Both the position numbers and the translations under genes were made by a program. Below the pieces are notes generated by a model. It made no database searches, had not been told where the DNA came from, and saw nothing but the letters and a program-made list of their open reading frames with translations. 64,000 nt of DNA from an uncultured delta proteobacterium (lineage in GTDB: Bacteria > Desulfobacterota > Desulfobulbia > Desulfobulbales > Desulfocapsaceae): assembly GCA_963847035.1 (NCBI GenBank), contig CAWJYH010000025.1, positions 1,190 to 65,189 on the forward strand. Direction: 5' to 3'. Positions 1 through 64,000 of the stretch are shown in pieces (within the stretch, counting starts at the first letter, position 1; each line of letters starts with the position of its first letter).

Positions 1-308
1 CATAGCGCTTCGAAGCAGGTCTGTTGCTTATCAATGCCGCGGCCGGCTGATAACTGGTCGCGGCTTGATCGTTCCTCAAGGTCCTCCACCGGCGGCAGTA
101 CGTTCAACCAACGCAAGGAGGATGTCGGTGTTGTCAGCGGCGGTCTTGTTGTTCGACAACCAATCTGCTTGAGCAGCCTGGTCGTATCGTCTGACTGCGC
201 CACGAGGAAAACTGGTACGCCGAAGCCGCGATAGAGAGTTTCTTCGCCACACTGATGAATGAGTTGGTTCCTTCGGAAATACCGTGCCGGTCAATGAGTG
301 ATCCCTGA
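1..308 (+). pseudogene. Remnant of an IS3-family transposase (C-terminal end of OrfB/rve), disrupted
   Basis: One frame reads ...GRIV*LRHEENWYAEAAIESFFATLMNELVPSEIPCRSMSDP* (stop 306-308). The AIESFFATL.NELV block is the conserved C-terminal signature of IS3-type DDE transposases. An in-frame TGA at 192-194 and loss of frame upstream break it. The 5' part is outside the window. Confidence 0.4.
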
Positions 309-542
309 AATCTGTTAACACACTGCCGTGTTCCACAGTCGATCAGGGATGTGCGCCAACCTGGGCAATACGTATAGTCGAATCCGGCAGGATAGCCTGA
401 TGATATAGTGCAGCTTTCTCGAATCAGGTATTTTGCTTGCTGGTAGAGGACCTTGCGTTACAGGTTTTAATAGATTGATTGGACTGACAACCAATGTATC
501 TGATAATCTATTGGCAACAGGAATGTCACTTTGGAGGTAAAA

Positions 543-956
543 ATGACAACAAGGCCACAAATTATAATATCGTCACGTGACGCGGAAAGATTGGACGAGT
601 TGTTGGACTCGCTGTCTGAAAAGGAATTTCCTCGAAAAAACGACCTGGAAACCGAGCTGGATCGAGCCGAAATAGTAGAACCGCAGGATATGCCTTCCCA
701 TGTGGTCACCATGAACTCAGAGGTGCGATTCAGGATCGAGTCATCCGGCGAGGAGTTTTGTCTTAAACTCGTTTATCCCAGAGATGTCGATCCAAAAGGT
801 GGCACAATTTCAATCCTTGCCCCTGTAGGCAGTGCTCTTCTCGGTCTTTCCCAGGGTGATGAAATTGAATGGCCGAAGCCGGGTGGCGGGGTGTTGAAGG
901 TGAGGGTCCAGGAAATCACCTATCAACCGGAACGATCAGGAGAATATCACCGTTAG
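543..956 (+). CDS. rnk: Regulator of nucleoside diphosphate kinase (Rnk), GreA/GreB C-terminal-domain family
   Basis: Near full-length resemblance to E. coli Rnk (IIIS..DAERLDELL, HVVTMNSEVRF, LVYP, APVGSALLGL..GDEIEW, YQPE). The ATG at 543 is preceded by GGAGG; the track start at 531 is a TTG. Confidence 0.85.
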   Translation: MTTRPQIIISSRDAERLDELLDSLSEKEFPRKNDLETELDRAEIVEPQDMPSHVVTMNSEVRFRIESSGEEFCLKLVYPRDVDPKGGTISILAPVGSALLGLSQGDEIEWPKPGGGVLKVRVQEITYQPERSGEYHR

Positions 957-1278
957 CAGATCCTGATGCCACAATCGTAATCGATATCGAGGTCAAGAAA
1001 AAAGGAGAGAAGATCTGATGCGCCGGCATCAATATCGATACCTATCGGTTGCCAGGCTCTGGACTCAATTGTCCGCCCCTTCACTGTCGTTTTTTCTGTA
1101 GGATCTCGATATCCTGTATTCACGGGTTGTGACCGCATGTATTTCCGCAAAAACGGACACACAACCGGTTTTCCGGGAACTGGTTGCCTCCGTTTTGCAT
1201 TGAGATTTGCGATATATCGCCCTGGTCTGGTTCTCGACCAGATTTCGTTGTTCAGTTCCTTCAGGAAAACCATTGTCC

Positions 1279-1662
1279 CTAAAGCCGCCGCGTTTTCATC
1301 GTCGCCAGTGCGGGATGAAGGGCCAACGCGATCCCTCTCGGTCGTTCTGGAAGATCAAACTCTGCGGCCTGCCCTCCAGCGCTCAACCCTTTATCAATAG
1401 AGGTTGCTGCAATTCCAAATAGATCGGAATCTGCACCAGCACTCTTCGCTATTTCGTCAGCGTCGTAATTTTCAGCGGCATAATCCTGGTCGGCGTCACT
1501 GTGCCATGCGGCAATATGTGAATATGGGATTGACCATACGCCGTCTCTTCCGCGTTGAATCATGAAGGTTCGACCATCGCTGTCCAATATTCCGATGATG
1601 TCTGGTTCCTTCCCTCTGGATGCAAATCGCTGTCCCTCAATGATCTCAAAGCGCATTTCCAT
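1279..1662 (-). CDS. Hypothetical protein (no recognisable domain)
   Basis: ORF beginning MEMRFEIIEGQRF... with AAGAGGA upstream. It overlaps the end of the upstream ORF by 17 nt. The C-terminal third looks low quality, so the stop and frame are uncertain. Confidence 0.3.
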   Translation of the reverse strand: MEMRFEIIEGQRFASRGKEPDIIGILDSDGRTFMIQRGRDGVWSIPYSHIAAWHSDADQDYAAENYDADEIAKSAGADSDLFGIAATSIDKGLSAGGQAAEFDLPERPRGIALALHPALATMKTRRL

Positions 1663-1885
1663 GAGTCCTCTTTTCGGTCGCATTGTCGCTTTGCGACAAT
1701 CTCGCCGACTGGAGTCGGTTTTCTCGGTTTCCGCAATTATGAAATAATGTCTGGTCCTGTTTCGTAATATTGGAAATCTGCACTTTATCGTCACTTCCGG
1801 TTGTCAACACTTCGTGAGCAACCTCCTTCAGAATGATCTGGAGCTCGACCGGGGCAGGAAATGCCGTTACAGGTCCTGCCTTCAT
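1646..1885 (-). CDS. Hypothetical small protein
   Basis: 79-aa ORF. Its ATG lies 10 nt after the stop of the upstream ORF, with a GAGGG in between, suggesting translational coupling. No motif recognised. Confidence 0.3.
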   Translation of the reverse strand: MKAGPVTAFPAPVELQIILKEVAHEVLTTGSDDKVQISNITKQDQTLFHNCGNRENRLQSARLSQSDNATEKRTHGNAL

Positions 1886-1895
1886 CTTCGCACCC

Positions 1896-2534
1896 TCAAT
1901 TTCCGTCCGTCCTGTCGTACTGCCGACTTTTATTTTCTATTGCAATATATGGACCATCATGATCATTTTTCCGGCATCGGCTCGGACCATTTTCGCCAGA
2001 CCCAGTCTCGCCTTGGTATCGTTGGCGATCATTCTTGCCGAGTTGCTCAAGGGAAAAGGCGGTACTGCAAATGCGGCGGAGAGGCGCCTTGGCGTAAACG
2101 TCCTGGAAGGTCGCCCGCCAGGGGCATCGACTGCGGGCGTGGCTCAGCCGCATACCGAGTTCGGTGGCACGCTGACACTGGACTTCTTTTGTCTGGCGCC
2201 GGCGGCCGCCACCGGATATCCCGGCGTTGACGGCAGCACCTTCGGGGTCCGCAATGCCACCCAGGTAGGCCGAATGCACTTCGTGTCCATGGGTATTGCC
2301 CACTCCGCCGGCACCGATTACGAAACCTGTTGCTGAGGAACGGCCGATGCCTGTCGCGATCTGGTCTTTTCGCCAGATGGCGATGATCTGGTGGGGGCGT
2401 TTTTCATGGGTAATGTCGTCAATGCCGGCCTTTGCCGTCTCGTCACTTGTAATCGGATGCAGGTGCGCCGCATCAAGAGGCAGATGATCGACCATTGGTT
2501 GCATTACACCTATCTGCTCTGCGCCAGGGATCAC
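1896..2534 (-). CDS. Hypothetical protein (Gly/His-containing, unknown family)
   Basis: 212-aa ORF (possible start at MQPMVDH, 2504). Codon choice (ATC, GAC, GCC, CTC) looks genuine. Its stop is coupled to the next ORF start. A plus-strand shadow ORF has equal GC3, so the strand call is not firm. Confidence 0.35.
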   Translation of the reverse strand: MIPGAEQIGVMQPMVDHLPLDAAHLHPITSDETAKAGIDDITHEKRPHQIIAIWRKDQIATGIGRSSATGFVIGAGGVGNTHGHEVHSAYLGGIADPEGAAVNAGISGGGRRRQTKEVQCQRATELGMRLSHARSRCPWRATFQDVYAKAPLRRICSTAFSLEQLGKNDRQRYQGETGSGENGPSRCRKNDHDGPYIAIENKSRQYDRTDGN

Positions 2535-2689
2535 GGGAAAAAACGGGGGATATTGCTGATCGAAGGCCGGAGTTGTCAGGGGTAATTGCGATGGCGCCTC
2601 ATTGAGCGGGCGGGGGGCGGGAAGGAACTTCCCTCTCCCCCGGGCGCCAGGCCGCGATGGGGAGAGGGGGAGCTATCGCTTGCGGGGGT

Positions 2690-3445
2690 CTAAAAGGTAT
2701 AGGTGAGATTGACACCGCCGAAGACCGTGGTGTCGACGGCGTCGTCGGGAAGGACATCGTCGTCCATCGAATCGGTGTAGTTGATACTGGCGGCGACACC
2801 CAGGGCGTCGGTGATCATGTATTTGACCGAGGAGCTCAGCAGGTAGTTGAAGAACCCGCCATCCGTTCCCCCGGCATAGCTGCCGGCAAAATCCTCGCCG
2901 GCGTAACTGACGCTGCCGCTCAAGCCCAATGTGGTCTTATCATTGATGCTGTAGGTGTATCCCAGGCCGGCGGTGACGTAGAAATCTTCAACCTGGTCGA
3001 AATCATAGTAAACCTTGGTGGAGAGGGCGAAGCCGGCCCCGAGGTCATACCCCAGGCCAGCAAACAATTCGGTGGTGCTGCTGTCGGCGCCGGCAGCGGT
3101 GGTGTCGGTGGTCGGAAAAATGTAGTGAATGACACCGACGCTGGTATCGACCTTGCCCAGTTTGAAGGCATAGGAACCGGTCAGGTCGACCTCGGAGAAC
3201 TCGTTGTCGTCCACGGTGTCGTCATAATCGTCAAGATCGTAATTGCCCCAGACGTTGAAGGCGAAACCATTTGCCGACACGTCCATGCTGGGTTGGAGGA
3301 CGACGCCGTCGTTGAAGGTCAGGCCCCGCCAGACATAGGCGCTGTTGACGTCGAGTGCGGCAGTGGCGGTTGCCGCCGATGCCTGGGTTGCAGCGCCGCC
3401 TGCAGTCAGGGCGACCAGGGCGGCCATGGGTAATAAATGTTTCAT
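2690..3445 (-). CDS. Outer-membrane beta-barrel protein, TorF-family putative porin
   Basis: Signal peptide MKHLLPMAALVALTAGGAATQASA. The N-terminal VNSAYVWRGLTFNDG motif is typical of the TorF/Gcw_chp family. Alternating beta-strand pattern with a C-terminal ...NLTYTF. Confidence 0.8.
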   Translation of the reverse strand: MKHLLPMAALVALTAGGAATQASAATATAALDVNSAYVWRGLTFNDGVVLQPSMDVSANGFAFNVWGNYDLDDYDDTVDDNEFSEVDLTGSYAFKLGKVDTSVGVIHYIFPTTDTTAAGADSSTTELFAGLGYDLGAGFALSTKVYYDFDQVEDFYVTAGLGYTYSINDKTTLGLSGSVSYAGEDFAGSYAGGTDGGFFNYLLSSSVKYMITDALGVAASINYTDSMDDDVLPDDAVDTTVFGGVNLTYTF

Positions 3446-3979
3446 CTTCTCTCCTTTTCAAATGAAAAATGTCACAGGTGTCGCAGCGCCGACAAACGGA
3501 TATTGCTATCCTCCCCGCAAAGAGCACAGGGAGAGGCCTTGACCGTCAGGGTGCTGCAATAGCGTCTCTGATGGTTTATTAAGCATTTATGATGCCAACT
3601 TTTCAGCGGCAGGACGGTATTTGTGTTTTACCAGTGATACTGGGTGGATGGGTATTCGGAGGGCGACAAAACTCCGTGTTTTTGCGATGCTATTATTACA
3701 AAATTAGCATAATAACAATACTAATACTACAAATATGTAAATATTATTTTACGATAAGGGACGTCGTCGGCTGTTTCCGGGACCGGCTCTGTTACCAGGG
3801 AACCTGTCGGCCTGCGGGGGTGAATCAAAATGGCCTGGAGTTGTCCGGGGGGCCGCCTTTTACCAATTGTCTGGTGCCGGCCGTTGAGATGATCCGTCTG
3901 ATTATGCTCAGGATTCTGGGACAAACGGGAGCTTCACCAAAGACGAAATTCCACTGCAGGCTGGAGATTTGCCGTGCTT

Positions 3980-4507
3980 TTACTTTTCGGAGTGTAAATC
4001 GGCGGCCATTGATTCCAGGTAATCGGCTTGAAGAATGTCCAATTTCGCAAATTGCTCTTTCGTGTACAGCACAAAATCCCCTTCCGATGTGGCGCACAGT
4101 CTCCCCTGATCATCGAAAAGCTCGGCGGTCACGACCGCTTTCCGCTCGCCGATTTTTTCTTTGATCGAAGCAATCCCGCACAAGGCCGATTCGACATAGA
4201 TCGGCCGTTGAAACTCGATGGTCATCTTTTTGGTCAGTATAAAGCTTTTTGTGAGGTTGATCGCCGCCCAACTCATGGTCTCATCCAGAATGGTTGAAAT
4301 CACGCCGCCGTGCACGAGTTTGCTCCATCCTCGAAATCGGGAAGGGACCGTGAGTCTGGATCGGATCTGGTTTCCGTTGGTTTCGAAGGTCATCTGCAGG
4401 CCGGAATGATTTTCTGAACCACAGCCGAAACAATCCTTGTCCAGCCTGGGAAGTGACTTCCATGAATCGTCGTTAATATTGTTTATCATTGTAATTTCAA
4501 TCTCCAA
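3980..4507 (-). CDS. PaaI-family (hotdog-fold) thioesterase
   Basis: CFGCG..N..GL near the N-terminus, then the VHGGVISTILDETMSW core typical of PaaI/YbgC-type thioesterases. Confidence 0.85.
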   Translation of the reverse strand: MEIEITMINNINDDSWKSLPRLDKDCFGCGSENHSGLQMTFETNGNQIRSRLTVPSRFRGWSKLVHGGVISTILDETMSWAAINLTKSFILTKKMTIEFQRPIYVESALCGIASIKEKIGERKAVVTAELFDDQGRLCATSEGDFVLYTKEQFAKLDILQADYLESMAADLHSEK

Positions 4508-4982
4508 TCAAATATATCGAGTCTGAGCGGCATCGATCGGTGACGATCCCGGCAGAGTTGGACCCTGTATTGCGCCGGGATTGTCGATATCAGCGGCGAC
4601 AGTATACAATGAAATCATGGCGTACTGTAGACCTGTGATGGTGCATGACGATGTTTTCCTGCCTTTTCAGGATATAATCGGCAACTCGACCCGCCGGTCG
4701 CTGTCCCATGGAGCCATCGAGTTTCTTGCACGAGACATTGCCCATCGGCTATTATCTGAATTACCACATGTAGGGCGCGATCCATCCTGTCGATCGAGAA
4801 TCCCTTTATCTCTGGAGAAATCAATCATGATCGGGAATCTCGCCGAAATTGGCCGGATAACCGAGGCAGCGTCGCCGGTTTCGTGTTCCGTGACAATGAT
4901 TACGTGGTAATGTCGTCTATCAGGACTGCGGCATGATCTGCATCCGGAAGACGAACTTCACCCAATTACTCAGGAGACCCCC

Positions 4983-5540
4983 ATGGACAAGAAAATTCTC
5001 GTACCACTGGCCGAAGGATTTGAGATGATCGAGGCGCTCAGTGTCGTCGATGTGTTTCGTCGGGCCGGAGTGCACGTCGATCTGGCTGCCGTCGCCGATA
5101 ATCTCCAGGTCACCTCATCGCATCAGGTCAAAGTTATGGCCGATGTCTATCTTGCCGACTGCAAGGACAACAGCTACGACCTGATTGTCCTGCCCGGCGG
5201 TATTCCCGGAGCCCAGAATCTGCAGCAATCGGCCATTCTCACCGAACTCCTGAAAAAACAGAACACCGAAAACAAGCTGTATGCAGCAATCTGCGCCGCC
5301 CCTGCCGTCGTCCTCGAGCACCATGGCCTGCTGCAGGGCAAGAATGCCACCTGTCATCCCAGGTTTGCCGACCAGCTGCATTCGCGCACCCATGCCGGTG
5401 AGAGGGTGGTGATTGACAAAAACTGCGTCACCTCCAAGGGGGCAGGCACCTCCATTGAATTCGCCCTTGAATTGCTTGGTGTTTTAATGGGTGAAGACAA
5501 GAAGAAGGAAGTGGCCGCCGGGATGGCCATCGAGGCGTAA
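4983..5540 (+). CDS. DJ-1/YajL-family protein (ThiJ/PfpI superfamily)
   Basis: KILVPLAEGFEMIEA, LIVLPGG and the nucleophile elbow AAICAAP are characteristic of DJ-1/YajL. Confidence 0.9.
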   Translation: MDKKILVPLAEGFEMIEALSVVDVFRRAGVHVDLAAVADNLQVTSSHQVKVMADVYLADCKDNSYDLIVLPGGIPGAQNLQQSAILTELLKKQNTENKLYAAICAAPAVVLEHHGLLQGKNATCHPRFADQLHSRTHAGERVVIDKNCVTSKGAGTSIEFALELLGVLMGEDKKKEVAAGMAIEA

Positions 5541-5599
5541 ACGGTTTCTGGCCTGAATGTCCCCTTGATCGCGCCGGCGTAACCCGGCGCACGGCGGTG

Positions 5600-6673
5600 T
5601 TAAACCTGGGCGGCGAGTCGTTCGGCCAGGCGGCAAAGGGTGGCCGAATCCTCAAGACCATCGAGAAAACGCCGCGGGATGCCGGAAAGCCCGGTCTGCG
5701 CCCCGACCAGCGCCCCGGTAAGGATTGCCCGAGCCTGGTTCTGGCCGCCGCCATTGACCGCGTGCAGCAGCGCCGATTCGAAATCATCGTAAAACCGGGC
5801 CGCCAGGTAGTAGGCCGCCGGCAGTTGATGATAGATGGCGCAGGGCATACCGTAGACGAGGGATACCTTCCATGCCGGTTCGATCCGGATATCGGGATCA
5901 CCGGCCGCGGCGGCCATGTACGATGGCGACAGCAGGGCGTCGGGCGAGGCGAAGCGTCCCACCCGTGGTGGATCGGGAGCCCCCGGTTTGGGCGGTTGGA
6001 GGTTGTCGCTGGTGACGGCATGGAACGGCAGCTCGCCGCTTTTGACCAGGTGCATCAACTTGGCGGACAGCTTCGTATCGAGACGGTGCCCTTGCACCAG
6101 CAGACTCAGCACCGCCCCATAGGCGACCGTCATCGACACCACGGTGTCATCGGCCTGGGTCAACACGGTATTGCCGGCAACGGCTGCGGCGAGTTGGCGA
6201 GGCTGCCGGGCATAGCGCACCGCGATGGCGAGGGTCCGTTCGATGGCCTCCGTGGTATCGGCATGGCCGCCGGTCTCGGTCCAGGGCAGTTTCTGCAGCA
6301 CCCGCCGACGCCAGGCCTCGCGGATCGATTGGCTGGTATAGCCGCCCGGGCCGTTGACCGGGGTGCCATCAAGCTGGGGGAACAGTTCTTCCTCCAGCCT
6401 GCGGCAGAAATCGACCTCATCATAGCCGCCGCAATCGTTGATCGACTTCAAGGTCAGCGTCAGAATCCAGCCGGCCTGTGACAGCTGTCCGGCCTTGAGT
6501 CCGGCATGATAGCGGTTCGGTTGGGGATCGGTATAGCCGCTGATCCATTCGCCGTAATCCCGGCGCATCTCCGCCAGGTCGTAGTACCAGTGTGGTCCCA
6601 GGGCCAGGGCGTCACCGATGAAGGCGCCCATGATGGCGCCGGCGGCACGATCCTGTAGTGTTTTCTCTTCCAT
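5600..6673 (-). CDS. ADP-ribosylglycohydrolase family protein
   Basis: N-terminal DRAAGAIMGAFIGDALALGPHWYYD and C-terminal GGQNQARAILTGALVGA match the family's di-metal binding motifs. Confidence 0.9.
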   Translation of the reverse strand: MEEKTLQDRAAGAIMGAFIGDALALGPHWYYDLAEMRRDYGEWISGYTDPQPNRYHAGLKAGQLSQAGWILTLTLKSINDCGGYDEVDFCRRLEEELFPQLDGTPVNGPGGYTSQSIREAWRRRVLQKLPWTETGGHADTTEAIERTLAIAVRYARQPRQLAAAVAGNTVLTQADDTVVSMTVAYGAVLSLLVQGHRLDTKLSAKLMHLVKSGELPFHAVTSDNLQPPKPGAPDPPRVGRFASPDALLSPSYMAAAAGDPDIRIEPAWKVSLVYGMPCAIYHQLPAAYYLAARFYDDFESALLHAVNGGGQNQARAILTGALVGAQTGLSGIPRRFLDGLEDSATLCRLAERLAAQV

Positions 6674-6735
6674 ATCCGTATCCTGTGGTTGAAGGGTTCG
6701 ATGACGCCGATCCGATTCGGCACCTGGACAGAGCG

Positions 6736-6963
6736 CTATTGCTTCACCTTTGATGACAGGTTGAGCGTAATCTTCATAAGGAGCAGCACGATCGGGGCGG
6801 AGTGCATGACGAGATCAAAGACATCCACCGGTCTCACCAGTTCGCCGGCCGCCAGCATCTGCATCTTCTCTACAAGATGCGGCATGGGCGTGAAAGGTGC
6901 AAGTCCCAGCGTCAACGACAGGATGACCAGCAGGGAAGTGGGGATCCGGTGGAGCCAATTCAT
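6736..6963 (-). CDS. Small membrane protein, unknown function
   Basis: 75 aa with two hydrophobic segments. Its start overlaps the stop of the upstream M23 gene by 4 nt, suggesting coupling. Confidence 0.5.
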   Translation of the reverse strand: MNWLHRIPTSLLVILSLTLGLAPFTPMPHLVEKMQMLAAGELVRPVDVFDLVMHSAPIVLLLMKITLNLSSKVKQ

Positions 6964-7586
6964 AGTCTTACCTGTTCTCGTTCTTTCCAGGGATTTTTCG
7001 AATGAATCGCGACGTGGTCACAGTCCAGCATCGACAGCGGGTCGATGAGTTCGATCTGGTCGGAACTGCAGATGTACTTCCAGTCCAGCATATCATGCGG
7101 CACCGTCTGCGGAATCCTCATCAGGGAGAGATGGACATGGGCGGGCATCCTGTTCTTTCTCCCCGTGGTATCGGCGACCGTGCCGACAACCTCGCCGGTC
7201 TTGAGCGTCCGGCCGATATAGACCTGCCGATGCAGTACAATATGGGCATAGACTGACAGAAATCTATGAGAATCATCCATCTCATGGTTTATGAAAACGG
7301 ATTGGCCGAGGAAATCGCGGCACACGGCAAAGATCCGCCCTGGGGCCATGGCCGGAATGGCGATGCGGGGGGAGAAGCTCTGCTCTCTGCCGGCACCATC
7401 GGTGTAGTAGCAGATATCGATCCCCTCATGGGCGGTCGGCCGCAGACCGCTGTCGGGCCACCACTTGTCACGGCTGCCGAACAGCATTCCCGGATAGAAA
7501 TTGAAATTCCTCCATCCTGCGAGGCATGCGTTGACCACTGCAAGGAGTGCAAAATAGGGGACAGGGGTTACAAGCGGGATATGCAT
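6960..7586 (-). CDS. M23-family (LytM-like) metallopeptidase
   Basis: HEGIDI and HVHLSL zinc-ligand motifs in the spacing typical of M23 peptidases. Confidence 0.8.
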   Translation of the reverse strand: MHIPLVTPVPYFALLAVVNACLAGWRNFNFYPGMLFGSRDKWWPDSGLRPTAHEGIDICYYTDGAGREQSFSPRIAIPAMAPGRIFAVCRDFLGQSVFINHEMDDSHRFLSVYAHIVLHRQVYIGRTLKTGEVVGTVADTTGRKNRMPAHVHLSLMRIPQTVPHDMLDWKYICSSDQIELIDPLSMLDCDHVAIHSKNPWKEREQVRL

Positions 7587-7815
7587 CGGTGGTCGGCCGC
7601 AGGGGGCATTGAGTGGCGTGTCGGGGAACAGTCAGGTTTGTCGTTGCGTTGTCGTATTGCCGATGGCATTGGACCACGTCGGCCTGATCGCTTCAAACAA
7701 AATGATGCGGCCCGCATGGAAATACTGTCGCATCATCCGTGGTTCCGACCTCATGTCCCGTCACCTGGCCGGTGTCGAACCCGTGTTCTCAAGATGATGC
7801 AATCCCGTCCTCCGC

Positions 7816-8472
7816 TTACATCAGCACCTTGATCTTCTTGATATCTTCCGATTTGCCGAGAAGCATCAGGATGTCCTGCGCCTGTATTTCGTAATCGGCC
7901 GGGGGGACCAGGACAAAGCCCTTCGGCGCCGGTTTTTTGATCGCGATGATGTGGACATTGTACTTGGCCCTGAGGTTGAGGTCTTTCAGGCTGTGGTGAA
8001 GAAATTCCTGCGGCGGTGAGATCTGGATCAGGTCGAAGTCGTCGGAGAGGGGGATGAAGTCGAGCATATTCGGGCGGGACAGGGCGCGGGAGGTCCGAAT
8101 CGCCATATCCCGTTCGGGATGGATGACTTCGGTGGCCCCGACCTTGAGCAGGATCTTCTCATGATCGGGATCGATGGCCTTGACGAGGATCCTTTTCACC
8201 CCCAACTCATTGAGATAGAGACAGATCATGATACTGATGCTGATCCGGGTGCCGGTGGAGACGATCACCGCCACCATCTCCTCCAGCCCCAGCGAGCGCA
8301 GGGCCTCCTTGTCGGTGGCATCGAGGACGATGGCCTCGGTGGCATAGGGATCGATGGCCTGGACCTTGACCCGGTCGGTATCGATCGCGATGACCTCGTT
8401 GCCCTCCTCGAACAGCGCCTTGGCCGCATGAAAGCCGAAATTGCCCAACCCGATCACGGTAAATTTTTTCAT
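7816..8472 (-). CDS. trkA: K+ uptake system NAD-binding subunit TrkA/KtrA
   Basis: MKKFTVIGLGNFGFHAAKAL Rossmann motif (RCK_N) followed by an RCK_C-like domain. True ATG at 8472; the track ORF is extended upstream. Confidence 0.9.
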   Translation of the reverse strand: MKKFTVIGLGNFGFHAAKALFEEGNEVIAIDTDRVKVQAIDPYATEAIVLDATDKEALRSLGLEEMVAVIVSTGTRISISIMICLYLNELGVKRILVKAIDPDHEKILLKVGATEVIHPERDMAIRTSRALSRPNMLDFIPLSDDFDLIQISPPQEFLHHSLKDLNLRAKYNVHIIAIKKPAPKGFVLVPPADYEIQAQDILMLLGKSEDIKKIKVLM

Positions 8473-8486
8473 ATTGTCTCCATGTG

Positions 8487-9860
8487 TTATCCGATCATCA
8501 TGTTTTCTTCCGAGTATTCCTTGCCCCTGGTCGCATCGGTGCCGACGACGATATAGGAGAAGGTCAGGACGCCGACCCGGCCGATGATCATGATGAGGAC
8601 TATCCAGCACTTGTCCCAGGTGGTGAGGAACGAGGTGATCCCCATCGACAGGCCGACGGTGGCGAAGGCCGACACGGTTTCAAACAGGTACTGCAGGGTG
8701 TGGATCCTGGTCCGGCCGCCGGCGCTGGCGATGAACGAGTCGCTGAGCAGCAGCATGAACAGCACCAGACCGATGATGGCGATGGAGATGATGATCAGCG
8801 ACATGCTGCGGGTCACCGTCGCCTCCGGGATGCTCTTGTTGAACATGTTGACCCGTTTTTTGTGCTGGATCCGGCTGACGGTGAAGAGGGTGAGCAGGGC
8901 CAGGGTCGTGGTCTTGACCCCGCCGCCGCAGGAACCGGGCGAGGCCCCGACGAACATCAGGAAAATCATCATGACGATCGTCACCTCCCGGAGCGAGCCG
9001 ATGTCGACGGTGTTGAAGCCGGCGGTCCGGCAGGTGATCGACTGGAACAGGGGGATGAGGAACTGTTGCGACAGGGGCCTGCCGGCCAGGGTCGGGCTGC
9101 TGCTCTCCAGCAGGGAAAACATCGCGGCTCCGCCGACGATCAGGATCAGGGTGGTCAGCAGGACGGTCTTGCTTTGCACTGAAAGCCGCATCTTTCTCGT
9201 TGTCCGCCCCGGGAACCAGGCCTGCAGATCGTAGAGCACCGGGAAGCCGATGCCGCCGATGACGATCAGGAAACAGATGGTCAGGTTGAGCAGCCAATTA
9301 CCGCTGTAATGCACAAGTCCGTTGGAAAAAAGAGCGAACCCGGCGTTGCAGAAGGCCGAAATCGAGTGAAAGACCCCGTAGTATACCGCCTTCTCCAGCG
9401 GCATCTCGCCGACCCAGTGCGTTGTCAGCAGGATCGCCCCGACGGTCTCGGTCGACAGGGTGAAGATGATGACGCTCCGGACGAGTGTATAGATATCCTG
9501 GCGCGGCGTATGGGTGAACAGGTCCTGCATGACCATCCGGTGGCGGACCGAGACCGAACGGCCGAGCCAGGTGAACAGGGCGACCGAGATCGTCATCACC
9601 CCGAGACCGCCGATCTGGATGAGGGCCAGGATCACGCATTGGCCGAAGGTGGTGAAAAAGGTGCCGGTATCGACGACGGTCAGGCCGGTGACACAGACGG
9701 CGGAGGTGACGGTGAACAGGGCATCGATCCAGGAAATGTAGCCCTTGACGGTCGCTGTCTCGAGGCGGAGCAGCAGGCTGCCCGCCAGGATGAGCAGAAG
9801 AAAACTCGACAGAACCAGGGCCGCCGGGTGCATCTTCAGCATGTGACTTTTATGAGCCAT
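8487..9860 (-). CDS. trkH: K+ transporter membrane subunit TrkH/KtrB
   Basis: 457-aa polytopic protein with repeated pore-loop signatures (TGLT, IGGLGV, NAGF, TAGF, TVGLS) of the TrkH/KtrB/HKT family. Sits 14 nt upstream of trkA. Confidence 0.9.
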   Translation of the reverse strand: MAHKSHMLKMHPAALVLSSFLLLILAGSLLLRLETATVKGYISWIDALFTVTSAVCVTGLTVVDTGTFFTTFGQCVILALIQIGGLGVMTISVALFTWLGRSVSVRHRMVMQDLFTHTPRQDIYTLVRSVIIFTLSTETVGAILLTTHWVGEMPLEKAVYYGVFHSISAFCNAGFALFSNGLVHYSGNWLLNLTICFLIVIGGIGFPVLYDLQAWFPGRTTRKMRLSVQSKTVLLTTLILIVGGAAMFSLLESSSPTLAGRPLSQQFLIPLFQSITCRTAGFNTVDIGSLREVTIVMMIFLMFVGASPGSCGGGVKTTTLALLTLFTVSRIQHKKRVNMFNKSIPEATVTRSMSLIIISIAIIGLVLFMLLLSDSFIASAGGRTRIHTLQYLFETVSAFATVGLSMGITSFLTTWDKCWIVLIMIIGRVGVLTFSYIVVGTDATRGKEYSEENMMIG

Positions 9861-10011
9861 CTTGGTTGGCCGGAGGAAAGAGGAAGGGGGGCCAGGCCGG
9901 CACCATCAGGACGGAAGTATCCGGTGGAGCCGGGACCGGCAACGCGGGAATACGCTCAGCGGTTCGTGTCGGAACGGCAGACGCGGGATTTTCCGGGATT
10001 TGACGAAGGTC

Positions 10012-10058
10012 GCAAAAAAAAGATCGAGGCGGCCGTCCGGACAACATCACCGGCGGCC
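10012..10058 (-). terminator. Intrinsic terminator (riboswitch expression platform) in the trkH leader
   Basis: Minus-strand RNA GGCCGCCGG-ugauguugu-CCGG(A)CGGCC followed by U8 (plus-strand A-run 10014-10021). It lies between the riboswitch aptamer and the trkH start. Confidence 0.6.
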
Positions 10059-10122
10059 TGGAGGCAAGTAGGCATAGCGCATCTCCAGAACGAAGCCATG
10101 GGAAAGGCCTCTCTGCAGATTG

Positions 10123-10270
10123 GAGCGCCTTCCCTTCGATGCCTACGAGGTTAGCTGTCGGGCTCGGGCCGAAGAGATTGCCCTACGCCGGTTTCCCGGT
10201 GATACGCCCCTTGAAATTGGGTCCCCCGTTCCCGTCCACCCGGACGGGATTCGGCAGACCGGGGCGCGAG
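10123..10270 (-). promoter_or_regulatory. c-di-AMP riboswitch (ydaO/yuaA class)
   Basis: Minus-strand RNA contains, in order and spacing, the ydaO blocks: GCCGAAUC, ACGGGGGACCCA, GGGGCGUAUC, CGUAGGG and CCCGAGCCCGACAGCUAACCUCGUAGGC. B. subtilis ydaO, from memory, has GCUUAAUC / GCGGGGGACCCA / GGGGUGAAUC / GGUAGGG / CACCCGAAUCCGUCAGCUAACCUCGUAAGC. GCGCC...GGCGC can close P1. Confidence 0.8.
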
Positions 10271-10369
10271 AGCATCTGCAATCGCGGCCCGGTCGTCATC
10301 GCGAAGCATATATACCACTTCGGAAAAAAAGCAAATCGATATTTGTCGGCAGCGTCCGGCGGCGAGGAG

Positions 10370-11425
10370 CTACTGCAGCGGTCGGAGTTCGACCCGGCGA
10401 TTGTTGGCCTTGCCTTCCTCGGTATCGTTGGTGTCGATGGGCCTGCCCTCGCCGTAGCCACGAGCGGTCATCCGGGATGCGGCGATCCCTTTGTCCAGCA
10501 GGAATTCCAGCACTGCCTGGGCCCGGCGCTGGGACAGATCGATGTTATGGACGGCTGAGGCGGTGCTGTCGGTATGGCCTTGAATTTCAACTGAAAGTTC
10601 CGGGTTCTCGCGCAGGATCTGCAGTATCCTGTCCAGGGTCGGATAGGAACTGGTCATCAGTACCGCCTTGTCGCTTTCGAATTTGATGTCCTTGAATACC
10701 CAGCTGTCGGCTTTGTCGAGGAGCACGGTCGTCACGAAATCAGCCATCGCCGCACCGGTGTCGACATCGTCGGCAGTGATGGCCTGGCCGCACCCCGTAA
10801 CCTGGCTGATCCCGGAGAGCAGGGTGCGACCGGCAGGGTCGTCGCCGATCAGCACGGTATAGATGCACAGCCGATCACCGTACTGATCGTTCAACTCCCT
10901 GGCCGCGTCCATCGGGGCATTGCCCATGTCCTTGCCGTCACTGACGACGACCAGCGCGATTTTCCCCTCGGCGCCCCGCAGATCATCCGCCACCGCCTGC
11001 AACGATTTTTCCATCGGGCTGGGACCGCCGGCCGGGACGATCAATGACAGGGCATTGGCCACCCCGGGACGTGAATAGGGGCTCGGGCCATAGACCGGGA
11101 CCGTGCTTTGAAGAGAATAGCTCAGCGAGTGGCCGAAACTGCGCAATGCAACGTTGATCGACAGCTCGGGCATGGTTTTGTTGAAACGGGAGAGCATCCT
11201 GCGGCCGATATCAAATTTTTCTACACCGTTGTGGCCTTGCGCCATCGACGACGAGGCGTCCAGGACAAGGACCAGGTTGTCGGCCTTCGGCGTCCACATC
11301 TCCTTGACCAGCGGCTTGACCTCGAAGGTCGACGGCGGCGGCACGGGCTGCTGCAGGGCGCAACCGCCGATCATCAACATCATTGCCAGAATGACTGTTC
11401 TCTGTCTCGCTCTCATGGTGCGCAT
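10370..11425 (-). CDS. OmpA-family lipoprotein with von Willebrand A domain
   Basis: Lipobox MLMIGGC, vWA MIDAS start LVLVLDASSSM, and a C-terminal OmpA_C domain (GHTDS..., NIDLSQRRAQAV, NRRVEL). Confidence 0.85.
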   Translation of the reverse strand: MRTMRARQRTVILAMMLMIGGCALQQPVPPPSTFEVKPLVKEMWTPKADNLVLVLDASSSMAQGHNGVEKFDIGRRMLSRFNKTMPELSINVALRSFGHSLSYSLQSTVPVYGPSPYSRPGVANALSLIVPAGGPSPMEKSLQAVADDLRGAEGKIALVVVSDGKDMGNAPMDAARELNDQYGDRLCIYTVLIGDDPAGRTLLSGISQVTGCGQAITADDVDTGAAMADFVTTVLLDKADSWVFKDIKFESDKAVLMTSSYPTLDRILQILRENPELSVEIQGHTDSTASAVHNIDLSQRRAQAVLEFLLDKGIAASRMTARGYGEGRPIDTNDTEEGKANNRRVELRPLQ

Positions 11426-11773
11426 ACTATCCTTTATCCAGAATTGATAATCGTTCGATCCGGGTTGTTGCCGGCAGATACCTGTGAAGTGACAAGCAGA
11501 GACGACACACCACCCTGGTCAGTTTATTCCTTGATGGACAGCGGGCTCCAGCAGTGGAGAATTTCTCTCGCTTTCTCGCTGATTCTATCTATTTTTAACC
11601 CATGACCGCAAGGTAATGGAAGATTATGCAATCGATCCTGGTATTTTTCATCTAAAAATTATTGGAATTGTAATGAAACTTATTTTTGTTGTGCGTTTGG
11701 GCGTGGGGCTGGAATGCAACATTTGAAGGCGAAAATCAATCAATATCGTACTATATTGTTCGGGGACGATATT

Positions 11774-11782
11774 TGCTATAAT
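11774..11782 (+). promoter_or_regulatory. Candidate extended -10 promoter element for nrfA
   Basis: TGcTATAAT at 11774-11782, 53 nt upstream of the nrfA ATG, in an AT-rich intergenic region. The -35 is poor (TTGTTC with a 15-nt spacer). Confidence 0.35.
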
Positions 11783-11835
11783 GAACACAACCAGCCAGTC
11801 TCTCATGTGGTTTCACTCAACCGGAGGAGGAAAAA

Positions 11836-13344
11836 ATGAAAAGATCGTGGATGTTGCTGCGTTGCAGCCTGGCGACCGTCGCCTCGTTGGCCCTGCTGAC
11901 CGTGCCGTATGTGGCCGGCGCCGCCGAACACCAAAGTGGAGGGAAGAAACCGGTGGTCAAGGAGGATGGTGTCGAAGCCAAAAATGAAGTGTGGGGCAAG
12001 CATTATCCCCGCCAGTACGCTTCGTGGAAGGAAACCAGCAAGAGTGAAACCATCGACGACATGCTGAAGAAGAAACCGCAGCTGGCTGTCCTCTGGGCCG
12101 GCTACCCCTTCTCCAAGGACTACAACGCCCCGCGCGGCCACTTCTATGCCGTCCAGGACGTCGTCAACACTCTGCGGACCGGCGCCCCGGTCAGCCCCAT
12201 CACCGGTCCGCTGCCGACCGCCTGCTGGAGCTGCAAATCACCCGATGTGCCCCGATTGATCAAGGAGGTCGGAGAGAAGGAATACTTCACCGGCAAATGG
12301 GCCAAGTACGGCAGCGAGGTGGTGAACCCCATCGGCTGCGCCGATTGTCACGACAGCAAGACCGGCGACCTTGTGCTCTCCCGTGAGTATCTCAAACGCG
12401 GTCTTGCCGCCTCAGGCGTCGATGTCGCCAAGGTCGGCAAGGCTGAGATGCGCTCGCTGGTCTGCGCCCAGTGCCACAGCGAGTATTACTTCAAGAAGAC
12501 CGAGGAAGCCGATGCCAAGGGCGACAAGAAGGTCACGATGACCGTCACCTTCCCCTGGGATAATGGCTTCAAGGGCGAGGATGTGGAGGCGTACTATGAC
12601 GGGATCAACTTCTCCGATTGGACCCATGCCATCAGCAAGGCGCCGATGCTCAAGGCCCAGCATCCCGATTACGAGCTGTACGTCAGCGGCACCCACGGCC
12701 GTCGCGGCGTGTCCTGCGCCGACTGCCATATGCCGGGCAGAACCGACGGCGACGTCACCTTCACCGACCATCATATCGCCAGCCCGCTGGGCAACATTGC
12801 CAATACCTGCCTGAACTGCCACGACCAGAGTGAAGAGGAATTCAGAAGCCATCTCGCCGTCAAGCTCGAGCGCAAGGAGCAGCTGATGGAACTCGCCATG
12901 AACGGTCTGGCCCGGGCGCATCTCGAGGCCGGCAAGGCCTGGGAGGCGGGCGCCACCGCCGAGGAGATGAAAGATATCCTCCAGGACATCCGTCACGGCC
13001 AGTGGCGCTGGGATTATTCGATCGCCGGCCATGGCAGCTATTTCCATAACCCGGAGGAGACCCTGCGGCTGCTCGCCCAGGCCAACGACCTCGCCCAGCA
13101 GGCACGGGTCAAGCTGGCGGCGGTCCTCGCCAAACACGGCGTGATCGGATATGAGGTCCCCGATTTCTCCACCAAGGAGAAGGCCCAGGCCCTGGCCGGC
13201 GTCAATCTGGCGAAAGAGGTCTCGGAAAAGCAGGCGTTCAAGGCCACACTGCTGCAGCAATGGAACAAGGAGGCAGTGGCCAAGGGCCGTCTCGATAAGG
13301 AGTCGCGCCAGGGAATGAGCGATCGGTCTTCGTACTCCAAGTAA
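11836..13344 (+). CDS. nrfA: Ammonia-forming cytochrome c nitrite reductase, pentahaem NrfA
   Basis: Signal peptide; active-site haem motif CWSCK (Lys ligand) plus four CxxCH motifs (CADCH, CAQCH, CADCH, CLNCH); conserved YFH/SEYYF blocks. Confidence 0.95.
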   Translation: MKRSWMLLRCSLATVASLALLTVPYVAGAAEHQSGGKKPVVKEDGVEAKNEVWGKHYPRQYASWKETSKSETIDDMLKKKPQLAVLWAGYPFSKDYNAPRGHFYAVQDVVNTLRTGAPVSPITGPLPTACWSCKSPDVPRLIKEVGEKEYFTGKWAKYGSEVVNPIGCADCHDSKTGDLVLSREYLKRGLAASGVDVAKVGKAEMRSLVCAQCHSEYYFKKTEEADAKGDKKVTMTVTFPWDNGFKGEDVEAYYDGINFSDWTHAISKAPMLKAQHPDYELYVSGTHGRRGVSCADCHMPGRTDGDVTFTDHHIASPLGNIANTCLNCHDQSEEEFRSHLAVKLERKEQLMELAMNGLARAHLEAGKAWEAGATAEEMKDILQDIRHGQWRWDYSIAGHGSYFHNPEETLRLLAQANDLAQQARVKLAAVLAKHGVIGYEVPDFSTKEKAQALAGVNLAKEVSEKQAFKATLLQQWNKEAVAKGRLDKESRQGMSDRSSYSK

Positions 13345-13365
13345 TCGAGGGGAGTTTATCCCCAT

Positions 13366-13410
13366 CCGAGGCATCCGGCGAGCCGTTCAGGGCAGCGCCG
13401 GATGCCTCGG
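13366..13410 (+). terminator. Long perfect hairpin downstream of nrfA (terminator-like, no U-tract)
   Basis: 15-bp perfect inverted repeat CCGAGGCATCCGGCG (13366-13380) / CGCCGGATGCCTCGG (13396-13410), 22 nt after the nrfA stop. Confidence 0.45.
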
Positions 13411-13588
13411 ATCCTCCAGGAGAAAGCCTGTCGGCCAATTGCTGGAATTGCGGGGAATGCGTGGACAGAGCGGCCGGCAGGATGCCCTGCATTTTCGTTG
13501 GCAAAAGCGTTGGCAGGGGCTCGCCGCGTCGGCGTGTCGAGTCGGTACGGGGCTGATGAGGTCCCGTACCCCTCTCACCGATGCCGGA

Positions 13589-14140
13589 TCAGGCTGAATG
13601 CTGTTTCACCCAGGCGGTGTAGCGGTCGACCCACTTCTGGAGGAAGGCCCGGCTCCCCTCGCCGATTGCACCGGACGTATCAAACATATCATCCCGCATC
13701 TGGAGGAAGGCCTCGGGCTGGCCGAGCGTGGGTACGTCCAGGCAGGCCAGGACATTGCGTAAATGCTGCTGCGCCATCGCCGTTCCGCCCGTCCCGATCG
13801 AAATACCGATGATTCCGGCAGGTTTTCCGGCCCAGGCATTCTGGCCGTAGGGACGGGAGGCGTGATCGATCGCATTCTTCAGTACCCCGGGAATCGACCG
13901 GTTGTATTCCGGGGTCACGAAGAGCAGGCCTTGTGCAGCCGTGATCTCACGCTTCAACCGTTTGACCGATTCCGCCTGGTTGCCGTCGTCATCCTGGTTG
14001 TAGAGCGGCAGATCGCCGATTTCCAGAAACTTGAAGGTGAACTCCGGTGGTGCCAGCCTGACGAGGGCATGTGCCAGGGCACGATTGAAGGAATCCTTGC
14101 GAAGGCTGCCGACGACGACGGCGATTTGATACTGACTCAT
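13589..14140 (-). CDS. NAD(P)H-dependent FMN reductase (ChrR/YieF-like)
   Basis: IAVVVGSLRKDSFNR and FVTPEYNRSIPGVLKNAID motifs of the FMN_red family. Confidence 0.85.
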   Translation of the reverse strand: MSQYQIAVVVGSLRKDSFNRALAHALVRLAPPEFTFKFLEIGDLPLYNQDDDGNQAESVKRLKREITAAQGLLFVTPEYNRSIPGVLKNAIDHASRPYGQNAWAGKPAGIIGISIGTGGTAMAQQHLRNVLACLDVPTLGQPEAFLQMRDDMFDTSGAIGEGSRAFLQKWVDRYTAWVKQHSA

Positions 14141-14417
14141 GTTTTTCTCCTTTACGTGATGTGTTTGAAGCGTGGATCGAAGCGGTGGATGTCATTTGGA
14201 CCGGAAGGGCTGCGCAGGACTCCCGGTACAGGGAACATGGAGGCATCCATCCGAAATCCTGCCCAACGAATAAATCCCAGAGTAAGTACGATTGGGGAAA
14301 ACATCAACTCGCCAAAGTGCTCAGGGTCTGGCATCAGCGCGAAAAAAAAGACCTTGGAGCGGCGAAATTCTGCCGGGAATGAATATTGTATTACTTGGGG
14401 GCATACAAGGAGGAGAT

Positions 14418-14921
14418 ATGAAAGCTTTGATTATAAGTGCCGATAAATTCGAGGACTCTGAACTGCTGGTTCCCTACTACCGGTTGAAAGAGGCGGGCGT
14501 CGAGGTGACGGTGGCGTCGATGCGCCGGGAGGCCATCTCAGGATTGCACGGCTATGAGGTGACTGTCGACAAGACCTTTGCCGAGATCAACCCCGACGAC
14601 TATGCAATCCTTGTTCTCCCCGGCGGCAAGGCTCCGGCGGCGGTGAGGAAGGAGGAGAAGGCGCTGGAGATCGCCCGCAGGTTTTTCGCTGGCGACAAGC
14701 CGGTTGCCGCGATCTGCCACGGGCCGCAGATCCTGATCAGTGCCGGTCTCCTGCGGGGACGGCGCGCCACCTGCTACCGCTCGATGGCGGATGAACTGAT
14801 AGCGGCCGGCGCCGACTATGAGGACCGGGAGGTCGTTGTTGACGGGAATCTGGTGACGTCCCGGCATCCGGCTGATTTTCCCGCCTTCCTGCGTGAGACC
14901 ATGAGCCTGCTCGGCCGTTAG
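14418..14921 (+). CDS. PfpI/DJ-1-family intracellular protease/deglycase
   Basis: MKALIISADKFEDSEL, LVLPGG and the AAICHGPQIL Cys-His pair. ATG at 14418 is preceded by AGGAGGAG; the track ORF is over-extended. Confidence 0.9.
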   Translation: MKALIISADKFEDSELLVPYYRLKEAGVEVTVASMRREAISGLHGYEVTVDKTFAEINPDDYAILVLPGGKAPAAVRKEEKALEIARRFFAGDKPVAAICHGPQILISAGLLRGRRATCYRSMADELIAAGADYEDREVVVDGNLVTSRHPADFPAFLRETMSLLGR

Positions 14922-15003
14922 CGTGTCGGGGCAGCGGGGATGCGTTGGGGATCACCTGGGCGGAATGGAGGATGCTCCCGCTGCAGTTACATCGGTGGGC
15001 AAT

Positions 15004-15031
15004 CCAGCGACTGCCTCGTCGCTGGAGTTTT
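15004..15031 (+). terminator. Intrinsic terminator after the pfpI-like gene
   Basis: CCAGCGAC-tgcctc-GTCGCTGG followed by AGTTTT. Confidence 0.6.
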
Positions 15032-15140
15032 AGGTTTGCGTGTTCATCAGCTGTTCTGCAGACAGCTATGATCTCTCGATGACGAAACGGTCATTTGACG
15101 CCGCCGCCGTCCAGGACTGTGTCATTTCCGGGACAGGCAG

Positions 15141-15419
15141 TCAGTGATCATGGTCGTGTTTTTCTTTTTCATGCCCGGAGTGGTTGTGGTCGTGATTCTC
15201 CATGTCGCTTGCAGGATGATTATGGCCATGATCATGTCCGTGGTCGTGCCCGTGGTCGTGTTCATGCTCGTGTCCATGTTTGTGGCCGTGGTCGTGTTCA
15301 TGCTCGTGCGGATGCTCATGAACGAGGCCGTCATGCTCATGGGGATGGTCGTGCCGGTGATGGTGCTCATGCTGATGCAGATGTTCGTGCGGATGTTTCC
15401 CGTCCATATCTTCCTCCAT
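15141..15419 (-). CDS. Histidine-rich small protein (putative metal-binding)
   Basis: ...MDGKHPHEHLHQHEHHHRHDHPHEHDGLVHEHPHEHEHDHGHKHGHEHEHDHGHDHGHDHGHNH...HDHDH. By my count, 37 His in the 88 residues from the MDG start (15407, preceded by GGAGGA). Alternative starts at 15419 and 15491. Confidence 0.6.
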   Translation of the reverse strand: MEEDMDGKHPHEHLHQHEHHHRHDHPHEHDGLVHEHPHEHEHDHGHKHGHEHEHDHGHDHGHDHGHNHPASDMENHDHNHSGHEKEKHDHDH

Positions 15420-15907
15420 AATCTTCTTTGGTTGTTTGCATGGAGTACCGGCCGTGTCGGCACTCGGGCGTATATTTTTTATATGCATCATTGTTGTAAA
15501 GCGGAAGGATCACCCCCTTCCATTTCTGCACCTTCTTCTCTCTGTATAAATACGGCGGCGAATTATTGATAGCAAAAACTGTGACTTTCCTTCTCCGGCG
15601 CAGGTGGTGTTTGCGGATCGCGGTTGATTTTTACCGCTCTTGGGCGGAGGTGGTGATCGCCAGGCAGCTGGCGGAACGATCTGTGCATCCCCTTCGAGTC
15701 GTGGGGCAGCCAGTTCCGGTCAATCGCGTGGACGCCGGAAAATAAATATGCCGGGTTTATATTTTTGTTGAGAATGAATCTCTTTATGAGCTAATAATGG
15801 CCTCGATAAATCACGGTGTTGGTTCGATCCGGTCAGGTCGTCCCTCTGTGTGGGGGGAGGAACCTTCAGGCCGGATTTCATGATTGTCGTTAAAAAAAGG
15901 AGAGAAC

Positions 15908-16312
15908 ATGCAGATTATTAAAGAGTTCAAGGAGTTCGCAGTTAAAGGCAATGTCGTCGACATGGCGGTGGGTATCATCATCGGGGCCGCTTTCGGTAAG
16001 ATCGTCTCCTCTCTGGTCGCCGATGTCGTCACCCCGCCGCTTGGCTTTATCCTCGGCGGCGTTGATTTCTCGAATCTGGCCATCACCCTGAAGGCGGCAG
16101 CCGATGGGGCCCCGGCGGTGGTTCTCAGTTATGGTAAATTCATCCAGGCGGTTTTCGATTTCACGATCGTCGCCGCCGCGATTTTTATGATGATCAAGGG
16201 GATCAATGCGCTGAAGAGGAAGGAGGCGGAGGCCCCGGCGGCTCCGCCTGCACCGAGCCCGGAAGAGACATTGCTGACCGAGATCCGCGACCTGCTGAAG
16301 GAAAAAAAATAG
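15908..16312 (+). CDS. mscL: Large-conductance mechanosensitive channel MscL
   Basis: [46 protein letters not shown] is the canonical MscL N-terminus and TM1. GGAGAG RBS before the ATG at 15908. Confidence 0.95.
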
Positions 16313-16455
16313 TCCCTCGTTTATATGCCTTGTGGCCCCCGGGGGGATGACTGGATGGAGCAACACAGGTACTGCGGTACGCCATCGAAGCCGTCCGGGT
16401 GCTGTCCTCGGTCAGCACCCCGGCGAGGCCTCACAGGTTTAACTGACAAAGGGAT

Positions 16456-18699
16456 TCAGTCGCTGCTCGCCTCCACTCTGCACGCTACGAAGCGATGAAT
16501 TGGGGTGCCGAGGGGATCCCGGTGGCAGCTTCCGGTCAGACGGTTGACGTTGATGCCGTACACCTCCCCCTCATAGGTTAACCCGAATCCATGGGGAATC
16601 AGTACCGTTCCCCGGCGGACGTCGTCATCCACCTCGACTTCCCCGACCTCGCTCCCGGCTGCGGTCGTCACCCGGACCCGCTGCCCGTCGCGGAGGCCCA
16701 GGGCGGTCATGTCTTCAGGATGCATCGCCACCGTGCAGGCCCTGGCGCCATTGTTCCACGCCGGATCCCGCATCAGGGTGTTGGCGTTGTACTTCATGTG
16801 ACGGCCGGCATGCAGGGCCAGGGGGAATTCGGCCGGCAGGCGCAGATCCGCCTCTTCCTGCACGGCATTCAGGGCCTTTGCCGCCGCCTCCAACTCCGGG
16901 ATATACACCTCGATTTTCCCCGAAGGTGTGCTGATCCCGGCCATCGGCTTGTCGGTGTCGGCCGCACCTACCCACAGCCCCTGCGGCGTATCGATGACCG
17001 CCTGAAACAGGCGATCCCCCTGATCGAGTCCCGGCTTGAATCCGACCCGGGCTGCATTTTCCCGCAGGGATTTCGGCGCGGTCATCAATAGTCCCCACAG
17101 CGCCGCCTTGTTGGCGCTGTTCCACTCCGCGCCCAGGGTCCTGGCCAGGATGAACGGCATCTTCGACCGGATGGCCGGTTCCTTCGCCGCCCATTCCATC
17201 AGTTTGGCGCCGAACAGCAGCCGGTTGCCCGGCGCGGCTGCCCGAACCTCGTCTGGAATATCGGGGATGAAGCCGAGCTTGTCGGCAAGGTCGGTAAAGA
17301 TCTGCGATGCCTCCCGGCAGTCCCCCGGCGCGTTCACCAGCGGTTGCCGCATCTGGAAGTAGACGCCGGGGTAGGTCCAGGGGAAAAAGGTGCCGTCCCA
17401 GGATTCATAGGGGTTGCGGCAGGGCAGGATGTAATGGGCGTATCGCGCGGTTTCGCTCATGACGATGTCGCAGACGACGAGCAGGTCGAGTTTCTCGAAG
17501 GCCTTCTCGTAGGCGGTGGTGTCCGGATAGGAGCGAAGGGGGTTGCAGCCGCTGATATACAGGGCCCGCAGGCGCTCCGGGTGATCGTTCGAGATCTCTT
17601 CCGGGACCACTGCCGGCGGAAAGGACCCGGCCGCCGCCGGCGGCATGTTGGTCGCGATCGTCCGCCAGGTCTTCGGATCCCGTTCGTCGGCATGGAAGCC
17701 GAGCGGCATGACCATGCCGGGGATCAGGTTGCCGCCGCGGACCCCGAATATGCCGCAGACCGCGCCGAGGATATTCAGCAGATACGAGTTGAGGGTGCTG
17801 TGGCGGCCCATATAGATGCCCAGGTCCGGATGCATGCACCACCGCCGGGTGGTCATCAGGCGACAGAGCTCGACCACCTGATCATACTCCAGCTGGCAGA
17901 CGGCAATCGCCGCCTCGACATCGAACCCGGCAAACCAGGGTCGGATCGTGGCCATACCTTCGACATGATGTTCCAGGTACTGCGTGTTCTCCCACCCCAG
18001 TTGCAGGATGATCGCAATCATCGCCTTCATCAGCAGGGCGTCGGTCCCGGGACGCAGCGCCAGGTGCACATTGGCGATCCGCGCGGTTTCGCTCTGCCGC
18101 GGGTCGATGATCACCAGCAGCTTGGCGGGATTGCCGGCGATCTTCGTCAGCACCCGGGGCGCCTCGGGCATCTGGTGGCTCTGCATCCCGTTCCACCCCC
18201 AACCGACCAGCATCTCCGTTTCATGCTCGTCGGGAATGGCGATATTGTACTGCTTGCCCAGCATCCGCCCGTAGACCCACCAGGCGCCGCTGAACTCCTG
18301 GCCGGCGGAGGAGTACAGGTATTGCGAACCCAGCGAGCGGAGCAGGGACAGGCCGAAGGCCGCTTCGAAGTGGCCGCCCTGGGAACTGGCGCCCATATAG
18401 GCCAGACATCGCGGTCCGTGGGTATCGACCAGATCCCGCATCCTGGCGGCGATCTCCGTCGTGGCCTGGTCCCAGGATATGGCTTCGTATCTTTCTCCCA
18501 CCCGTTTGAGGGGGGAGGTCAGGCGACCGTTCTGATACTGGTAGTGCAGTATCTTCATGCCCTTGCGGCAGGCATAGCCTTTACTGCGCGGGTTATCCTT
18601 GTCCGGTCTGACCTTGATCATCCGGCCGTCTTCGACAAGGATCTCCAGGCCACAGTTCTGGGCACACAGGATACATCCGGTCTTTCGCCATTCTTTCAT
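16456..18699 (-). CDS. Molybdopterin (bis-MGD) oxidoreductase, cytoplasmic, substrate unknown
   Basis: N-terminal 4Fe-4S motif C-x2-C-x3-C-x27-C (CILCAQNCG...GYAC), molybdopterin-binding domains, and a C-terminal beta-barrel domain (RVRVTTAAGSEVGEVEVDD). No Tat signal. Start at MKEWRK (18699). Confidence 0.85.
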   Translation of the reverse strand: MKEWRKTGCILCAQNCGLEILVEDGRMIKVRPDKDNPRSKGYACRKGMKILHYQYQNGRLTSPLKRVGERYEAISWDQATTEIAARMRDLVDTHGPRCLAYMGASSQGGHFEAAFGLSLLRSLGSQYLYSSAGQEFSGAWWVYGRMLGKQYNIAIPDEHETEMLVGWGWNGMQSHQMPEAPRVLTKIAGNPAKLLVIIDPRQSETARIANVHLALRPGTDALLMKAMIAIILQLGWENTQYLEHHVEGMATIRPWFAGFDVEAAIAVCQLEYDQVVELCRLMTTRRWCMHPDLGIYMGRHSTLNSYLLNILGAVCGIFGVRGGNLIPGMVMPLGFHADERDPKTWRTIATNMPPAAAGSFPPAVVPEEISNDHPERLRALYISGCNPLRSYPDTTAYEKAFEKLDLLVVCDIVMSETARYAHYILPCRNPYESWDGTFFPWTYPGVYFQMRQPLVNAPGDCREASQIFTDLADKLGFIPDIPDEVRAAAPGNRLLFGAKLMEWAAKEPAIRSKMPFILARTLGAEWNSANKAALWGLLMTAPKSLRENAARVGFKPGLDQGDRLFQAVIDTPQGLWVGAADTDKPMAGISTPSGKIEVYIPELEAAAKALNAVQEEADLRLPAEFPLALHAGRHMKYNANTLMRDPAWNNGARACTVAMHPEDMTALGLRDGQRVRVTTAAGSEVGEVEVDDDVRRGTVLIPHGFGLTYEGEVYGINVNRLTGSCHRDPLGTPIHRFVACRVEASSD

Positions 18700-18847
18700 C
18701 GGGTTCCTCTTGGCATTGGGTGAACGGACTGGCTGCAGGACTGCTCCTCTACTTACCCCTTGCAGGATGTGGAATAAAAGCGGCATAAATGCCATATACC
18801 GTGCATAAAAGGCCATTCGGGCCTGAAGGGATCAAGAGGAGAGATCA

Positions 18848-19831
18848 ATGAAGATGACTTTTCTTGCGGCGGAGGGCTGTCTGGCCTCGGGAATTGCCGG
18901 CCTGGTCGACATGTTTGCCATCGCCAACATGTGGTCGGCCTATCTGTCCGGCAAGCCCGACCCTCCCTTTGCCACTGAAATCGTGAGCCAGGGGGGAAGG
19001 CCGGTTGTCAGCAGCGGCTGCATGCAGATGCTGCCGACCCGTTCACTGGCCGATGCCCCGGCCACAGACTTTGTGCTGATCCCGCCGTTCATTCCTCTGC
19101 CGGACCCGGATCACGGCGACACCGCCACCGTGCGGGACTGGATCATTGCCCACCACCGGCGGCAGACCCCTGTCGCCGCGATGTGCACGGGTGTCTTCCT
19201 GCTCGCCGAGACCGGACTGCTCGACGGCAGAATGGCCACGACCAACTGGCAGTTCGCGAGGAAATTCAGAGATCGTTTCCCCGAAGTCGATCTCCGCCCC
19301 GAGTACCTCATGACCGAGGATAACGGCCTGATCTGTACCGGTGCGGCCACCTCGTATTACAATCTCGGGCTGTGGATTATCAACCGCTATGGGTCGGCCG
19401 AACTGGCCTCGGCCTGTGCCAAGGCCCTGCTGATCGACCCGAACCGCGATAGTCAAACGCCGTATTTCATGCTGTCCCGGCAACGCGAGCATAATGACCA
19501 AGAGATGCTGCAGGCGCAGCGCTATCTTGAGCAGAATTTCTCGAAAGGCGTCGTGATCGATGAGGTTGCCCGTCATGTCCGGATCAGCCCGCGCCACTTC
19601 AAGCGACGGTTCAAACACGCCACCGGCCATGCCCCGATTCAGTACCTGCAGCTGGTGCGGATCGAGGCGGCAAAGAAGAAACTTGAAACCACGATGGAGA
19701 CCATCGACGAGATAACGCGGTACATCGGTTATGAGGACAGCAGCACCTTCCGGCGCCTGTTCAGGCAGCACACTAACCTTTCCCCTCGGGAGTACCGGGA
19801 TAAATTTTCCTGCGTGCAGGCCGTTGTATGA
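18848..19831 (+). CDS. GlxA-family transcriptional regulator (DJ-1/PfpI-like domain + AraC HTH)
   Basis: N-terminal GATase1/DJ-1-like domain with AAMCTGVFLLAETGLLDGR. C-terminal AraC-type HTH (ISPRHFKRRFK, IGYEDSSTFRRLFRQ). Divergent from the Mo-oxidoreductase. Confidence 0.9.
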   Translation: MKMTFLAAEGCLASGIAGLVDMFAIANMWSAYLSGKPDPPFATEIVSQGGRPVVSSGCMQMLPTRSLADAPATDFVLIPPFIPLPDPDHGDTATVRDWIIAHHRRQTPVAAMCTGVFLLAETGLLDGRMATTNWQFARKFRDRFPEVDLRPEYLMTEDNGLICTGAATSYYNLGLWIINRYGSAELASACAKALLIDPNRDSQTPYFMLSRQREHNDQEMLQAQRYLEQNFSKGVVIDEVARHVRISPRHFKRRFKHATGHAPIQYLQLVRIEAAKKKLETTMETIDEITRYIGYEDSSTFRRLFRQHTNLSPREYRDKFSCVQAVV

Positions 19832-20074
19832 AAATAACCGTAACGGTCGAGTGTTGATACCGGCATAAGGGGCCGTAACGAAATGGGTGAAGATGTAATG
19901 GTTATTTCGTAACGGCCCCTAAGCTCCGCCGGGTGCCGGCGCGCAGCCAGGGGGCGATGAACAAAGGCCGGTCGGGTGAACGACCGATCAAAAGAGACAA
20001 CGGATTGGAACGGCGCGAGAGCTGTCCGGTGTTCCAATCCGTGCACGTCTCAGACTCGTACCATCGACCGCGGA

Positions 20075-20971
20075 TCAGAACCGGTAGGTGAGGGTGAGAG
20101 AGGCCACCTCTCCTTCGGATCGATCCTCGGCGTCGAATTCCATGACGTATCGGAAGGTGGCATTGGTCTTCAGCGGGGCAATGTAATAATTCACTTCCGG
20201 GCCGGCGGCATAAACTTGATCACGGGAATCGGTTGCTCCCAGGCCGGAATCATCGCTGACCTGCCATTGACAGTAGCCGGCGGCCCCGATCTCCCAGAAC
20301 TGGGCCAGTTTCTTGCCGATACCCCACTCGAAATGGAAATCGTCGCCGTTGGTCATGTCGGTGTCGTCGTTCTCGCCGTGAAATTCATAGCGGGCCAGGA
20401 TCGAGGCCGACCAGGTCTTGGGCTGATCGAGATAGTAGGTGGCCCCGGCGGTGATCATCCCGGTCCAGTAATTCAACCCCGGTGAGGCCGGTTCAGTCTC
20501 GTCGTACTCGCCCACCGGCACGTAGGCCCCGGCCGATATCGCCGCATCGTAGCGTTCGCCATGCCACGACAGGCCGAATGGCTCGACGGCGATGTCACCG
20601 AGACCGAATTGATCGTCGCTGAAGACAGTCATATTTCCCATGCCGAGGCTGATATCGGTATTGACCAGGGGCACGACGACATCGACAAAATAATCGGCGC
20701 CCAGGAGCTTGTAGTTGGTGATCCAGATGAACCGGGGGACGACGGCGAACACGTCGAGATCGAAGTTGCCGAAGCCTTCGCCGTTCCGGTCCTTCAGTTC
20801 GTCGGCACTGTAGAACACGTTGTACAGCCGGAAATAGAATCCCGGCGGCGGCAGCGAGGCCGCCCGGATGCCCTCGACCCCGTTGGTGTAGTGGGTGCCG
20901 AAACCGGCCCAGGCAGTCGTGGTACAGATCGTGATGAGGACGAACAGACTTGCAGCACATACCCTTTTCAT
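20075..20971 (-). CDS. Outer-membrane beta-barrel transporter (MetA-pathway/phenol-degradation-like family)
   Basis: Signal peptide MKRVCAASLFVLITICTTTAWA. The GTHYTNGVEGIRAASLPPPGFY start is typical of this family. C-terminal ...LTLTYRF. Start at 20971 with a GGAGAGAGG RBS. Confidence 0.7.
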   Translation of the reverse strand: MKRVCAASLFVLITICTTTAWAGFGTHYTNGVEGIRAASLPPPGFYFRLYNVFYSADELKDRNGEGFGNFDLDVFAVVPRFIWITNYKLLGADYFVDVVVPLVNTDISLGMGNMTVFSDDQFGLGDIAVEPFGLSWHGERYDAAISAGAYVPVGEYDETEPASPGLNYWTGMITAGATYYLDQPKTWSASILARYEFHGENDDTDMTNGDDFHFEWGIGKKLAQFWEIGAAGYCQWQVSDDSGLGATDSRDQVYAAGPEVNYYIAPLKTNATFRYVMEFDAEDRSEGEVASLTLTYRF

Positions 20972-21560
20972 TGCCTCTCTCCTGTTGGTTGTAGAATGAA
21001 TCTTCTTTTCTTCGACGATCAGCCGCCGCTCGACGCCGCGAGAGGTGGTGGGATCGCCCGGCCGTTGCACCCGCAGTATCGGTTTGTACCTGCAGACAAT
21101 GGGCTGAAGATTACCTGATCGGGGGACTGATCCCCAACAGTTTTTCTCCCCCGGTCGTTCAATTTTTCCCCAACATTTTTCCGCATCTTGCGGGCAATGG
21201 ACGAAGCTGATCCTCTGCAGCATAAGGTTGCGGAGATATGTTCCGGCAGTTGCCTGCAAAAGCGCTGGAAGCGTATGGCCTGATGCGCCTCGGTGACTCT
21301 TTTGTCTTTCCTCGGGGTATCGATAGTGATGACGCCGCCGGCAACCGGCCTTGAAAACACTTGCCCGGGATGTTCGATCTGGTTACGATATGCTGGTTCC
21401 TGCCGGCAATCAACGTCCGACCGTTAGTGTGAAGTATTCTTCCGTTGCCATCCGGGCCGTCTCTTCACCCTCTATCGATTCCCCACTTTTTTGCCCTCCG
21501 GAAAGGTCTGTTGTCGTTGCTGCTGTGATTTATACATTCAACCTGTTGGGCGCGAGGATT

Positions 21561-22619
21561 ATGAAAAGCATCGCTCTGTTCTTTGTTGTCTTCATTTTGA
21601 CTGTCCAGACGGCCTGGGCCGGTCGGGCCAAGATCGATACCGTCTCCAGGGATCCGTATGCATCCGCCCTGGTCATTGATGCCGAGACCGGCAAGGTGCT
21701 GTTCTCCGATCATCCCGATATCCCGTTGTTCCCTGCCTCGGTAATCAAGCTGATGAACCTTCTGGTCATCCTCGAACGGATCGACCAGGGGACCCTGAAA
21801 CTGGATGAGATGGTCCAGGTTACCACGGAGGCGGCGAAGACCGGCGGATCACAGGTGTATCTCGACCCGAAGGAACGATTTACGGTCGAAGATCTCCTGT
21901 ATGCCCTGGCGGTGCAATCGGCCAACGATGCCGCCGTCGCTCTGGCCGTGCATATCGCCGGCTCCAAGGAGGGATTTGTCGCCCTGATGAATCAGAAGGC
22001 GGCGGAGCTGGGGATGAAGAACACCCACATCTACTCCGTCCATGGCCTGCCTCCGTCGGAGGGGCAACAGCCGGATGTCACGACGGCGAGCGATCTCGCC
22101 CTCCTCTGCCGGGCCCTGGCCAGCCGCCCGGATGCCCTCAAGTACACCGGCACCAGGGAACGCGGGTTTCGCGACAATACATTCATCATGCGCAATCACA
22201 ACCATCTCCTGGGGCAGGTCGATGGCTGCGACGGTTTCAAGACCGGTTATTACGAGGCCGCGGGATTTTCGATTGCGGTTACCGCCAAAAAGGGTGGGGT
22301 ACGGGTCATCGCCATTGTCATGGGAAGCAAGGATCGCAAAGTTCGCGATGCCAAGGCCATCGAATTGCTGGGTAAGGGGTTTGCGATGCTGCCGCCGAAA
22401 CCGGCCCCCGCAATCGCTGTGAGCAACCCGGCACCCCCGGCGGCGACAACGGTACAAAGCGATGCGGCTGCGCCCCCGGCCACAGTCCCCGATGCAGCGG
22501 AGAAGCCGGTCGCCTCCTCCGGCGGCGGTTGGGGGACGTTTTTCCTGGGGTTGGGGACAGGGGTTGTTCTCTTCGCCCTGCTGGCTTTTTTCCTGGTGCG
22601 CAAACGTTCCCGGAGGTGA
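21561..22619 (+). CDS. D-alanyl-D-alanine carboxypeptidase (S11, PBP5/6-like) with C-terminal membrane anchor
   Basis: SxxK (SVIKLM), SxN (SAN) and KTG (FKTGYY) motifs. Pro/Ala-rich linker and a terminal TM helix. Start at 21561 (MKSIALFF signal). Confidence 0.9.
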   Translation: MKSIALFFVVFILTVQTAWAGRAKIDTVSRDPYASALVIDAETGKVLFSDHPDIPLFPASVIKLMNLLVILERIDQGTLKLDEMVQVTTEAAKTGGSQVYLDPKERFTVEDLLYALAVQSANDAAVALAVHIAGSKEGFVALMNQKAAELGMKNTHIYSVHGLPPSEGQQPDVTTASDLALLCRALASRPDALKYTGTRERGFRDNTFIMRNHNHLLGQVDGCDGFKTGYYEAAGFSIAVTAKKGGVRVIAIVMGSKDRKVRDAKAIELLGKGFAMLPPKPAPAIAVSNPAPPAATTVQSDAAAPPATVPDAAEKPVASSGGGWGTFFLGLGTGVVLFALLAFFLVRKRSRR

Positions 22620-22634
22620 GATTGGCCGCCTCTT

Positions 22635-23978
22635 TTACCCTTCCTTCAGGGCCATGCGGGCGGCGATGACGATCGGATCCCACACCCCGGCAAAGGGCGG
22701 GGCATAGCTCAGATCGAGATAGAGCATCTCCTCCAGCGAAAAACCGGCATGGAGCGCGGTAGCCGCCGTATCGATGCGTTTGGCCGATCCCGGGCCGCCG
22801 ACGATCTGGACTCCCAACAGGCGGGCTGAACCCTTCTCCGCCAGCACCTTGACGCTGATCGGGGCCGAGCCCGGGTAATAGCGGGGCAGAGTGTGGGCCT
22901 CGATCAGACCGGTCGAGTACTCCATCCCCAGTGCCTTGATCTCCCTTTCGTTCAGCCCGGTCCGGGCGCACTCGGTGTCCATGAATTTCGTGATTGCGGT
23001 CCCGACCACGCCGGGAAAGGCGGCGGGCCGGCCCCCCAGATTCATGCCGGCTATCCGCCCCTGTTTGTTGGCGACGGTGCCCAAGGCGATATGTACCGGG
23101 CGGCGGCTGACCAGGTGGTAGGACTGGGCGCAATCACCCGCGGCCCAGATATTGGCCGTCTCGGTCTGCTGCATCGCGTTGACCTCGATGCTGTCCTTTG
23201 GGCCGAGCGGGATGCCGGCATCCTTCGCCAGGTCACTGTTGGGCGTGACTCCCAGCCCGAGGATGATCAGGTCGGCGGGGATGGTCTGCTTGTCGGTGAT
23301 GACGGCGACGGCCAGCCCATCCTTGTGGTCAAAGCCCTGCACCGTCTCGTTGACCCGGAGATCGATGCCGTTGTGAAGCAATGCCCGGTTGAGGAGTTGA
23401 CCCATCTCCGGATCGAGGGTCGACATCACCTGGGCGCTGCGCTGGACCATGGTGACGTTCAGGCCGCGCATGTGCAGGGCTTCGGCCATCTCCAGACCGA
23501 GATAGCCGCCGCCGATGATGACCGCCGACCGCGGCTGTTGCTCGGCCAGCGCCCGTTTGAGCAGCGAACCGTTGACGAGGTTGTGGACGTCGTAGATATT
23601 GCGGCTGTCGATGCCTTCGAGCGGAGGTCGGAACGGTCTGGCCCCGGTGGCGAGGAGCAGTTGATCGTAGTGTTGCCAGCGTTCGGACGAAGAGGTCAGG
23701 TCCGTTACCAGAACCCGTTGCCTGTGCGGATCGACGACCGTGACCTCGTGCCTGGTCTGGACGTTGATGTTGTGTTTTTCCCGGAACGATTGCGGTGTTC
23801 TGGCGATCAGCGCCTCTTCCCTGTCGACCAGACCGGCGACATAGTAGGGAATGCCTCAGGCTGAAAACGAGGTGTGCGGCCCGCGTTCAAAAACCGTGAT
23901 GGCGGCCGCCGGCTGCAGCCGGCGAACCAGCGAAGCGGCGGTCATGCCGGCGGCATCACCGCCGATGACGATCAGCAT
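22635..23978 (-). CDS. Pyridine-nucleotide-disulfide oxidoreductase of the CoA-disulfide reductase/NADH oxidase family, with in-frame UGA (Sec) at the catalytic Cys position
   Basis: ATG at 23978 (AAGGAG upstream). Reads MLIVIGGDAAGMTAA...FERGPHTSFSA[TGA]GIPYYVAGLV..., then 1344 nt in a single frame into the tracked 284-aa ORF. The only internal stop is the TGA at 23856-23858 (codon 41), aligned to Cys43 of CoADR (SFANCALPY). Confidence 0.8.
23819..23849 (-). promoter_or_regulatory. Candidate bacterial SECIS hairpin
   Basis: 15 nt after the UGA: GUCGCC-GGUCU-GG(U)CGAC (23823-23840), with a GU-containing apical loop and a bulged U, extended by CCCU/AGGG. The position of GGUCUG relative to the UGA is within one codon of E. 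coli fdhF as I recall it. Confidence 0.55.
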
Positions 23979-24054
23979 GGTATCTCCTTACTCCCCGGGT
24001 GGTGGCGATGCGGCAATCGGCTGGCCGAGCCCGGCGTCCCGGCCGTAGCCCCGT

Positions 24055-24960
24055 CTATCCCCTTCTGGCGACGACGAACAGCTCCAGGCTGATGATATCA
24101 TGCACCAGGTGCATGCCGAGGCGCTCGAAATAGCGGTACGATCCATAGCTCATATCCCACAGGGTCCGGTCGAGGTCGAAGGCCGCATGGACCTTTATGC
24201 TGCCATCTATTTGTGGGGCGGCAATGGCCGGGATCCGGACGGTCCGCCTGATCCCTTTGAGCGCCAGTTCCCCGGTAGCGATCCCGCCGAGGGCAATCGG
24301 GAAGGCTTCCGATTCCTCCTCCCAGCTCCGTATCGTCAGCGTGGCGGTCGGGAAACGATCGACGGCCAGGAAATCGTCCGATTTCAAGTGGGCGATGAGC
24401 ATGTCACGGTACGCTGGGTCCTGGAGGTCGAAATTGGTCAGAGAGTGCATATCGACGATGATCTCGGCTGACCGTGGTCGCCCGGCGGCAATAACCAGGT
24501 TGCCCTCGGTGATCGCCAGCTGGCCGATATGCCGGTTGTTGAGGCTGCGTCCGATCCATTCGATGCGGCTCTGCTGGACATCGAGAAGGTAGGTGCCGTC
24601 TGCCGCTGCGGATTCGGGGAAAGCGGGTCCAGCCCCGCCCTCAACCGCCAGGCCCGCCTGGCGCCAGGCTGTAAGACCTCCGGCAAGGATCGATACCCGC
24701 GTGTAGCCGGCCAGGAGCAACCGCTCCCGGGCCACCTCGGCAGTCCTGGTCGTGCCGGTGGCGTCATAGACGATCAGATCGGTGTTCAGACCGGAAACGA
24801 GTTCAGCGATCCGGTCCAGAAAAACTATCTCGTAAATGCAGGCGTTTCCGGACCCGGCAACATGGCATGCCGCGTAGTCCTCCGGTGTCATCACGTCGAT
24901 GACCACTGCGCCCATATCCAGGTGCTGTTTCACTTCATGACATTGTATGAAGGCAGTCAT
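24055..24960 (-). CDS. Rhodanese-homology domain (active-site Cys replaced by Asp) fused to a YceI-like domain
   Basis: N-terminal rhodanese fold (VIDVMTPEDYAACHVAGSGNA ... GGLTAWRQAGL) with active-site loop LIVYDATGTTRT. C-terminal YceI-like barrel (YLLDVQQSRIEWIG..., DMLIAHLKSDDFLAVDRFPTATL). Confidence 0.8.
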   Translation of the reverse strand: MTAFIQCHEVKQHLDMGAVVIDVMTPEDYAACHVAGSGNACIYEIVFLDRIAELVSGLNTDLIVYDATGTTRTAEVARERLLLAGYTRVSILAGGLTAWRQAGLAVEGGAGPAFPESAAADGTYLLDVQQSRIEWIGRSLNNRHIGQLAITEGNLVIAAGRPRSAEIIVDMHSLTNFDLQDPAYRDMLIAHLKSDDFLAVDRFPTATLTIRSWEEESEAFPIALGGIATGELALKGIRRTVRIPAIAAPQIDGSIKVHAAFDLDRTLWDMSYGSYRYFERLGMHLVHDIISLELFVVARRG

Positions 24961-25235
24961 TGCGATATCCTCCTTCAGTGCATTTTTGAACGGGTGAGAG
25001 TCGATCTCAATAGTCGGCGGTATCTCAATGGAGATCGATCATCTCCGGTCGAGATCGGATCGTGGTCCGCCATGTATCGGGAAGTTGTTTTTTCTTTCCG
25101 TCTGACAATCAATTGTATCGTTTGCTTGTTCCCGGATATTGCCAAATATCGATGTCGGGGAAAAATACCTTATCTATTATCTCATTTCCGGGGTATGTTG
25201 TTGAAGAAATACTTTACCCCCGGAGAAAATAAAAT

Positions 25236-25415
25236 ATGCGCAGAAGAACAGTCCATCAATGGAAGGATTGGCTCCTGGAATATATCTGTGATGACCGGTA
25301 TGAACTGCTCAACCTGCATAATCGGTCGTTGCATGCGATCGTGGCAAAGAATGCCATGGATGCAGAGAATCAAAGTCGACAGATCATGATCAAACTGAAG
25401 GAAGAAGAGGTTTGA
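25236..25415 (+). CDS. Small hypothetical protein (59 aa, below the ORF-track cut-off)
   Basis: MRRRTVHQWKDWLLEYICDDRYELLNLHNRSLHAIVAKNAMDAENQSRQIMIKLKEEEV, with a GGAGA about 9 nt upstream of the ATG. No family recognised. Confidence 0.35.
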   Translation: MRRRTVHQWKDWLLEYICDDRYELLNLHNRSLHAIVAKNAMDAENQSRQIMIKLKEEEV

Positions 25416-25594
25416 TCCGCCCTGGAATGATGTTCATGCCGTTTCAGCGTTCCCACTATCGGAATTGGTCGGGGAAAGTCGTACCCTCCCGAGAACGTCG
25501 ATTGTCGTAATCCAGCTCTTGATTTTCGAATTGTCACGCCGTGGTTTTTTGTCGGCGCCAGCCTAACAAATAAAAATTAAATAAAGGTCTCCCA

Positions 25595-25756
25595 TTGTCA
25601 AGAACCAATTTTTCGTTTGAAAAACGCCAGAAGGAACTGGAAAGAAAGAAAAAGAAAACCGAAAAACAAGAACGGAAGCGAGAAAAAAACAAACCGCTAC
25701 CGGGGGAGAATGAGGACGGGGTCGAGGATGAGATCATTCCCGAGTCGGAGAGTTGA
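25595..25756 (+). CDS. Small Lys/Glu-rich protein (53 aa, TTG start, not in the ORF track)
   Basis: (M)SRTNFSFEKRQKELERKKKKTEKQERKREKNKPLPGENEDGVEDEIIPESES. AAAGG lies 7 nt upstream. The antisense 76-aa tracked ORF (FFFFLSSSF) looks like a shadow. Confidence 0.3.
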   Translation: MSRTNFSFEKRQKELERKKKKTEKQERKREKNKPLPGENEDGVEDEIIPESES

Positions 25757-25874
25757 CAAACCATACTCGACTCTGAGTCGTCGCCATGTATCGTATCTGG
25801 ATATACAGGCAGATGACTGCATTCAATGAAGACGTATGTCAGGTTTCATAACAAATTACTACGAGGGAGCAATA

Positions 25875-26063
25875 ATGGCGATTTTTTCCAAAGGTGAAAA
25901 TGTCAGACACAATAAAAAGGCGGAATGGGGTATCGGTAAAGTACTCGAGGTTGACAAGTGCGGGACAATCACGGTTGCGTTTGAAGGAAAAAATGAATTG
26001 TCAATTGCCAAGGGGGCGAAATATCTGTTGAAAGTAAATGGGAATGGCAAAGGAGTCAAATGA
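25875..26063 (+). CDS. Small SH3/Tudor-like protein (DUF3553-like)
   Basis: MAIFSKGENVRHNKKAEWGIGKVLEV... resembles the G..V.H..WG.G.V motif of DUF3553/PcrA-Tudor-like small proteins. GAGGGAG before the ATG at 25875. Confidence 0.45.
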   Translation: MAIFSKGENVRHNKKAEWGIGKVLEVDKCGTITVAFEGKNELSIAKGAKYLLKVNGNGKGVK

Positions 26064-26219
26064 GCGATTGCCGGATATCACCGCTGATCCTCACGGCTAT
26101 GATCGATGATGCGATCACAAACGGCAACGATTGTAGAGAGGGCAGTCGGTGGTGCGGGGCATTGTGCTGAGTGCGGCACTGCTCGAAAAAAGGTAAAATG
26201 TTAAAGTAAAGGTGATTTT

Positions 26220-26483
26220 TTGCAAACAGTAGTGAAAAAATGGTTCCGTGATAAAGACTCCGGGTTTCTCGATAATAAAGGTGGTCCCGACATTCTGGTG
26301 CGCAAGGCCGATCTTGTTGACTGTCAGTTTTTAAAGGTTGGCGTTACTGTCGAGTTTGAATGTCACATTGAAAAGCAGGTATTGGTTGCCAGGAAAGTCA
26401 GGCTGTCGAATCAGAAGAATCCCGATGGTCAAAACAATAGAAATCGTGGCCCTAAACCATTCCACTTTGGCGTTATGACCTGA
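26220..26483 (+). CDS. Divergent cold-shock-domain (CSD) protein with basic/Asn-rich tail
   Basis: VVKKWFRDKDSGFLDNKGGPDILVRKADL...GVTVEFE follows the CspA pattern G.VKWF..KGFGFI....D.FVH, but with degenerate RNP1/RNP2. TTG start after AAAGGTGA. Confidence 0.65.
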   Translation: MQTVVKKWFRDKDSGFLDNKGGPDILVRKADLVDCQFLKVGVTVEFECHIEKQVLVARKVRLSNQKNPDGQNNRNRGPKPFHFGVMT

Positions 26484-26835
26484 GGTGGATTGACTGCATG
26501 CACATGAAAAACAGGTGTCAATGCAGTCCGTTCAATATCAGGAAGAGATCTGCCGGCCGGAGATCTCCGATCAGCAAAGACCTTCCGTCGTCCCCATTGA
26601 ACATGGCGTGATCCCAGGTCGGCAAGGCTTCCGCCGGCATCAATGTCCTGCAACTCCATGTAATATCTGGCGATCTCGAAGCCAATGCAGTTCATACCGT
26701 GTCGCTTTCTGTATTTGACCCTGCCTGCGCGACGTTGCCGCTTCTGCAACCGCCGTTGAGCACTCTCCCCCGGCCTCGGCGGCTGCCGCCCGCCCTGATC
26801 CCAGACAGCGACAACACTCCGGTGGTTGTCAGCGC

Positions 26836-27225
26836 CTATCCGTAACCCAGGGCAATCAGGTCGTCTTCGTCAAAGCCCATGTAGTGGGCGATCTCGTGGA
26901 CAACGGTGATTTCGATCTCCTCGATCAGCTCTTCACGATTGCGGCAGAAGGCCTCGAGCGGCTCCTGATAGATATGAATGGTGTCCGGATAAAGGGGAGG
27001 ATCGGCCGGGCTGCGTTCGGTGAGGGGGACGCCGGTAAAAATGCCGAACAGTTCCTCGTCGGGGGCAAACCCCATTTCCGCCAGCAGTTCCCGGTCCGGG
27101 CGCGGTTGCACCGAGATCAGGATGTTGTCGAGATGACGGCGGATTTCCAAGGGAATGCGGGCAATCGCCTGTTCGACGAGGCGGTTGAATTCCCCCGGGC
27201 GCAGTTTCGGATGGCTACCAGTCAT
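26836..27225 (-). CDS. Zincin-like metallopeptidase family protein (minimal HExxH protein)
   Basis: 129 aa with the VVHEIAHYMGFDEDDL motif characteristic of this family. Confidence 0.8.
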   Translation of the reverse strand: MTGSHPKLRPGEFNRLVEQAIARIPLEIRRHLDNILISVQPRPDRELLAEMGFAPDEELFGIFTGVPLTERSPADPPLYPDTIHIYQEPLEAFCRNREELIEEIEITVVHEIAHYMGFDEDDLIALGYG

Positions 27226-27522
27226 GTTTTTTTGTAGAAAATTGGGTTGACGGCCAAGTGGGTTCCTGACTCAGATGATACCGTGGAAGGCGACACGTGA
27301 TGAGGGCGAAACCCGGAAAACGGTTCTCCCTTCCCGGGAGCATCCTCCATTGTACCCCGTTTTGCAAGACATTCCCGGCGTTCGGCACCGATATGGCGTT
27401 GTGGTGTCCCCAGGGAGTTGCAGGATGTTGCGGGGAGTTGGTTCTTCCGAGGTTTTTCGAATATTTTTGACAGGCCGCCGTTCCCCTGTCCCGGTATCCA
27501 CCTTTTGCAATGAGGCCAACCC

Positions 27523-28584
27523 ATGAGCATACTTTTTTCCCCACTCACCCTGCGCTCAATCACATTTCGCAACCGGATTTTCGTGTCTCCGATGTGCCAG
27601 TATTCAAGTCCCGATGGAGTGCCTGGTGACTGGCATCTCGTACACCTCGGCAGTCGGGCCGTCGGCGGCGCCGGACTGGTGATGGTGGAGGCCACCGCGG
27701 TCAGTCCGGAGGGGCGGATCAGCCCGGATGACAGCGGGATCTGGAATGATGCCCAGGCTCAGGCATTCAAGGCGATTGCCCGCTTTATCAAGGAGCAGGG
27801 GGCGGTGCCGGGGATTCAGCTGGCCCATGCCGGCCGCAAGGCCTCCTGCTCGGCTCCGTGGCTGGGGGGCGGACCGCTGGGTATCGATGAGCGCGGCTGG
27901 CAACCGCTGGCTCCGAGTGCCGCCGCCTTTGACGCGGGGCATCCCGTGCCGCGGGCCCTGACCCTCGACGACATGAGCCAGGTCGAAAGCCGGTTCCAGG
28001 CTGCTACCCGGCGGGCGTTGGCAGCCGGTTTCGAGGTGGTGGAACTGCACATGGCGCACGGCTATCTCCTTCATGAATTTCTTTCCCCCCTGGTCAATCG
28101 GCGAGGGGATGAATATGGCGGCAGCCTCGACAATCGGCTGCGTTTCCCCTTGCGGGTGGCGCGTGCGGTGCGGGCGGAATGGCCGGAGGATCTGCCGGTT
28201 TTCGTCCGGATCTCAGCGACCGATTGGGTGGCGGGGGGATGGGATCTTGATCAATCGGTGCTCCTGGCCCTCCAGTTGAAAGAGATCGGGGTCGACTTCA
28301 TCGATTGTTCCTCCGGCTTTGCCGTCCCCAATGAGACGATTCCGTTCGGTCCCGGCTTTCAGGTCCCTTTTGCGGCCAGGATTCGGGCTGAGGCCGGAAT
28401 CGCCAGCGGCGCGGTCGGCTACATTACCGACCCGGCTCAGGCTGAACAGATCGTGGCGACGGGTCAGGCCGATGCGGTCCTCCTGGGGCGGCAGATGCTC
28501 CGCGATCCCTACTGGCCGCTGCATGCCGCCAAGGCCCTGCATGCCGATACGGGGTGGCCGAAACAGTACGCCCGGGCCCGGTAA
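27523..28584 (+). CDS. namA: NADPH dehydrogenase / NADH:flavin oxidoreductase, Old Yellow Enzyme (YqjM/NamA type)
   Basis: LFSPLTLRSITFRNRIFVSPMCQYSS, HLGSRAVGGAG, QLAHAGRK, ELHMAHGYLLHEFLSP. Confidence 0.92.
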   Translation: MSILFSPLTLRSITFRNRIFVSPMCQYSSPDGVPGDWHLVHLGSRAVGGAGLVMVEATAVSPEGRISPDDSGIWNDAQAQAFKAIARFIKEQGAVPGIQLAHAGRKASCSAPWLGGGPLGIDERGWQPLAPSAAAFDAGHPVPRALTLDDMSQVESRFQAATRRALAAGFEVVELHMAHGYLLHEFLSPLVNRRGDEYGGSLDNRLRFPLRVARAVRAEWPEDLPVFVRISATDWVAGGWDLDQSVLLALQLKEIGVDFIDCSSGFAVPNETIPFGPGFQVPFAARIRAEAGIASGAVGYITDPAQAEQIVATGQADAVLLGRQMLRDPYWPLHAAKALHADTGWPKQYARAR

Positions 28585-28860
28585 TCCCGTCTGACGGTCT
28601 TCGGCGATCGTTCCCGGACTCCACACACCATGCATTTATCGGTTTCCATGCCGGAACGAACTGGCTACAATCGCTGTTGCCGGGTATTTCTTTTTCTTTC
28701 GATTCGGTCGTGCGACAAGGTCCCGGCGGCAGCCTTTCCCACGGCCGTCCGATCGGGGCCTCTGTGTCCCGGGTCCTGGCGTCACTGCCCCATGAAATTC
28801 CCGAAGACCAGCCCTCTTCGGACCCACCCATAACCTCAGGTTTTCCTCGCTCTCTCTTCC

Positions 28861-31266
28861 ATGCCGATCACACAACTGACCGTTGACGAACTGCGCCTCA
28901 CCGTCGATCCCGACACGCTGGGGTTTGCCGACACCTCGGAATTGCTGGAACACGCCCTTTCCTGGATCGGGCAGGAGCGGGCGGAAATCGCCGTCCGCTT
29001 CGGTTTGGGGATGGATCAGGCCGATTACAACCTGTTCGTCCTGGGTGAGGCCGGCAGCGGCCGCTCGTCGCTTCTGCGCCAGGCCATGCTGGCCGCCGCC
29101 TCAACCCGCGCCACCCCGCCGGACCTCTGTTATCTGTACAATTTCAATGCCCCGGAACGTCCCCGTGCCCTCCGCCTGCCGAGTGGCCAGGGCCGCCTGC
29201 TGCGACAGAATATGGCGCGGATGATGAATACCCTGCTGGCGGATATCCCGCAGCAACTGGACGGCCCGCACTTCAAGGTCGAGAGCGAGCGTATCGCCAA
29301 ATCCTACAAGGAGGAGGAGTCCAGGGCCTACGCCGAACTCGATGCCTTCGGCGAAGCCCGGAATTTCACGATGCGCCGCGAGTCAGGGCACATGCACTTC
29401 ACGTTGCGCGGCAAGGAAGGGCATGCGATGACCGAAGACGAGATGCTGGCCCTGCCGAAGGAGCAGCGGGCCGAGATCGATCGGGCCGAGCAGGAATTGA
29501 TCGATGAGATCAACCGGTACCTGGAGGCGACCCGGCCGCAGGAGCAGGTGATGGTCGATTCGCTCGCGGCGTTGCGCCGCAAGGTGGTCAAGCCGCTGCT
29601 CGACCGCGAACTGCGTCGGATTCGCACCGCCCTGAAGAAAAAGAACCAGGATCTCCCCGGACTGGAGACCTATCTCCACCAGGTCAGGGATGACATCCTC
29701 GACAACCTCGAATTGTTCAAGCCTGCCGAGACCGATGACGAGCTGCGCAAGGAGATGTTGGCCAAACTGTTGCCCCGCTATCGGGTCAACCTGGTGGTGG
29801 ACAATGACGGTCTGCGCGGGGTGCCGGTGATCGTCGAAGACAACCCGCTGTTCCGGTCGCTGTTCGGCAGCATCGAATACCAATCCGAGAATGACGTCCT
29901 GGTGACCGATTTTTCCCGGATTCGTGCCGGTAGCCTGCACAAGGCCCATGGTGGCTTCCTGATGCTGCATCTGCGCGACCTGCTGACCGATGGCCTGGTC
30001 ATGGAGAAGCTGCGGCGTTTCCTCCGCAGCGGTCGCCTCCAGATCGAGGAACCGGGCACCGCCTTCGCGCCGATTGCTGCGGTTTCGCTCGAACCCGAGG
30101 CGGTCGATGTCGATGTCAAGATCGTCCTGATCGGCTCGCGCGATCTGTATTACGATCTGCAGGAGGGTGACCCCGAATTTGCCCGCCGCTTCCGCGTCAA
30201 GGTCGACTTTGCCGAGAGATTTGCGGCGAGCGACGCCACCCGCCGCGCCTCCGCGATCTTCGTCGCCCATACCTGCAAACTCCTGGAGCTGCCTCATTTC
30301 TCCGCCGCCGCGGTGTCCCGGCTGCTGGAGCAGGGGCATCGCGAGGCCGAGGACCGGTCGCGCCAGAGCGCGATCTTCGGGCACACCGAGGCGCTGATAC
30401 TGGAAAGCGCGGCGCTGTGCCGGACCCGGACCGGCGGTCTGGTGGCGGCGGCCGACGTCGACATGGCCCTCGCCGCCCGCAGGCAGCGCCACGACTATCC
30501 CGAACAGCGGCTGCGGGAAGCGATCGCCGAGGGCGATGTGCTCATCGCCCTGCAGGGCGAGTCGGTCGGCCAGTTGAACGGTCTGACCGTCGTCGACCTC
30601 GGTGATCACCGCTTCGGTTTTCCGGTCCGTGTCTCGGCCCGGACCTATGCCGGCGAGGAAGGGCTGATCAACATCGAACGGGAGGTCAACATGTCCGGCC
30701 CGATTCACGACAAAGGGGTCCTCATCCTCCATCATTATCTCGCCGCGCTGTTCACCCGCAACGCCCCTCTGGCGTTCAACGCCTCCATCGTCTTCGAACA
30801 GGAGTACAGCGGCGTCGAAGGCGATTCCGCCTCCTGCGCCGAGCTGTATGTGTTGCTCTCGTCTCTGTCCGGTCTGCCGCTGAGGCAGGGCATCGCGGTC
30901 ACCGGGGCGCTCAACCAGCACGGCGAGGTGTTGCCGGTGGGCGGCATCAACGAGAAGATCGAAGGGTATTTCGACATCTGTGATGAGGCCGGACTGAACG
31001 GCGGTCAGGGGGTACTGATTCCGGATCGCAACCGCCGTCACCTGATGCTTGATCACCGGGTCGTCAAGGCGGTGGCCCAGGGTCGGTTCCATATTCACAC
31101 GATCGGCCACGTCACCGATGGTCTGGAACTTCTTACGGGGGTGCCTGCGGGCCATGCCAACACCAAAGGCGTATACACGCGCGGCAGCGTGCTGGGCCTG
31201 GCCCAGAGCACCCTGCAGACCTACCGCCGGGCCTGTCTGACAACGGAGCACAAAAGGAAGCACTGA
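28861..31266 (+). CDS. Lon-like protease (AAA_32-type N-terminal region + Lon proteolytic domain)
   Basis: P-loop-like GEAGSGRSS. C-terminal Lon_C with GDSAS (catalytic Ser) and GGINEKIEGYF (Lys). About 800 aa, typical of this Lon-related family. Confidence 0.9.
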   Translation: MPITQLTVDELRLTVDPDTLGFADTSELLEHALSWIGQERAEIAVRFGLGMDQADYNLFVLGEAGSGRSSLLRQAMLAAASTRATPPDLCYLYNFNAPERPRALRLPSGQGRLLRQNMARMMNTLLADIPQQLDGPHFKVESERIAKSYKEEESRAYAELDAFGEARNFTMRRESGHMHFTLRGKEGHAMTEDEMLALPKEQRAEIDRAEQELIDEINRYLEATRPQEQVMVDSLAALRRKVVKPLLDRELRRIRTALKKKNQDLPGLETYLHQVRDDILDNLELFKPAETDDELRKEMLAKLLPRYRVNLVVDNDGLRGVPVIVEDNPLFRSLFGSIEYQSENDVLVTDFSRIRAGSLHKAHGGFLMLHLRDLLTDGLVMEKLRRFLRSGRLQIEEPGTAFAPIAAVSLEPEAVDVDVKIVLIGSRDLYYDLQEGDPEFARRFRVKVDFAERFAASDATRRASAIFVAHTCKLLELPHFSAAAVSRLLEQGHREAEDRSRQSAIFGHTEALILESAALCRTRTGGLVAAADVDMALAARRQRHDYPEQRLREAIAEGDVLIALQGESVGQLNGLTVVDLGDHRFGFPVRVSARTYAGEEGLINIEREVNMSGPIHDKGVLILHHYLAALFTRNAPLAFNASIVFEQEYSGVEGDSASCAELYVLLSSLSGLPLRQGIAVTGALNQHGEVLPVGGINEKIEGYFDICDEAGLNGGQGVLIPDRNRRHLMLDHRVVKAVAQGRFHIHTIGHVTDGLELLTGVPAGHANTKGVYTRGSVLGLAQSTLQTYRRACLTTEHKRKH

Positions 31267-31497
31267 TAGCGGCACGGGGGAGGGAGGCGCGGCCGCAGGT
31301 CGACGATTGGCTTTCAGAGATCCTCGGCAGGATCCGAGTGCCGATCGATTCGGTCTCGAGACCAGCGGCAACGACACAAAAAAAATGCAAACTTCGTTCT
31401 GAAAGAGTAGTTTGCAGGGTGTGGATTTCATGGTCCTCGCTCAGGAAGGCAATCGTTGCCGACCTCCGTCCCCGATGACGACACGGTATGACACGGC

Positions 31498-32184
31498 ATG
31501 AAGGATCAAAACAAGACCAAAAAGGAGCTGATCGCGGAAAATAACCGCCTGAGGCAGCGGATTCAGGAGTTGGAACAGACGTTGGCCGGCGACCGGACAT
31601 CGCTGGATCTCTCGGCGATCTGCAGGAACGGTCTGGCCGTGCTTCGCGACAGCACACCGAAACCTGTGGCCCTGGATGCCGACCTGCCGTCGCCTGGACC
31701 GGTGGTCCAGGCGAATGCCAGACAACTCCGCCAGACCTCAGAGACGACCTTCACCACGGAAGACCGGCCGGTCGGTACGATACTGCTGGTGGATGACGAT
31801 GACATCATCGTCAATATCACCAGCATGATGCTGGTGAGGCTGGGATTTACAGTACTGAGCGCCGGCGACGGCATACAGGCGGTTGAGATCTTCCGTCAGC
31901 ATCAGGATGAGATCTGCCTGGTGCTGAGCGACGTCTTCATGCCGAGGATGAACGGTTGGGAGACCTTGAGCGCGCTGCGCCGGATCGATCCCGACATTGC
32001 CGTGATCCTGATCAGCGGGTACGGAGAAGAGCAGATCATGGAGGGCGACCATCCCGATCTCCCCCAGGCCTTCCTTGAAAAACCTTACAGTTTCGAAGTA
32101 CTGAAGGATGCTCTTCGCCGTGCGCTCCGGGATACCGCCAAATATGCGTCCTGCCGGGGCTTCCTCGATCCGTCCGGCACCTGA
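31498..32184 (+). CDS. Response-regulator receiver protein with coiled-coil N-terminus (degenerate hybrid-kinase remnant)
   Basis: REC domain (ILLVDDDDII...VLSDVFMPRMNGWE...ILISGY). It is preceded by a coiled coil (ENNRLRQRIQELEQ) and an isolated kinase-like stretch DADLPSPGPVVQANARQLRQ, with no H-box or ATP-binding boxes. Confidence 0.8.
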   Translation: MKDQNKTKKELIAENNRLRQRIQELEQTLAGDRTSLDLSAICRNGLAVLRDSTPKPVALDADLPSPGPVVQANARQLRQTSETTFTTEDRPVGTILLVDDDDIIVNITSMMLVRLGFTVLSAGDGIQAVEIFRQHQDEICLVLSDVFMPRMNGWETLSALRRIDPDIAVILISGYGEEQIMEGDHPDLPQAFLEKPYSFEVLKDALRRALRDTAKYASCRGFLDPSGT

Positions 32185-32344
32185 CCGACTGAACGCCGGA
32201 TATTCGGTGAGCGGAAGGGAGATCGACCCCACCGGCGATTCGACGGTCAACCGATTTTTTGATCCTGCAGTTTTCACCGCCGCCGCTATCTTCCATCAAA
32301 GAGATGGAGGAGGGACGGCTGCAACACACCAGCGAGGAGACAAT

Positions 32345-32977
32345 ATGGGGTGGAATCTAGAGGGGGTTGTCTTTCTTCGCCCTCCCGACGTATATACCGG
32401 AACATTCGACAATGCCAAAATGCAGGCTCGGCATGAACAGCAGATGCAGGACAAACTCGCGCAGATCAAGGATGCCCTGGATCGGGAGGCCGATCCCCTC
32501 AAGGCGATGAAAATCCTGCATGTCAAAGACCATCTCCGATTCCTGCGCAACAATCTGGGACAGTTTCGCCAGGCCGGCAGGCTGGAGGAAGCGGTGCTTG
32601 TCGTATACGGCAGGCTCAACAGTCCTTTCTCTTCAGGCGGCGACGTTGAGGGATGGAATGACCTGTTCGCCGCCTGTGATCCGGAACGGTTGTATGCCCT
32701 TGGTGAACCTGTGGCTTTTACTTCCGCCACTGTTTATCGGGGTTCGGTCTCGGGCTTTGCGAGAAGCCTCAGTTGGACGCCCGACCGGCAAAGGGCGGAG
32801 GGGTTTGCCGAACGCTGGAAGGATCCTTCCCTGGGAGGCGGCGAACTGTGCGAGGTCGATATCGTCAAGGGCGATGTCATGGTGTATCTGCGGCGTCGGC
32901 ATGAGGATGAGGTTCTTCTCAAACCGGCGTTCATCACCTCGGCGGAGATCCGCCCGTTTCGCGGGAAAGGTATGTGA
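32345..32977 (+). CDS. Hypothetical protein
   Basis: 210-aa ORF with AGGAGA before the ATG at 32345 and reasonable codon usage. No confident family assignment. Confidence 0.5.
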   Translation: MGWNLEGVVFLRPPDVYTGTFDNAKMQARHEQQMQDKLAQIKDALDREADPLKAMKILHVKDHLRFLRNNLGQFRQAGRLEEAVLVVYGRLNSPFSSGGDVEGWNDLFAACDPERLYALGEPVAFTSATVYRGSVSGFARSLSWTPDRQRAEGFAERWKDPSLGGGELCEVDIVKGDVMVYLRRRHEDEVLLKPAFITSAEIRPFRGKGM

Positions 32978-33141
32978 TCCCAATGTGATCCCAGGTTGTT
33001 CGGGGGCAGGGAGTCCGGGCGGGGACGAGATCCGGTCTTGTTCCGGGTGCGGAGGAAAAGGTGAATCTCAGCCGCGAATCTCCCAAATATCTTGTTTGTT
33101 TCCTATCTTTGAGAAGGTTCCGGAGCCCAAGACGATCCGGG

Positions 33142-34026
33142 TCAGGGCAGGGCCATCTTCCAGGCGATCAGCAAGACGGCCAGTGATGCACCGGTGAGGA
33201 TGGTCTGCAGCCAGAACGAGGGGCGCAGGGCGAGAATAGGCTTCGTTCCGAAGAGATAGCCGGCGATCAGGCCGATCACCAGTCCGAAAAAATGGGCGCC
33301 GAGGTCGGTGCGTTCGCCTTCGCTGCCGACCATCGCCAGCATCGCCAGACCGGCCATCAGCGGCATCAGCCACCGGGTGCGGCCGATTGTCGAATGGCGG
33401 CGGAAATTGAGGGAGGAGAGCATGCCGATGACGGCGAATATGGCCGTCGAGAAGCCGACGAAATGATGCTCCCGCCCATGGGCGACGACATTGATCAGGT
33501 TGGCCAGGCCTGCCGCCGTCAGCAGGGCCGCCAGGCCGATCCCATTGCCTAGCAGCTGGAAGAGGTAATGGAGGAGGAAGACGCCGAGCACGCAGTTGCT
33601 CAGCAGGTGGAGGGCGTCGGCATGCAGGGTCAGGGCGGTGATCAGGCGGAAGTACTGGCCATCGGCCAGGATGGCGGTCGAATCCCCGGCCCCGGCGGCA
33701 AACCATGGCGAATCATGCCGCCATTGGCCGGTTTCGAGGTAGAGAAGAACAAGGCAGCCGATAATGAACGGGCTGAGCAGATGGAACGTCGGCCTGAACC
33801 GGTCCCGTTCAAGATTTCGTGGCGGCCAGTCCCGGTTTTCCTCGGCATAGGCGGTCAGTTCGCTGATGGCCCGGTCGGCCGATTCTGCGGCCACAGCAAT
33901 GCCCCAGGTCGATTGCGACGGGTAGGTGATCGTGTGCGGTATCTCGGCGGCTGAAAGCACCAGGGACCAGTCTCTGATCTCCTCCGGGTCATCGGTGGTA
34001 TGCACCAGCACCGGTGATTCAGCCAT
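33142..34026 (-). CDS. Rhomboid-family intramembrane serine protease
   Basis: LHADALHLLSN, catalytic GFSTAIFAVIG (GxSxxxF) and HFFGLVIGLIAG (His) in polytopic context. Confidence 0.85.
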   Translation of the reverse strand: MAESPVLVHTTDDPEEIRDWSLVLSAAEIPHTITYPSQSTWGIAVAAESADRAISELTAYAEENRDWPPRNLERDRFRPTFHLLSPFIIGCLVLLYLETGQWRHDSPWFAAGAGDSTAILADGQYFRLITALTLHADALHLLSNCVLGVFLLHYLFQLLGNGIGLAALLTAAGLANLINVVAHGREHHFVGFSTAIFAVIGMLSSLNFRRHSTIGRTRWLMPLMAGLAMLAMVGSEGERTDLGAHFFGLVIGLIAGYLFGTKPILALRPSFWLQTILTGASLAVLLIAWKMALP

Positions 34027-34472
34027 GCGGCCATCCCTTGACGTTTATCGAGCCGGTGCGAAAGGTGCCGGGAAAAGAGGATGCGGTCATCGTCGCCGAC
34101 GATGGCTTTCTGGAGTACCCGCAACGGCGGGAGGTCGATGGCGAGGGCGGTTTCATCCCGTCAGTGAAATACATCCGGCGCCGCCGATCAACGCATTTTT
34201 CGCGATAGCTCCGGGAAAAGGCGAAGACCGCAGGGGACAAGGACAGACAGGAACCAGCGACGAAGTCCTGCCACTGGCCCGATGCGGGTCCCGGCGATCG
34301 GACGGCGATCGGTCGTGTCCCGGTGATTGTCATTTCCCGGCTGCTCTGGTACCTTGAAAATTCTGTAGTTCGGTTTGAGCAGGGGTAGTTCGGCCCCGAC
34401 GGCGTCCGAGATTCCGGGTTGCCGGGGCTGTCATATTGCAACGGAAGCAACAATAACAGAGGGGTAACGATC

Positions 34473-34976
34473 ATGAACAGACTGTTGACGGCAATCCTGG
34501 CCCTGGGCCTGGTGCTGTTCGCCGCTGATCTGCAGGCCGGCGAACACCGGATCGGCGGCGGTGCCAATTACTGGATTGCGGTGGATGATCTCGATGAGGA
34601 AGGGATCGATGATGACGATGGTTTTTCCTATTTCGTCAGCTACCAGCACTGGTGGGATTTTCTCGGCGTCGAGGTCGATATGGAACTGCTGCCCGATCGC
34701 TTCGGTGATAATGCCTATGCCCCGGAGGCCTATATCCTGATCGGCAGCACGATCTATGCCGGTGCCGGCATGGGGCTCATCCGCACCAACGGCGAATTTG
34801 CCGACGACCCTTTCTATGCCTTCAGGGTCGGTTTGAACCTCGAACTGCTGCCCCGCGTCATCGTCGATATCTCGGCCAACTATCGTTTCAATGATTCGGT
34901 GCAGTTGGAGGATGACGGTACCGACATCGATGCCGACACCATCTTCCTTGGTGCCGCGGTCCGTTTCGCCCTGTAG
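34473..34976 (+). CDS. Small outer-membrane beta-barrel protein
   Basis: Signal peptide MNRLLTAILALGLVLFAADLQA, alternating hydrophobic beta-pattern, C-terminal ...GAAVRFAL. Confidence 0.7.
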   Translation: MNRLLTAILALGLVLFAADLQAGEHRIGGGANYWIAVDDLDEEGIDDDDGFSYFVSYQHWWDFLGVEVDMELLPDRFGDNAYAPEAYILIGSTIYAGAGMGLIRTNGEFADDPFYAFRVGLNLELLPRVIVDISANYRFNDSVQLEDDGTDIDADTIFLGAAVRFAL

Positions 34977-35083
34977 TCTCAGCCCTGCGATACAAAAGAA
35001 CTGAACGGGCGGGCGCACCACGAGCGCCTGCCGGAGGAGGACCGAGATTAAGTCGGTCCTCCGTGTGCCCATGGGGCGGGGCG

Positions 35084-35398
35084 TTATTTCACCGTCACGA
35101 GGTTGTTGACTTTCTTGACGCCACGGACGGAGGAGGCGATTTCCGCGGCCTTCCGCACCTGTTCGGGGGTGTTCACGGCGCCGGTGAGGGTGACCTCGCC
35201 GGAGAAGGTCTTGACGGAGATCGCAATTCCCTCGAGGGCCTTGTTGGCCAGGAGCGACGTTTTGACCTGGGTGGTGATGCCGGCGTCGTCCACGACCTCC
35301 CCGGCGCTTCTTCCGGCCGGGGTGTAGCAGGAGATCAGCAGGGCGGAACAGAGTGTAACGATGAAAGCGAAAATGAGGTGTTGTGATTTGTGCAGCAT
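35084..35398 (-). CDS. BON-domain lipoprotein (OsmY-like)
   Basis: Lipobox LLISC. BON domain DDAGITTQVKTSLLAN...ISVKTFSGEVTLTGAVNTPEQVRKAAEIASSVRGVKKVNNLV. Start at 35398. Confidence 0.8.
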   Translation of the reverse strand: MLHKSQHLIFAFIVTLCSALLISCYTPAGRSAGEVVDDAGITTQVKTSLLANKALEGIAISVKTFSGEVTLTGAVNTPEQVRKAAEIASSVRGVKKVNNLVTVK

Positions 35399-35527
35399 GG
35401 CGATGTCCTCCGTCGAATGGCAGCTAGAGACAGCATCCCCTTCTGGACGCTGCCGCATACGGTGCGTAGGTTTCAAGTATAAACAATTTGCGTCGACCGG
35501 CAAGATGAGAAAAGCATCTCTTCCGCA

Positions 35528-36088
35528 TTGCTCGATGCCGTCTCCGCTCCGCCACCGATGATCGAACCCATGCAATTACCGGCTCCCTCCCGCCAGGTCG
35601 GCGACGCTTATCTCCAACTCGTCATGGAGATCGACCGGTTCGTGAGCGAACTCGTCGAAGGCCGACTGGCCGGAAAAATCCGCTGTCGGCCGGGTTGTTC
35701 GGCCTGCTGCATGGAATTTTCGGTCCTGCCTCTGGAGGCGGCGATGCTGCTCGTGGGGCGGGATTGTCGGGCAGTCGATGCGCCGCACCGGAAGGGCCGA
35801 TGCGTTTTCCTCCGCGACGATCGCTGCACCGTTTATCCGCGGCGACCGATCATCTGCCGCACCCAAGGCATGGCCCTGGCCTATATAAATGAAATCGAAG
35901 AGCGGATAGAGGTTTCGGCCTGTCCCCTGAACTTCGGCGAGGACGACGTTCTCGAGCAGGCGGATCTGCTGTTCATGGACGGTTTCAACGAACGACTTGC
36001 CGTTCTCAATCTCCGATACAGCCAGGAGAACGGAATTGCGGCGGCGGTCAGAATCGCCCTGGCCGACCTCGCCTGCCCGCCGGCCTGA
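35528..36088 (+). CDS. YkgJ-family cysteine-cluster protein
   Basis: CRPGCSACC plus a downstream C...C (RCVFL..DRCTVY..RPIICR) pattern. Start codon uncertain. Confidence 0.7.
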   Translation: MLDAVSAPPPMIEPMQLPAPSRQVGDAYLQLVMEIDRFVSELVEGRLAGKIRCRPGCSACCMEFSVLPLEAAMLLVGRDCRAVDAPHRKGRCVFLRDDRCTVYPRRPIICRTQGMALAYINEIEERIEVSACPLNFGEDDVLEQADLLFMDGFNERLAVLNLRYSQENGIAAAVRIALADLACPPA

Positions 36089-36114
36089 TTTCCTTCCCCC
36101 CGGTTTTTTAGCGA

Positions 36115-36726
36115 TCAGTCGAATTCTTTCAGGACATACTGAAGCGGTTTTTTCTGCGGTCCGCCCTGGTCCTTTTTCGGGTAACCGATGGGAATGACGG
36201 CCATGAACTCGCCCTTGCTCTCGCCGAGAAAGGTCAGGACCTCGTCCTTGATCAGGTAGAGGATGCCGAGCCAGACGCTGCCGAGGCCAAGGGAGGTGGC
36301 GGCGAGGAGGAGATTTTCGACGGCGGCGGCGGAACTCTGAATCTCCATGGTCCGGAAGAAATCGCGGGACCGTTCCGGCTCGAGGTTGAACAGCTCGCTG
36401 CCGTGGGCGATGAGGCTGCCGGTGTTGTTGACGCTGATCACCACCGGGGCGCTGGCCAGGCAGCGCGAGGCCATCCGCAGGATCGACGACGAGGGCTTGG
36501 GAAAGTCGCCCGCCCGGCCGGCGACGAGGTGGGCCAGTTCCAGGCGTTTCTTCTCCCGCAGCACGACAAAGCGCCAGGATTGCTGGTTGTGGGCGGAAGG
36601 GGCCTGGTTGGCGGCATCGAGGATGATCTTGACCAGCTGCTCATCGACCGGAGTTTCCTGGAAGGCGCGGATGCTGTGGCGGCGAAAGATCGTCTCGAGG
36701 GTAGGGTTGGGGTGTGTACAGTTCAT
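36115..36726 (-). CDS. Nitroreductase-family protein
   Basis: RRHSIRAFQETPVD...ILDAANQAPSAHNQQSWRFVVL. Confidence 0.9.
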   Translation of the reverse strand: MNCTHPNPTLETIFRRHSIRAFQETPVDEQLVKIILDAANQAPSAHNQQSWRFVVLREKKRLELAHLVAGRAGDFPKPSSSILRMASRCLASAPVVISVNNTGSLIAHGSELFNLEPERSRDFFRTMEIQSSAAAVENLLLAATSLGLGSVWLGILYLIKDEVLTFLGESKGEFMAVIPIGYPKKDQGGPQKKPLQYVLKEFD

Positions 36727-36888
36727 CGATCACTATGGCCTTGCTGGAAAAAATAGAAAGGAAACAAGGGACTGCCGTCCCTGTTTCAACACGACTCAAC
36801 TATACCAGAAGACAAGTTCACGGCAAACATCTTGTGGCGACGACGGCGCCGCCTCCGTCGCCGCGGCGCAGATAGAGGATCGCCGGCG

Positions 36889-37263
36889 CTATTTACGGCT
36901 CCGGCGGAGGGCGCGGCGGACCAGCAGCAGATAGACGGCGGCGTTGATCACGACGACCAGCAGGCCGAGCCCGATCTGGATCTCCCGGGTCAGTTCTTCC
37001 GGATAGATGATGGGGAGCAGATAGTGGTCGATGAAGCCGCCATCATACCCTTGGCCGCCGGCGAGCCGGTTGAAATGGTTTTCAAGAGGAGTCAGCGGAC
37101 AGATACCGCCCGTGAATTCGATCAGGGCGCCCCACACGACCGCCGGCAGATGCAGCAGGGCGAGGCGGGGACGCGACAGGACCAGCAGTCCGCCGGTGGT
37201 GACGAAGAGGATGAACAGCAGGTGGAGGACGACGACCAGGTCGCCCAGAAGGCGATAGAACAT
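36889..37263 (-). CDS. DUF2784-family membrane protein
   Basis: LGDLVVVLHLLFILFV...GGICPLTPLEN motif typical of DUF2784. Confidence 0.75.
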   Translation of the reverse strand: MFYRLLGDLVVVLHLLFILFVTTGGLLVLSRPRLALLHLPAVVWGALIEFTGGICPLTPLENHFNRLAGGQGYDGGFIDHYLLPIIYPEELTREIQIGLGLLVVVINAAVYLLLVRRALRRSRK

Positions 37264-37355
37264 GGGGCGGTGATCCCGGTCGCTGGCAACGTGGTTGGAG
37301 GATGAGGATGTCCGGGGATCGGGCGTGGTCCGACCTTCACCCCGGGGCGAAGCGG

Positions 37356-38435
37356 CTATTTGAACTGCTCGACAAACTCTCCGTATCCCGATTCGAGAAG
37401 TTTTTCAACCTCGATGAAGCGGAGGGCGGCGGAATTGATACAGTAGCGCAGTCCCGTCGGCGGCGGCCCATCGTCGAAGACATGGCCGAGATGGGAATTG
37501 CCCTTGCGACTGCGGACCTCGGTTCGGACGGTGAAAAAACTTCTGTCCTTATGCTCGACGATGTTGTCCGCGACCACCGGCCGGGTGAAGCTGGGCCACC
37601 CGGTCCCGGAATCGAACTTGTCGCGCGAGCTGAAAAGCGGCTCACCGGAGACGATATCGACGTAGAGACCGGCCTTTTTGTTGTCCCAGTATTCGTTGTC
37701 GAAAGGCGGCTCGGTGCCGTTTTCCTGGGTCACATGGTATTGGATCGCCGACAGCCGCTGCCGCAGATCCTGCCCGCTTCCTGTACCGGCGAGGTCGATC
37801 GCGGCGGCCTTCGCCCAGGTTGTGCGGAGAAAATCATCGCGGCCCGAGCCTGAACGGTAGAATTTGTACCGTATCGGATTGTTTTTGTAATAATCCTGGT
37901 GATATTCTTCCGCCTTCCAGAAACGGGGGGCATCCAGTATCGGGGTGACGATCGGCCCCTTCAGAATGCCGCTGGCTGCCAGCTTCTGTTTCGAGGCCAG
38001 GGCAGCCTTCCGCTGCTCTTCATTGGAGACGAAGATGGCGGAAATGTACTCGCGCCCGCGGTCGACAAACTGGCCGCCGGCGTCGGTCGGGTCGATCTGC
38101 CGCCAGAAGACGTCGAGCAACCGGCCGTAGGAAATCTTCTGCGGGTCGTAGGCGACCTCGACGACCTCGGTATGCCCGCCCGCACCGTAGTTCTCATAGG
38201 TCGGGTTTTCCGTGGTACCGCCGGCATAGCCGGATGTCACCGAAAGAACCCCGTCCAGTTCTTCGAAGGGCTTTTCCATGCACCAGAAACAGCCACCAGC
38301 AAAGAGAGCCTTCTCCATTGCCGGATGTGGGGATGTTGTATTCACGTCGTGCTTATCCTCCTTTGCCGATACAACGAAGCCGGCGGTCAACAGTAATGTC
38401 AGCGCCGTAATGACGCCCGCCCAGACAGATCTCAT
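37356..38435 (-). CDS. msrAB: Exported bifunctional methionine sulfoxide reductase MsrA-MsrB
   Basis: Signal peptide [24 protein letters not shown]. Msr[13 protein letters not shown]. MsrB GTGWPSF...[10 protein letters not shown]...RYCINS. Start at 38435. Confidence 0.95.
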
Positions 38436-38466
38436 GCCGGCCTCCCTGTAGATTGCCGCTGAATGG

Positions 38467-38643
38467 TTAGTTCTCGTTCGATTCCATGCCTCGCACTTCA
38501 TAGTTGTCAGCGATCACGCCGCTCCCGGCGGCCGGTGCCGAATACCCCTGGTAGTCGGCGGATTTTGACTGGCAACCTGCGAGGAACATGGCCATGGACA
38601 ATACTGCAACAAGTGCTAAGAGCGATTTTGTAAGAGTTTTCAT
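38467..38643 (-). CDS. Small lipoprotein (58 aa, below the ORF-track cut-off), paralogue of 38930..39199
   Basis: [68 protein letters not shown], lipobox FLAGC. Confidence 0.55.
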
Positions 38644-38691
38644 GACGATTTCTCCTCAAGTTCAGTTGATGAAGGCCATGAACTGCCGGCT

Positions 38692-38899
38692 TACTCCGAT
38701 GCCACAGAAAGAACCCCGTCCTGTTCTTCGTAGGGTTTTTCCAGGCACCGGAAACAGCCGCCGGCAAAGAGAGCCTTCTCCATTGCCGGAGGTGGGGGTG
38801 TTGTCTTCACGTTGAGCTTTTCCTTGTTTGCCGATACAGCGAAGCCGGCAGTGAAAGTAGTGTCAGTGCCGCGATGACGCCCGCCCAGACAAATCTCAT
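38692..38899 (-). pseudogene. Truncated, frameshifted copy of the msrA 5' end
   Basis: [15 protein letters not shown]... runs into a stop after about 30 codons. A second frame keeps [30 protein letters not shown] (intact gene: [27 protein letters not shown]). Confidence 0.6.
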
Positions 38900-38929
38900 G
38901 CCGGCTTCCCTGCAGGTTCCGTTTATTGG

Positions 38930-39199
38930 TTAATTCTCGTGCGATTCCGTCCCTCGCGCCTCATTGGTCGGTCCGAAGGTATCGTCACTGTGGGTGTCAT
39001 TGTCGGATACCCCTGCACCCCGGGTCGGGTCGGCGCGGCCTGGACCAGCGTCGCTGAAGTTGTCGGCGGTCATGCCGCTACCGGCCCCCGGTGCCGAATA
39101 TCCCTGCCAATCTGCGGATTTTGGCCCACAGCCGGCGACGAACATGGAAATGGAAAGTACTGCAACGAGTGCCAGGATCGATTTAGTAAGAGTCTTCAT
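38930..39199 (-). CDS. Small lipoprotein (89 aa)
   Basis: [24 protein letters not shown] lipobox. Its RBS and leader are almost identical to the 38467..38643 paralogue. Confidence 0.6.
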
Positions 39200-39332
39200 G
39201 ACGATTTCTCCTCAAGTTCAGTTAATGAAGGCGATGAGAAATCACCTCCGATGCTTTGAAGATAAGGCGCCGTTGTAAGGATGGTATAACGGCTGTGTAA
39301 AGATCCGGTAAAGATGGCGGGAACGGCACCTT

Positions 39333-40406
39333 TCAGGCCGGCAGGGTGAACCAGATGCAGGTCCGCCCATCCGTGCTGTCGGCCCCGACCCGGCCGCCAT
39401 GGGCCTTGATCAGTTCCCGGGTGATCGCCAGACCGAGACCGGATCCCCCGCCATTGCGGCCGCGGGAACGGTCGGCACGGAAGAAGCGCTCGAAGATGAA
39501 GGGAAGGTCGGTGCTGGAGATTGCCGGGCCACTGTTGCAGAAGAGGATCTGCAGCCCATCGTTGCGGCGTCTGCTGGAGATCGCGACCTGGCCCCCGTCC
39601 GGGGTGTATTTGACGCAGTTGTCGAGGAGGTTGCGGACAGCCTGCAGGAATTTGTCCCGATCCGCCTGGACCGTGTCGGCCTCCGGCGGAAAATCGGTTG
39701 TCACCTCGAGGTGCTTTTCTTCGATCACCGGCCGGTACAGGGTCAGCATCTCCTGCAGTTGCTTTGATATCACCAGTTTTTCCCGGTGCAGGGATGCCCT
39801 GGCGGCGTCGGCGCGGGCCAGTTGCTGGAGGTTGTCGACGAGCCTGACCAGGCGCATGGTCTCGGTCAGCAACAGGTTGATGGTCTCGGGGGAAGGGGGG
39901 AGGACACCGTCGTTCAGGGCCTCGAGATAGCCGCGCAGGTTGGTCAACGGCGTCCGCAGTTCGTGGGCGACATCGGCTACCATGTTCCTGCGCAGCTGTT
40001 CGATCCGTTCCAGGCTGTCAGCCATGTGATTGAAGGAGACGCCGAGTTGTCCCACCTCATCGCCGGTGGTGACCGCCACCCGATTCGTGAAGTTGCCCGA
40101 TGCCACCGCCCGGGTGACGGCGTTCATCTGCGAGAGCGGTTGCAGCACCCTGCGGGTCAGCAGGTAACTGAGGATGAAACCGAGCAGCAGGGCGGCGATA
40201 CTGGCCCAGATCAGGGTGGCGTGGATTGAGGCGATGACCGTCTGGGGGATATCCGCCGGCTGTACCGGGATGTTTCCGAGCGGCTTGGGAAAATAGCCGG
40301 TTGCCAGGCCATCGAGCGCCAGCCAGATGATCAGGATGATCGCCACCACCGGTATCCCGTTGACCAGCAGCAGTTTCCAGAGCAGGTGTTGGCGGAAGGG
40401 GTTCAT
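39333..40406 (-). CDS. Sensor histidine kinase (two TM, HAMP, HisKA, HATPase_c; CusS/HprS-like architecture)
   Basis: H-box VADVAHELRTPLTNL, N-box LLDNCVKYTP, G-boxes FERFFRAD and GGSGLGLAITRELIKAHGG. Confidence 0.9.
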   Translation of the reverse strand: MNPFRQHLLWKLLLVNGIPVVAIILIIWLALDGLATGYFPKPLGNIPVQPADIPQTVIASIHATLIWASIAALLLGFILSYLLTRRVLQPLSQMNAVTRAVASGNFTNRVAVTTGDEVGQLGVSFNHMADSLERIEQLRRNMVADVAHELRTPLTNLRGYLEALNDGVLPPSPETINLLLTETMRLVRLVDNLQQLARADAARASLHREKLVISKQLQEMLTLYRPVIEEKHLEVTTDFPPEADTVQADRDKFLQAVRNLLDNCVKYTPDGGQVAISSRRRNDGLQILFCNSGPAISSTDLPFIFERFFRADRSRGRNGGGSGLGLAITRELIKAHGGRVGADSTDGRTCIWFTLPA

Positions 40407-41107
40407 AGGTCTCCCGGGTCGGCGAAGGCGTAACCGAAGCCGCGGACGGTGCGGATGAAGCGGGGTTGGGACGGCTGCCGTTCGATCTTCTGTCGCAGCT
40501 TGCCGATATGGACGTCGATCACCCGATCGATGACGATCTCGCCGTCATGATAGACGGCATCAAGCAGTTCGTTGCGGGAGAAGACCCGGCCGGGGGCCTG
40601 CATCAGGGCCTGGAGCAGTTTGTATTCCGAACTGGTCAGGTCGATACTCCTGCCGTCAAGGCTGACGCGGTGCCTGTCGAGATCCATTTCCAGTCCTCCG
40701 GAGCTCAGCTTTTTCCCCTGACTGTTGGCCTGCGGGTTCGAGCGCCGCAGGATGGCCTTGACCCGGGCCACCAGTTCGCGAGGGCTGAAGGGCTTGATGA
40801 CATAGTCGTCGGCGCCGAGCGCCAGACCGGTCACCCGGTCGATCTCCTCCTCCCGGGCGGTCAGCATCAGCACCGGCACATCGGAGAAGGTCCGCACCTG
40901 GCGGCAGACCTCCCACCCATCGAGCTTGGGCAGCATGATGTCGAGGATGATGATGCAGGGCCGGCGATGCCGGGCCAACAGCACGGCCTTTTCGCCATCA
41001 GCCGCGATTTCACAGGTAAAACCTTCATGCTCAAGATATGTCTTGACCAGATTTGCAGTGTTGAGGTCATCCTCGACAATCAACACCGGTCCGGCGCAGT
41101 GCAGCAT
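40403..41107 (-). CDS. OmpR-family response regulator
   Basis: REC (VLIVEDD...ILDIMLPKLDGWE) plus a winged-helix Trans_reg_C (LTSSEYKLLQAL...IRTVRGFGY). ATGA overlap with the kinase gene. Confidence 0.92.
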   Translation of the reverse strand: MLHCAGPVLIVEDDLNTANLVKTYLEHEGFTCEIAADGEKAVLLARHRRPCIIILDIMLPKLDGWEVCRQVRTFSDVPVLMLTAREEEIDRVTGLALGADDYVIKPFSPRELVARVKAILRRSNPQANSQGKKLSSGGLEMDLDRHRVSLDGRSIDLTSSEYKLLQALMQAPGRVFSRNELLDAVYHDGEIVIDRVIDVHIGKLRQKIERQPSQPRFIRTVRGFGYAFADPGDL

Positions 41108-41220
41108 GATATCCTCCTTGTCTGAATCTCGGCAGGAATGGCGGCCAGGGCAGAATGCATGCTATAAAATGTAGGCACTTTCGGGGGGAAAAGCCATTGT
41201 CATCTCCGACCGGTATCCGA

Positions 41221-42147
41221 TCAATCACCCGCCGTGTCACGGCCGGCCGGACAGGTTCCGGCTGCCGCCGGCCTGGCGCTGAGCCAGGTCTTGACCACGC
41301 CGCTGCCGAGAATCAGCAGGCAGCCGGCGATCTGCAGCGGTGCCAGGGTCTCGTTGAAGATCAGCCAGCCGAAGGCGATGACGGCAATCGGCTCGAAGTA
41401 GGCCAGGGTGCCGAAGGTCGCGGCGGGAAGGGTGCTGAGGGCGATGACGGCGCAGAGAATGGCGAGAAAGCCGGGAAAAAGACCGGTGCCGGTCAGCCAC
41501 AGCCAGTTGGTCGTCGAGATCGCCGGCGGTCTGGCGACGAGGAAGGGCAGCATGACCAGGGCCCCGGTGAGCAGCTGGTAGAAGGTCCGGCTATAGACAT
41601 GGACATGCGCCTTGATCGTCCGGTTGATGAGGATGAAGGCGGCGTAGCAGCACGATGCCAGGGCGGCCAGGCAGATTCCGGCGAAGTGGTTGCTGCCGCT
41701 GGAAAAATCGATGCGAAACTCCATCATCATGGCAAAACCGAAGAGGGCCGCGGCGATCAGCAGGACGCTGGCACGGTTCAACCGTTCGCCGAGAAAGAAA
41801 TGGGCATAGATCGATGCCGTCAGCGGCGCCAGGTAGACCAGCATGATGGCGTTGGCCATCGTCGTCAGGTTCATCGCCTGGACATAGAAGATGATGAAGC
41901 CGGACAACATGGTGCCGTTGATCAGGACCGGCCAGGTCGGCCACTGCCTGATACAGCCGGTCTGCCGGCAGGCAACAAGGTAGAGGAGCATGAAGCCGGC
42001 GCCGAAAAAGAGGCGGAAGAAGGTGATGGTTTCGGCGGACAGGCCGGTGATCTTCGAAAAGACGCCGATGGTCCCCATCAGCAGGGCGGAAAGAAGGGCG
42101 GCGACAATTCCTTTCAGGTTCATCGTTTCGGTGGGCTGCGGCGGCAT
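41221..42147 (-). CDS. EamA/DMT-family transporter
   Basis: About 10 TM segments with a two-fold EamA repeat. Start may be the internal MNLKG (42123). Confidence 0.85.
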   Translation of the reverse strand: MPPQPTETMNLKGIVAALLSALLMGTIGVFSKITGLSAETITFFRLFFGAGFMLLYLVACRQTGCIRQWPTWPVLINGTMLSGFIIFYVQAMNLTTMANAIMLVYLAPLTASIYAHFFLGERLNRASVLLIAAALFGFAMMMEFRIDFSSGSNHFAGICLAALASCCYAAFILINRTIKAHVHVYSRTFYQLLTGALVMLPFLVARPPAISTTNWLWLTGTGLFPGFLAILCAVIALSTLPAATFGTLAYFEPIAVIAFGWLIFNETLAPLQIAGCLLILGSGVVKTWLSARPAAAGTCPAGRDTAGD

Positions 42148-42430
42148 CGGCGGTATCCTCCGGTTATACGGGTATCAAAAGCGGTGCCCCGTGATACCAC
42201 AGGAAGCGATTTCCGGCAACGCGAAGATCGACCCTGCAGTCGCCGCGGCATCGGAAGTGTTCCGCAACAGACCTCATATAGCATGTAATGACAGGCAATT
42301 GTCCCGGTGGGGAGGTCGTTATTCGATTGCTTTTCGTGCAGGCATCATTTAAATATTATAATTATTGTATCAAATTCTTTGATTATGTCCGGCGGCGACG
42401 CCGGGAAATAATTTACAGGTGGGTAATTTC

Positions 42431-42808
42431 ATGCATTATCTTGTCTTTGTCTATGGCACCTTGAAGAAGGGGTTCAGTAATCACCGTCTGCTGTCCGGTG
42501 CCGAATTTGTTGCGGCGGCGCAGACACTGGAGAAATTTGCAATGTATTCGACCGGGACGCCGATTGTCCTCAAGGAGGAGGCGGTTTCGCCGATTTTCGG
42601 GGAACTCTACCGTGTCGATGAGAAGATACTGGCTGCCCTCGACAGCCTGGAAGGCCATCCCGACTGGTACCGGCGGGAGCAGGTCGAGGTCCTGGTCGAC
42701 GACGGAGAGCGGGGCACACGCATGGAGACGGCCTGGTTGTATTTCAGCCTCGACAAGCGTGGGACCCTGGTGCCGTCAGGAAAATTTGTGAAGGAAGCCC
42801 AGCCGTGA
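42431..42808 (+). CDS. Gamma-glutamylcyclotransferase (AIG2/GGACT-like)
   Basis: MHYLVFVYGTLKKGFSNHRLL ... GELY ... LDSLEGHP..Y.R. Confidence 0.85.
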   Translation: MHYLVFVYGTLKKGFSNHRLLSGAEFVAAAQTLEKFAMYSTGTPIVLKEEAVSPIFGELYRVDEKILAALDSLEGHPDWYRREQVEVLVDDGERGTRMETAWLYFSLDKRGTLVPSGKFVKEAQP

Positions 42809-42941
42809 CGGTGGGAGGTGCATCGGGCCGGGGGTGCAGCCGCAGCGGGCCGTGACCATCGTTGCAGTAACGGCTGATTGATTGGTTTTGCCGGCAAGGG
42901 CCGGGCATGTCGGAGCGGACAGGCCCGGCCCTTGCTGTTTT

Positions 42942-44327
42942 CTACATGCAGAGCGCCTGGTGCAGGGCCCGCTGGGCCTGGGCGAACTGCGTTCTCTCGA
43001 CGATGAACTGCATATTGGTCTGGCGGGGGGTCTGGGAAACGGCCAGGATATTGATATCGTTGGCGGCCAGCGACTGGGCGGCCCTGGCCAGGATTCCAGG
43101 CTGACCGATATTCGAGCCGATGGCGCAGACGATGGCCACCGGTCGGCTGGAGACTGATTCGAATTTATCCCTCAGATCGCCCAGCAGCGCCGGCGAGCAG
43201 TCGCGGTCGGCGATGATCATCGCGATCGTGTTGGCATTCGTCGCCTTACTGATATAGGACACCTGGTGCTTGGCCAGGACCTGCATGATACGCAGATCGA
43301 AGCCGACTTCGCCGACCATGCGGGTATCATGGATCTCCAGGCTGACGGCCTTGTCGGAGCCAGTGACGATTTCGACCTTGGATCGGGGGGCGATGAAATC
43401 CTTCGTGATCAGGGTCCCGGAATGGTTGGGATCGAAGGCGTTTTTGATCCGGATCGGGATGGCATTGATCTCGAGCGGCTTCGACGCCTTCGGGTGGATC
43501 GCCTCCATGCCGACGTCGGCCAGCTGGTCGGCGACATCGAAGTTGGTGTTGCAGACCGGGTGGATCTTGTCCTCGCCGATGATCAGCGGGTCGCCGGAAC
43601 ACAGGTGGTACTCCTTGTGGATGATCGCCTCCTTGGCGCCGAGGAGGACCGCCACCTTCGAGAAGGTCACCTCGGAATAGCCGCGGTCGAATTCCCGCAT
43701 GATCCCTTCCTTGCCCTTGGTGTAGCCGGTGGCGAAACAGATGGTCGAAAACGGGTCGATGGCCTTGAAGCTGTCCTTGATCCGCTCGTCGATCGTCAGT
43801 TGCCGGCTGTCCTCCCAGCCGCTGAGGTCGATAAATGTCGAATTATATCCCTGGTTCTTCAGGATGTTCGCCGAGTTGAAGGCGCTGTGCATCTCGCCGA
43901 GGGATGCCAGCAGTTCGCGGGCGGCGAGGAGCAGGGCCTTGTGCGAGACGTATCCCGAGGAGAGGACGTTGTCCATGCTGCGGAGGATATTGATGGTCAG
44001 ATCGATATGGTCGCCGATGAAATCGTTGGCCTCGTCGAGGTCGAGTCCGACCGGCACCAGGGCCTCGTTGAGCTTGAACAGATTGTCCCGCAGATCGAGC
44101 AGCTTGCGGGGATAGTTCTGCTGCTCCTTGAACAGCTGGTAGATGCCGGGTTTGCCGGTCTTCTTGTGTTCGAGCAGTTCGTTGGTGATGCCGCTGTAGG
44201 CGGAGACGATATAGATCCGGCCGTAGATGTCGTCGGGATTGCGGAGGATGATGTTGTCGATGATCTCCGGAAACCGGGACATCGAGGTGCCGCCGATTTT
44301 TTCGACGCGAAGGAGTGGAGTATGCAT
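42942..44327 (-). CDS. Aspartate kinase (monofunctional, with C-terminal ACT domains)
   Basis: VEKIGGTSMS..., IVSAYSGITNELL, and C-terminal tandem ACT-like regions (VSLEIHD..., VAIVCAIGSNIGQPGILARA). Confidence 0.9.
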   Translation of the reverse strand: MHTPLLRVEKIGGTSMSRFPEIIDNIILRNPDDIYGRIYIVSAYSGITNELLEHKKTGKPGIYQLFKEQQNYPRKLLDLRDNLFKLNEALVPVGLDLDEANDFIGDHIDLTINILRSMDNVLSSGYVSHKALLLAARELLASLGEMHSAFNSANILKNQGYNSTFIDLSGWEDSRQLTIDERIKDSFKAIDPFSTICFATGYTKGKEGIMREFDRGYSEVTFSKVAVLLGAKEAIIHKEYHLCSGDPLIIGEDKIHPVCNTNFDVADQLADVGMEAIHPKASKPLEINAIPIRIKNAFDPNHSGTLITKDFIAPRSKVEIVTGSDKAVSLEIHDTRMVGEVGFDLRIMQVLAKHQVSYISKATNANTIAMIIADRDCSPALLGDLRDKFESVSSRPVAIVCAIGSNIGQPGILARAAQSLAANDINILAVSQTPRQTNMQFIVERTQFAQAQRALHQALCM

Positions 44328-44555
44328 GGGCTGCTCTGTCGGGACCGTGAGAAGGTGGACAATGCGGCGGGCAGGAGGTGTCCCTGCGGTTGTTCCGCCA
44401 CACCGGTTATGGTGATGACAGGCCGTTGCCGGCTGGCGGCAGCCGACCAGAAGCAGAAAAAGCTAGCACAGATGAAAGCCAAATATCAAGGCCTTTTTCT
44501 CCCCGGTCGGCGGCCGGCCGGGGGAAAGTCGCGGGTCGCAAACCATCTACCGTCG

Positions 44556-45107
44556 TCAGAAGGAAAAACGAAGTTCCAGCTGATGCAGGTTGAGGCTCGG
44601 GTTCCTCGAGTAAATGTGGCCGTTGGATTGGTGGCCATAGCGGTAGCCGAGGGACAGGAAGGGGGTCAGCCGGAGGGCGGAACCGGCATGGAACAGAAAA
44701 AAGATCGGGCCGCCGAGATCATGATCGCCGATAACCGAATCTTCCAGAACGCCTGCCCCGACCCCGGTATTGAAGGTGACTCTGGGTAACGGTGTCGATA
44801 GGACGAGGTCGGTGGAAATCGAGGCGCTGAGACCGTCGTCGTTCTCCTGGTGGAGGTCGCGCAGGGCCAGCTCGGCGCGGGTGGCGAGATCCCATCCGGG
44901 AGAGAAGGTCCAGCTCCATGGCAACCGGTGGGCGACGAAAAGATCCCCCTGGGTGATGTCTTCGCCCCGAAACGAGGTGCTGGCTCTGAATCCGACTGAA
45001 TCGAGTTTCATATCGGACGCGCCGGCGGCCGGCGGCATGACGGGCAGCAGGAGGAAGAGGATTGCCGCGAGATGTCGTGGCCGGGGTAGCTGTTCAGGTA
45101 CATGCAT
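44556..45107 (-). CDS. Acyloxyacyl hydrolase / lipid A deacylase PagL-like outer-membrane protein
   Basis: Signal peptide, 8-strand-sized barrel, GHQSNGH motif resembling the PagL H-x-S-N-G catalytic block, C-terminal ...LRFSF. Confidence 0.65.
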   Translation of the reverse strand: MHVPEQLPRPRHLAAILFLLLPVMPPAAGASDMKLDSVGFRASTSFRGEDITQGDLFVAHRLPWSWTFSPGWDLATRAELALRDLHQENDDGLSASISTDLVLSTPLPRVTFNTGVGAGVLEDSVIGDHDLGGPIFFLFHAGSALRLTPFLSLGYRYGHQSNGHIYSRNPSLNLHQLELRFSF

Positions 45108-45113
45108 GATGAA

Positions 45114-46082
45114 TCAGAGTCTCTGCTCCTCCAGCAGTTGGTTGAGAAAAAGGCGGTAGTGGTTGGGCAGGCTCCGTTTGGGGGCCGAGATGATGTAGAA
45201 CGAGCGTTTCATCGTCAGGCCCTTGATCCTGATTTCCTTGACCAGGCCACTCTGGAGTTCGTCCTGCATCGCCAGGCGGGAGATGATCGATACCCCGAGG
45301 CCGGCCTTGACCGATTCCTTGATGGCGGTGCTCGATCCCAGTGTGGCGCAGATCTTCAGGTGCTCGATGCCGAGGTCCTTCCTGGCGAGAAAGGCCTCGA
45401 TATTCTTGCGCGTCCCCGATCCCTCCTCGCGCATCAGGAAGGGCAGGGCGGTCAGTCCGGTCACTTCGATCGTATCCGGAATGTTGGTGTCGGCGGCGGC
45501 GACGAGGACCAGTTCGTCCTCGATGAAGGTTTGGTAATTGACCTTGCGGGAAGGTATGCGGGCCCCGACGATGCCGATCAGCAGGTCGTTGTCGGCGACA
45601 CTGTCGACGATTCCGGCGGAATCGCCGATCCTGATCTCGAACGAGACGCCGGGATACCTCGCCTTGAACGACGACGCCAGCCTGGGAATGATGTATTCGC
45701 CCGGAATGGTGCTGGCCCCGATGATCAGTTCGCCGGCCACCCCCTTGCCGGTGGCGCTGACCTCGTCTTCCAGTTTGCGCAGGTCTTCGAGTATCGCCAG
45801 GGCCCGCGGGTAGAGGAGCTGGGCCTCGAGGGTCGGCAGGATCGACCGGCCGAGGCGGTCGAAGAGCCGGCAGTCGAGTCGCGACTCGAGGTTATGGATA
45901 TGCTCGCTGACCGTCGGCTGGCTGGTATGCAGCAATTCGGCGGCCTTGGTGAAGCTGCGGTTTTTGTAGACGGCGACGAAAACCTTCAGGTGTCGTGTTT
46001 CGATGGTCTCGGTCCTCAGGTTGGAGTTTGGATCACACAGTCGGCCGGGAAGGCTCGTGGACAAGCAAAAGTATAGTGCCAT
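45114..46082 (-). CDS. LysR-family transcriptional regulator
   Basis: HTH region RHLKVFVAVYKNRSFTKAAELLHTSQPTVSEHIHNLE plus a LysR substrate-binding domain. The annotated ATG gives an atypical extension of about 26 aa, so the start is uncertain. Confidence 0.85.
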   Translation of the reverse strand: MALYFCLSTSLPGRLCDPNSNLRTETIETRHLKVFVAVYKNRSFTKAAELLHTSQPTVSEHIHNLESRLDCRLFDRLGRSILPTLEAQLLYPRALAILEDLRKLEDEVSATGKGVAGELIIGASTIPGEYIIPRLASSFKARYPGVSFEIRIGDSAGIVDSVADNDLLIGIVGARIPSRKVNYQTFIEDELVLVAAADTNIPDTIEVTGLTALPFLMREEGSGTRKNIEAFLARKDLGIEHLKICATLGSSTAIKESVKAGLGVSIISRLAMQDELQSGLVKEIRIKGLTMKRSFYIISAPKRSLPNHYRLFLNQLLEEQRL

Positions 46083-46142
46083 CCTCCGGGATTTTCCAGT
46101 ATTTTCTGCGGCTTCGTCGTGATCGAAGTGGCCGGGACAACC

Positions 46143-47054
<912 letters not shown>

Positions 47055-47084
47055 GGCTGGCCTCTTCGTGGCGATATGGGTGGG

Positions 47085-48068
<984 letters not shown>

Positions 48069-48113
48069 GGCTGCGGTGCTCGCTGTTGGGGTAGGGGAAG
48101 GGAGGCGGCGGGG

Positions 48114-48752
48114 TCAGGCGCCGTCGGAATTTTTCTGTTCAATGATGAAGATACCATAAGTCGCCCGCCAATCGGCGAGAAATTCGACGACCTTGCCGCT
48201 GCGGCTGGCGGTGTCGGTATCGATGGCGATCTCGCGGACGATCCGGTAGCCGACGTCGCGGGCGAAGCGGCGGAAGTCGGCGAGGGTGATGACCCGGATG
48301 TTCGGGGTGTCGTACCAGGAGTACGGCAGCTGGTCGTTTTTCGGGGCCATGCCGCTCCACAGCAGCTGCAGCCGGATCGTCCAGTGGCTGAAGTTGGGGA
48401 AGCTGACGATCACCCGGCGGCCGATCCGGGCGAGGGAGCGGAGCAGGCGGGCCGGTTCGTAGACCTGCTGCAGGGTCTGGCTGAGGATGACGTAGTCGAA
48501 GCTTGCATCCGGGTAGTCTTCGACCTCGGTGTTGAGGTCGCCGTGGAGGACACTGAGACCGCGGGCGATGCAGCGGGCGGCCTTGTCCTTGTCCTGTTCG
48601 ATCCCGGCGCCCCGGACATCCCTGGCCGCCGCCAGCCAGGCCAGCAGGTCGCCGCTGCCGCAGCCGAGGTCGAGGACCCGGCTGCCCGGTTCGATCAGCG
48701 AGGCGATGACCTGGAGGTCGAACCGGATGTGTTCAGGCTGCGGCGACGCCAT
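48114..48752 (-). CDS. metW: Methionine biosynthesis protein MetW
   Basis: RFDLQVIASLIEPGSRVLDLGCGSGDLL and the rest match MetW. Overlaps the metX 3' end by 20 nt. Confidence 0.9.
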   Translation of the reverse strand: MASPQPEHIRFDLQVIASLIEPGSRVLDLGCGSGDLLAWLAAARDVRGAGIEQDKDKAARCIARGLSVLHGDLNTEVEDYPDASFDYVILSQTLQQVYEPARLLRSLARIGRRVIVSFPNFSHWTIRLQLLWSGMAPKNDQLPYSWYDTPNIRVITLADFRRFARDVGYRIVREIAIDTDTASRSGKVVEFLADWRATYGIFIIEQKNSDGA

Positions 48753-49890
48753 GGAGAAATCCTCCGATCAGGTTGGTCAGGCGCTCGTCCGGGATCAGGA
48801 AGGCGTCGTGGCCGCAGTCGGCCTCGATCTCGCAGAAGCTGACGTCCCGGCCGGCCCGCTTGAGCCGCCGCACCAGCTCCCTCGCCTGGTAGGTCGGGTA
48901 GAGCCAGTCGGAGCTGTAGGAGATCACGAGATACTTGATATCGGGCCGTTCGGATGCCGTCGGATCCGGCCGCTGCGTCATGTCGAAATAGTCGGCGGCG
49001 CGGGTGATGTAGAGCAGGGAATTGGCATCGAAGCGGCGGACGAACGTGCTGCCCTGGTGGCGGAGATAGCTCTCGACCTGGAAGTCGGCGTCGAAGCCGA
49101 AGGAGAAATCGTTCTTGTCCTGCAGCCGCCGGCCGAACTTGCGGCGCATCGCCTCGTCGGAGAGGTAGGTCACGTGGCCGACCATCCGGGCCACGGCGAG
49201 GCCGAGATCGGGACTGCGGCCGGTGTCGTAGTAGTTGCCGCCCTGCCAGTTGGGGTCGGCCATGATCGCCTGGCGGGCGATCTCGTTGAAGGCGATGGCC
49301 AGGGCCGAGTGGCGCATCGTCGTGGCGATCGGGATCGCCGAGCGCACGATCCGGGGGTAGCGCCGGCACCACTCGAGGACCTGCATGCCGCCGACCGAGC
49401 CGCCGACGACGGTCAGCAGGCGGTCGATACCGAGATGGTCGAGCAGCCGTTTCTGGGTCTCGACCATGTCGCCGATGGTGACCATCGGGAAGTCGAGGCC
49501 GTAGGGGCGGCCGGTGGCCGGGTTCATCGAGGAGGGGCCGGTGGTGCCCATGCAGGAGCCGAGGATGTTGGCGCAGACCACGAAATAGCGGTCGGTGTCG
49601 ATCCCCTTGCCGGGGCCGATCAGAAAGTCCCACCACCCCGGCTTGTCGTCCTCCGTCTCGCCGGGGTAGCGCCCTGCGGCATGGGAGTCGCCGGAAAAGG
49701 CGTGGGCGACCAGGATCGCGTTGTCGCGCCCCTCGTTCAGCCGGCCCCAGGTCTCGTAGGCGACGGTCACCGGCCCGAGCCGGGCGCCGCTCTCGAGGAC
49801 CATGGGTTCGGGCGGGTCGGCGAACCGGTGGTAGCGTTTTTCGACGATGCTGTTCGATGCCGGGGCGCTCTGTGCAGTGGCAGCGGTCAT
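48733..49890 (-). CDS. metX: Homoserine O-acetyltransferase MetX
   Basis: Alpha/beta-hydrolase fold with the GGSVGGMQ nucleophile elbow, the conserved PGWWD block, and a C-terminal ...CGHDAFL. Confidence 0.95.
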   Translation of the reverse strand: MTAATAQSAPASNSIVEKRYHRFADPPEPMVLESGARLGPVTVAYETWGRLNEGRDNAILVAHAFSGDSHAAGRYPGETEDDKPGWWDFLIGPGKGIDTDRYFVVCANILGSCMGTTGPSSMNPATGRPYGLDFPMVTIGDMVETQKRLLDHLGIDRLLTVVGGSVGGMQVLEWCRRYPRIVRSAIPIATTMRHSALAIAFNEIARQAIMADPNWQGGNYYDTGRSPDLGLAVARMVGHVTYLSDEAMRRKFGRRLQDKNDFSFGFDADFQVESYLRHQGSTFVRRFDANSLLYITRAADYFDMTQRPDPTASERPDIKYLVISYSSDWLYPTYQARELVRRLKRAGRDVSFCEIEADCGHDAFLIPDERLTNLIGGFLHGVAAA

Positions 49891-49899
49891 GGCCGATGG

Positions 49900-51189
49900 T
49901 CAGTCCTGTCCGGGGAACGCCCGGTCCAGCGCCTGGCCGAGGTCGGCGAGGATGTCGTCGATATGTTCGATCCCGATCGACAGCCGGATCATCGCGGCAT
50001 CGATGCCGGCCGCAGCCAGCTGCTCCGGCTGAAGCTGGGAGTGGGTGGTCGAGGCCGGGTGGATCGCGAGCGACTTGGCGTCGCCGACGTTGGCGAGATG
50101 CGAGAACAGCCGCAGGCCCTCGATGAAGCGGCTGCCGGCCGCCGCCCCGCCCCTGATCCCGAAGGCGACCATGCCGCCGTAGCCGTGGCGCAGGTATTTT
50201 TGGGCGATTGCCTGTCCGGGCGAGCCGGGCAGGCCGGGGTAGTTGACCCACGCCACCGCCGGGTGACGGTGGAGGTAGTCGGCGGCGGCCTGGCCGTTGG
50301 CGCTGTGCCGCTCCATCCGCAGGGCCAGGGTTTCGATGCCCTGGAGGAACAGCCAGGCGTTGTCCGGCGAGATGCAGGCGCCGAGGTTGCGCAGCGGCAC
50401 CAGGCGCAGCCGCAGGGCGAAGGCGATGCGGTTCATCTCCCCGAGATCATGGGCGTAGCGCAGGCCGTGGTAGCTGCCGTCCGGCTCGTTGTAGAGGGTG
50501 AATTTGGGATCGGTCCAGTCGAAGGTGCCGGCGTCGACGACAATGCCGCCGATGCCGGTGCCGTGGCCGCCGATCCACTTGGTCAGCGAGTGGACGACGA
50601 TGTCGGCGCCGTGCTCGATCGGCCGCAGCAGGTAGGGCGGGGTGAAGGTCGAATCGACGATCAGCGGCAGCCCGCGGCGATGGGCGATATCGGCCACCGC
50701 CTGGATGTCGGTCATGTTCAGCGCCGGGTTGCCGAGGGTCTCGCAGTACAGGGCGCGGGTGCGCTCGGTGATGGCATGGGCGAAATTCTGCGGGTCGCTC
50801 GGGTCGACGAGATGGACCTTGATGCCGAGCTGCGGCAGGATGGAGTCGAACTGCGAGTAGGTGCCGCCGTAGAGATTGTTGGCGGCCACGACCTCGTCGC
50901 CCTGGCGGCAGATATTGATGATGGCGTAGAAGATCGCCGAGGTGCCGGAGGCCAGGGCGACGGCCGCCGCTCCGCCCTCGAGGGCGGCGACCCGCTCCTC
51001 GAGCACGGCCTGGGTCGGGTTGCCGAGGCGGGTGTAGATATTGCCGAGCTCCTTCAGGGCGAAGAGGTTGGCGGCGTGTTCGGTGCTCCGGAACAGGTAG
51101 GCGCTGGTCCGGTACACCGGCACCGCCCGCGACAGGCTGTCCTGGTCGACGGTATGGCCGGCATGGAGGGCGAGGGTCTCGAATTTCAT
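49900..51189 (-). CDS. metY: O-acetylhomoserine sulfhydrylase (aminocarboxypropyltransferase) MetY
   Basis: MKFETLALHAGH..., NPT..VLEERVAALEGG, and PLP-Lys block HSLTKWIGGHG. Start at 51189. Confidence 0.95.
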   Translation of the reverse strand: MKFETLALHAGHTVDQDSLSRAVPVYRTSAYLFRSTEHAANLFALKELGNIYTRLGNPTQAVLEERVAALEGGAAAVALASGTSAIFYAIINICRQGDEVVAANNLYGGTYSQFDSILPQLGIKVHLVDPSDPQNFAHAITERTRALYCETLGNPALNMTDIQAVADIAHRRGLPLIVDSTFTPPYLLRPIEHGADIVVHSLTKWIGGHGTGIGGIVVDAGTFDWTDPKFTLYNEPDGSYHGLRYAHDLGEMNRIAFALRLRLVPLRNLGACISPDNAWLFLQGIETLALRMERHSANGQAAADYLHRHPAVAWVNYPGLPGSPGQAIAQKYLRHGYGGMVAFGIRGGAAAGSRFIEGLRLFSHLANVGDAKSLAIHPASTTHSQLQPEQLAAAGIDAAMIRLSIGIEHIDDILADLGQALDRAFPGQD

Positions 51190-51273
51190 GGTCTCTCCTT
51201 GAGGTTCGGGGCGGCCAGATGGATCTTCATCCGCTCCGGCAGCAGGCAACCGTTGCCGGACCGGGGCGGGCCG

Positions 51274-51879
51274 TTACTTGTCCTTCTGGTTCGCCAGTTC
51301 CTTCCGTACCCCGTCGATAAACTGGCGGACGCTGCTGCCGTCGGTCATCTTGGCCTCGGGGTTGAGGCGGAGCAGTTCTTCCCAGCTGGCGATCGCCCCC
51401 TGCGGATCATTGAGGTCAAAGAGCTGGACGATACCCTTGTTCAGGCGCGATGGTTCGTGTTGCGGATCGAGTTGCCGCGCCTTGTCGAAGGATTCGATCG
51501 CCTTTTCCTTCTGTCCGGTATTGCGGTACATGACGCCGAGATCGGTCAGCAGATTGGCGTCGGGCGGATGCAGGGCGATCGAACGGGTATAGGCCTGAAT
51601 CGCCTTCTCGTGTTGATGGGTATCGAAGTAAAGGTGGCCGAGCTTGATCCATGCCTGATAATCGTTCGGCTGGCTGGTGACCGCGCTTTCGAGCTGGGCG
51701 ATGGCGGCGGCCTGTTCCTGCGGAACCTGCTGGGCCGCCTGTTCTCCCGCTGCCGGTGGCGCCGCCATCCGGCTCGTCTTGTAAGTGGTGAAGGCGACAC
51801 CGGCGAGGAAGCCGCCGATGAAAACGATCAGGAGGAGGATCAGGTTGCGGTTTTTCGCTGCTGGCTGTGGTGGGGTCAT
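51274..51879 (-). CDS. Membrane-anchored TPR-repeat protein
   Basis: N-terminal TM (LILLLIVFIGGFLAGVAF) followed by about 3-4 TPR units (AWIKLGHLYFDTHQHEKAIQAY..., LLTDLGVMYRNTGQKEKAIESF...). Confidence 0.75.
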   Translation of the reverse strand: MTPPQPAAKNRNLILLLIVFIGGFLAGVAFTTYKTSRMAAPPAAGEQAAQQVPQEQAAAIAQLESAVTSQPNDYQAWIKLGHLYFDTHQHEKAIQAYTRSIALHPPDANLLTDLGVMYRNTGQKEKAIESFDKARQLDPQHEPSRLNKGIVQLFDLNDPQGAIASWEELLRLNPEAKMTDGSSVRQFIDGVRKELANQKDK

Positions 51880-52209
51880 AATTCGTCCGATATGGGAAGG
51901 AACGGGTTGGCGACGGTCTCGGATACGGCAGGGCGATGACAGTCGGATCAGTTTCTGCGAACGGCCTTCCTGTATACTGCAATGTGGTACAACTCTCAAC
52001 AAAAAGATGGAATCGCCCGCAAGGTCTGGACACTCCGCTGCAGTCATGGCAGACTGGAACGAAACAGAGCATTACCGTTTCACCGGCAGCCCATTTGGAT
52101 AGAAATAAGCAGGCTGAGTCCGCTGTCAATGTCAGGAATGCGGGGAGGGGGACGGAGAAGATGCGAAAGATGAACCGGGTTTCCCGGGGAGGATCAATGG
52201 AGACGGAAC

Positions 52210-54720
52210 ATGAAAAAAAAATTGCAGAAGGTTGAGTCCCAGTCTGATTCGGGCAAGGAATCACCTTCCTGTCCCGAGGCGTTCTTCAAGACCAATACCG
52301 AGGCGATCAAGGACAACATCATCCACCATCTGATGAGTTTTCAGGGGCGGGACCCGGAGCGCTCCGGTCCGACCGACATCTACAAGGCGCTGGCCTACAC
52401 GATGCGCGACATCATGGTCGAGAAGTGGATTTCGACCCAGAAGACCTTTTACGCCAAGAAAAAGAAACGGGTTTACTATCTCTCCCTCGAGTTCCTGATC
52501 GGCCGTTCGCTCGGCAACAGCCTGATCAACCTCGGAATCATGGAGGATGCGAAGAAGGCCATCGAGGACCTTGGCTTCGACATGAGCGAGATCCGTGACC
52601 AGGAAGAGGATGCCGGGCTCGGCAACGGCGGTCTCGGCCGACTTGCCGCCTGTTTCATGGATTCGATCGCCACCCTCAAGATCCCCGCCTACGGTTATGG
52701 TATCCGCTATGAATACGGGATGTTCTACCAGCAGCTGATCGACGGTTACCAGGTCGAGACCCCGGACAACTGGCTGCGCTACGGCACGCCGTGGGAGTTC
52801 GAGCGGCGGGTGCCGGTCTTTCCGGTCCGTTTCTACGGCAACGTCACCGGTTATCTGGACGACAACGGCCGCTACCGGGCCAAATGGGTCAATACCACCG
52901 ACGTGATGGCCATGCCCTGCGACATCCTGGTGCCGGGCTACCGCAACGATCATGTCATCAACATGCGCCTGTGGACGGCCCGGGCCTCGCGTGACTTCGA
53001 CCTCGGCTTTTTCAGCCAGGGCGACTATATCAGCGCCGTCCAGTCGAAGGTCAGTTCCGAGACCATCTCGAAGGTCCTCTACCCGCCGGACCACAACCTC
53101 GCCGGCCAGGAACTGCGGCTCAAGCAGCAGTACTTCTTCGTCGCCGCGACCCTGCAGGACGTGATGCGGCGCTTCAAGAAGAACAACAGGGACGGATTCG
53201 GCAAATTCAGCGATGCGGTGGCGGTACAGCTCAACGATACCCATCCGTCCATCGCCATCCCCGAACTGATGCGGATGCTCCTCGACACGGAGGGCCTGAC
53301 CTGGGAGGAGGCCTGGGACATCTGCGTCAAGACCTTCGCCTATACCAACCATACCCTGATGGCCGAGGCCCTCGAAAAATGGACTGTCGATCTGCTGGGC
53401 CGGGTCCTGCCCCGGCACCTCGAAATCATCTACGAGATCAACCGCCGCTTTCTCGAGGCGGTGGCCCAGACCTATCCCGGCGACATCAACCGGCTGCGGA
53501 ACATGTCGATCATCGAGGAGGGGCCGCCGAAGAAGGTGCGCATGGCCCATCTCGCCATCGTCGGCAGCCATTCGGTCAACGGGGTGGCGGCATTGCACAC
53601 CCGGCTGCTGAAGGACCGGCTGTTCCACGATTTTCATCGGTTCTATCCGGGAAAATTCAACAACAAGACCAACGGCATCACTCCGCGCCGCTGGCTGCTG
53701 CAGGCCAACCCGGAGCTCTCGGCCCTGATCAGCGAGAAGGTCGGCGAGGGCTGGGCCATCGACCTCGACCGCTTGCGGCGCCTCGAACCGTTGGCCGATG
53801 ACCCCGAATTCCGCCGCCGCTGGCAGGACGTCAAGCGGGCCAACAAGTTACGGCTGGCCGAGTACGTCAAGGACCTCTGTTCGCTGACCATTGATCCCGA
53901 CTCGATGTTCGACGTCCAGGTCAAGCGGATCCACGAGTACAAGCGGCAGCTGCTCAACGCCCTGCACGTCATCCATCTCTACCACCGGATCCTGCGCGAC
54001 AGCGGCGAGGGGATCGCCCCCCGGACGGTGATCTTCGGCGGCAAGGCGGCCCCGTCCTACTGGCGGGCGAAACTGATCATCAAGCTGATCACCTCGATTG
54101 CCGACGTCGTCAACAACGACCCCCGCATCCTCGGTCGGCTGAAGGTGATCTTCCTTCCCAATTACACGGTGTCCCAGGCCGAGAAGATCATCCCGGCGGC
54201 AGACCTGTCCGAGCAGATCTCCACCGCCGGCACCGAGGCCTCCGGCACCGGCAACATGAAGTTCGCGCTCAACGGGGCCCTGACCATCGGCACCCTCGAC
54301 GGGGCCAATATCGAGATCCGCGAGGAGGTCGGCGAGGACAATATCTTCATCTTCGGCATGACCGCCGAGGAGGCCGAGTACGAGCGTCTCAACATCAGTC
54401 GCACGCCGATGCAGATCTGCCGGGCCAACGCCGAGATCAACGACGTGATCGAGAGCCTGAAGAACGGCTGTTTCAGCCCCGGCAACCGCGAACTCTTCAT
54501 GCCGCTGGTCGACAGCCTGATGAACCAGTACGATCCCTATCTGCTGCTGCTCGATCTGGAGTCCTACATCCAGTGTCAGCATCGTGTCAACGCCGCCTTC
54601 CTCGACCCTGAGAACTGGACGCGGATGGCGATTCTCAACGTGGCGCGGATGGGCAAGTTCTCAACCGATCGGACGATCAGGGAGTATTCCGAGGAGATAT
54701 GGGGGATACCGGTGGCCTGA
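52210..54720 (+). CDS. glgP: Glycogen/maltodextrin phosphorylase
   Basis: 836 aa with YLSLEFLIGR, LGNGGLGRLAACF and the PLP site EASGTGNMKFALNGALTIGTLDGANIE. Confidence 0.95.
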   Translation: MKKKLQKVESQSDSGKESPSCPEAFFKTNTEAIKDNIIHHLMSFQGRDPERSGPTDIYKALAYTMRDIMVEKWISTQKTFYAKKKKRVYYLSLEFLIGRSLGNSLINLGIMEDAKKAIEDLGFDMSEIRDQEEDAGLGNGGLGRLAACFMDSIATLKIPAYGYGIRYEYGMFYQQLIDGYQVETPDNWLRYGTPWEFERRVPVFPVRFYGNVTGYLDDNGRYRAKWVNTTDVMAMPCDILVPGYRNDHVINMRLWTARASRDFDLGFFSQGDYISAVQSKVSSETISKVLYPPDHNLAGQELRLKQQYFFVAATLQDVMRRFKKNNRDGFGKFSDAVAVQLNDTHPSIAIPELMRMLLDTEGLTWEEAWDICVKTFAYTNHTLMAEALEKWTVDLLGRVLPRHLEIIYEINRRFLEAVAQTYPGDINRLRNMSIIEEGPPKKVRMAHLAIVGSHSVNGVAALHTRLLKDRLFHDFHRFYPGKFNNKTNGITPRRWLLQANPELSALISEKVGEGWAIDLDRLRRLEPLADDPEFRRRWQDVKRANKLRLAEYVKDLCSLTIDPDSMFDVQVKRIHEYKRQLLNALHVIHLYHRILRDSGEGIAPRTVIFGGKAAPSYWRAKLIIKLITSIADVVNNDPRILGRLKVIFLPNYTVSQAEKIIPAADLSEQISTAGTEASGTGNMKFALNGALTIGTLDGANIEIREEVGEDNIFIFGMTAEEAEYERLNISRTPMQICRANAEINDVIESLKNGCFSPGNRELFMPLVDSLMNQYDPYLLLLDLESYIQCQHRVNAAFLDPENWTRMAILNVARMGKFSTDRTIREYSEEIWGIPVA

Positions 54721-54805
54721 GGGAGGTGCGGCGGCTGAACTTTGACGTGCGTATCGCCTTCGTCTGTGCTATACAGGGGCAGCCGTGAACCGGCCGGAAA
54801 CGCGA

Positions 54806-54835
54806 AAGGGACCATGGCTGATGCCATGGTCCCTT
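54806..54835. terminator. Bidirectional hairpin terminator between glgP and tRNA-Cys
   Basis: 12-bp perfect stem AAGGGACCATGG / CCATGGTCCCTT with a 6-nt loop. On the minus strand it follows the tRNA by 10 nt and is followed by UUUCGCGUUU. Confidence 0.55.
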
Positions 54836-54845
54836 GTCAATCTGC

Positions 54846-54921
54846 TGGAGGCGGCGAGCGGATTCGAACCGCTGAATAATGGTTTTGCAGACCACTGCCT
54901 TAGCCACTTGGCTACGCCGCC
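54846..54921 (-). tRNA. tRNA-Cys (anticodon GCA)
   Basis: Reverse complement GGCGGCGTAGCCAAGTGGCTAAGGCAGTGGTCTGCAAAACCATTATTCAGCGGTTCGAATCCGCTCGCCGCCTCCA. It has a 7-bp acceptor stem, anticodon loop CUGCAAA, TPsiC GGTTCGAATCC, the U73 discriminator typical of tRNA-Cys, and an encoded CCA. Confidence 0.93.
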
Positions 54922-54976
54922 GCAACGGTGAGGCCATCTTTATACCATAGTCGTTCATTTTGACAAGAGGAAATAT

Positions 54977-55711
54977 TTGAGCATGGCAACGGATCTCGAC
55001 GCCTTGGTGCAGGAGAACAAGGAGCCGCTGAGCGAGTTAGAGAAGATCCTCGGTTATCGTTTCACCGACCTGCGGCTGTTGCAGCTGGCCCTCGTCCACT
55101 CCTCCTATTCCTTTGAACAGCCGTCCTTCGGCAAGAACAACGAGACCCTCGAGTACCTGGGCGATGCCGTCCTGTATCTGGCGGTCGGGCACCTGCTGCA
55201 CCAGCGGTATCCGGAGATGCGGGAAGGCGAGCTGACCCGGCTCCGGTCGGCCCTGGTCAACGAAACCCACCTGGCCCAGATGGCGCGCAACATCGAGCTC
55301 GGACGCTTCCTGCGCCTCGGCAAGGGGGAAGATGCCTCGAACGGCCGCAACAAGTCCTCTATCCTCAGTTCCGCCTACGAGGCGGTGATCGGAGCGATCT
55401 TCGAGGATGCCGGCTATTATCTGGCGGCCGATTGTATCGCAACCTTCTTCATCCCGGCGATCTCCGGCAAGAAGGAGGAACTGCTGGTGGCCGACGCCAA
55501 GAGCCGACTGCAGGAGATGCTGCAGGACAAGTATAACGAGGGGCCCCAGTACCAGCTGGATCAGGAGGAGGGGCCGTCGCACCAGCCGCTGTTCACCACT
55601 TCGGTCGTGTTCCGCGGCGAGGTCCTCGGCACCGGTCAGGCCCGGTCGAAGAAAGAGGCGGAACAGCGGGCCGCCGCCGCCGCTCTCGGTGTGCTGCAGG
55701 AAAGTCAATGA
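54977..55711 (+). CDS. rnc: Ribonuclease III
   Basis: RNase III signature NETLEYLGDAVL, and a C-terminal dsRBD (...GPSHQPLFTTSVVFRGEVLGTGQARSKKEAEQRAA). Start is TTG 54977 or ATG 54983. Confidence 0.95.
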   Translation: MSMATDLDALVQENKEPLSELEKILGYRFTDLRLLQLALVHSSYSFEQPSFGKNNETLEYLGDAVLYLAVGHLLHQRYPEMREGELTRLRSALVNETHLAQMARNIELGRFLRLGKGEDASNGRNKSSILSSAYEAVIGAIFEDAGYYLAADCIATFFIPAISGKKEELLVADAKSRLQEMLQDKYNEGPQYQLDQEEGPSHQPLFTTSVVFRGEVLGTGQARSKKEAEQRAAAAALGVLQESQ

Positions 55712-55717
55712 TCCGTC

Positions 55718-56746
55718 ATGCCTCTTGTCATTCCGCTCTTCATCCCGCATCGGGGATGCCCCCACCTCTGCCTTTTCTGTAACCAGCACAGCATTGTCGC
55801 GGCCTGTCCGGCGGCGGCGGATGCGGCGGCCATCGGCGATATCATCCGCACCTGGATCAGGCGCAGCCCGGGGTACGATGAGGTCCAGGCCGCCTTTTTC
55901 GGTGGTTCCTTCACCTGTCTGCCCCTGGCCGAGCAGGAGCGGCTGCTGGCGGCGGTGCGCCCGTTCGTCGATTCCGGCGAGGTGCAGACGATCCGTCTGT
56001 CGACCCGTCCGGATTGCATCGATGCCGAGACCTGCCGGTTTCTCCGCGACCATCGGGTCGGCATCGTCGAACTCGGTGTCCAGTCCTTCGACGACCGGGT
56101 GCTGCTGGCGGCCCACCGCGGCCATACGGCGGCGGACAGCCGGCGGGCGGTGGAACTGCTGCAGCAGGCCGGGATCGCGGTCGGTATCCAGTTGATGCCC
56201 GGTCTGCCGGGGGAGACGCATCGCTCCTTCATCGCCGGCATCCGCCGGACCATCGCCCTGGCCCCGGCCGTGGTCCGCCTTTATCCGGCGGTGGTACTGC
56301 GCAATACCGGCCTTGCCGCCGAGTGGCAGGCCGGCCGCTATCGGCCGCTGTCGCTCAACCAGGCGGTGGCGAAAACCGCCCGGGCGAAGGAGCTGCTCGC
56401 TGCGGCCGGTATCCGGGTGATCCGCATGGGCCTGCAGCCCTCCGCCGAACTGGAGGCCGAGATCGTGGCCGGGCCCTATCACCCGGCCTTCGGCGAGTGC
56501 GTCCAGTCGCGGCTGTGGTTCAAACGGATCCGGCGGCGGCTGGCAGGTCTGGCGGAAGGCGAACATCTGACGATCCGCATCTCCGGACGGGACCGGTCGG
56601 CCATCGTCGGCCGCCACCGAACCACCCTCCGGCGCCTGGCGGCCCTCGGCTACGCCGGCCGCTACACGCTGGAGGAGGACCGGCGGGCGGTACGGGGGAG
56701 TGTGGAATATGTTGTCAGTCAAAGCCCTCCTCCCCCCGCCTCCTGA
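55718..56746 (+). CDS. Radical SAM protein (ELP3-like N-terminal radical-SAM domain)
   Basis: FIPHRGCPHLCLFCNQ CxxxCxxC motif 7 nt after rnc, with a TIM-barrel-like continuation (FFGGSFT, ELGVQSF). Confidence 0.85.
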   Translation: MPLVIPLFIPHRGCPHLCLFCNQHSIVAACPAAADAAAIGDIIRTWIRRSPGYDEVQAAFFGGSFTCLPLAEQERLLAAVRPFVDSGEVQTIRLSTRPDCIDAETCRFLRDHRVGIVELGVQSFDDRVLLAAHRGHTAADSRRAVELLQQAGIAVGIQLMPGLPGETHRSFIAGIRRTIALAPAVVRLYPAVVLRNTGLAAEWQAGRYRPLSLNQAVAKTARAKELLAAAGIRVIRMGLQPSAELEAEIVAGPYHPAFGECVQSRLWFKRIRRRLAGLAEGEHLTIRISGRDRSAIVGRHRTTLRRLAALGYAGRYTLEEDRRAVRGSVEYVVSQSPPPPAS

Positions 56747-56923
56747 TTGCATCCGAGTCGCTGGAAGCCGCAGGGCTCGACGTCCATCAACAGCCTGCCA
56801 TCGATTTCGGCCGGCAACCCGTCGAGAGGATACCCCTGCTGCAGCGGCCATCCGGCACGGTCCTCGCCGGGCAACGCTCCTTGTCTCCGGCGGTGCGTTC
56901 CGTCAAGATTGCGACCGTCGGGC

Positions 56924-56951
56924 TTGACAGCACCGGGCGACGCCGTATAAT
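56924..56951 (+). promoter_or_regulatory. Near-consensus sigma70 promoter of the TetR/efflux operon
   Basis: TTGACA (56924-56929), a 16-nt spacer, then TATAAT (56946-56951), 39 nt upstream of the TetR ATG. Confidence 0.6.
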
Positions 56952-56978
56952 CAAGATAGTAACCAATTACTATCTTGA
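56951..56978. promoter_or_regulatory. 28-bp perfect palindrome, probable TetR operator
   Basis: TCAAGATAGTAA-ccaa-TTACTATCTTGA. Its 12-bp arms abut the -10 box and cover the likely transcription start. Confidence 0.65.
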
Positions 56979-56989
56979 GTGGAGGTCGT

Positions 56990-57599
56990 ATGCGCAACCG
57001 TGTCAATCATCTCCCGGCCGAGGAACGGCGTGCCGTGATTGTCCAGACCGTGATCGAACTGGCCGCCGGAGCAGCACCCGAACGGCATCACCACAGCGGC
57101 GATTGCCGAGCGCATGGGACTGACCCAGGGGGCCCTGTTTCGCCATTTTCCCAACAAGGCGGCGATACTGGAGGCGGTGATGGGGTGGGTGGTGGAGCGA
57201 TTGTCAGCCCGGTTGGCGAGGGCCACCGCGGGAGCGGCCTCACCCGCTGCCGCACTGGAGGCGATGTTCATGGCCCATGCCGGGTTTGTCGCCGACCATC
57301 CGGGCGTGCCCCATCTGCTGTTCGGCGAGCTGCAGAACGCTGACAAGACGGCCGCCAAGGCCATGGTGCAGTCGCTGGTCCAGCGGTATGGCGAGCGCTT
57401 GCGGGAGTTGATCGAACAGGGCAAGGCGATCGGCGAACTCGACCCCGACCTCGACACCGGGGCCGCCGCCATCCTGTTCATCGGCACGCTGCAGGGGCTG
57501 GTGGTGCAGTCACTGCTGGCCGGTGACGTCGGCCGCATCGGCGATGATGCGCCGCGGGTCTTTGCTATCTATCAACGTGGTATCAGGAGGAGATCATGA
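56990..57599 (+). pseudogene. TetR/AcrR-family repressor, needs a +1 frame correction near 57068
   Basis: Frame 2 reads MRNRVNHLPAEERRAVIVQTVIELAA. After one extra G, frame 0 continues EQHPNGITTAAIAERMGLTQGALFRHFPNKAAILEAV... (canonical TetR HTH). Length 610 nt = 3n+1. Confidence 0.75.
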
Positions 57600-58749
57600 A
57601 CCGATTCCCCATACAGAGGCGGACCCTGGTGATGCTGGCCGGATTTGTGCCCCTGATCGCCCTCTTCGTCTATGTCGCCTTGCGGTCGGGGGCGCTGGCC
57701 CCGGTGCCGGTGACGGTGGCGAAGGTGGAAAATCGCTCCGATCGCGCCGGCGCTGTTCGGCATCGGCACCGTCGAGGCCAGGTACACCTACCGGATCGGT
57801 CCCACCTTCACCGGGCGGGTCAAACGTCTGGATGTGGAGGTCGGAGATCACGTCGAGGCCGGCCAGGTCCTCGGCGAAATGGACCCGATCGATCTCGACG
57901 AGCGCATCCGCGCCCATGGAGGCGGCGCTGAAGCGCACCGCGGCCCAGATCGATGAAGCCCGGGCCCGCCATGGTTACGCCCAGGCCCAGGCCCGGCGGT
58001 ATCAAAGACTGCTGGAGGCGCGGACGACCAGCGAGGAGACCGTCACCACCAAAAAGAATGAATACCAGATCGCCGCGGCGAGTTTGAACGCGGCGCAGGA
58101 GGAATCGGTCCGCGTCGGCGCCGAACTGAAGGCCTTGATCGCCCAACGCGAGAGCCTTGTCCTTGTCGCCCCGGCCGCTGGGCTGGTCACCGCCCGCCAT
58201 GCCGATCCCGGCGCCACGGTCGTCGCCGGCCAGGCCGTTGTCGAGCTGATCGACCCCGCACAATTGTGGATCAATGTCCGTTTCGATCAGATCAATGCCC
58301 ATGGCCTTGCCGCCAATCTGCCGGCCCATATCGTCCTGCGCTCGCAGGCCGCCGAGTCCCGGGCCGGTCGCGTCTTGCGGGTGGAACCCTTGGCCGACGC
58401 GGTGACCGAGGAAACCCTGGCCAAAGCGGTCTTCGACGAGTTGCCGCAACCGCTGCCGCCGCTCGGCGAACTGGCCGAGGTCACCGTCGATTTGCCGCCG
58501 CTTGCGGCCGGGCCGGTGATTCCGAATGCGGCCATCCAGCGCATCGACGGCCAATTGGGGGTGTGGCGGGTCAGCGATGGCGATCTGCGCTTCACGCCGG
58601 TGACGTTGGGTATCGCCGATCTTGACGGTACTGTCCAGGTGCGCGATGGTCTCGAGGTCGATGACGAGATCATCGTTTACAGCGCCAAGGCCCTCCATCC
58701 GCGCAGCCGCATTCGCGTGGTCGAGCATCTGACGGGGGTAAAACCATGA
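57596..58749 (+). pseudogene. Efflux periplasmic adaptor (HlyD/MFP family), needs two +1 corrections (about 57740 and 57915)
   Basis: MNRFPIQ...VTVAKVENRS | IAPALFGIGTVEARYTYRIGPTFTGRVKRLDVEVGDHVEAGQVLGEMDPIDLDERIRA | MEAALKRTAAQIDEARA... is read across three frames. Length 1154 nt = 3n+2. ATGA overlaps with both neighbours. Confidence 0.75.
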
Positions 58750-59951
58750 TCAGTCTCGCCGGCCGCGACATCATGCACTCGCTGGGCAAGTTCGTCTTCA
58801 CCGGCATGGGCCTGGGACTGCTGATCGGGATCACCCTGTCGATGGCCGGCATCTACCGCGGACTGGTCGATGACGGCAAGGCCCTGCTCGAAAACAGCGG
58901 CGCCGACCTGTGGGTGGTGCAACGGGACACCCTCGGCCCGTATGCCGAATCGTCGAGCATCTACGACGATGTCTGGCGGAGCATCCGCGGCCTGCCGGGA
59001 GTCGCGCGGGCGGCCAATGCCACCTATTTCACGATGCAGGTGCGGCAGGGCGACCGGGACGTCCGGGCGATGGTCGCCGGCATCACCGCCGGCGCCCCGG
59101 GAACTCCGGGCTGGCCGCCCTATCTCGTTGCCGGCCGCCAGATCACCCGGGGCCATTACGAGGCGGTGGCCGACGTCGCCACCGGGTTTGCACTCGGTGA
59201 CCGCCTCCGGATCCGCCGCAATCTCTACACCGTCGTCGGCCTGACCCGGCGGATGGTCTCCTCCGGCGGCGATCCGATGGTCTTCATCCCCCTCAAGGAT
59301 GCCCAGGAGGCCCAGTTTCTCAAGGATAACGACGCCATCCGGCAGCAGCGCGAGCGCACCGCCGCAAATCCGGCGTTCAATCGGCCCCAGGTGCCGGGGC
59401 TCCTCGAGGCCGTCATCGCCTCGCAAAGCACCAACCTCTACGTCAACGCGGTCCTGGTGCAGATGAAACCAGGATATGAGGTGGAGGAAATGGCGCAGGC
59501 GATCCGCCGCTGGAAACGGCTGACGGTCTATACCCGCAGTCAGATGGAAGAGATCCTCGTCGGCAAGATGATCGCCACCTCGGCCAGGCAGATCTTCATG
59601 TTCCTGGTGATCCTGTCGCTGGTCAGCGCCGCCATCGTCGCCTTCATCATCTATACCCTGACGCTGGGCAAGATTCGCGAGATCGCGGTGTTGAAACTGA
59701 TCGGCACCAAGAACCGCACCATCGTCGGCCTGATCATGCAACAGGCCGTCGCCCTGGGGGCGATCGGCTTCATGGTCGGCAAGATCACCGCCACCCTGGT
59801 GATGGCGCCGATCTTTCCCAAATACGTCCTGCTGCAGCCGCTCGACTCGGTCATCGGCTTCGGCGCCGTCATGGTGATCTGCATGCTGTCGAGCATCGTC
59901 TCCATCCGCGCCGCGATGAAGGTCGATCCGGCCGAGGCCATTGGAGGTTGA
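58746..59951 (+). CDS. ABC transporter permease, FtsX/MacB-like (4 TM with large periplasmic domain)
   Basis: Intact 401-aa ORF. N-terminal TM, a periplasmic domain of about 230 aa, and a C-terminal FtsX domain (REIAVLKLIGTKNRTIVGLIMQQA...). Confidence 0.85.
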   Translation: MISLAGRDIMHSLGKFVFTGMGLGLLIGITLSMAGIYRGLVDDGKALLENSGADLWVVQRDTLGPYAESSSIYDDVWRSIRGLPGVARAANATYFTMQVRQGDRDVRAMVAGITAGAPGTPGWPPYLVAGRQITRGHYEAVADVATGFALGDRLRIRRNLYTVVGLTRRMVSSGGDPMVFIPLKDAQEAQFLKDNDAIRQQRERTAANPAFNRPQVPGLLEAVIASQSTNLYVNAVLVQMKPGYEVEEMAQAIRRWKRLTVYTRSQMEEILVGKMIATSARQIFMFLVILSLVSAAIVAFIIYTLTLGKIREIAVLKLIGTKNRTIVGLIMQQAVALGAIGFMVGKITATLVMAPIFPKYVLLQPLDSVIGFGAVMVICMLSSIVSIRAAMKVDPAEAIGG

Positions 59952-59952
59952 C

Positions 59953-60664
59953 ATGGATGGCAAAGGGATTCGCATCGAAGGCTTGAAAAAACGCTACGGC
60001 AGCGGCGATACCGCCGTCGATGCCTTGAAGGGCGTGGATATGGAGGTGGCCCCGGGCGAGGTGGTCGGCCTGGTCGGGCCTTCAGGGTCCGGCAAGAGCA
60101 CCCTGCTCAAATGCCTGGGCGCGATCATCGAACCGACCGCCGGGCGGATGACCCTCGGCGATGAGATTATTTATGATGACGGCTGGAAGGTCAAGGACCT
60201 GCGCGCCCTGCGGCGCGATAAAATCGGCTTTATATTCCAGGCCCCGTATCTCATCCCGTTCCTTGATGTCACCGACAACGTCGCCCTGCTGCCGATGCTC
60301 GCCGGCAGACCCAACCCCGAGGCGCGGCGGCATGGCGATCGAGCTGTTCAAGGCGCTCGAGGTCGAGCATCGCGCCAGGGCCATGCCGTCACAGCTCTCC
60401 GGCGGGGAACAGCAGCGGGTGGCCATTGCCCGGGGCCTGGTCAACCGTCCGCCGGTGATCCTCGCCGATGAACCGACCGCCCCGCTCGACAGCGAACGCG
60501 CCCTGGCGGTGATCCGGATCCTGAACGATATGGCGCAGCAATTCGAAACGGCGATCATCGTCGTCACCCACGACGAAAAGATCATCCCGACGTTCAAGCG
60601 CATCTATCACATCCGCGATGGGGTGACCTACGAGGAAGCCGGCGAAGGGCGGGTCCTCGCATAA
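59953..60664 (+). pseudogene. ABC transporter ATP-binding protein (MacB/LolD-like), needs a +1 correction near 60334
   Basis: MDGKGIRIEGLKKRYG...GPSGSGKSTLL...PNPEARRH | AIELFKALEVEHRARAMPSQLSGGEQQRVAIARGL...ILADEPTAPLD...VVTHD. Length 712 nt = 3n+1. Confidence 0.8.
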
Positions 60665-60713
60665 GGGGCGAGCGATTGCGAATACATGGGCGCTCAACCG
60701 ATGGCGGGGGCGT

Positions 60714-61739
60714 TCAGGCGAGCTTGTATTTTTCTCGCAGCATGTGCGAGAGGTCGTTCACCAGCGTAAAGGCGTTTGCCACCGTTTTCCCCCGATCCGG
60801 GTTGACGAGGCAGCATGTCGCCGGCGACAGCAGACTGCGGTGCAGGATCAGGTCGAGATCGATCCCGTTCTTGCCGAGATGCTGCCATATCCCCTCCAGC
60901 TTCATCGCGAGAAACCCGAGACTTTCCTTGGCAAACACCTCATAACCGGTCGGGACGATACCCCAGACCAGGACCCCGCCGCGGTCAAGAAATTTTTTGA
61001 TCGAGCCGGTGCCTAAGGCAAAGATCTCGGCATTGGTGTAGATATCGAGCGACAGGATATCGAGATCGAGATTGAGCATGAAATCCCAGTCAGGATTGCC
61101 GCAGAGATGAATCCCCCGCGGGCCGTCGACCGTCGCCAGAAAGGCATCGAGATCGGTTTTCGCCTTCTGGTCGCCGTAACCGGACATCGCCGAAAAGATG
61201 AACTGCATCCCCGGTTCATCGATGAACATGAAGGCATTGGCATTGCGTTCCTGCAGTCGGGCCAGTTGGACATTGATCCTTTTGGCCATGAACTCGAACA
61301 TGAATGGCCGGATGGTGTCATCGAACAGGATGGGGCGATCGTCCTGGTCGAGGATGTTGAAGCCGAAACTGATCGGCCCTTCGAGCTGGCCGCGGATTGC
61401 CGGCCGGTCGGCGAGATCCCTGGAAAGGAAATCGTGGTAGACGACCGAGTACTGCTCGCTGATATCGAAGTAGGCCGGATCGTCGAACCGGCTCATGGTC
61501 TCTTCGAATTCGTCGATAAATTTCGGCAGCGAGAAGCGCAGGGTCTTTTTTTCCACATCCAGCAGGATACCGGGAAAATGCTCTGCCGCCTGGACGTACA
61601 TGTCTTCGTAATAGTTGTAGTTCGGCAACTGCGGCCAGAACGGGACATCCAGGGTCAGGGCGAGATCAAGGGCCTGCTGGACATCGGTCTGGGGCATGAC
61701 GGCCATGGCTGTGGTCAGAAGGTTTCCGGGGATCGGCAT
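60714..61739 (-). CDS. URO-D/cobalamin-independent-methionine-synthase (CIMS)-like protein, function unknown
   Basis: 341 aa, start at MPIPGNLL (61739, GGAGAA RBS). IHLCGN and SPATCCLVNPD resemble the His-x-Cys and Cys zinc-ligand blocks of MetE-type methyltransferases. The assignment is tentative. Confidence 0.55.
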   Translation of the reverse strand: MPIPGNLLTTAMAVMPQTDVQQALDLALTLDVPFWPQLPNYNYYEDMYVQAAEHFPGILLDVEKKTLRFSLPKFIDEFEETMSRFDDPAYFDISEQYSVVYHDFLSRDLADRPAIRGQLEGPISFGFNILDQDDRPILFDDTIRPFMFEFMAKRINVQLARLQERNANAFMFIDEPGMQFIFSAMSGYGDQKAKTDLDAFLATVDGPRGIHLCGNPDWDFMLNLDLDILSLDIYTNAEIFALGTGSIKKFLDRGGVLVWGIVPTGYEVFAKESLGFLAMKLEGIWQHLGKNGIDLDLILHRSLLSPATCCLVNPDRGKTVANAFTLVNDLSHMLREKYKLA

Positions 61740-62084
61740 GGGTTGTTTCTCCTGTGAATGGTGCGGACAGCGGTATCGGTCGGCTTGTGACGCGGCGATT
61801 CCGGGCGATGGGTTGATGGGATGTGGCTTTTCCCAACCCCACGATACCATTTTCACGAGCAGGGAGAAACGGGATCTTTCCATTGACCGTGCCTCCAGGG
61901 GGACGCGGTCGATCTCAGGCCCGGGCTCCGGGAAAACCGCATCCTGTTCTGCCGGCGTCACCGTTGCAACGCCGAGACAGCCGGAGTTTGCATAAGGCAT
62001 TTACCCGGAGGAGGGCGATGAACGCGAAGCCGCCGCCTTTCCCCGGACAACTGAACCACGACAACCAGGAAATCGATATCCGCG

Positions 62085-63338
62085 ATGAACACGTATCTTG
62101 TTGTTATTGTCTCCATTCTCCTGTTGAGCTACCTGCTTCAGCTGGCGGCGGCCGTGCTCAACCTGCGCGCCCTCAGCCCCGAGCTGCCGGCTGAATTCGT
62201 TCATGTCTACGACGCCGACGCCTATACCCGCTCCCAGCACTACACCCGGGCAACGACAGTCTTCTCGCTGACTCGGGCGACGATAGTCCTGGTCGTGACA
62301 TTGACCTTTATTGTCGCCGGCGGATTCAACCTGATCGATGGCGTGGCCCGCGGTTTCGGATTGTCCGTTATCCCCACCGGGCTGATTTTCCTGGGCCTGC
62401 TGGCCCTCCTCCAGGCCTTGCTGCACCTGCCTTTTGCCGTCTACGCCACCTTCGGCATCGAGCAGCGCTTCGGCTTCAACACCACGACTGTGGCCACCTT
62501 TATCGCTGACGGCCTCAAGGCCGCACTGCTCGCAGTCGTGCTCGGCGGCCCGCTGCTGGCCGGCATCCTCTGGTTGTTCGAGACCAGCGGCCCGCTTGCC
62601 TGGCTCTATTGCTGGATCGCGGCGGTGGTCTTCATCCTGGTGGTCCAATTCCTTTCCCCGGTGCTGATCATGCCGCTGTTCAACCGGTTTACGCCGCTGG
62701 CCGAAGGTGAGCTCAAAGAGGCCATCACCGGTTATGCGGCCGGGCAGCGGTTTGCCCTGCAGGGGATTTACACCATGGACGGCTCCAGGCGCTCCACCCG
62801 CGCCAACGCCTTCTTTACCGGCTTTGGCCGTTTCCGCCGGATCGTCTTTTTCGATACCCTGATGCATCAACTGACCACCGCGGAAATTGTCGCCGTTCTC
62901 GCCCATGAGATGGGGCATTATCGGCTCAGGCATATCCTCAGCATGATGGCGCTCTCGATCCTGCAGACCGGTCTGATGTTCTTCCTGCTCTCTTTTTTCC
63001 TTGATAATCCGGGACTGTTCGCCGCCTTCGGGATGGAACATATCTCCGTCCATGCCGGGCTGGTGTTCTTCGGTTTCCTGTATGCCCCGATATCGACGTT
63101 CTTCGGTATCGGAATGAATGCCTTTTCCCGGCATAACGAATACCAGGCCGACCGTTTTGCCGCCCGGACCGGTGCCGGTGGCGAGGCCTTGATCAGCGGT
63201 CTGAAAAAACTGAGCGTCAGCAACCTCGCCAACCTCACCCCCCACCCGTTCCACGTCTTTGTCCATTACAGCCATCCGCCGATCCTGGCGCGGATCGCCG
63301 CTCTCCGCAAAGTGAGCGGCGGCCGCCGGGAGCTCTGA
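62085..63338 (+). CDS. M48-family zinc metallopeptidase (Ste24/HtpX-like)
   Basis: Polytopic N-terminus, VLAHEMGHYRLRH (HExxH), and downstream NEYQADRFA and HPP blocks as in Ste24-type proteases. Confidence 0.9.
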   Translation: MNTYLVVIVSILLLSYLLQLAAAVLNLRALSPELPAEFVHVYDADAYTRSQHYTRATTVFSLTRATIVLVVTLTFIVAGGFNLIDGVARGFGLSVIPTGLIFLGLLALLQALLHLPFAVYATFGIEQRFGFNTTTVATFIADGLKAALLAVVLGGPLLAGILWLFETSGPLAWLYCWIAAVVFILVVQFLSPVLIMPLFNRFTPLAEGELKEAITGYAAGQRFALQGIYTMDGSRRSTRANAFFTGFGRFRRIVFFDTLMHQLTTAEIVAVLAHEMGHYRLRHILSMMALSILQTGLMFFLLSFFLDNPGLFAAFGMEHISVHAGLVFFGFLYAPISTFFGIGMNAFSRHNEYQADRFAARTGAGGEALISGLKKLSVSNLANLTPHPFHVFVHYSHPPILARIAALRKVSGGRREL

Positions 63339-63436
63339 TTGTATGGCACGTATGCTGCGGTCGACTTGATCAGAAAACGAGTCGGCCTCTCTCATGGCAA
63401 GCACGGTCTGTCTGCGAGTTGCCCTAACACTCGCAG

Positions 63437-64000
63437 TCATCCCAGGACATCAAGCGGACTCGCCACTGGATTGCGCATATCCTTGATGACATGGGTGTAG
63501 ATCATTGTCGTTTCAACCTTCGCATGTCCGAGAAGATCCTGAATTTGCCTGATATCGATGCCATTGAGCAGAAGATGGGTGGCAAAGGAATGGCGCAGGG
63601 TATGGACCGAAGCGTGTTTTTGTATGCCGGCCCGGTTGATAGCCAGCTTCATCGCCCTCTGGACGACTGAATCGCTGACATGGTGCCGCCGGATGGTGCC
63701 GCTCTCCGGATCGATGGATCGGCTTGCGGATGGAAAAACATACTGCCATGCCTTTTCCTTCGGGGCTCCGGGATACTTCCTGGCAAGTGCATCAGGCAAC
63801 CAGACCGATCCAAAGCCCTCGGCAAGATCCTGGACGTGCAAATCAATCACCCGTGCGATATGGGCCTTTAACTCCACGGTCAGGGAGGCAGGGAGCAGGG
63901 TGGTCCGGTCCTTGCCTCCCTTGCCGTCCCGAACATTGATGAGCTGTTGATCAAAATCGATATCTTTGATCCGCAAACGACAACCCTCGTTGACTCGAAG
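63437..64000 (-). CDS. intI: Integron integrase IntI (tyrosine recombinase), 5' end beyond the window
   Basis: [28 protein letters not shown] (catalytic Tyr), and the IntI-specific insertion [41 protein letters not shown] (IntI1: [40 protein letters not shown]). The ORF is open to the window edge. Confidence 0.85.

Follow-up and report, generated by a model that had tools for sequence, protein, structure and literature searches.

A CoADR-like flavoprotein gene with an in-frame UGA, predicted to encode selenocysteine, at its catalytic position in an uncultured member of the Desulfobulbales

The window (the whole stretch of 64,000 nucleotides that was analysed) holds, in all probability (about 0.93, judged from sequence comparison), a single intact gene whose product, a homodimeric flavoenzyme of the single-cysteine CoADR/Nox/Npx group with 447 residues (~48 kDa), has selenocysteine (Sec) in place of the redox-active cysteine. 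The in-frame TGA on which this reading turns is real, and almost certainly encodes Sec at the catalytic position.

The gene and its reading frame

A minus-strand frame runs from the ATG at 23978-23976 to the TAA at 22637-22635: 447 sense codons with a single internal stop, the TGA at codon 41. This re-reading of the strand agrees with the original prediction of a 447-codon frame, preceded by AAGGAG 5 nt before its ATG and holding no stop besides the TGA; purine-rich GGAG-type motifs occupy the site of the AAGGAG in the orthologues. The gene is indeed split in the ORF track, as had been noted: the ORF lister gives only the 284-aa piece at 22635..23489, because no in-frame ATG, GTG or TTG lies between the TGA and Met164, and that fragment is an artefact of reading UGA as a stop. 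The features referred to in what follows, all on the minus strand, are these:

24055..24960, minus strand: rhodanese-YceI fusion gene, upstream on the same strand, separated from the CoADR-like gene by a 76-nt gap
23984..23989, minus strand: Shine-Dalgarno sequence AAGGAG, 5 nt 5' of the ATG
22635..23978, minus strand: predicted Sec-form CoADR/Nox-type gene, 447 codons plus TAA, with a single internal TGA
23946..23963, minus strand: FAD-binding GxGxxG motif GGDAAG, residues 6-11 (G6, G7, D8, A9, A10 and G11 invariant)
23856..23858, minus strand: UGA codon 41, predicted Sec codon, opposite the catalytic Cys of homologues
23841..23855, minus strand: 15-nt spacer between UGA and hairpin, codons 42-46 (GIPYY), including CCCU at 23849-23846
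23823..23840, minus strand: upper hairpin of the putative SECIS, GUCGCC-GGUCU-GG(U)CGAC, codons 47-52 (VAGLVD), starting 15 nt after the UGA
23496..23513, minus strand: NAD(P)H-binding GxGxxG motif GGGYLG, residues 156-161, inside the Pyr_redox domain (residues 152-227)
22635..23489, minus strand: 284-aa ORF fragment, the only piece given by the ORF lister

The upstream rhodanese-YceI fusion gene is possibly co-transcribed with the CoADR-like gene; among the related loci it is present in L001 and L014 only, and a search across the clade for a conserved gene neighbourhood that might serve as a functional clue found none.

Protein family and catalytic position

The domain architecture is that of the pyridine nucleotide-disulfide oxidoreductases known from CoADR: Pfam finds Pyr_redox_2 (9.5e-60) at residues 2-297, Pyr_redox at residues 152-227 and Pyr_redox_dim at residues 328-431, and the match to TIGR03385 (CoADR) has E = 3e-137 and spans positions 2-439 of 439. 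With Cys put in at position 41 for scoring, the protein falls short of the NCBIfam equivalog cut-offs (458 vs 578.8 bits for TIGR03385 and 416.6 vs 458 bits for NF007123), and is therefore designated CoADR-like: its substrate may differ from CoA disulfide. Our best guess, by analogy with the closest solved structures, would be CoA disulfide, CoA persulfide or polysulfide. A Gln-Arg-Ser sequence past the second Rossmann beta-strand, at a site that is acidic in NADH-specific relatives, hints weakly at a preference for NADPH.

Position 41 aligns with Cys43 of Staphylococcus aureus CoADR (SFSA-U-GIPY vs SFANCALPY; the S. aureus sequence was checked against PDB 1yqz). It also stands opposite the Cys of Bacillus anthracis CoADR (3cgb; full-length alignment, E 4.6e-102), of Thermus thermophilus Nox (6ruz) and of Pyrococcus CoADR (5l1n). 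The claim that the TGA falls on the single redox-active Cys of CoADR, Nox and Npx enzymes is thus borne out by all four structures.

Retention of the TGA in homologues

The same codon is TGA, and never TAA or TAG, in 40 further distinct homologues (41 sequences with the window's gene), a recurrence that takes the pattern far beyond chance. Twenty-nine of the 40, for the most part from Desulfobulbales, share the window's lineage at 64-92% identity, and the other 11 form a second group at 52-58% identity. The TGA carriers come from 26 genome loci (72-92% identity), from L030, L031 and L032 (64-67%) and from 13 metagenome loci; close orthologues that keep the TGA are 69-98% identical in pairwise comparison. 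The original prediction had named further disruptions in such orthologues as the sign that would speak against it. Instead, 22 of the 26 genome copies are free of any other disruption, with 447-451 residues from start to stop, and dN/dS over these 22 comes to 0.08 in codons 1-40 and to 0.10 in codons 42-447. Purifying selection therefore acts on both sides of the UGA. Synonymous sites among the intact copies are close to saturation (pS about 0.58).

In the more distant family the residue is cysteine. The proposed alignment with Cys-containing homologues finds TGA in 41/41 Sec forms and Cys at position 41 in 44/44 full-length database homologues; the full-length homologues at 56-62% identity have Cys there in all cases, and at the DNA level codon 41 of the Cys forms is TGC or TGT in 59 sequences. 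At closer range the databases mislead: each of the 76 clusters with at least 63% identity consists of gene calls cut short at the N-terminus, and public gene calls for the relatives are 357-405 aa long and start at differing, non-conserved internal codons. Desulfoprunum benzoelyticum is an instance. Its nr entry is a truncated protein of 398 aa, and its orthologue (L002, 91% identity) reads GPYTSFAA-U-GIPYYVAGLVDR around residue 41. A query with the N-terminal 122 residues, made in search of annotated full-length Sec forms, returned short fragments only.

The hairpin downstream of the UGA

A bacterial SECIS is expected in the coding sequence just past the UGA, and the original prediction placed one there. 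Its upper part, GUCGCC-GGUCU-GG(U)CGAC, starting 15 nt after the UGA, is conserved; the flanking CCCU/AGGG pairing that had been added to it is not. The stem of the upper hairpin is 6 bp long, its 3' arm carries the bulged U, and the GGUCU loop lies at 23834-23830. Across relatives, 99.4% of cells in the upper helix are paired, with GC/GU alternation at 15:12, one compensatory change (G-C to A-U) and two wobble-compatible changes. The loop is AGUCU in L030, and the second Sec group, known from metagenomes, has GGU-containing loops in a hairpin of the form GUCGGC-xxGGUx-GUCGAC; the bulged U is absent from that group and from L009. In the window's sequence only, CCCU (23849-23846) pairs with AGGG (23822-23819); among 27 distinct relatives, 6-10 have this lower helix disrupted, and its pairing across relatives reaches only 76%, so that for want of conservation it was rejected as part of the SECIS.

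Can the hairpin be told from a mere consequence of coding? Among the 333 six-codon windows of the gene, codons 47-52 rank first for low synonymous diversity (0.11 vs 0.45, permutation p ~1e-5). Pairing of the outer 4 bp is possible in 41/41 distinct Sec forms vs 5/59 Cys forms, and the median folding energy of the 18-mer is -5.7 kcal/mol in Sec forms vs -1.7 in Cys forms (Mann-Whitney p = 9e-11), counts and test alike ignoring phylogenetic non-independence. Cys forms with the identical VAGLVD peptide use different codons, which break the stem; the Cys form L035 has GUG in place of the stem's GUC. These patterns show the upper hairpin to be under selection at the level of RNA. It is comparative evidence of this kind that supports a SECIS; thermodynamics alone cannot. 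When 23795-23865 (71 nt) is folded by itself, the predicted hairpin is absent from the minimum-energy structure (z = -0.6 vs shuffles), and Rfam (release 15) at a permissive threshold gave just two hits in 23700-23950, both at chance level and both to families with no bearing on Sec (E = 6.5 and 9).

The natural comparison is with the SECIS of Escherichia coli fdhF (reference sequence 100% matched to fdhF in 5413 E. coli records). Both are coding-sequence hairpins just 3' of the UGA in which the hexamer GGUCUG supplies an apical GGU, and both have a short upper stem with one bulged U. They differ in geometry. The loop GGU of fdhF lies at nt 22-24 counted from the U of UGA and that of the window's gene at nt 25-27, 3 nt further, so that the GGUCUG had been rightly placed one codon further from the UGA (nt 25 vs nt 22); the spacer between UGA and stem is 11 nt in fdhF and 15 nt here; and the window's element has no conserved extended lower helix. 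The bulged U expected of a bacterial SECIS is present as predicted, but on the 3' arm, unlike U17 of fdhF, which is on the 5' arm. By this analogy the window's element would work like the fdhF SECIS, of which it is not a copy. What emerges for the CoADR-like Sec family is a definition of its putative minimal SECIS: a hairpin of 18 nt that follows the UGA at a distance of 15 nt and has GGU in its loop.

Selenocysteine insertion and its alternatives

From these features we infer SelB binding and selenium incorporation, by a route that might run as follows: 1) SelB-GTP carrying Sec-tRNA(Sec) would bind the 18-nt hairpin once the ribosome reaches UGA-41, with the GGU of the apical loop as the counterpart of the G23/U24 recognised in fdhF; 2) Sec would be delivered at UGA-41 in place of chain termination by release factor 2; 3) once the enzyme is complete, NAD(P)H would reduce FAD, and FAD in turn a selenenylsulfide (Sec41-Se-S-R) or selenenic acid (Sec41-SeOH); 4) the selenolate of Sec41 would then attack the next disulfide, persulfide or peroxide substrate.

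Might this instead be a Cys-type gene in decay, its TGA a nonsense mutation, or one sequenced wrongly, its TGA a miscalled base? Errors and decay do occur in this material: outside this gene the window has one or more apparent frameshifts, in an ABC ATPase gene near 60.33 kb, there are frameshifts in the relatives L023, L024 and L027, and one fragmentary relative (P0121), a degenerate truncated sequence, has Arg at position 41. But the same TGA stands at the same codon in 41 distinct sequences from independent assemblies, of which 22 genome copies are otherwise intact, and a decaying gene would not keep its 40 upstream codons, or its FAD motif, under selection, let alone at a dN/dS of ~0.1 on either side of the TGA with synonymous sites near saturation. 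The kept TGA and the dN/dS effectively refute decay or error, which we consider extremely improbable; the preference of the original prediction for Sec insertion over decay is upheld on these grounds, together with the Cys of distant homologues and the constrained hairpin. It would be hardly more credible that the UGA simply terminates, yielding a peptide of 40 residues and, by re-initiation downstream, an enzyme short of its N-terminus. Annotation pipelines do call such truncated proteins (the 357-405 aa entries), but from internal starts that differ and are not conserved, and the window offers no in-frame ATG, GTG or TTG before Met164. The GGDAAG motif sits 5' of the UGA, so that a product begun after the UGA would lack this FAD-binding motif as well as the catalytic residue; and the 40 codons upstream are constrained as strongly as the rest of the gene.

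That the UGA is decoded, though not as Sec, is very improbable too. Near-cognate read-through (as Trp or Cys) or reassignment of UGA in the lineage would be compatible with the window's content: selA, selB, selC and selD were all sought in its 64 kb (ARAGORN, Rfam, and Pfam/NCBIfam on ~70 window ORFs) and none was found; ARAGORN likewise found no tRNA-Sec around 29 related loci. Global reassignment is contradicted by the use of UGA as the usual terminator, both of many window genes and of the orthologues (16 of 23 intact orthologues end with TGA). Against read-through stands the GGU-loop hairpin, which is specific to UGA forms, lies at a fixed distance and has the signature of SelB-dependent decoding. 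Sec is, moreover, in use among relatives: Desulfotalea psychrophila, of the Desulfobulbales, is a documented Sec user with SelD and 12 selenoproteins.

A second selenoprotein gene, which would prove Sec decoding in the same genome, was sought in the window by scanning all ORF pairs joined by a TGA. The two candidates that were followed were both rejected: one is a pair of separate genes sharing a frame (rnc and a radical SAM gene), and the other is the frameshifted ABC ATPase. Large ORFs that match no family (e.g., 48529-51939, 1136 aa) were considered as unusual genes and dismissed as antisense shadows that ordinary genes cast in DNA of 65% GC.

Relation to known enzymes

The gene belongs to an already described selenoprotein family; the find is sound, not novel. 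Prediction of that family in 2004 is reportedly due to Kryukov & Gladyshev. Genome tables of 2006-2007 represent it by single genes, it has been reported in the Olavius delta-1 symbiont, and a 2026 review groups it under "predicted with high confidence". It is listed as a Sec-containing FAD-dependent oxidoreductase (CoADR/NADH oxidase) family with the motif UGxP, exemplified by Geobacter metallireducens WP_011365774.1 (PMC13188914). The window's residues 41-44, U-G-I-P, fit the motif, and the likeness extends to the protein (COG0446, TIGR03385-like), to predicted Sec in place of the redox-active Cys and to a deltaproteobacterial host. What sets the window's gene apart is its place in a well-sampled, exclusively Sec Desulfobulbales clade of 24 sequenced members (NJ bootstrap 92/100); this clade and the second Sec group are additions to a family that the surveys consulted give as no more than a prediction. 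A literature search for a biochemical study of a Sec-form CoADR-like enzyme found none. Desulfoprunum benzoelyticum DSM 28570 is a cultured organism and on that account a practical choice for the first biochemistry on a Sec-type CoADR. The proper annotation of the gene is a single selenoprotein of 447 residues; its closest relatives are still recorded publicly as N-terminally truncated "FAD-dependent oxidoreductases", and the family is routinely mis-annotated.

Solved relatives of the Cys type (3cgb; Pyrococcus 5l1n, 4fx9 and 3kd9; 1yqz; 6ruz; and the Npsr/CoA-persulfide reductases 3nta and 8a56) align over their full length (E 1e-102 to 1e-59) and share the two Rossmann motifs, the dimerisation domain and the catalytic position, which is Cys in all of them and predicted Sec in the window's protein. 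Npsr and CoADR-RHD have, in addition, a fused C-terminal rhodanese domain that the window's protein lacks. Mammalian thioredoxin reductase is a Sec-containing pyridine nucleotide-disulfide oxidoreductase, with the FAD/NAD(P)H disulfide-reductase fold and Sec in redox catalysis; there the Sec lies in a C-terminal GCUG extension, to which an N-terminal CxxxxC pair passes electrons, and the SECIS belongs to the 3' UTR. In the window's protein, by contrast, Sec would be the flavin-proximal redox centre itself, and the putative SECIS is inside the coding sequence.

Switching between Sec and Cys

The CoADR-like family shows repeated Sec/Cys switching. Sec and Cys forms are interleaved inside tight clades: all Sec forms are monophyletic in 0/100 bootstrap replicates, and one subclade in which 4 Sec forms stand together with 3 Cys forms has support of 100/100; the window's Desulfobulbales clade is fixed for Sec. 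Did the SECIS, then, exist before the UGA? The proposal is tentative, and to our minds rather doubtful. A conserved peptide just past the active site, Val-(Ala/Gly)-x-x-Val-Asp, is encoded by GUCG....CGAC (GTCGAC being palindromic); since this sequence naturally encodes the peptide, Cys-type members may have a correctly spaced SelB hairpin in latent form. Were the hairpin to predate the UGA, a Cys-to-Sec switch would be a one-step event, which would explain the interleaving, and the family would offer an unusually clean natural system for the gain of Sec over Cys at a flavin-proximal redox centre. Examples of Cys-type loci with such a hairpin are L040, which has TGC at codon 41 and an intact hairpin of -8.9 kcal/mol, and L116.

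Reading frame of the probable selenocysteine gene

The gene and its signals lie on the minus strand:

23978-22635, minus: selenoprotein gene frame, ATG (23978-23976) to TAA (22637-22635), 447 sense codons, one internal stop
23858-23856, minus: UGA codon 41, the sole internal stop of the frame
23989-23984, minus: Shine-Dalgarno sequence AAGGAG, 5 nt 5' of the ATG
23840-23823, minus: putative SECIS hairpin GUCGCC-GGUCU-GG(U)CGAC, codons 47-52 (VAGLVD), starting 15 nt 3' of the UGA

Re-reading bears out the frame that the original prediction had proposed for a selenocysteine (Sec) flavoprotein: from the ATG at 23978 it is open except for the TGA, running through 447 codons to TAA, and the AAGGAG is where it had been placed. 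Mechanical ORF listing reports only 22635..23489 (284 aa), as had also been remarked, because there is no in-frame start codon between the TGA and Met164. The antisense ORF at 22893..23864 is dismissed as a shadow.

Conservation of the UGA

A homologue search covering 5.8 billion proteins yields two kinds of relative: all 76 clusters at ≥63% identity are N-terminally truncated (284-405 aa, with varied internal start codons), and the full-length homologues (56-62% identity) have Cys in 44 of 44 cases, within TS(Y/F)(S/A)ACG(I/M)P. DNA retrieved for 28 genome loci (L-numbers below denote homologous DNA loci, P-numbers proteins) places TGA at the homologous codon in 26 (72-92% identity), TAA or TAG in none of these, and TGC in the two remote loci (39-42% identity). 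The alignment with Cys-containing enzymes suggested at the outset thus separates close relatives with TGA from full-length ones with Cys. The 26, which have a start codon and purine-rich ribosome-binding site 40-42 codons 5' of the TGA, come almost entirely from Desulfobulbales; Desulfobulbus sp. Tol-SR and Desulfoprunum benzoelyticum DSM 28570 are among them. No other disruption is found in 22; three MAG copies (L023, L024, L027) have frameshifts, and in L026 homology extends over residues 1-194 only (its contig is binned as Acidobacteriota, possibly a mis-binning). TGA also occupies the codon in more distant truncated gene calls (L030/L031, 64%; L032, 67%).

Might the TGA instead mark a decaying gene, a sequencing error or a locus making two separate products? 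By Nei-Gojobori estimation (253 sequence pairs, pS about 0.58), dN/dS is 0.08 before the TGA (codons 1-40) and 0.10 after it (codons 42-447). The two parts of the gene are thus translated in this one frame under equal constraint, which excludes all three. That orthologues retain the TGA, 22 of 26 otherwise intact, likewise upholds the preference for Sec insertion over decay. Since TGA is the terminal stop of 16 of 23 intact genes, it is still an ordinary stop in those genomes.

One Desulfobulbus MAG has two paralogous Sec-type genes (L010 on contig_3, L011 on contig_2) with TGA-41 and intact frames. P0121, only 149 aa long, is a degenerate fragment in which Arg occupies the Sec position; it has the look of a decayed gene.

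The putative SECIS hairpin

Single-sequence folding of the hairpin region is uninformative (z = -0.6), and an Rfam search of it returned no relevant family. The comparative signal for a SECIS is strong. Synonymous diversity among 23 intact sequences, which share 69-98% amino-acid identity in pairwise comparison, is the lowest of 333 six-codon windows in codons 47-52, precisely where a hairpin 15 nt 3' of the UGA had been proposed (0.11, the mean for the gene being 0.45; permutation p about 1e-5), and 5 of the gene's 11 invariant degenerate codons fall in codons 44-52. The upper helix of six pairs is 99.4% paired over 27 sequences, all distinct. In L030 a G-C pair has become A-U by changes on both sides, the one compensatory replacement; pair 4 alternates between G-C and G-U (15:12), and one C-G has turned into U-G. 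Cys forms L033, L035 and L036 encode VAGLVD/VAGLVE with other codons, and the stem is broken. The SECIS-like fold thus survives in its upper part, but the proposed CCCU/AGGG lower helix, broken in 6-10 of the 27, is dropped from it.

The E. coli fdhF SECIS used for comparison is found at 100% identity in the fdhF gene of 5413 E. coli records. Its GGUCUG begins at nt 22, counted from the U of UGA, while that of the window gene begins at nt 25: one codon further, as had been surmised. A U is bulged in both, on the 3' arm in the window hairpin and on the 5' arm (U17) in fdhF.

Protein family and catalytic position

With position 41 set to Cys for profile searches, the window protein matches Pyr_redox_2 (residues 2-297, 9.5e-60), Pyr_redox (152-227) and Pyr_redox_dim (328-431) in Pfam, and shows two nucleotide-binding motifs:

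residues 6-11: FAD motif GGDAAG, on the N-terminal side of the UGA
residues 156-161: NAD(P)H motif GGGYLG

Its top NCBIfam models are CoA-disulfide reductase (CoADR) equivalogs, both under their curated cut-offs: TIGR03385 (3e-137; 458 against 578.8 bits) and NF007123 (416.6 against 458 bits). The nearest solved structures comprise B. anthracis CoADR (3cgb, 4.6e-102), the NADH oxidase of T. thermophilus (6ruz), CoADRs from Pyrococcus (5l1n, 3kd9, 4fx9) and rhodanese-fused persulfide reductases (3nta, 8a56). The structure alignments pair position 41 with the Cys in the motif xCG(L/I)PY. The S. aureus CoADR sequence (identical to 1yqz across 115 residues) sets SFANC43ALPY against SFSA-U41-GIPY. 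The UGA accordingly falls, as predicted, at the catalytic Cys of the CoADR/Nox/Npx enzymes, which we take from established biochemistry to be their single redox-active residue.

For the substrate, the nearest structures point to CoA disulfide, CoA persulfide or polysulfide as candidates, but the protein stays below the equivalog cut-offs. Gln-Arg-Ser follows the second Rossmann strand in place of the Glu of B. anthracis CoADR and T. thermophilus Nox, which weakly suggests use of NADPH.

Proposed mechanism of Sec insertion

Canonical bacterial Sec insertion at UGA-41 is the best explanation of these sequence patterns. SelB-GTP with Sec-tRNA(Sec) would bind the hairpin as the ribosome arrives at the UGA, yielding a full-length flavoenzyme whose selenol would be the flavin-proximal redox centre. 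By analogy, the oxidised enzyme might carry a selenenylsulfide, where CoADR forms a Cys-S-S-CoA mixed disulfide, or a selenenic acid, where Nox/Npx form Cys-SOH.

Neither sel genes nor tRNA-Sec are found within the 64-kb window or the retrieved flanks of related loci; selection on UGA and SECIS in dozens of genomes could not persist without the Sec machinery. Desulfotalea psychrophila, a member of the Desulfobulbales, lends indirect support to Sec decoding in this group. It has SelD and 12 selenoproteins (PMC1794560).

Sec/Cys exchange in the wider family

A scan of 80 metagenome loci finds TGA at the catalytic codon in 13 and TGC/TGT in 56 (for the other 11 the codon could not be placed by motif). 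Eleven of the 13 constitute a second Sec group, 52-58% identical to the window protein:

L042, L044, L047, L049, L054, L060, L065, L066, L068, L073, L077

Their proteins (about 451 residues) are otherwise uninterrupted, with Sec at about residue 45, and their hairpin, GUCGGC-(A/C)(A/G)GGUU-GUCGAC, has the 15-nt offset of the window gene, full pairing and GGU in the loop. Cys forms L040, L045, L059 and L067 are interleaved among this group; the hairpin of L040 is intact.

Among all distinct sequences, the outer four hairpin pairs can form in 41/41 Sec forms against 5/59 Cys forms, and median 18-mer energies are -5.7 and -1.7 kcal/mol (Mann-Whitney p = 9e-11, which overstates independence, the sequences being related). 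In neighbour-joining (NJ) trees the 24-member core clade containing the window gene is Sec only (bootstrap 92/100), all Sec forms are monophyletic in 0/100 replicates, and one tight subclade unites four Sec forms with three Cys forms (100/100). Sec and Cys have thus replaced one another repeatedly in this family. The stem arms GUCG...CGAC derive from Val-(Ala/Gly) and Val-Asp codons, GTCGAC is palindromic, and the hairpin is almost complete in a few Cys forms (L040, L116); this suggests a latent SECIS that may ease switching.

Relation to known selenoproteins

An "NADH oxidase" selenoprotein has been recorded for Geobacter metallireducens (PMC1794560) and for the Olavius delta-1 symbiont (PMC1976440); a 2026 review ranks the family "predicted with high confidence", and the window gene, with U-G-I-P, falls within the family as published criteria delimit it (PMC9312934; PMC13188914). 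The Sec interpretation is right and supported, and the gene is a further member of an already known family; the find is therefore less novel than first judged. What is added here is: 1) the breadth of the Sec clade within Desulfobulbales; 2) a defined, conserved minimal hairpin and a second variant; 3) evidence of repeated Sec/Cys switching; and 4) the persistence of truncated public annotations. P0002 (nr, Desulfoprunum benzoelyticum, 398 aa) and P0001 (Desulfoprunum sp. MAG, 405 aa) are entered as 'FAD-dependent oxidoreductase' and start just 3' of the UGA, so the selenoprotein is still mis-annotated there.

Neighbourhood and other features of the window

24055-24960, minus: rhodanese-YceI fusion gene, directly upstream of the selenoprotein gene

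This neighbour is common to L001 and L014 only, the neighbourhood being otherwise not conserved, and context is of no further help with substrate or function. Its rhodanese loop reads, by eye, VYDATGTTRT; because Asp replaces the expected catalytic Cys, the domain may be inactive. The NCBIfam model NF041203, 'rhodanese-related (seleno)protein', scores a non-significant 23.9 bits against it (cut-off 115).

An ABC-transporter ATPase gene (59941-60664, plus) is split by a frameshift, with the junction at about 60320-60340. Either the assembly has an indel here or the gene is a pseudogene:

57523-58749: HlyD-like gene, near the split gene
58746-59951: MacB/FtsX permease, adjoining it
59941-60471, plus: ORF with the Walker A half
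60161-60664, plus: ORF with the LSGGEQQR/Walker B half, in a different frame

The ORFs 54977-55711 (ending, by eye, in an RNase III-like dsRBD motif) and 55718-56746 (a radical SAM gene), both plus, share one frame with TGA 55709-55711 between them. Read-through is rejected: each is an ordinary gene in its own right, and the radical SAM gene has an ATG of its own and a CPHLCLFC motif.

Seven ORFs in the window are very long, the longest 1136 aa, and have no Pfam or NCBIfam match:

43266-44789, 46119-48842, 48529-51939, 55037-56851, 58677-59975, 60714-62000, 62001-63440

Most are rejected as genes, being antisense shadows in DNA of 60-67% GC that overlap ordinary opposite-strand genes (aspartokinase-like, LysR regulator, Cys/Met PLP enzyme, radical SAM, FtsX permease, M48 peptidase); unlike most of the others, the equally unmatched 60714-62000 has no such partner. 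Finally, the TrkH-family cation transporter gene at 8487-9860 is preceded on its 5' side by a c-di-AMP riboswitch (10125-10266, minus, 93 bits), a known arrangement.
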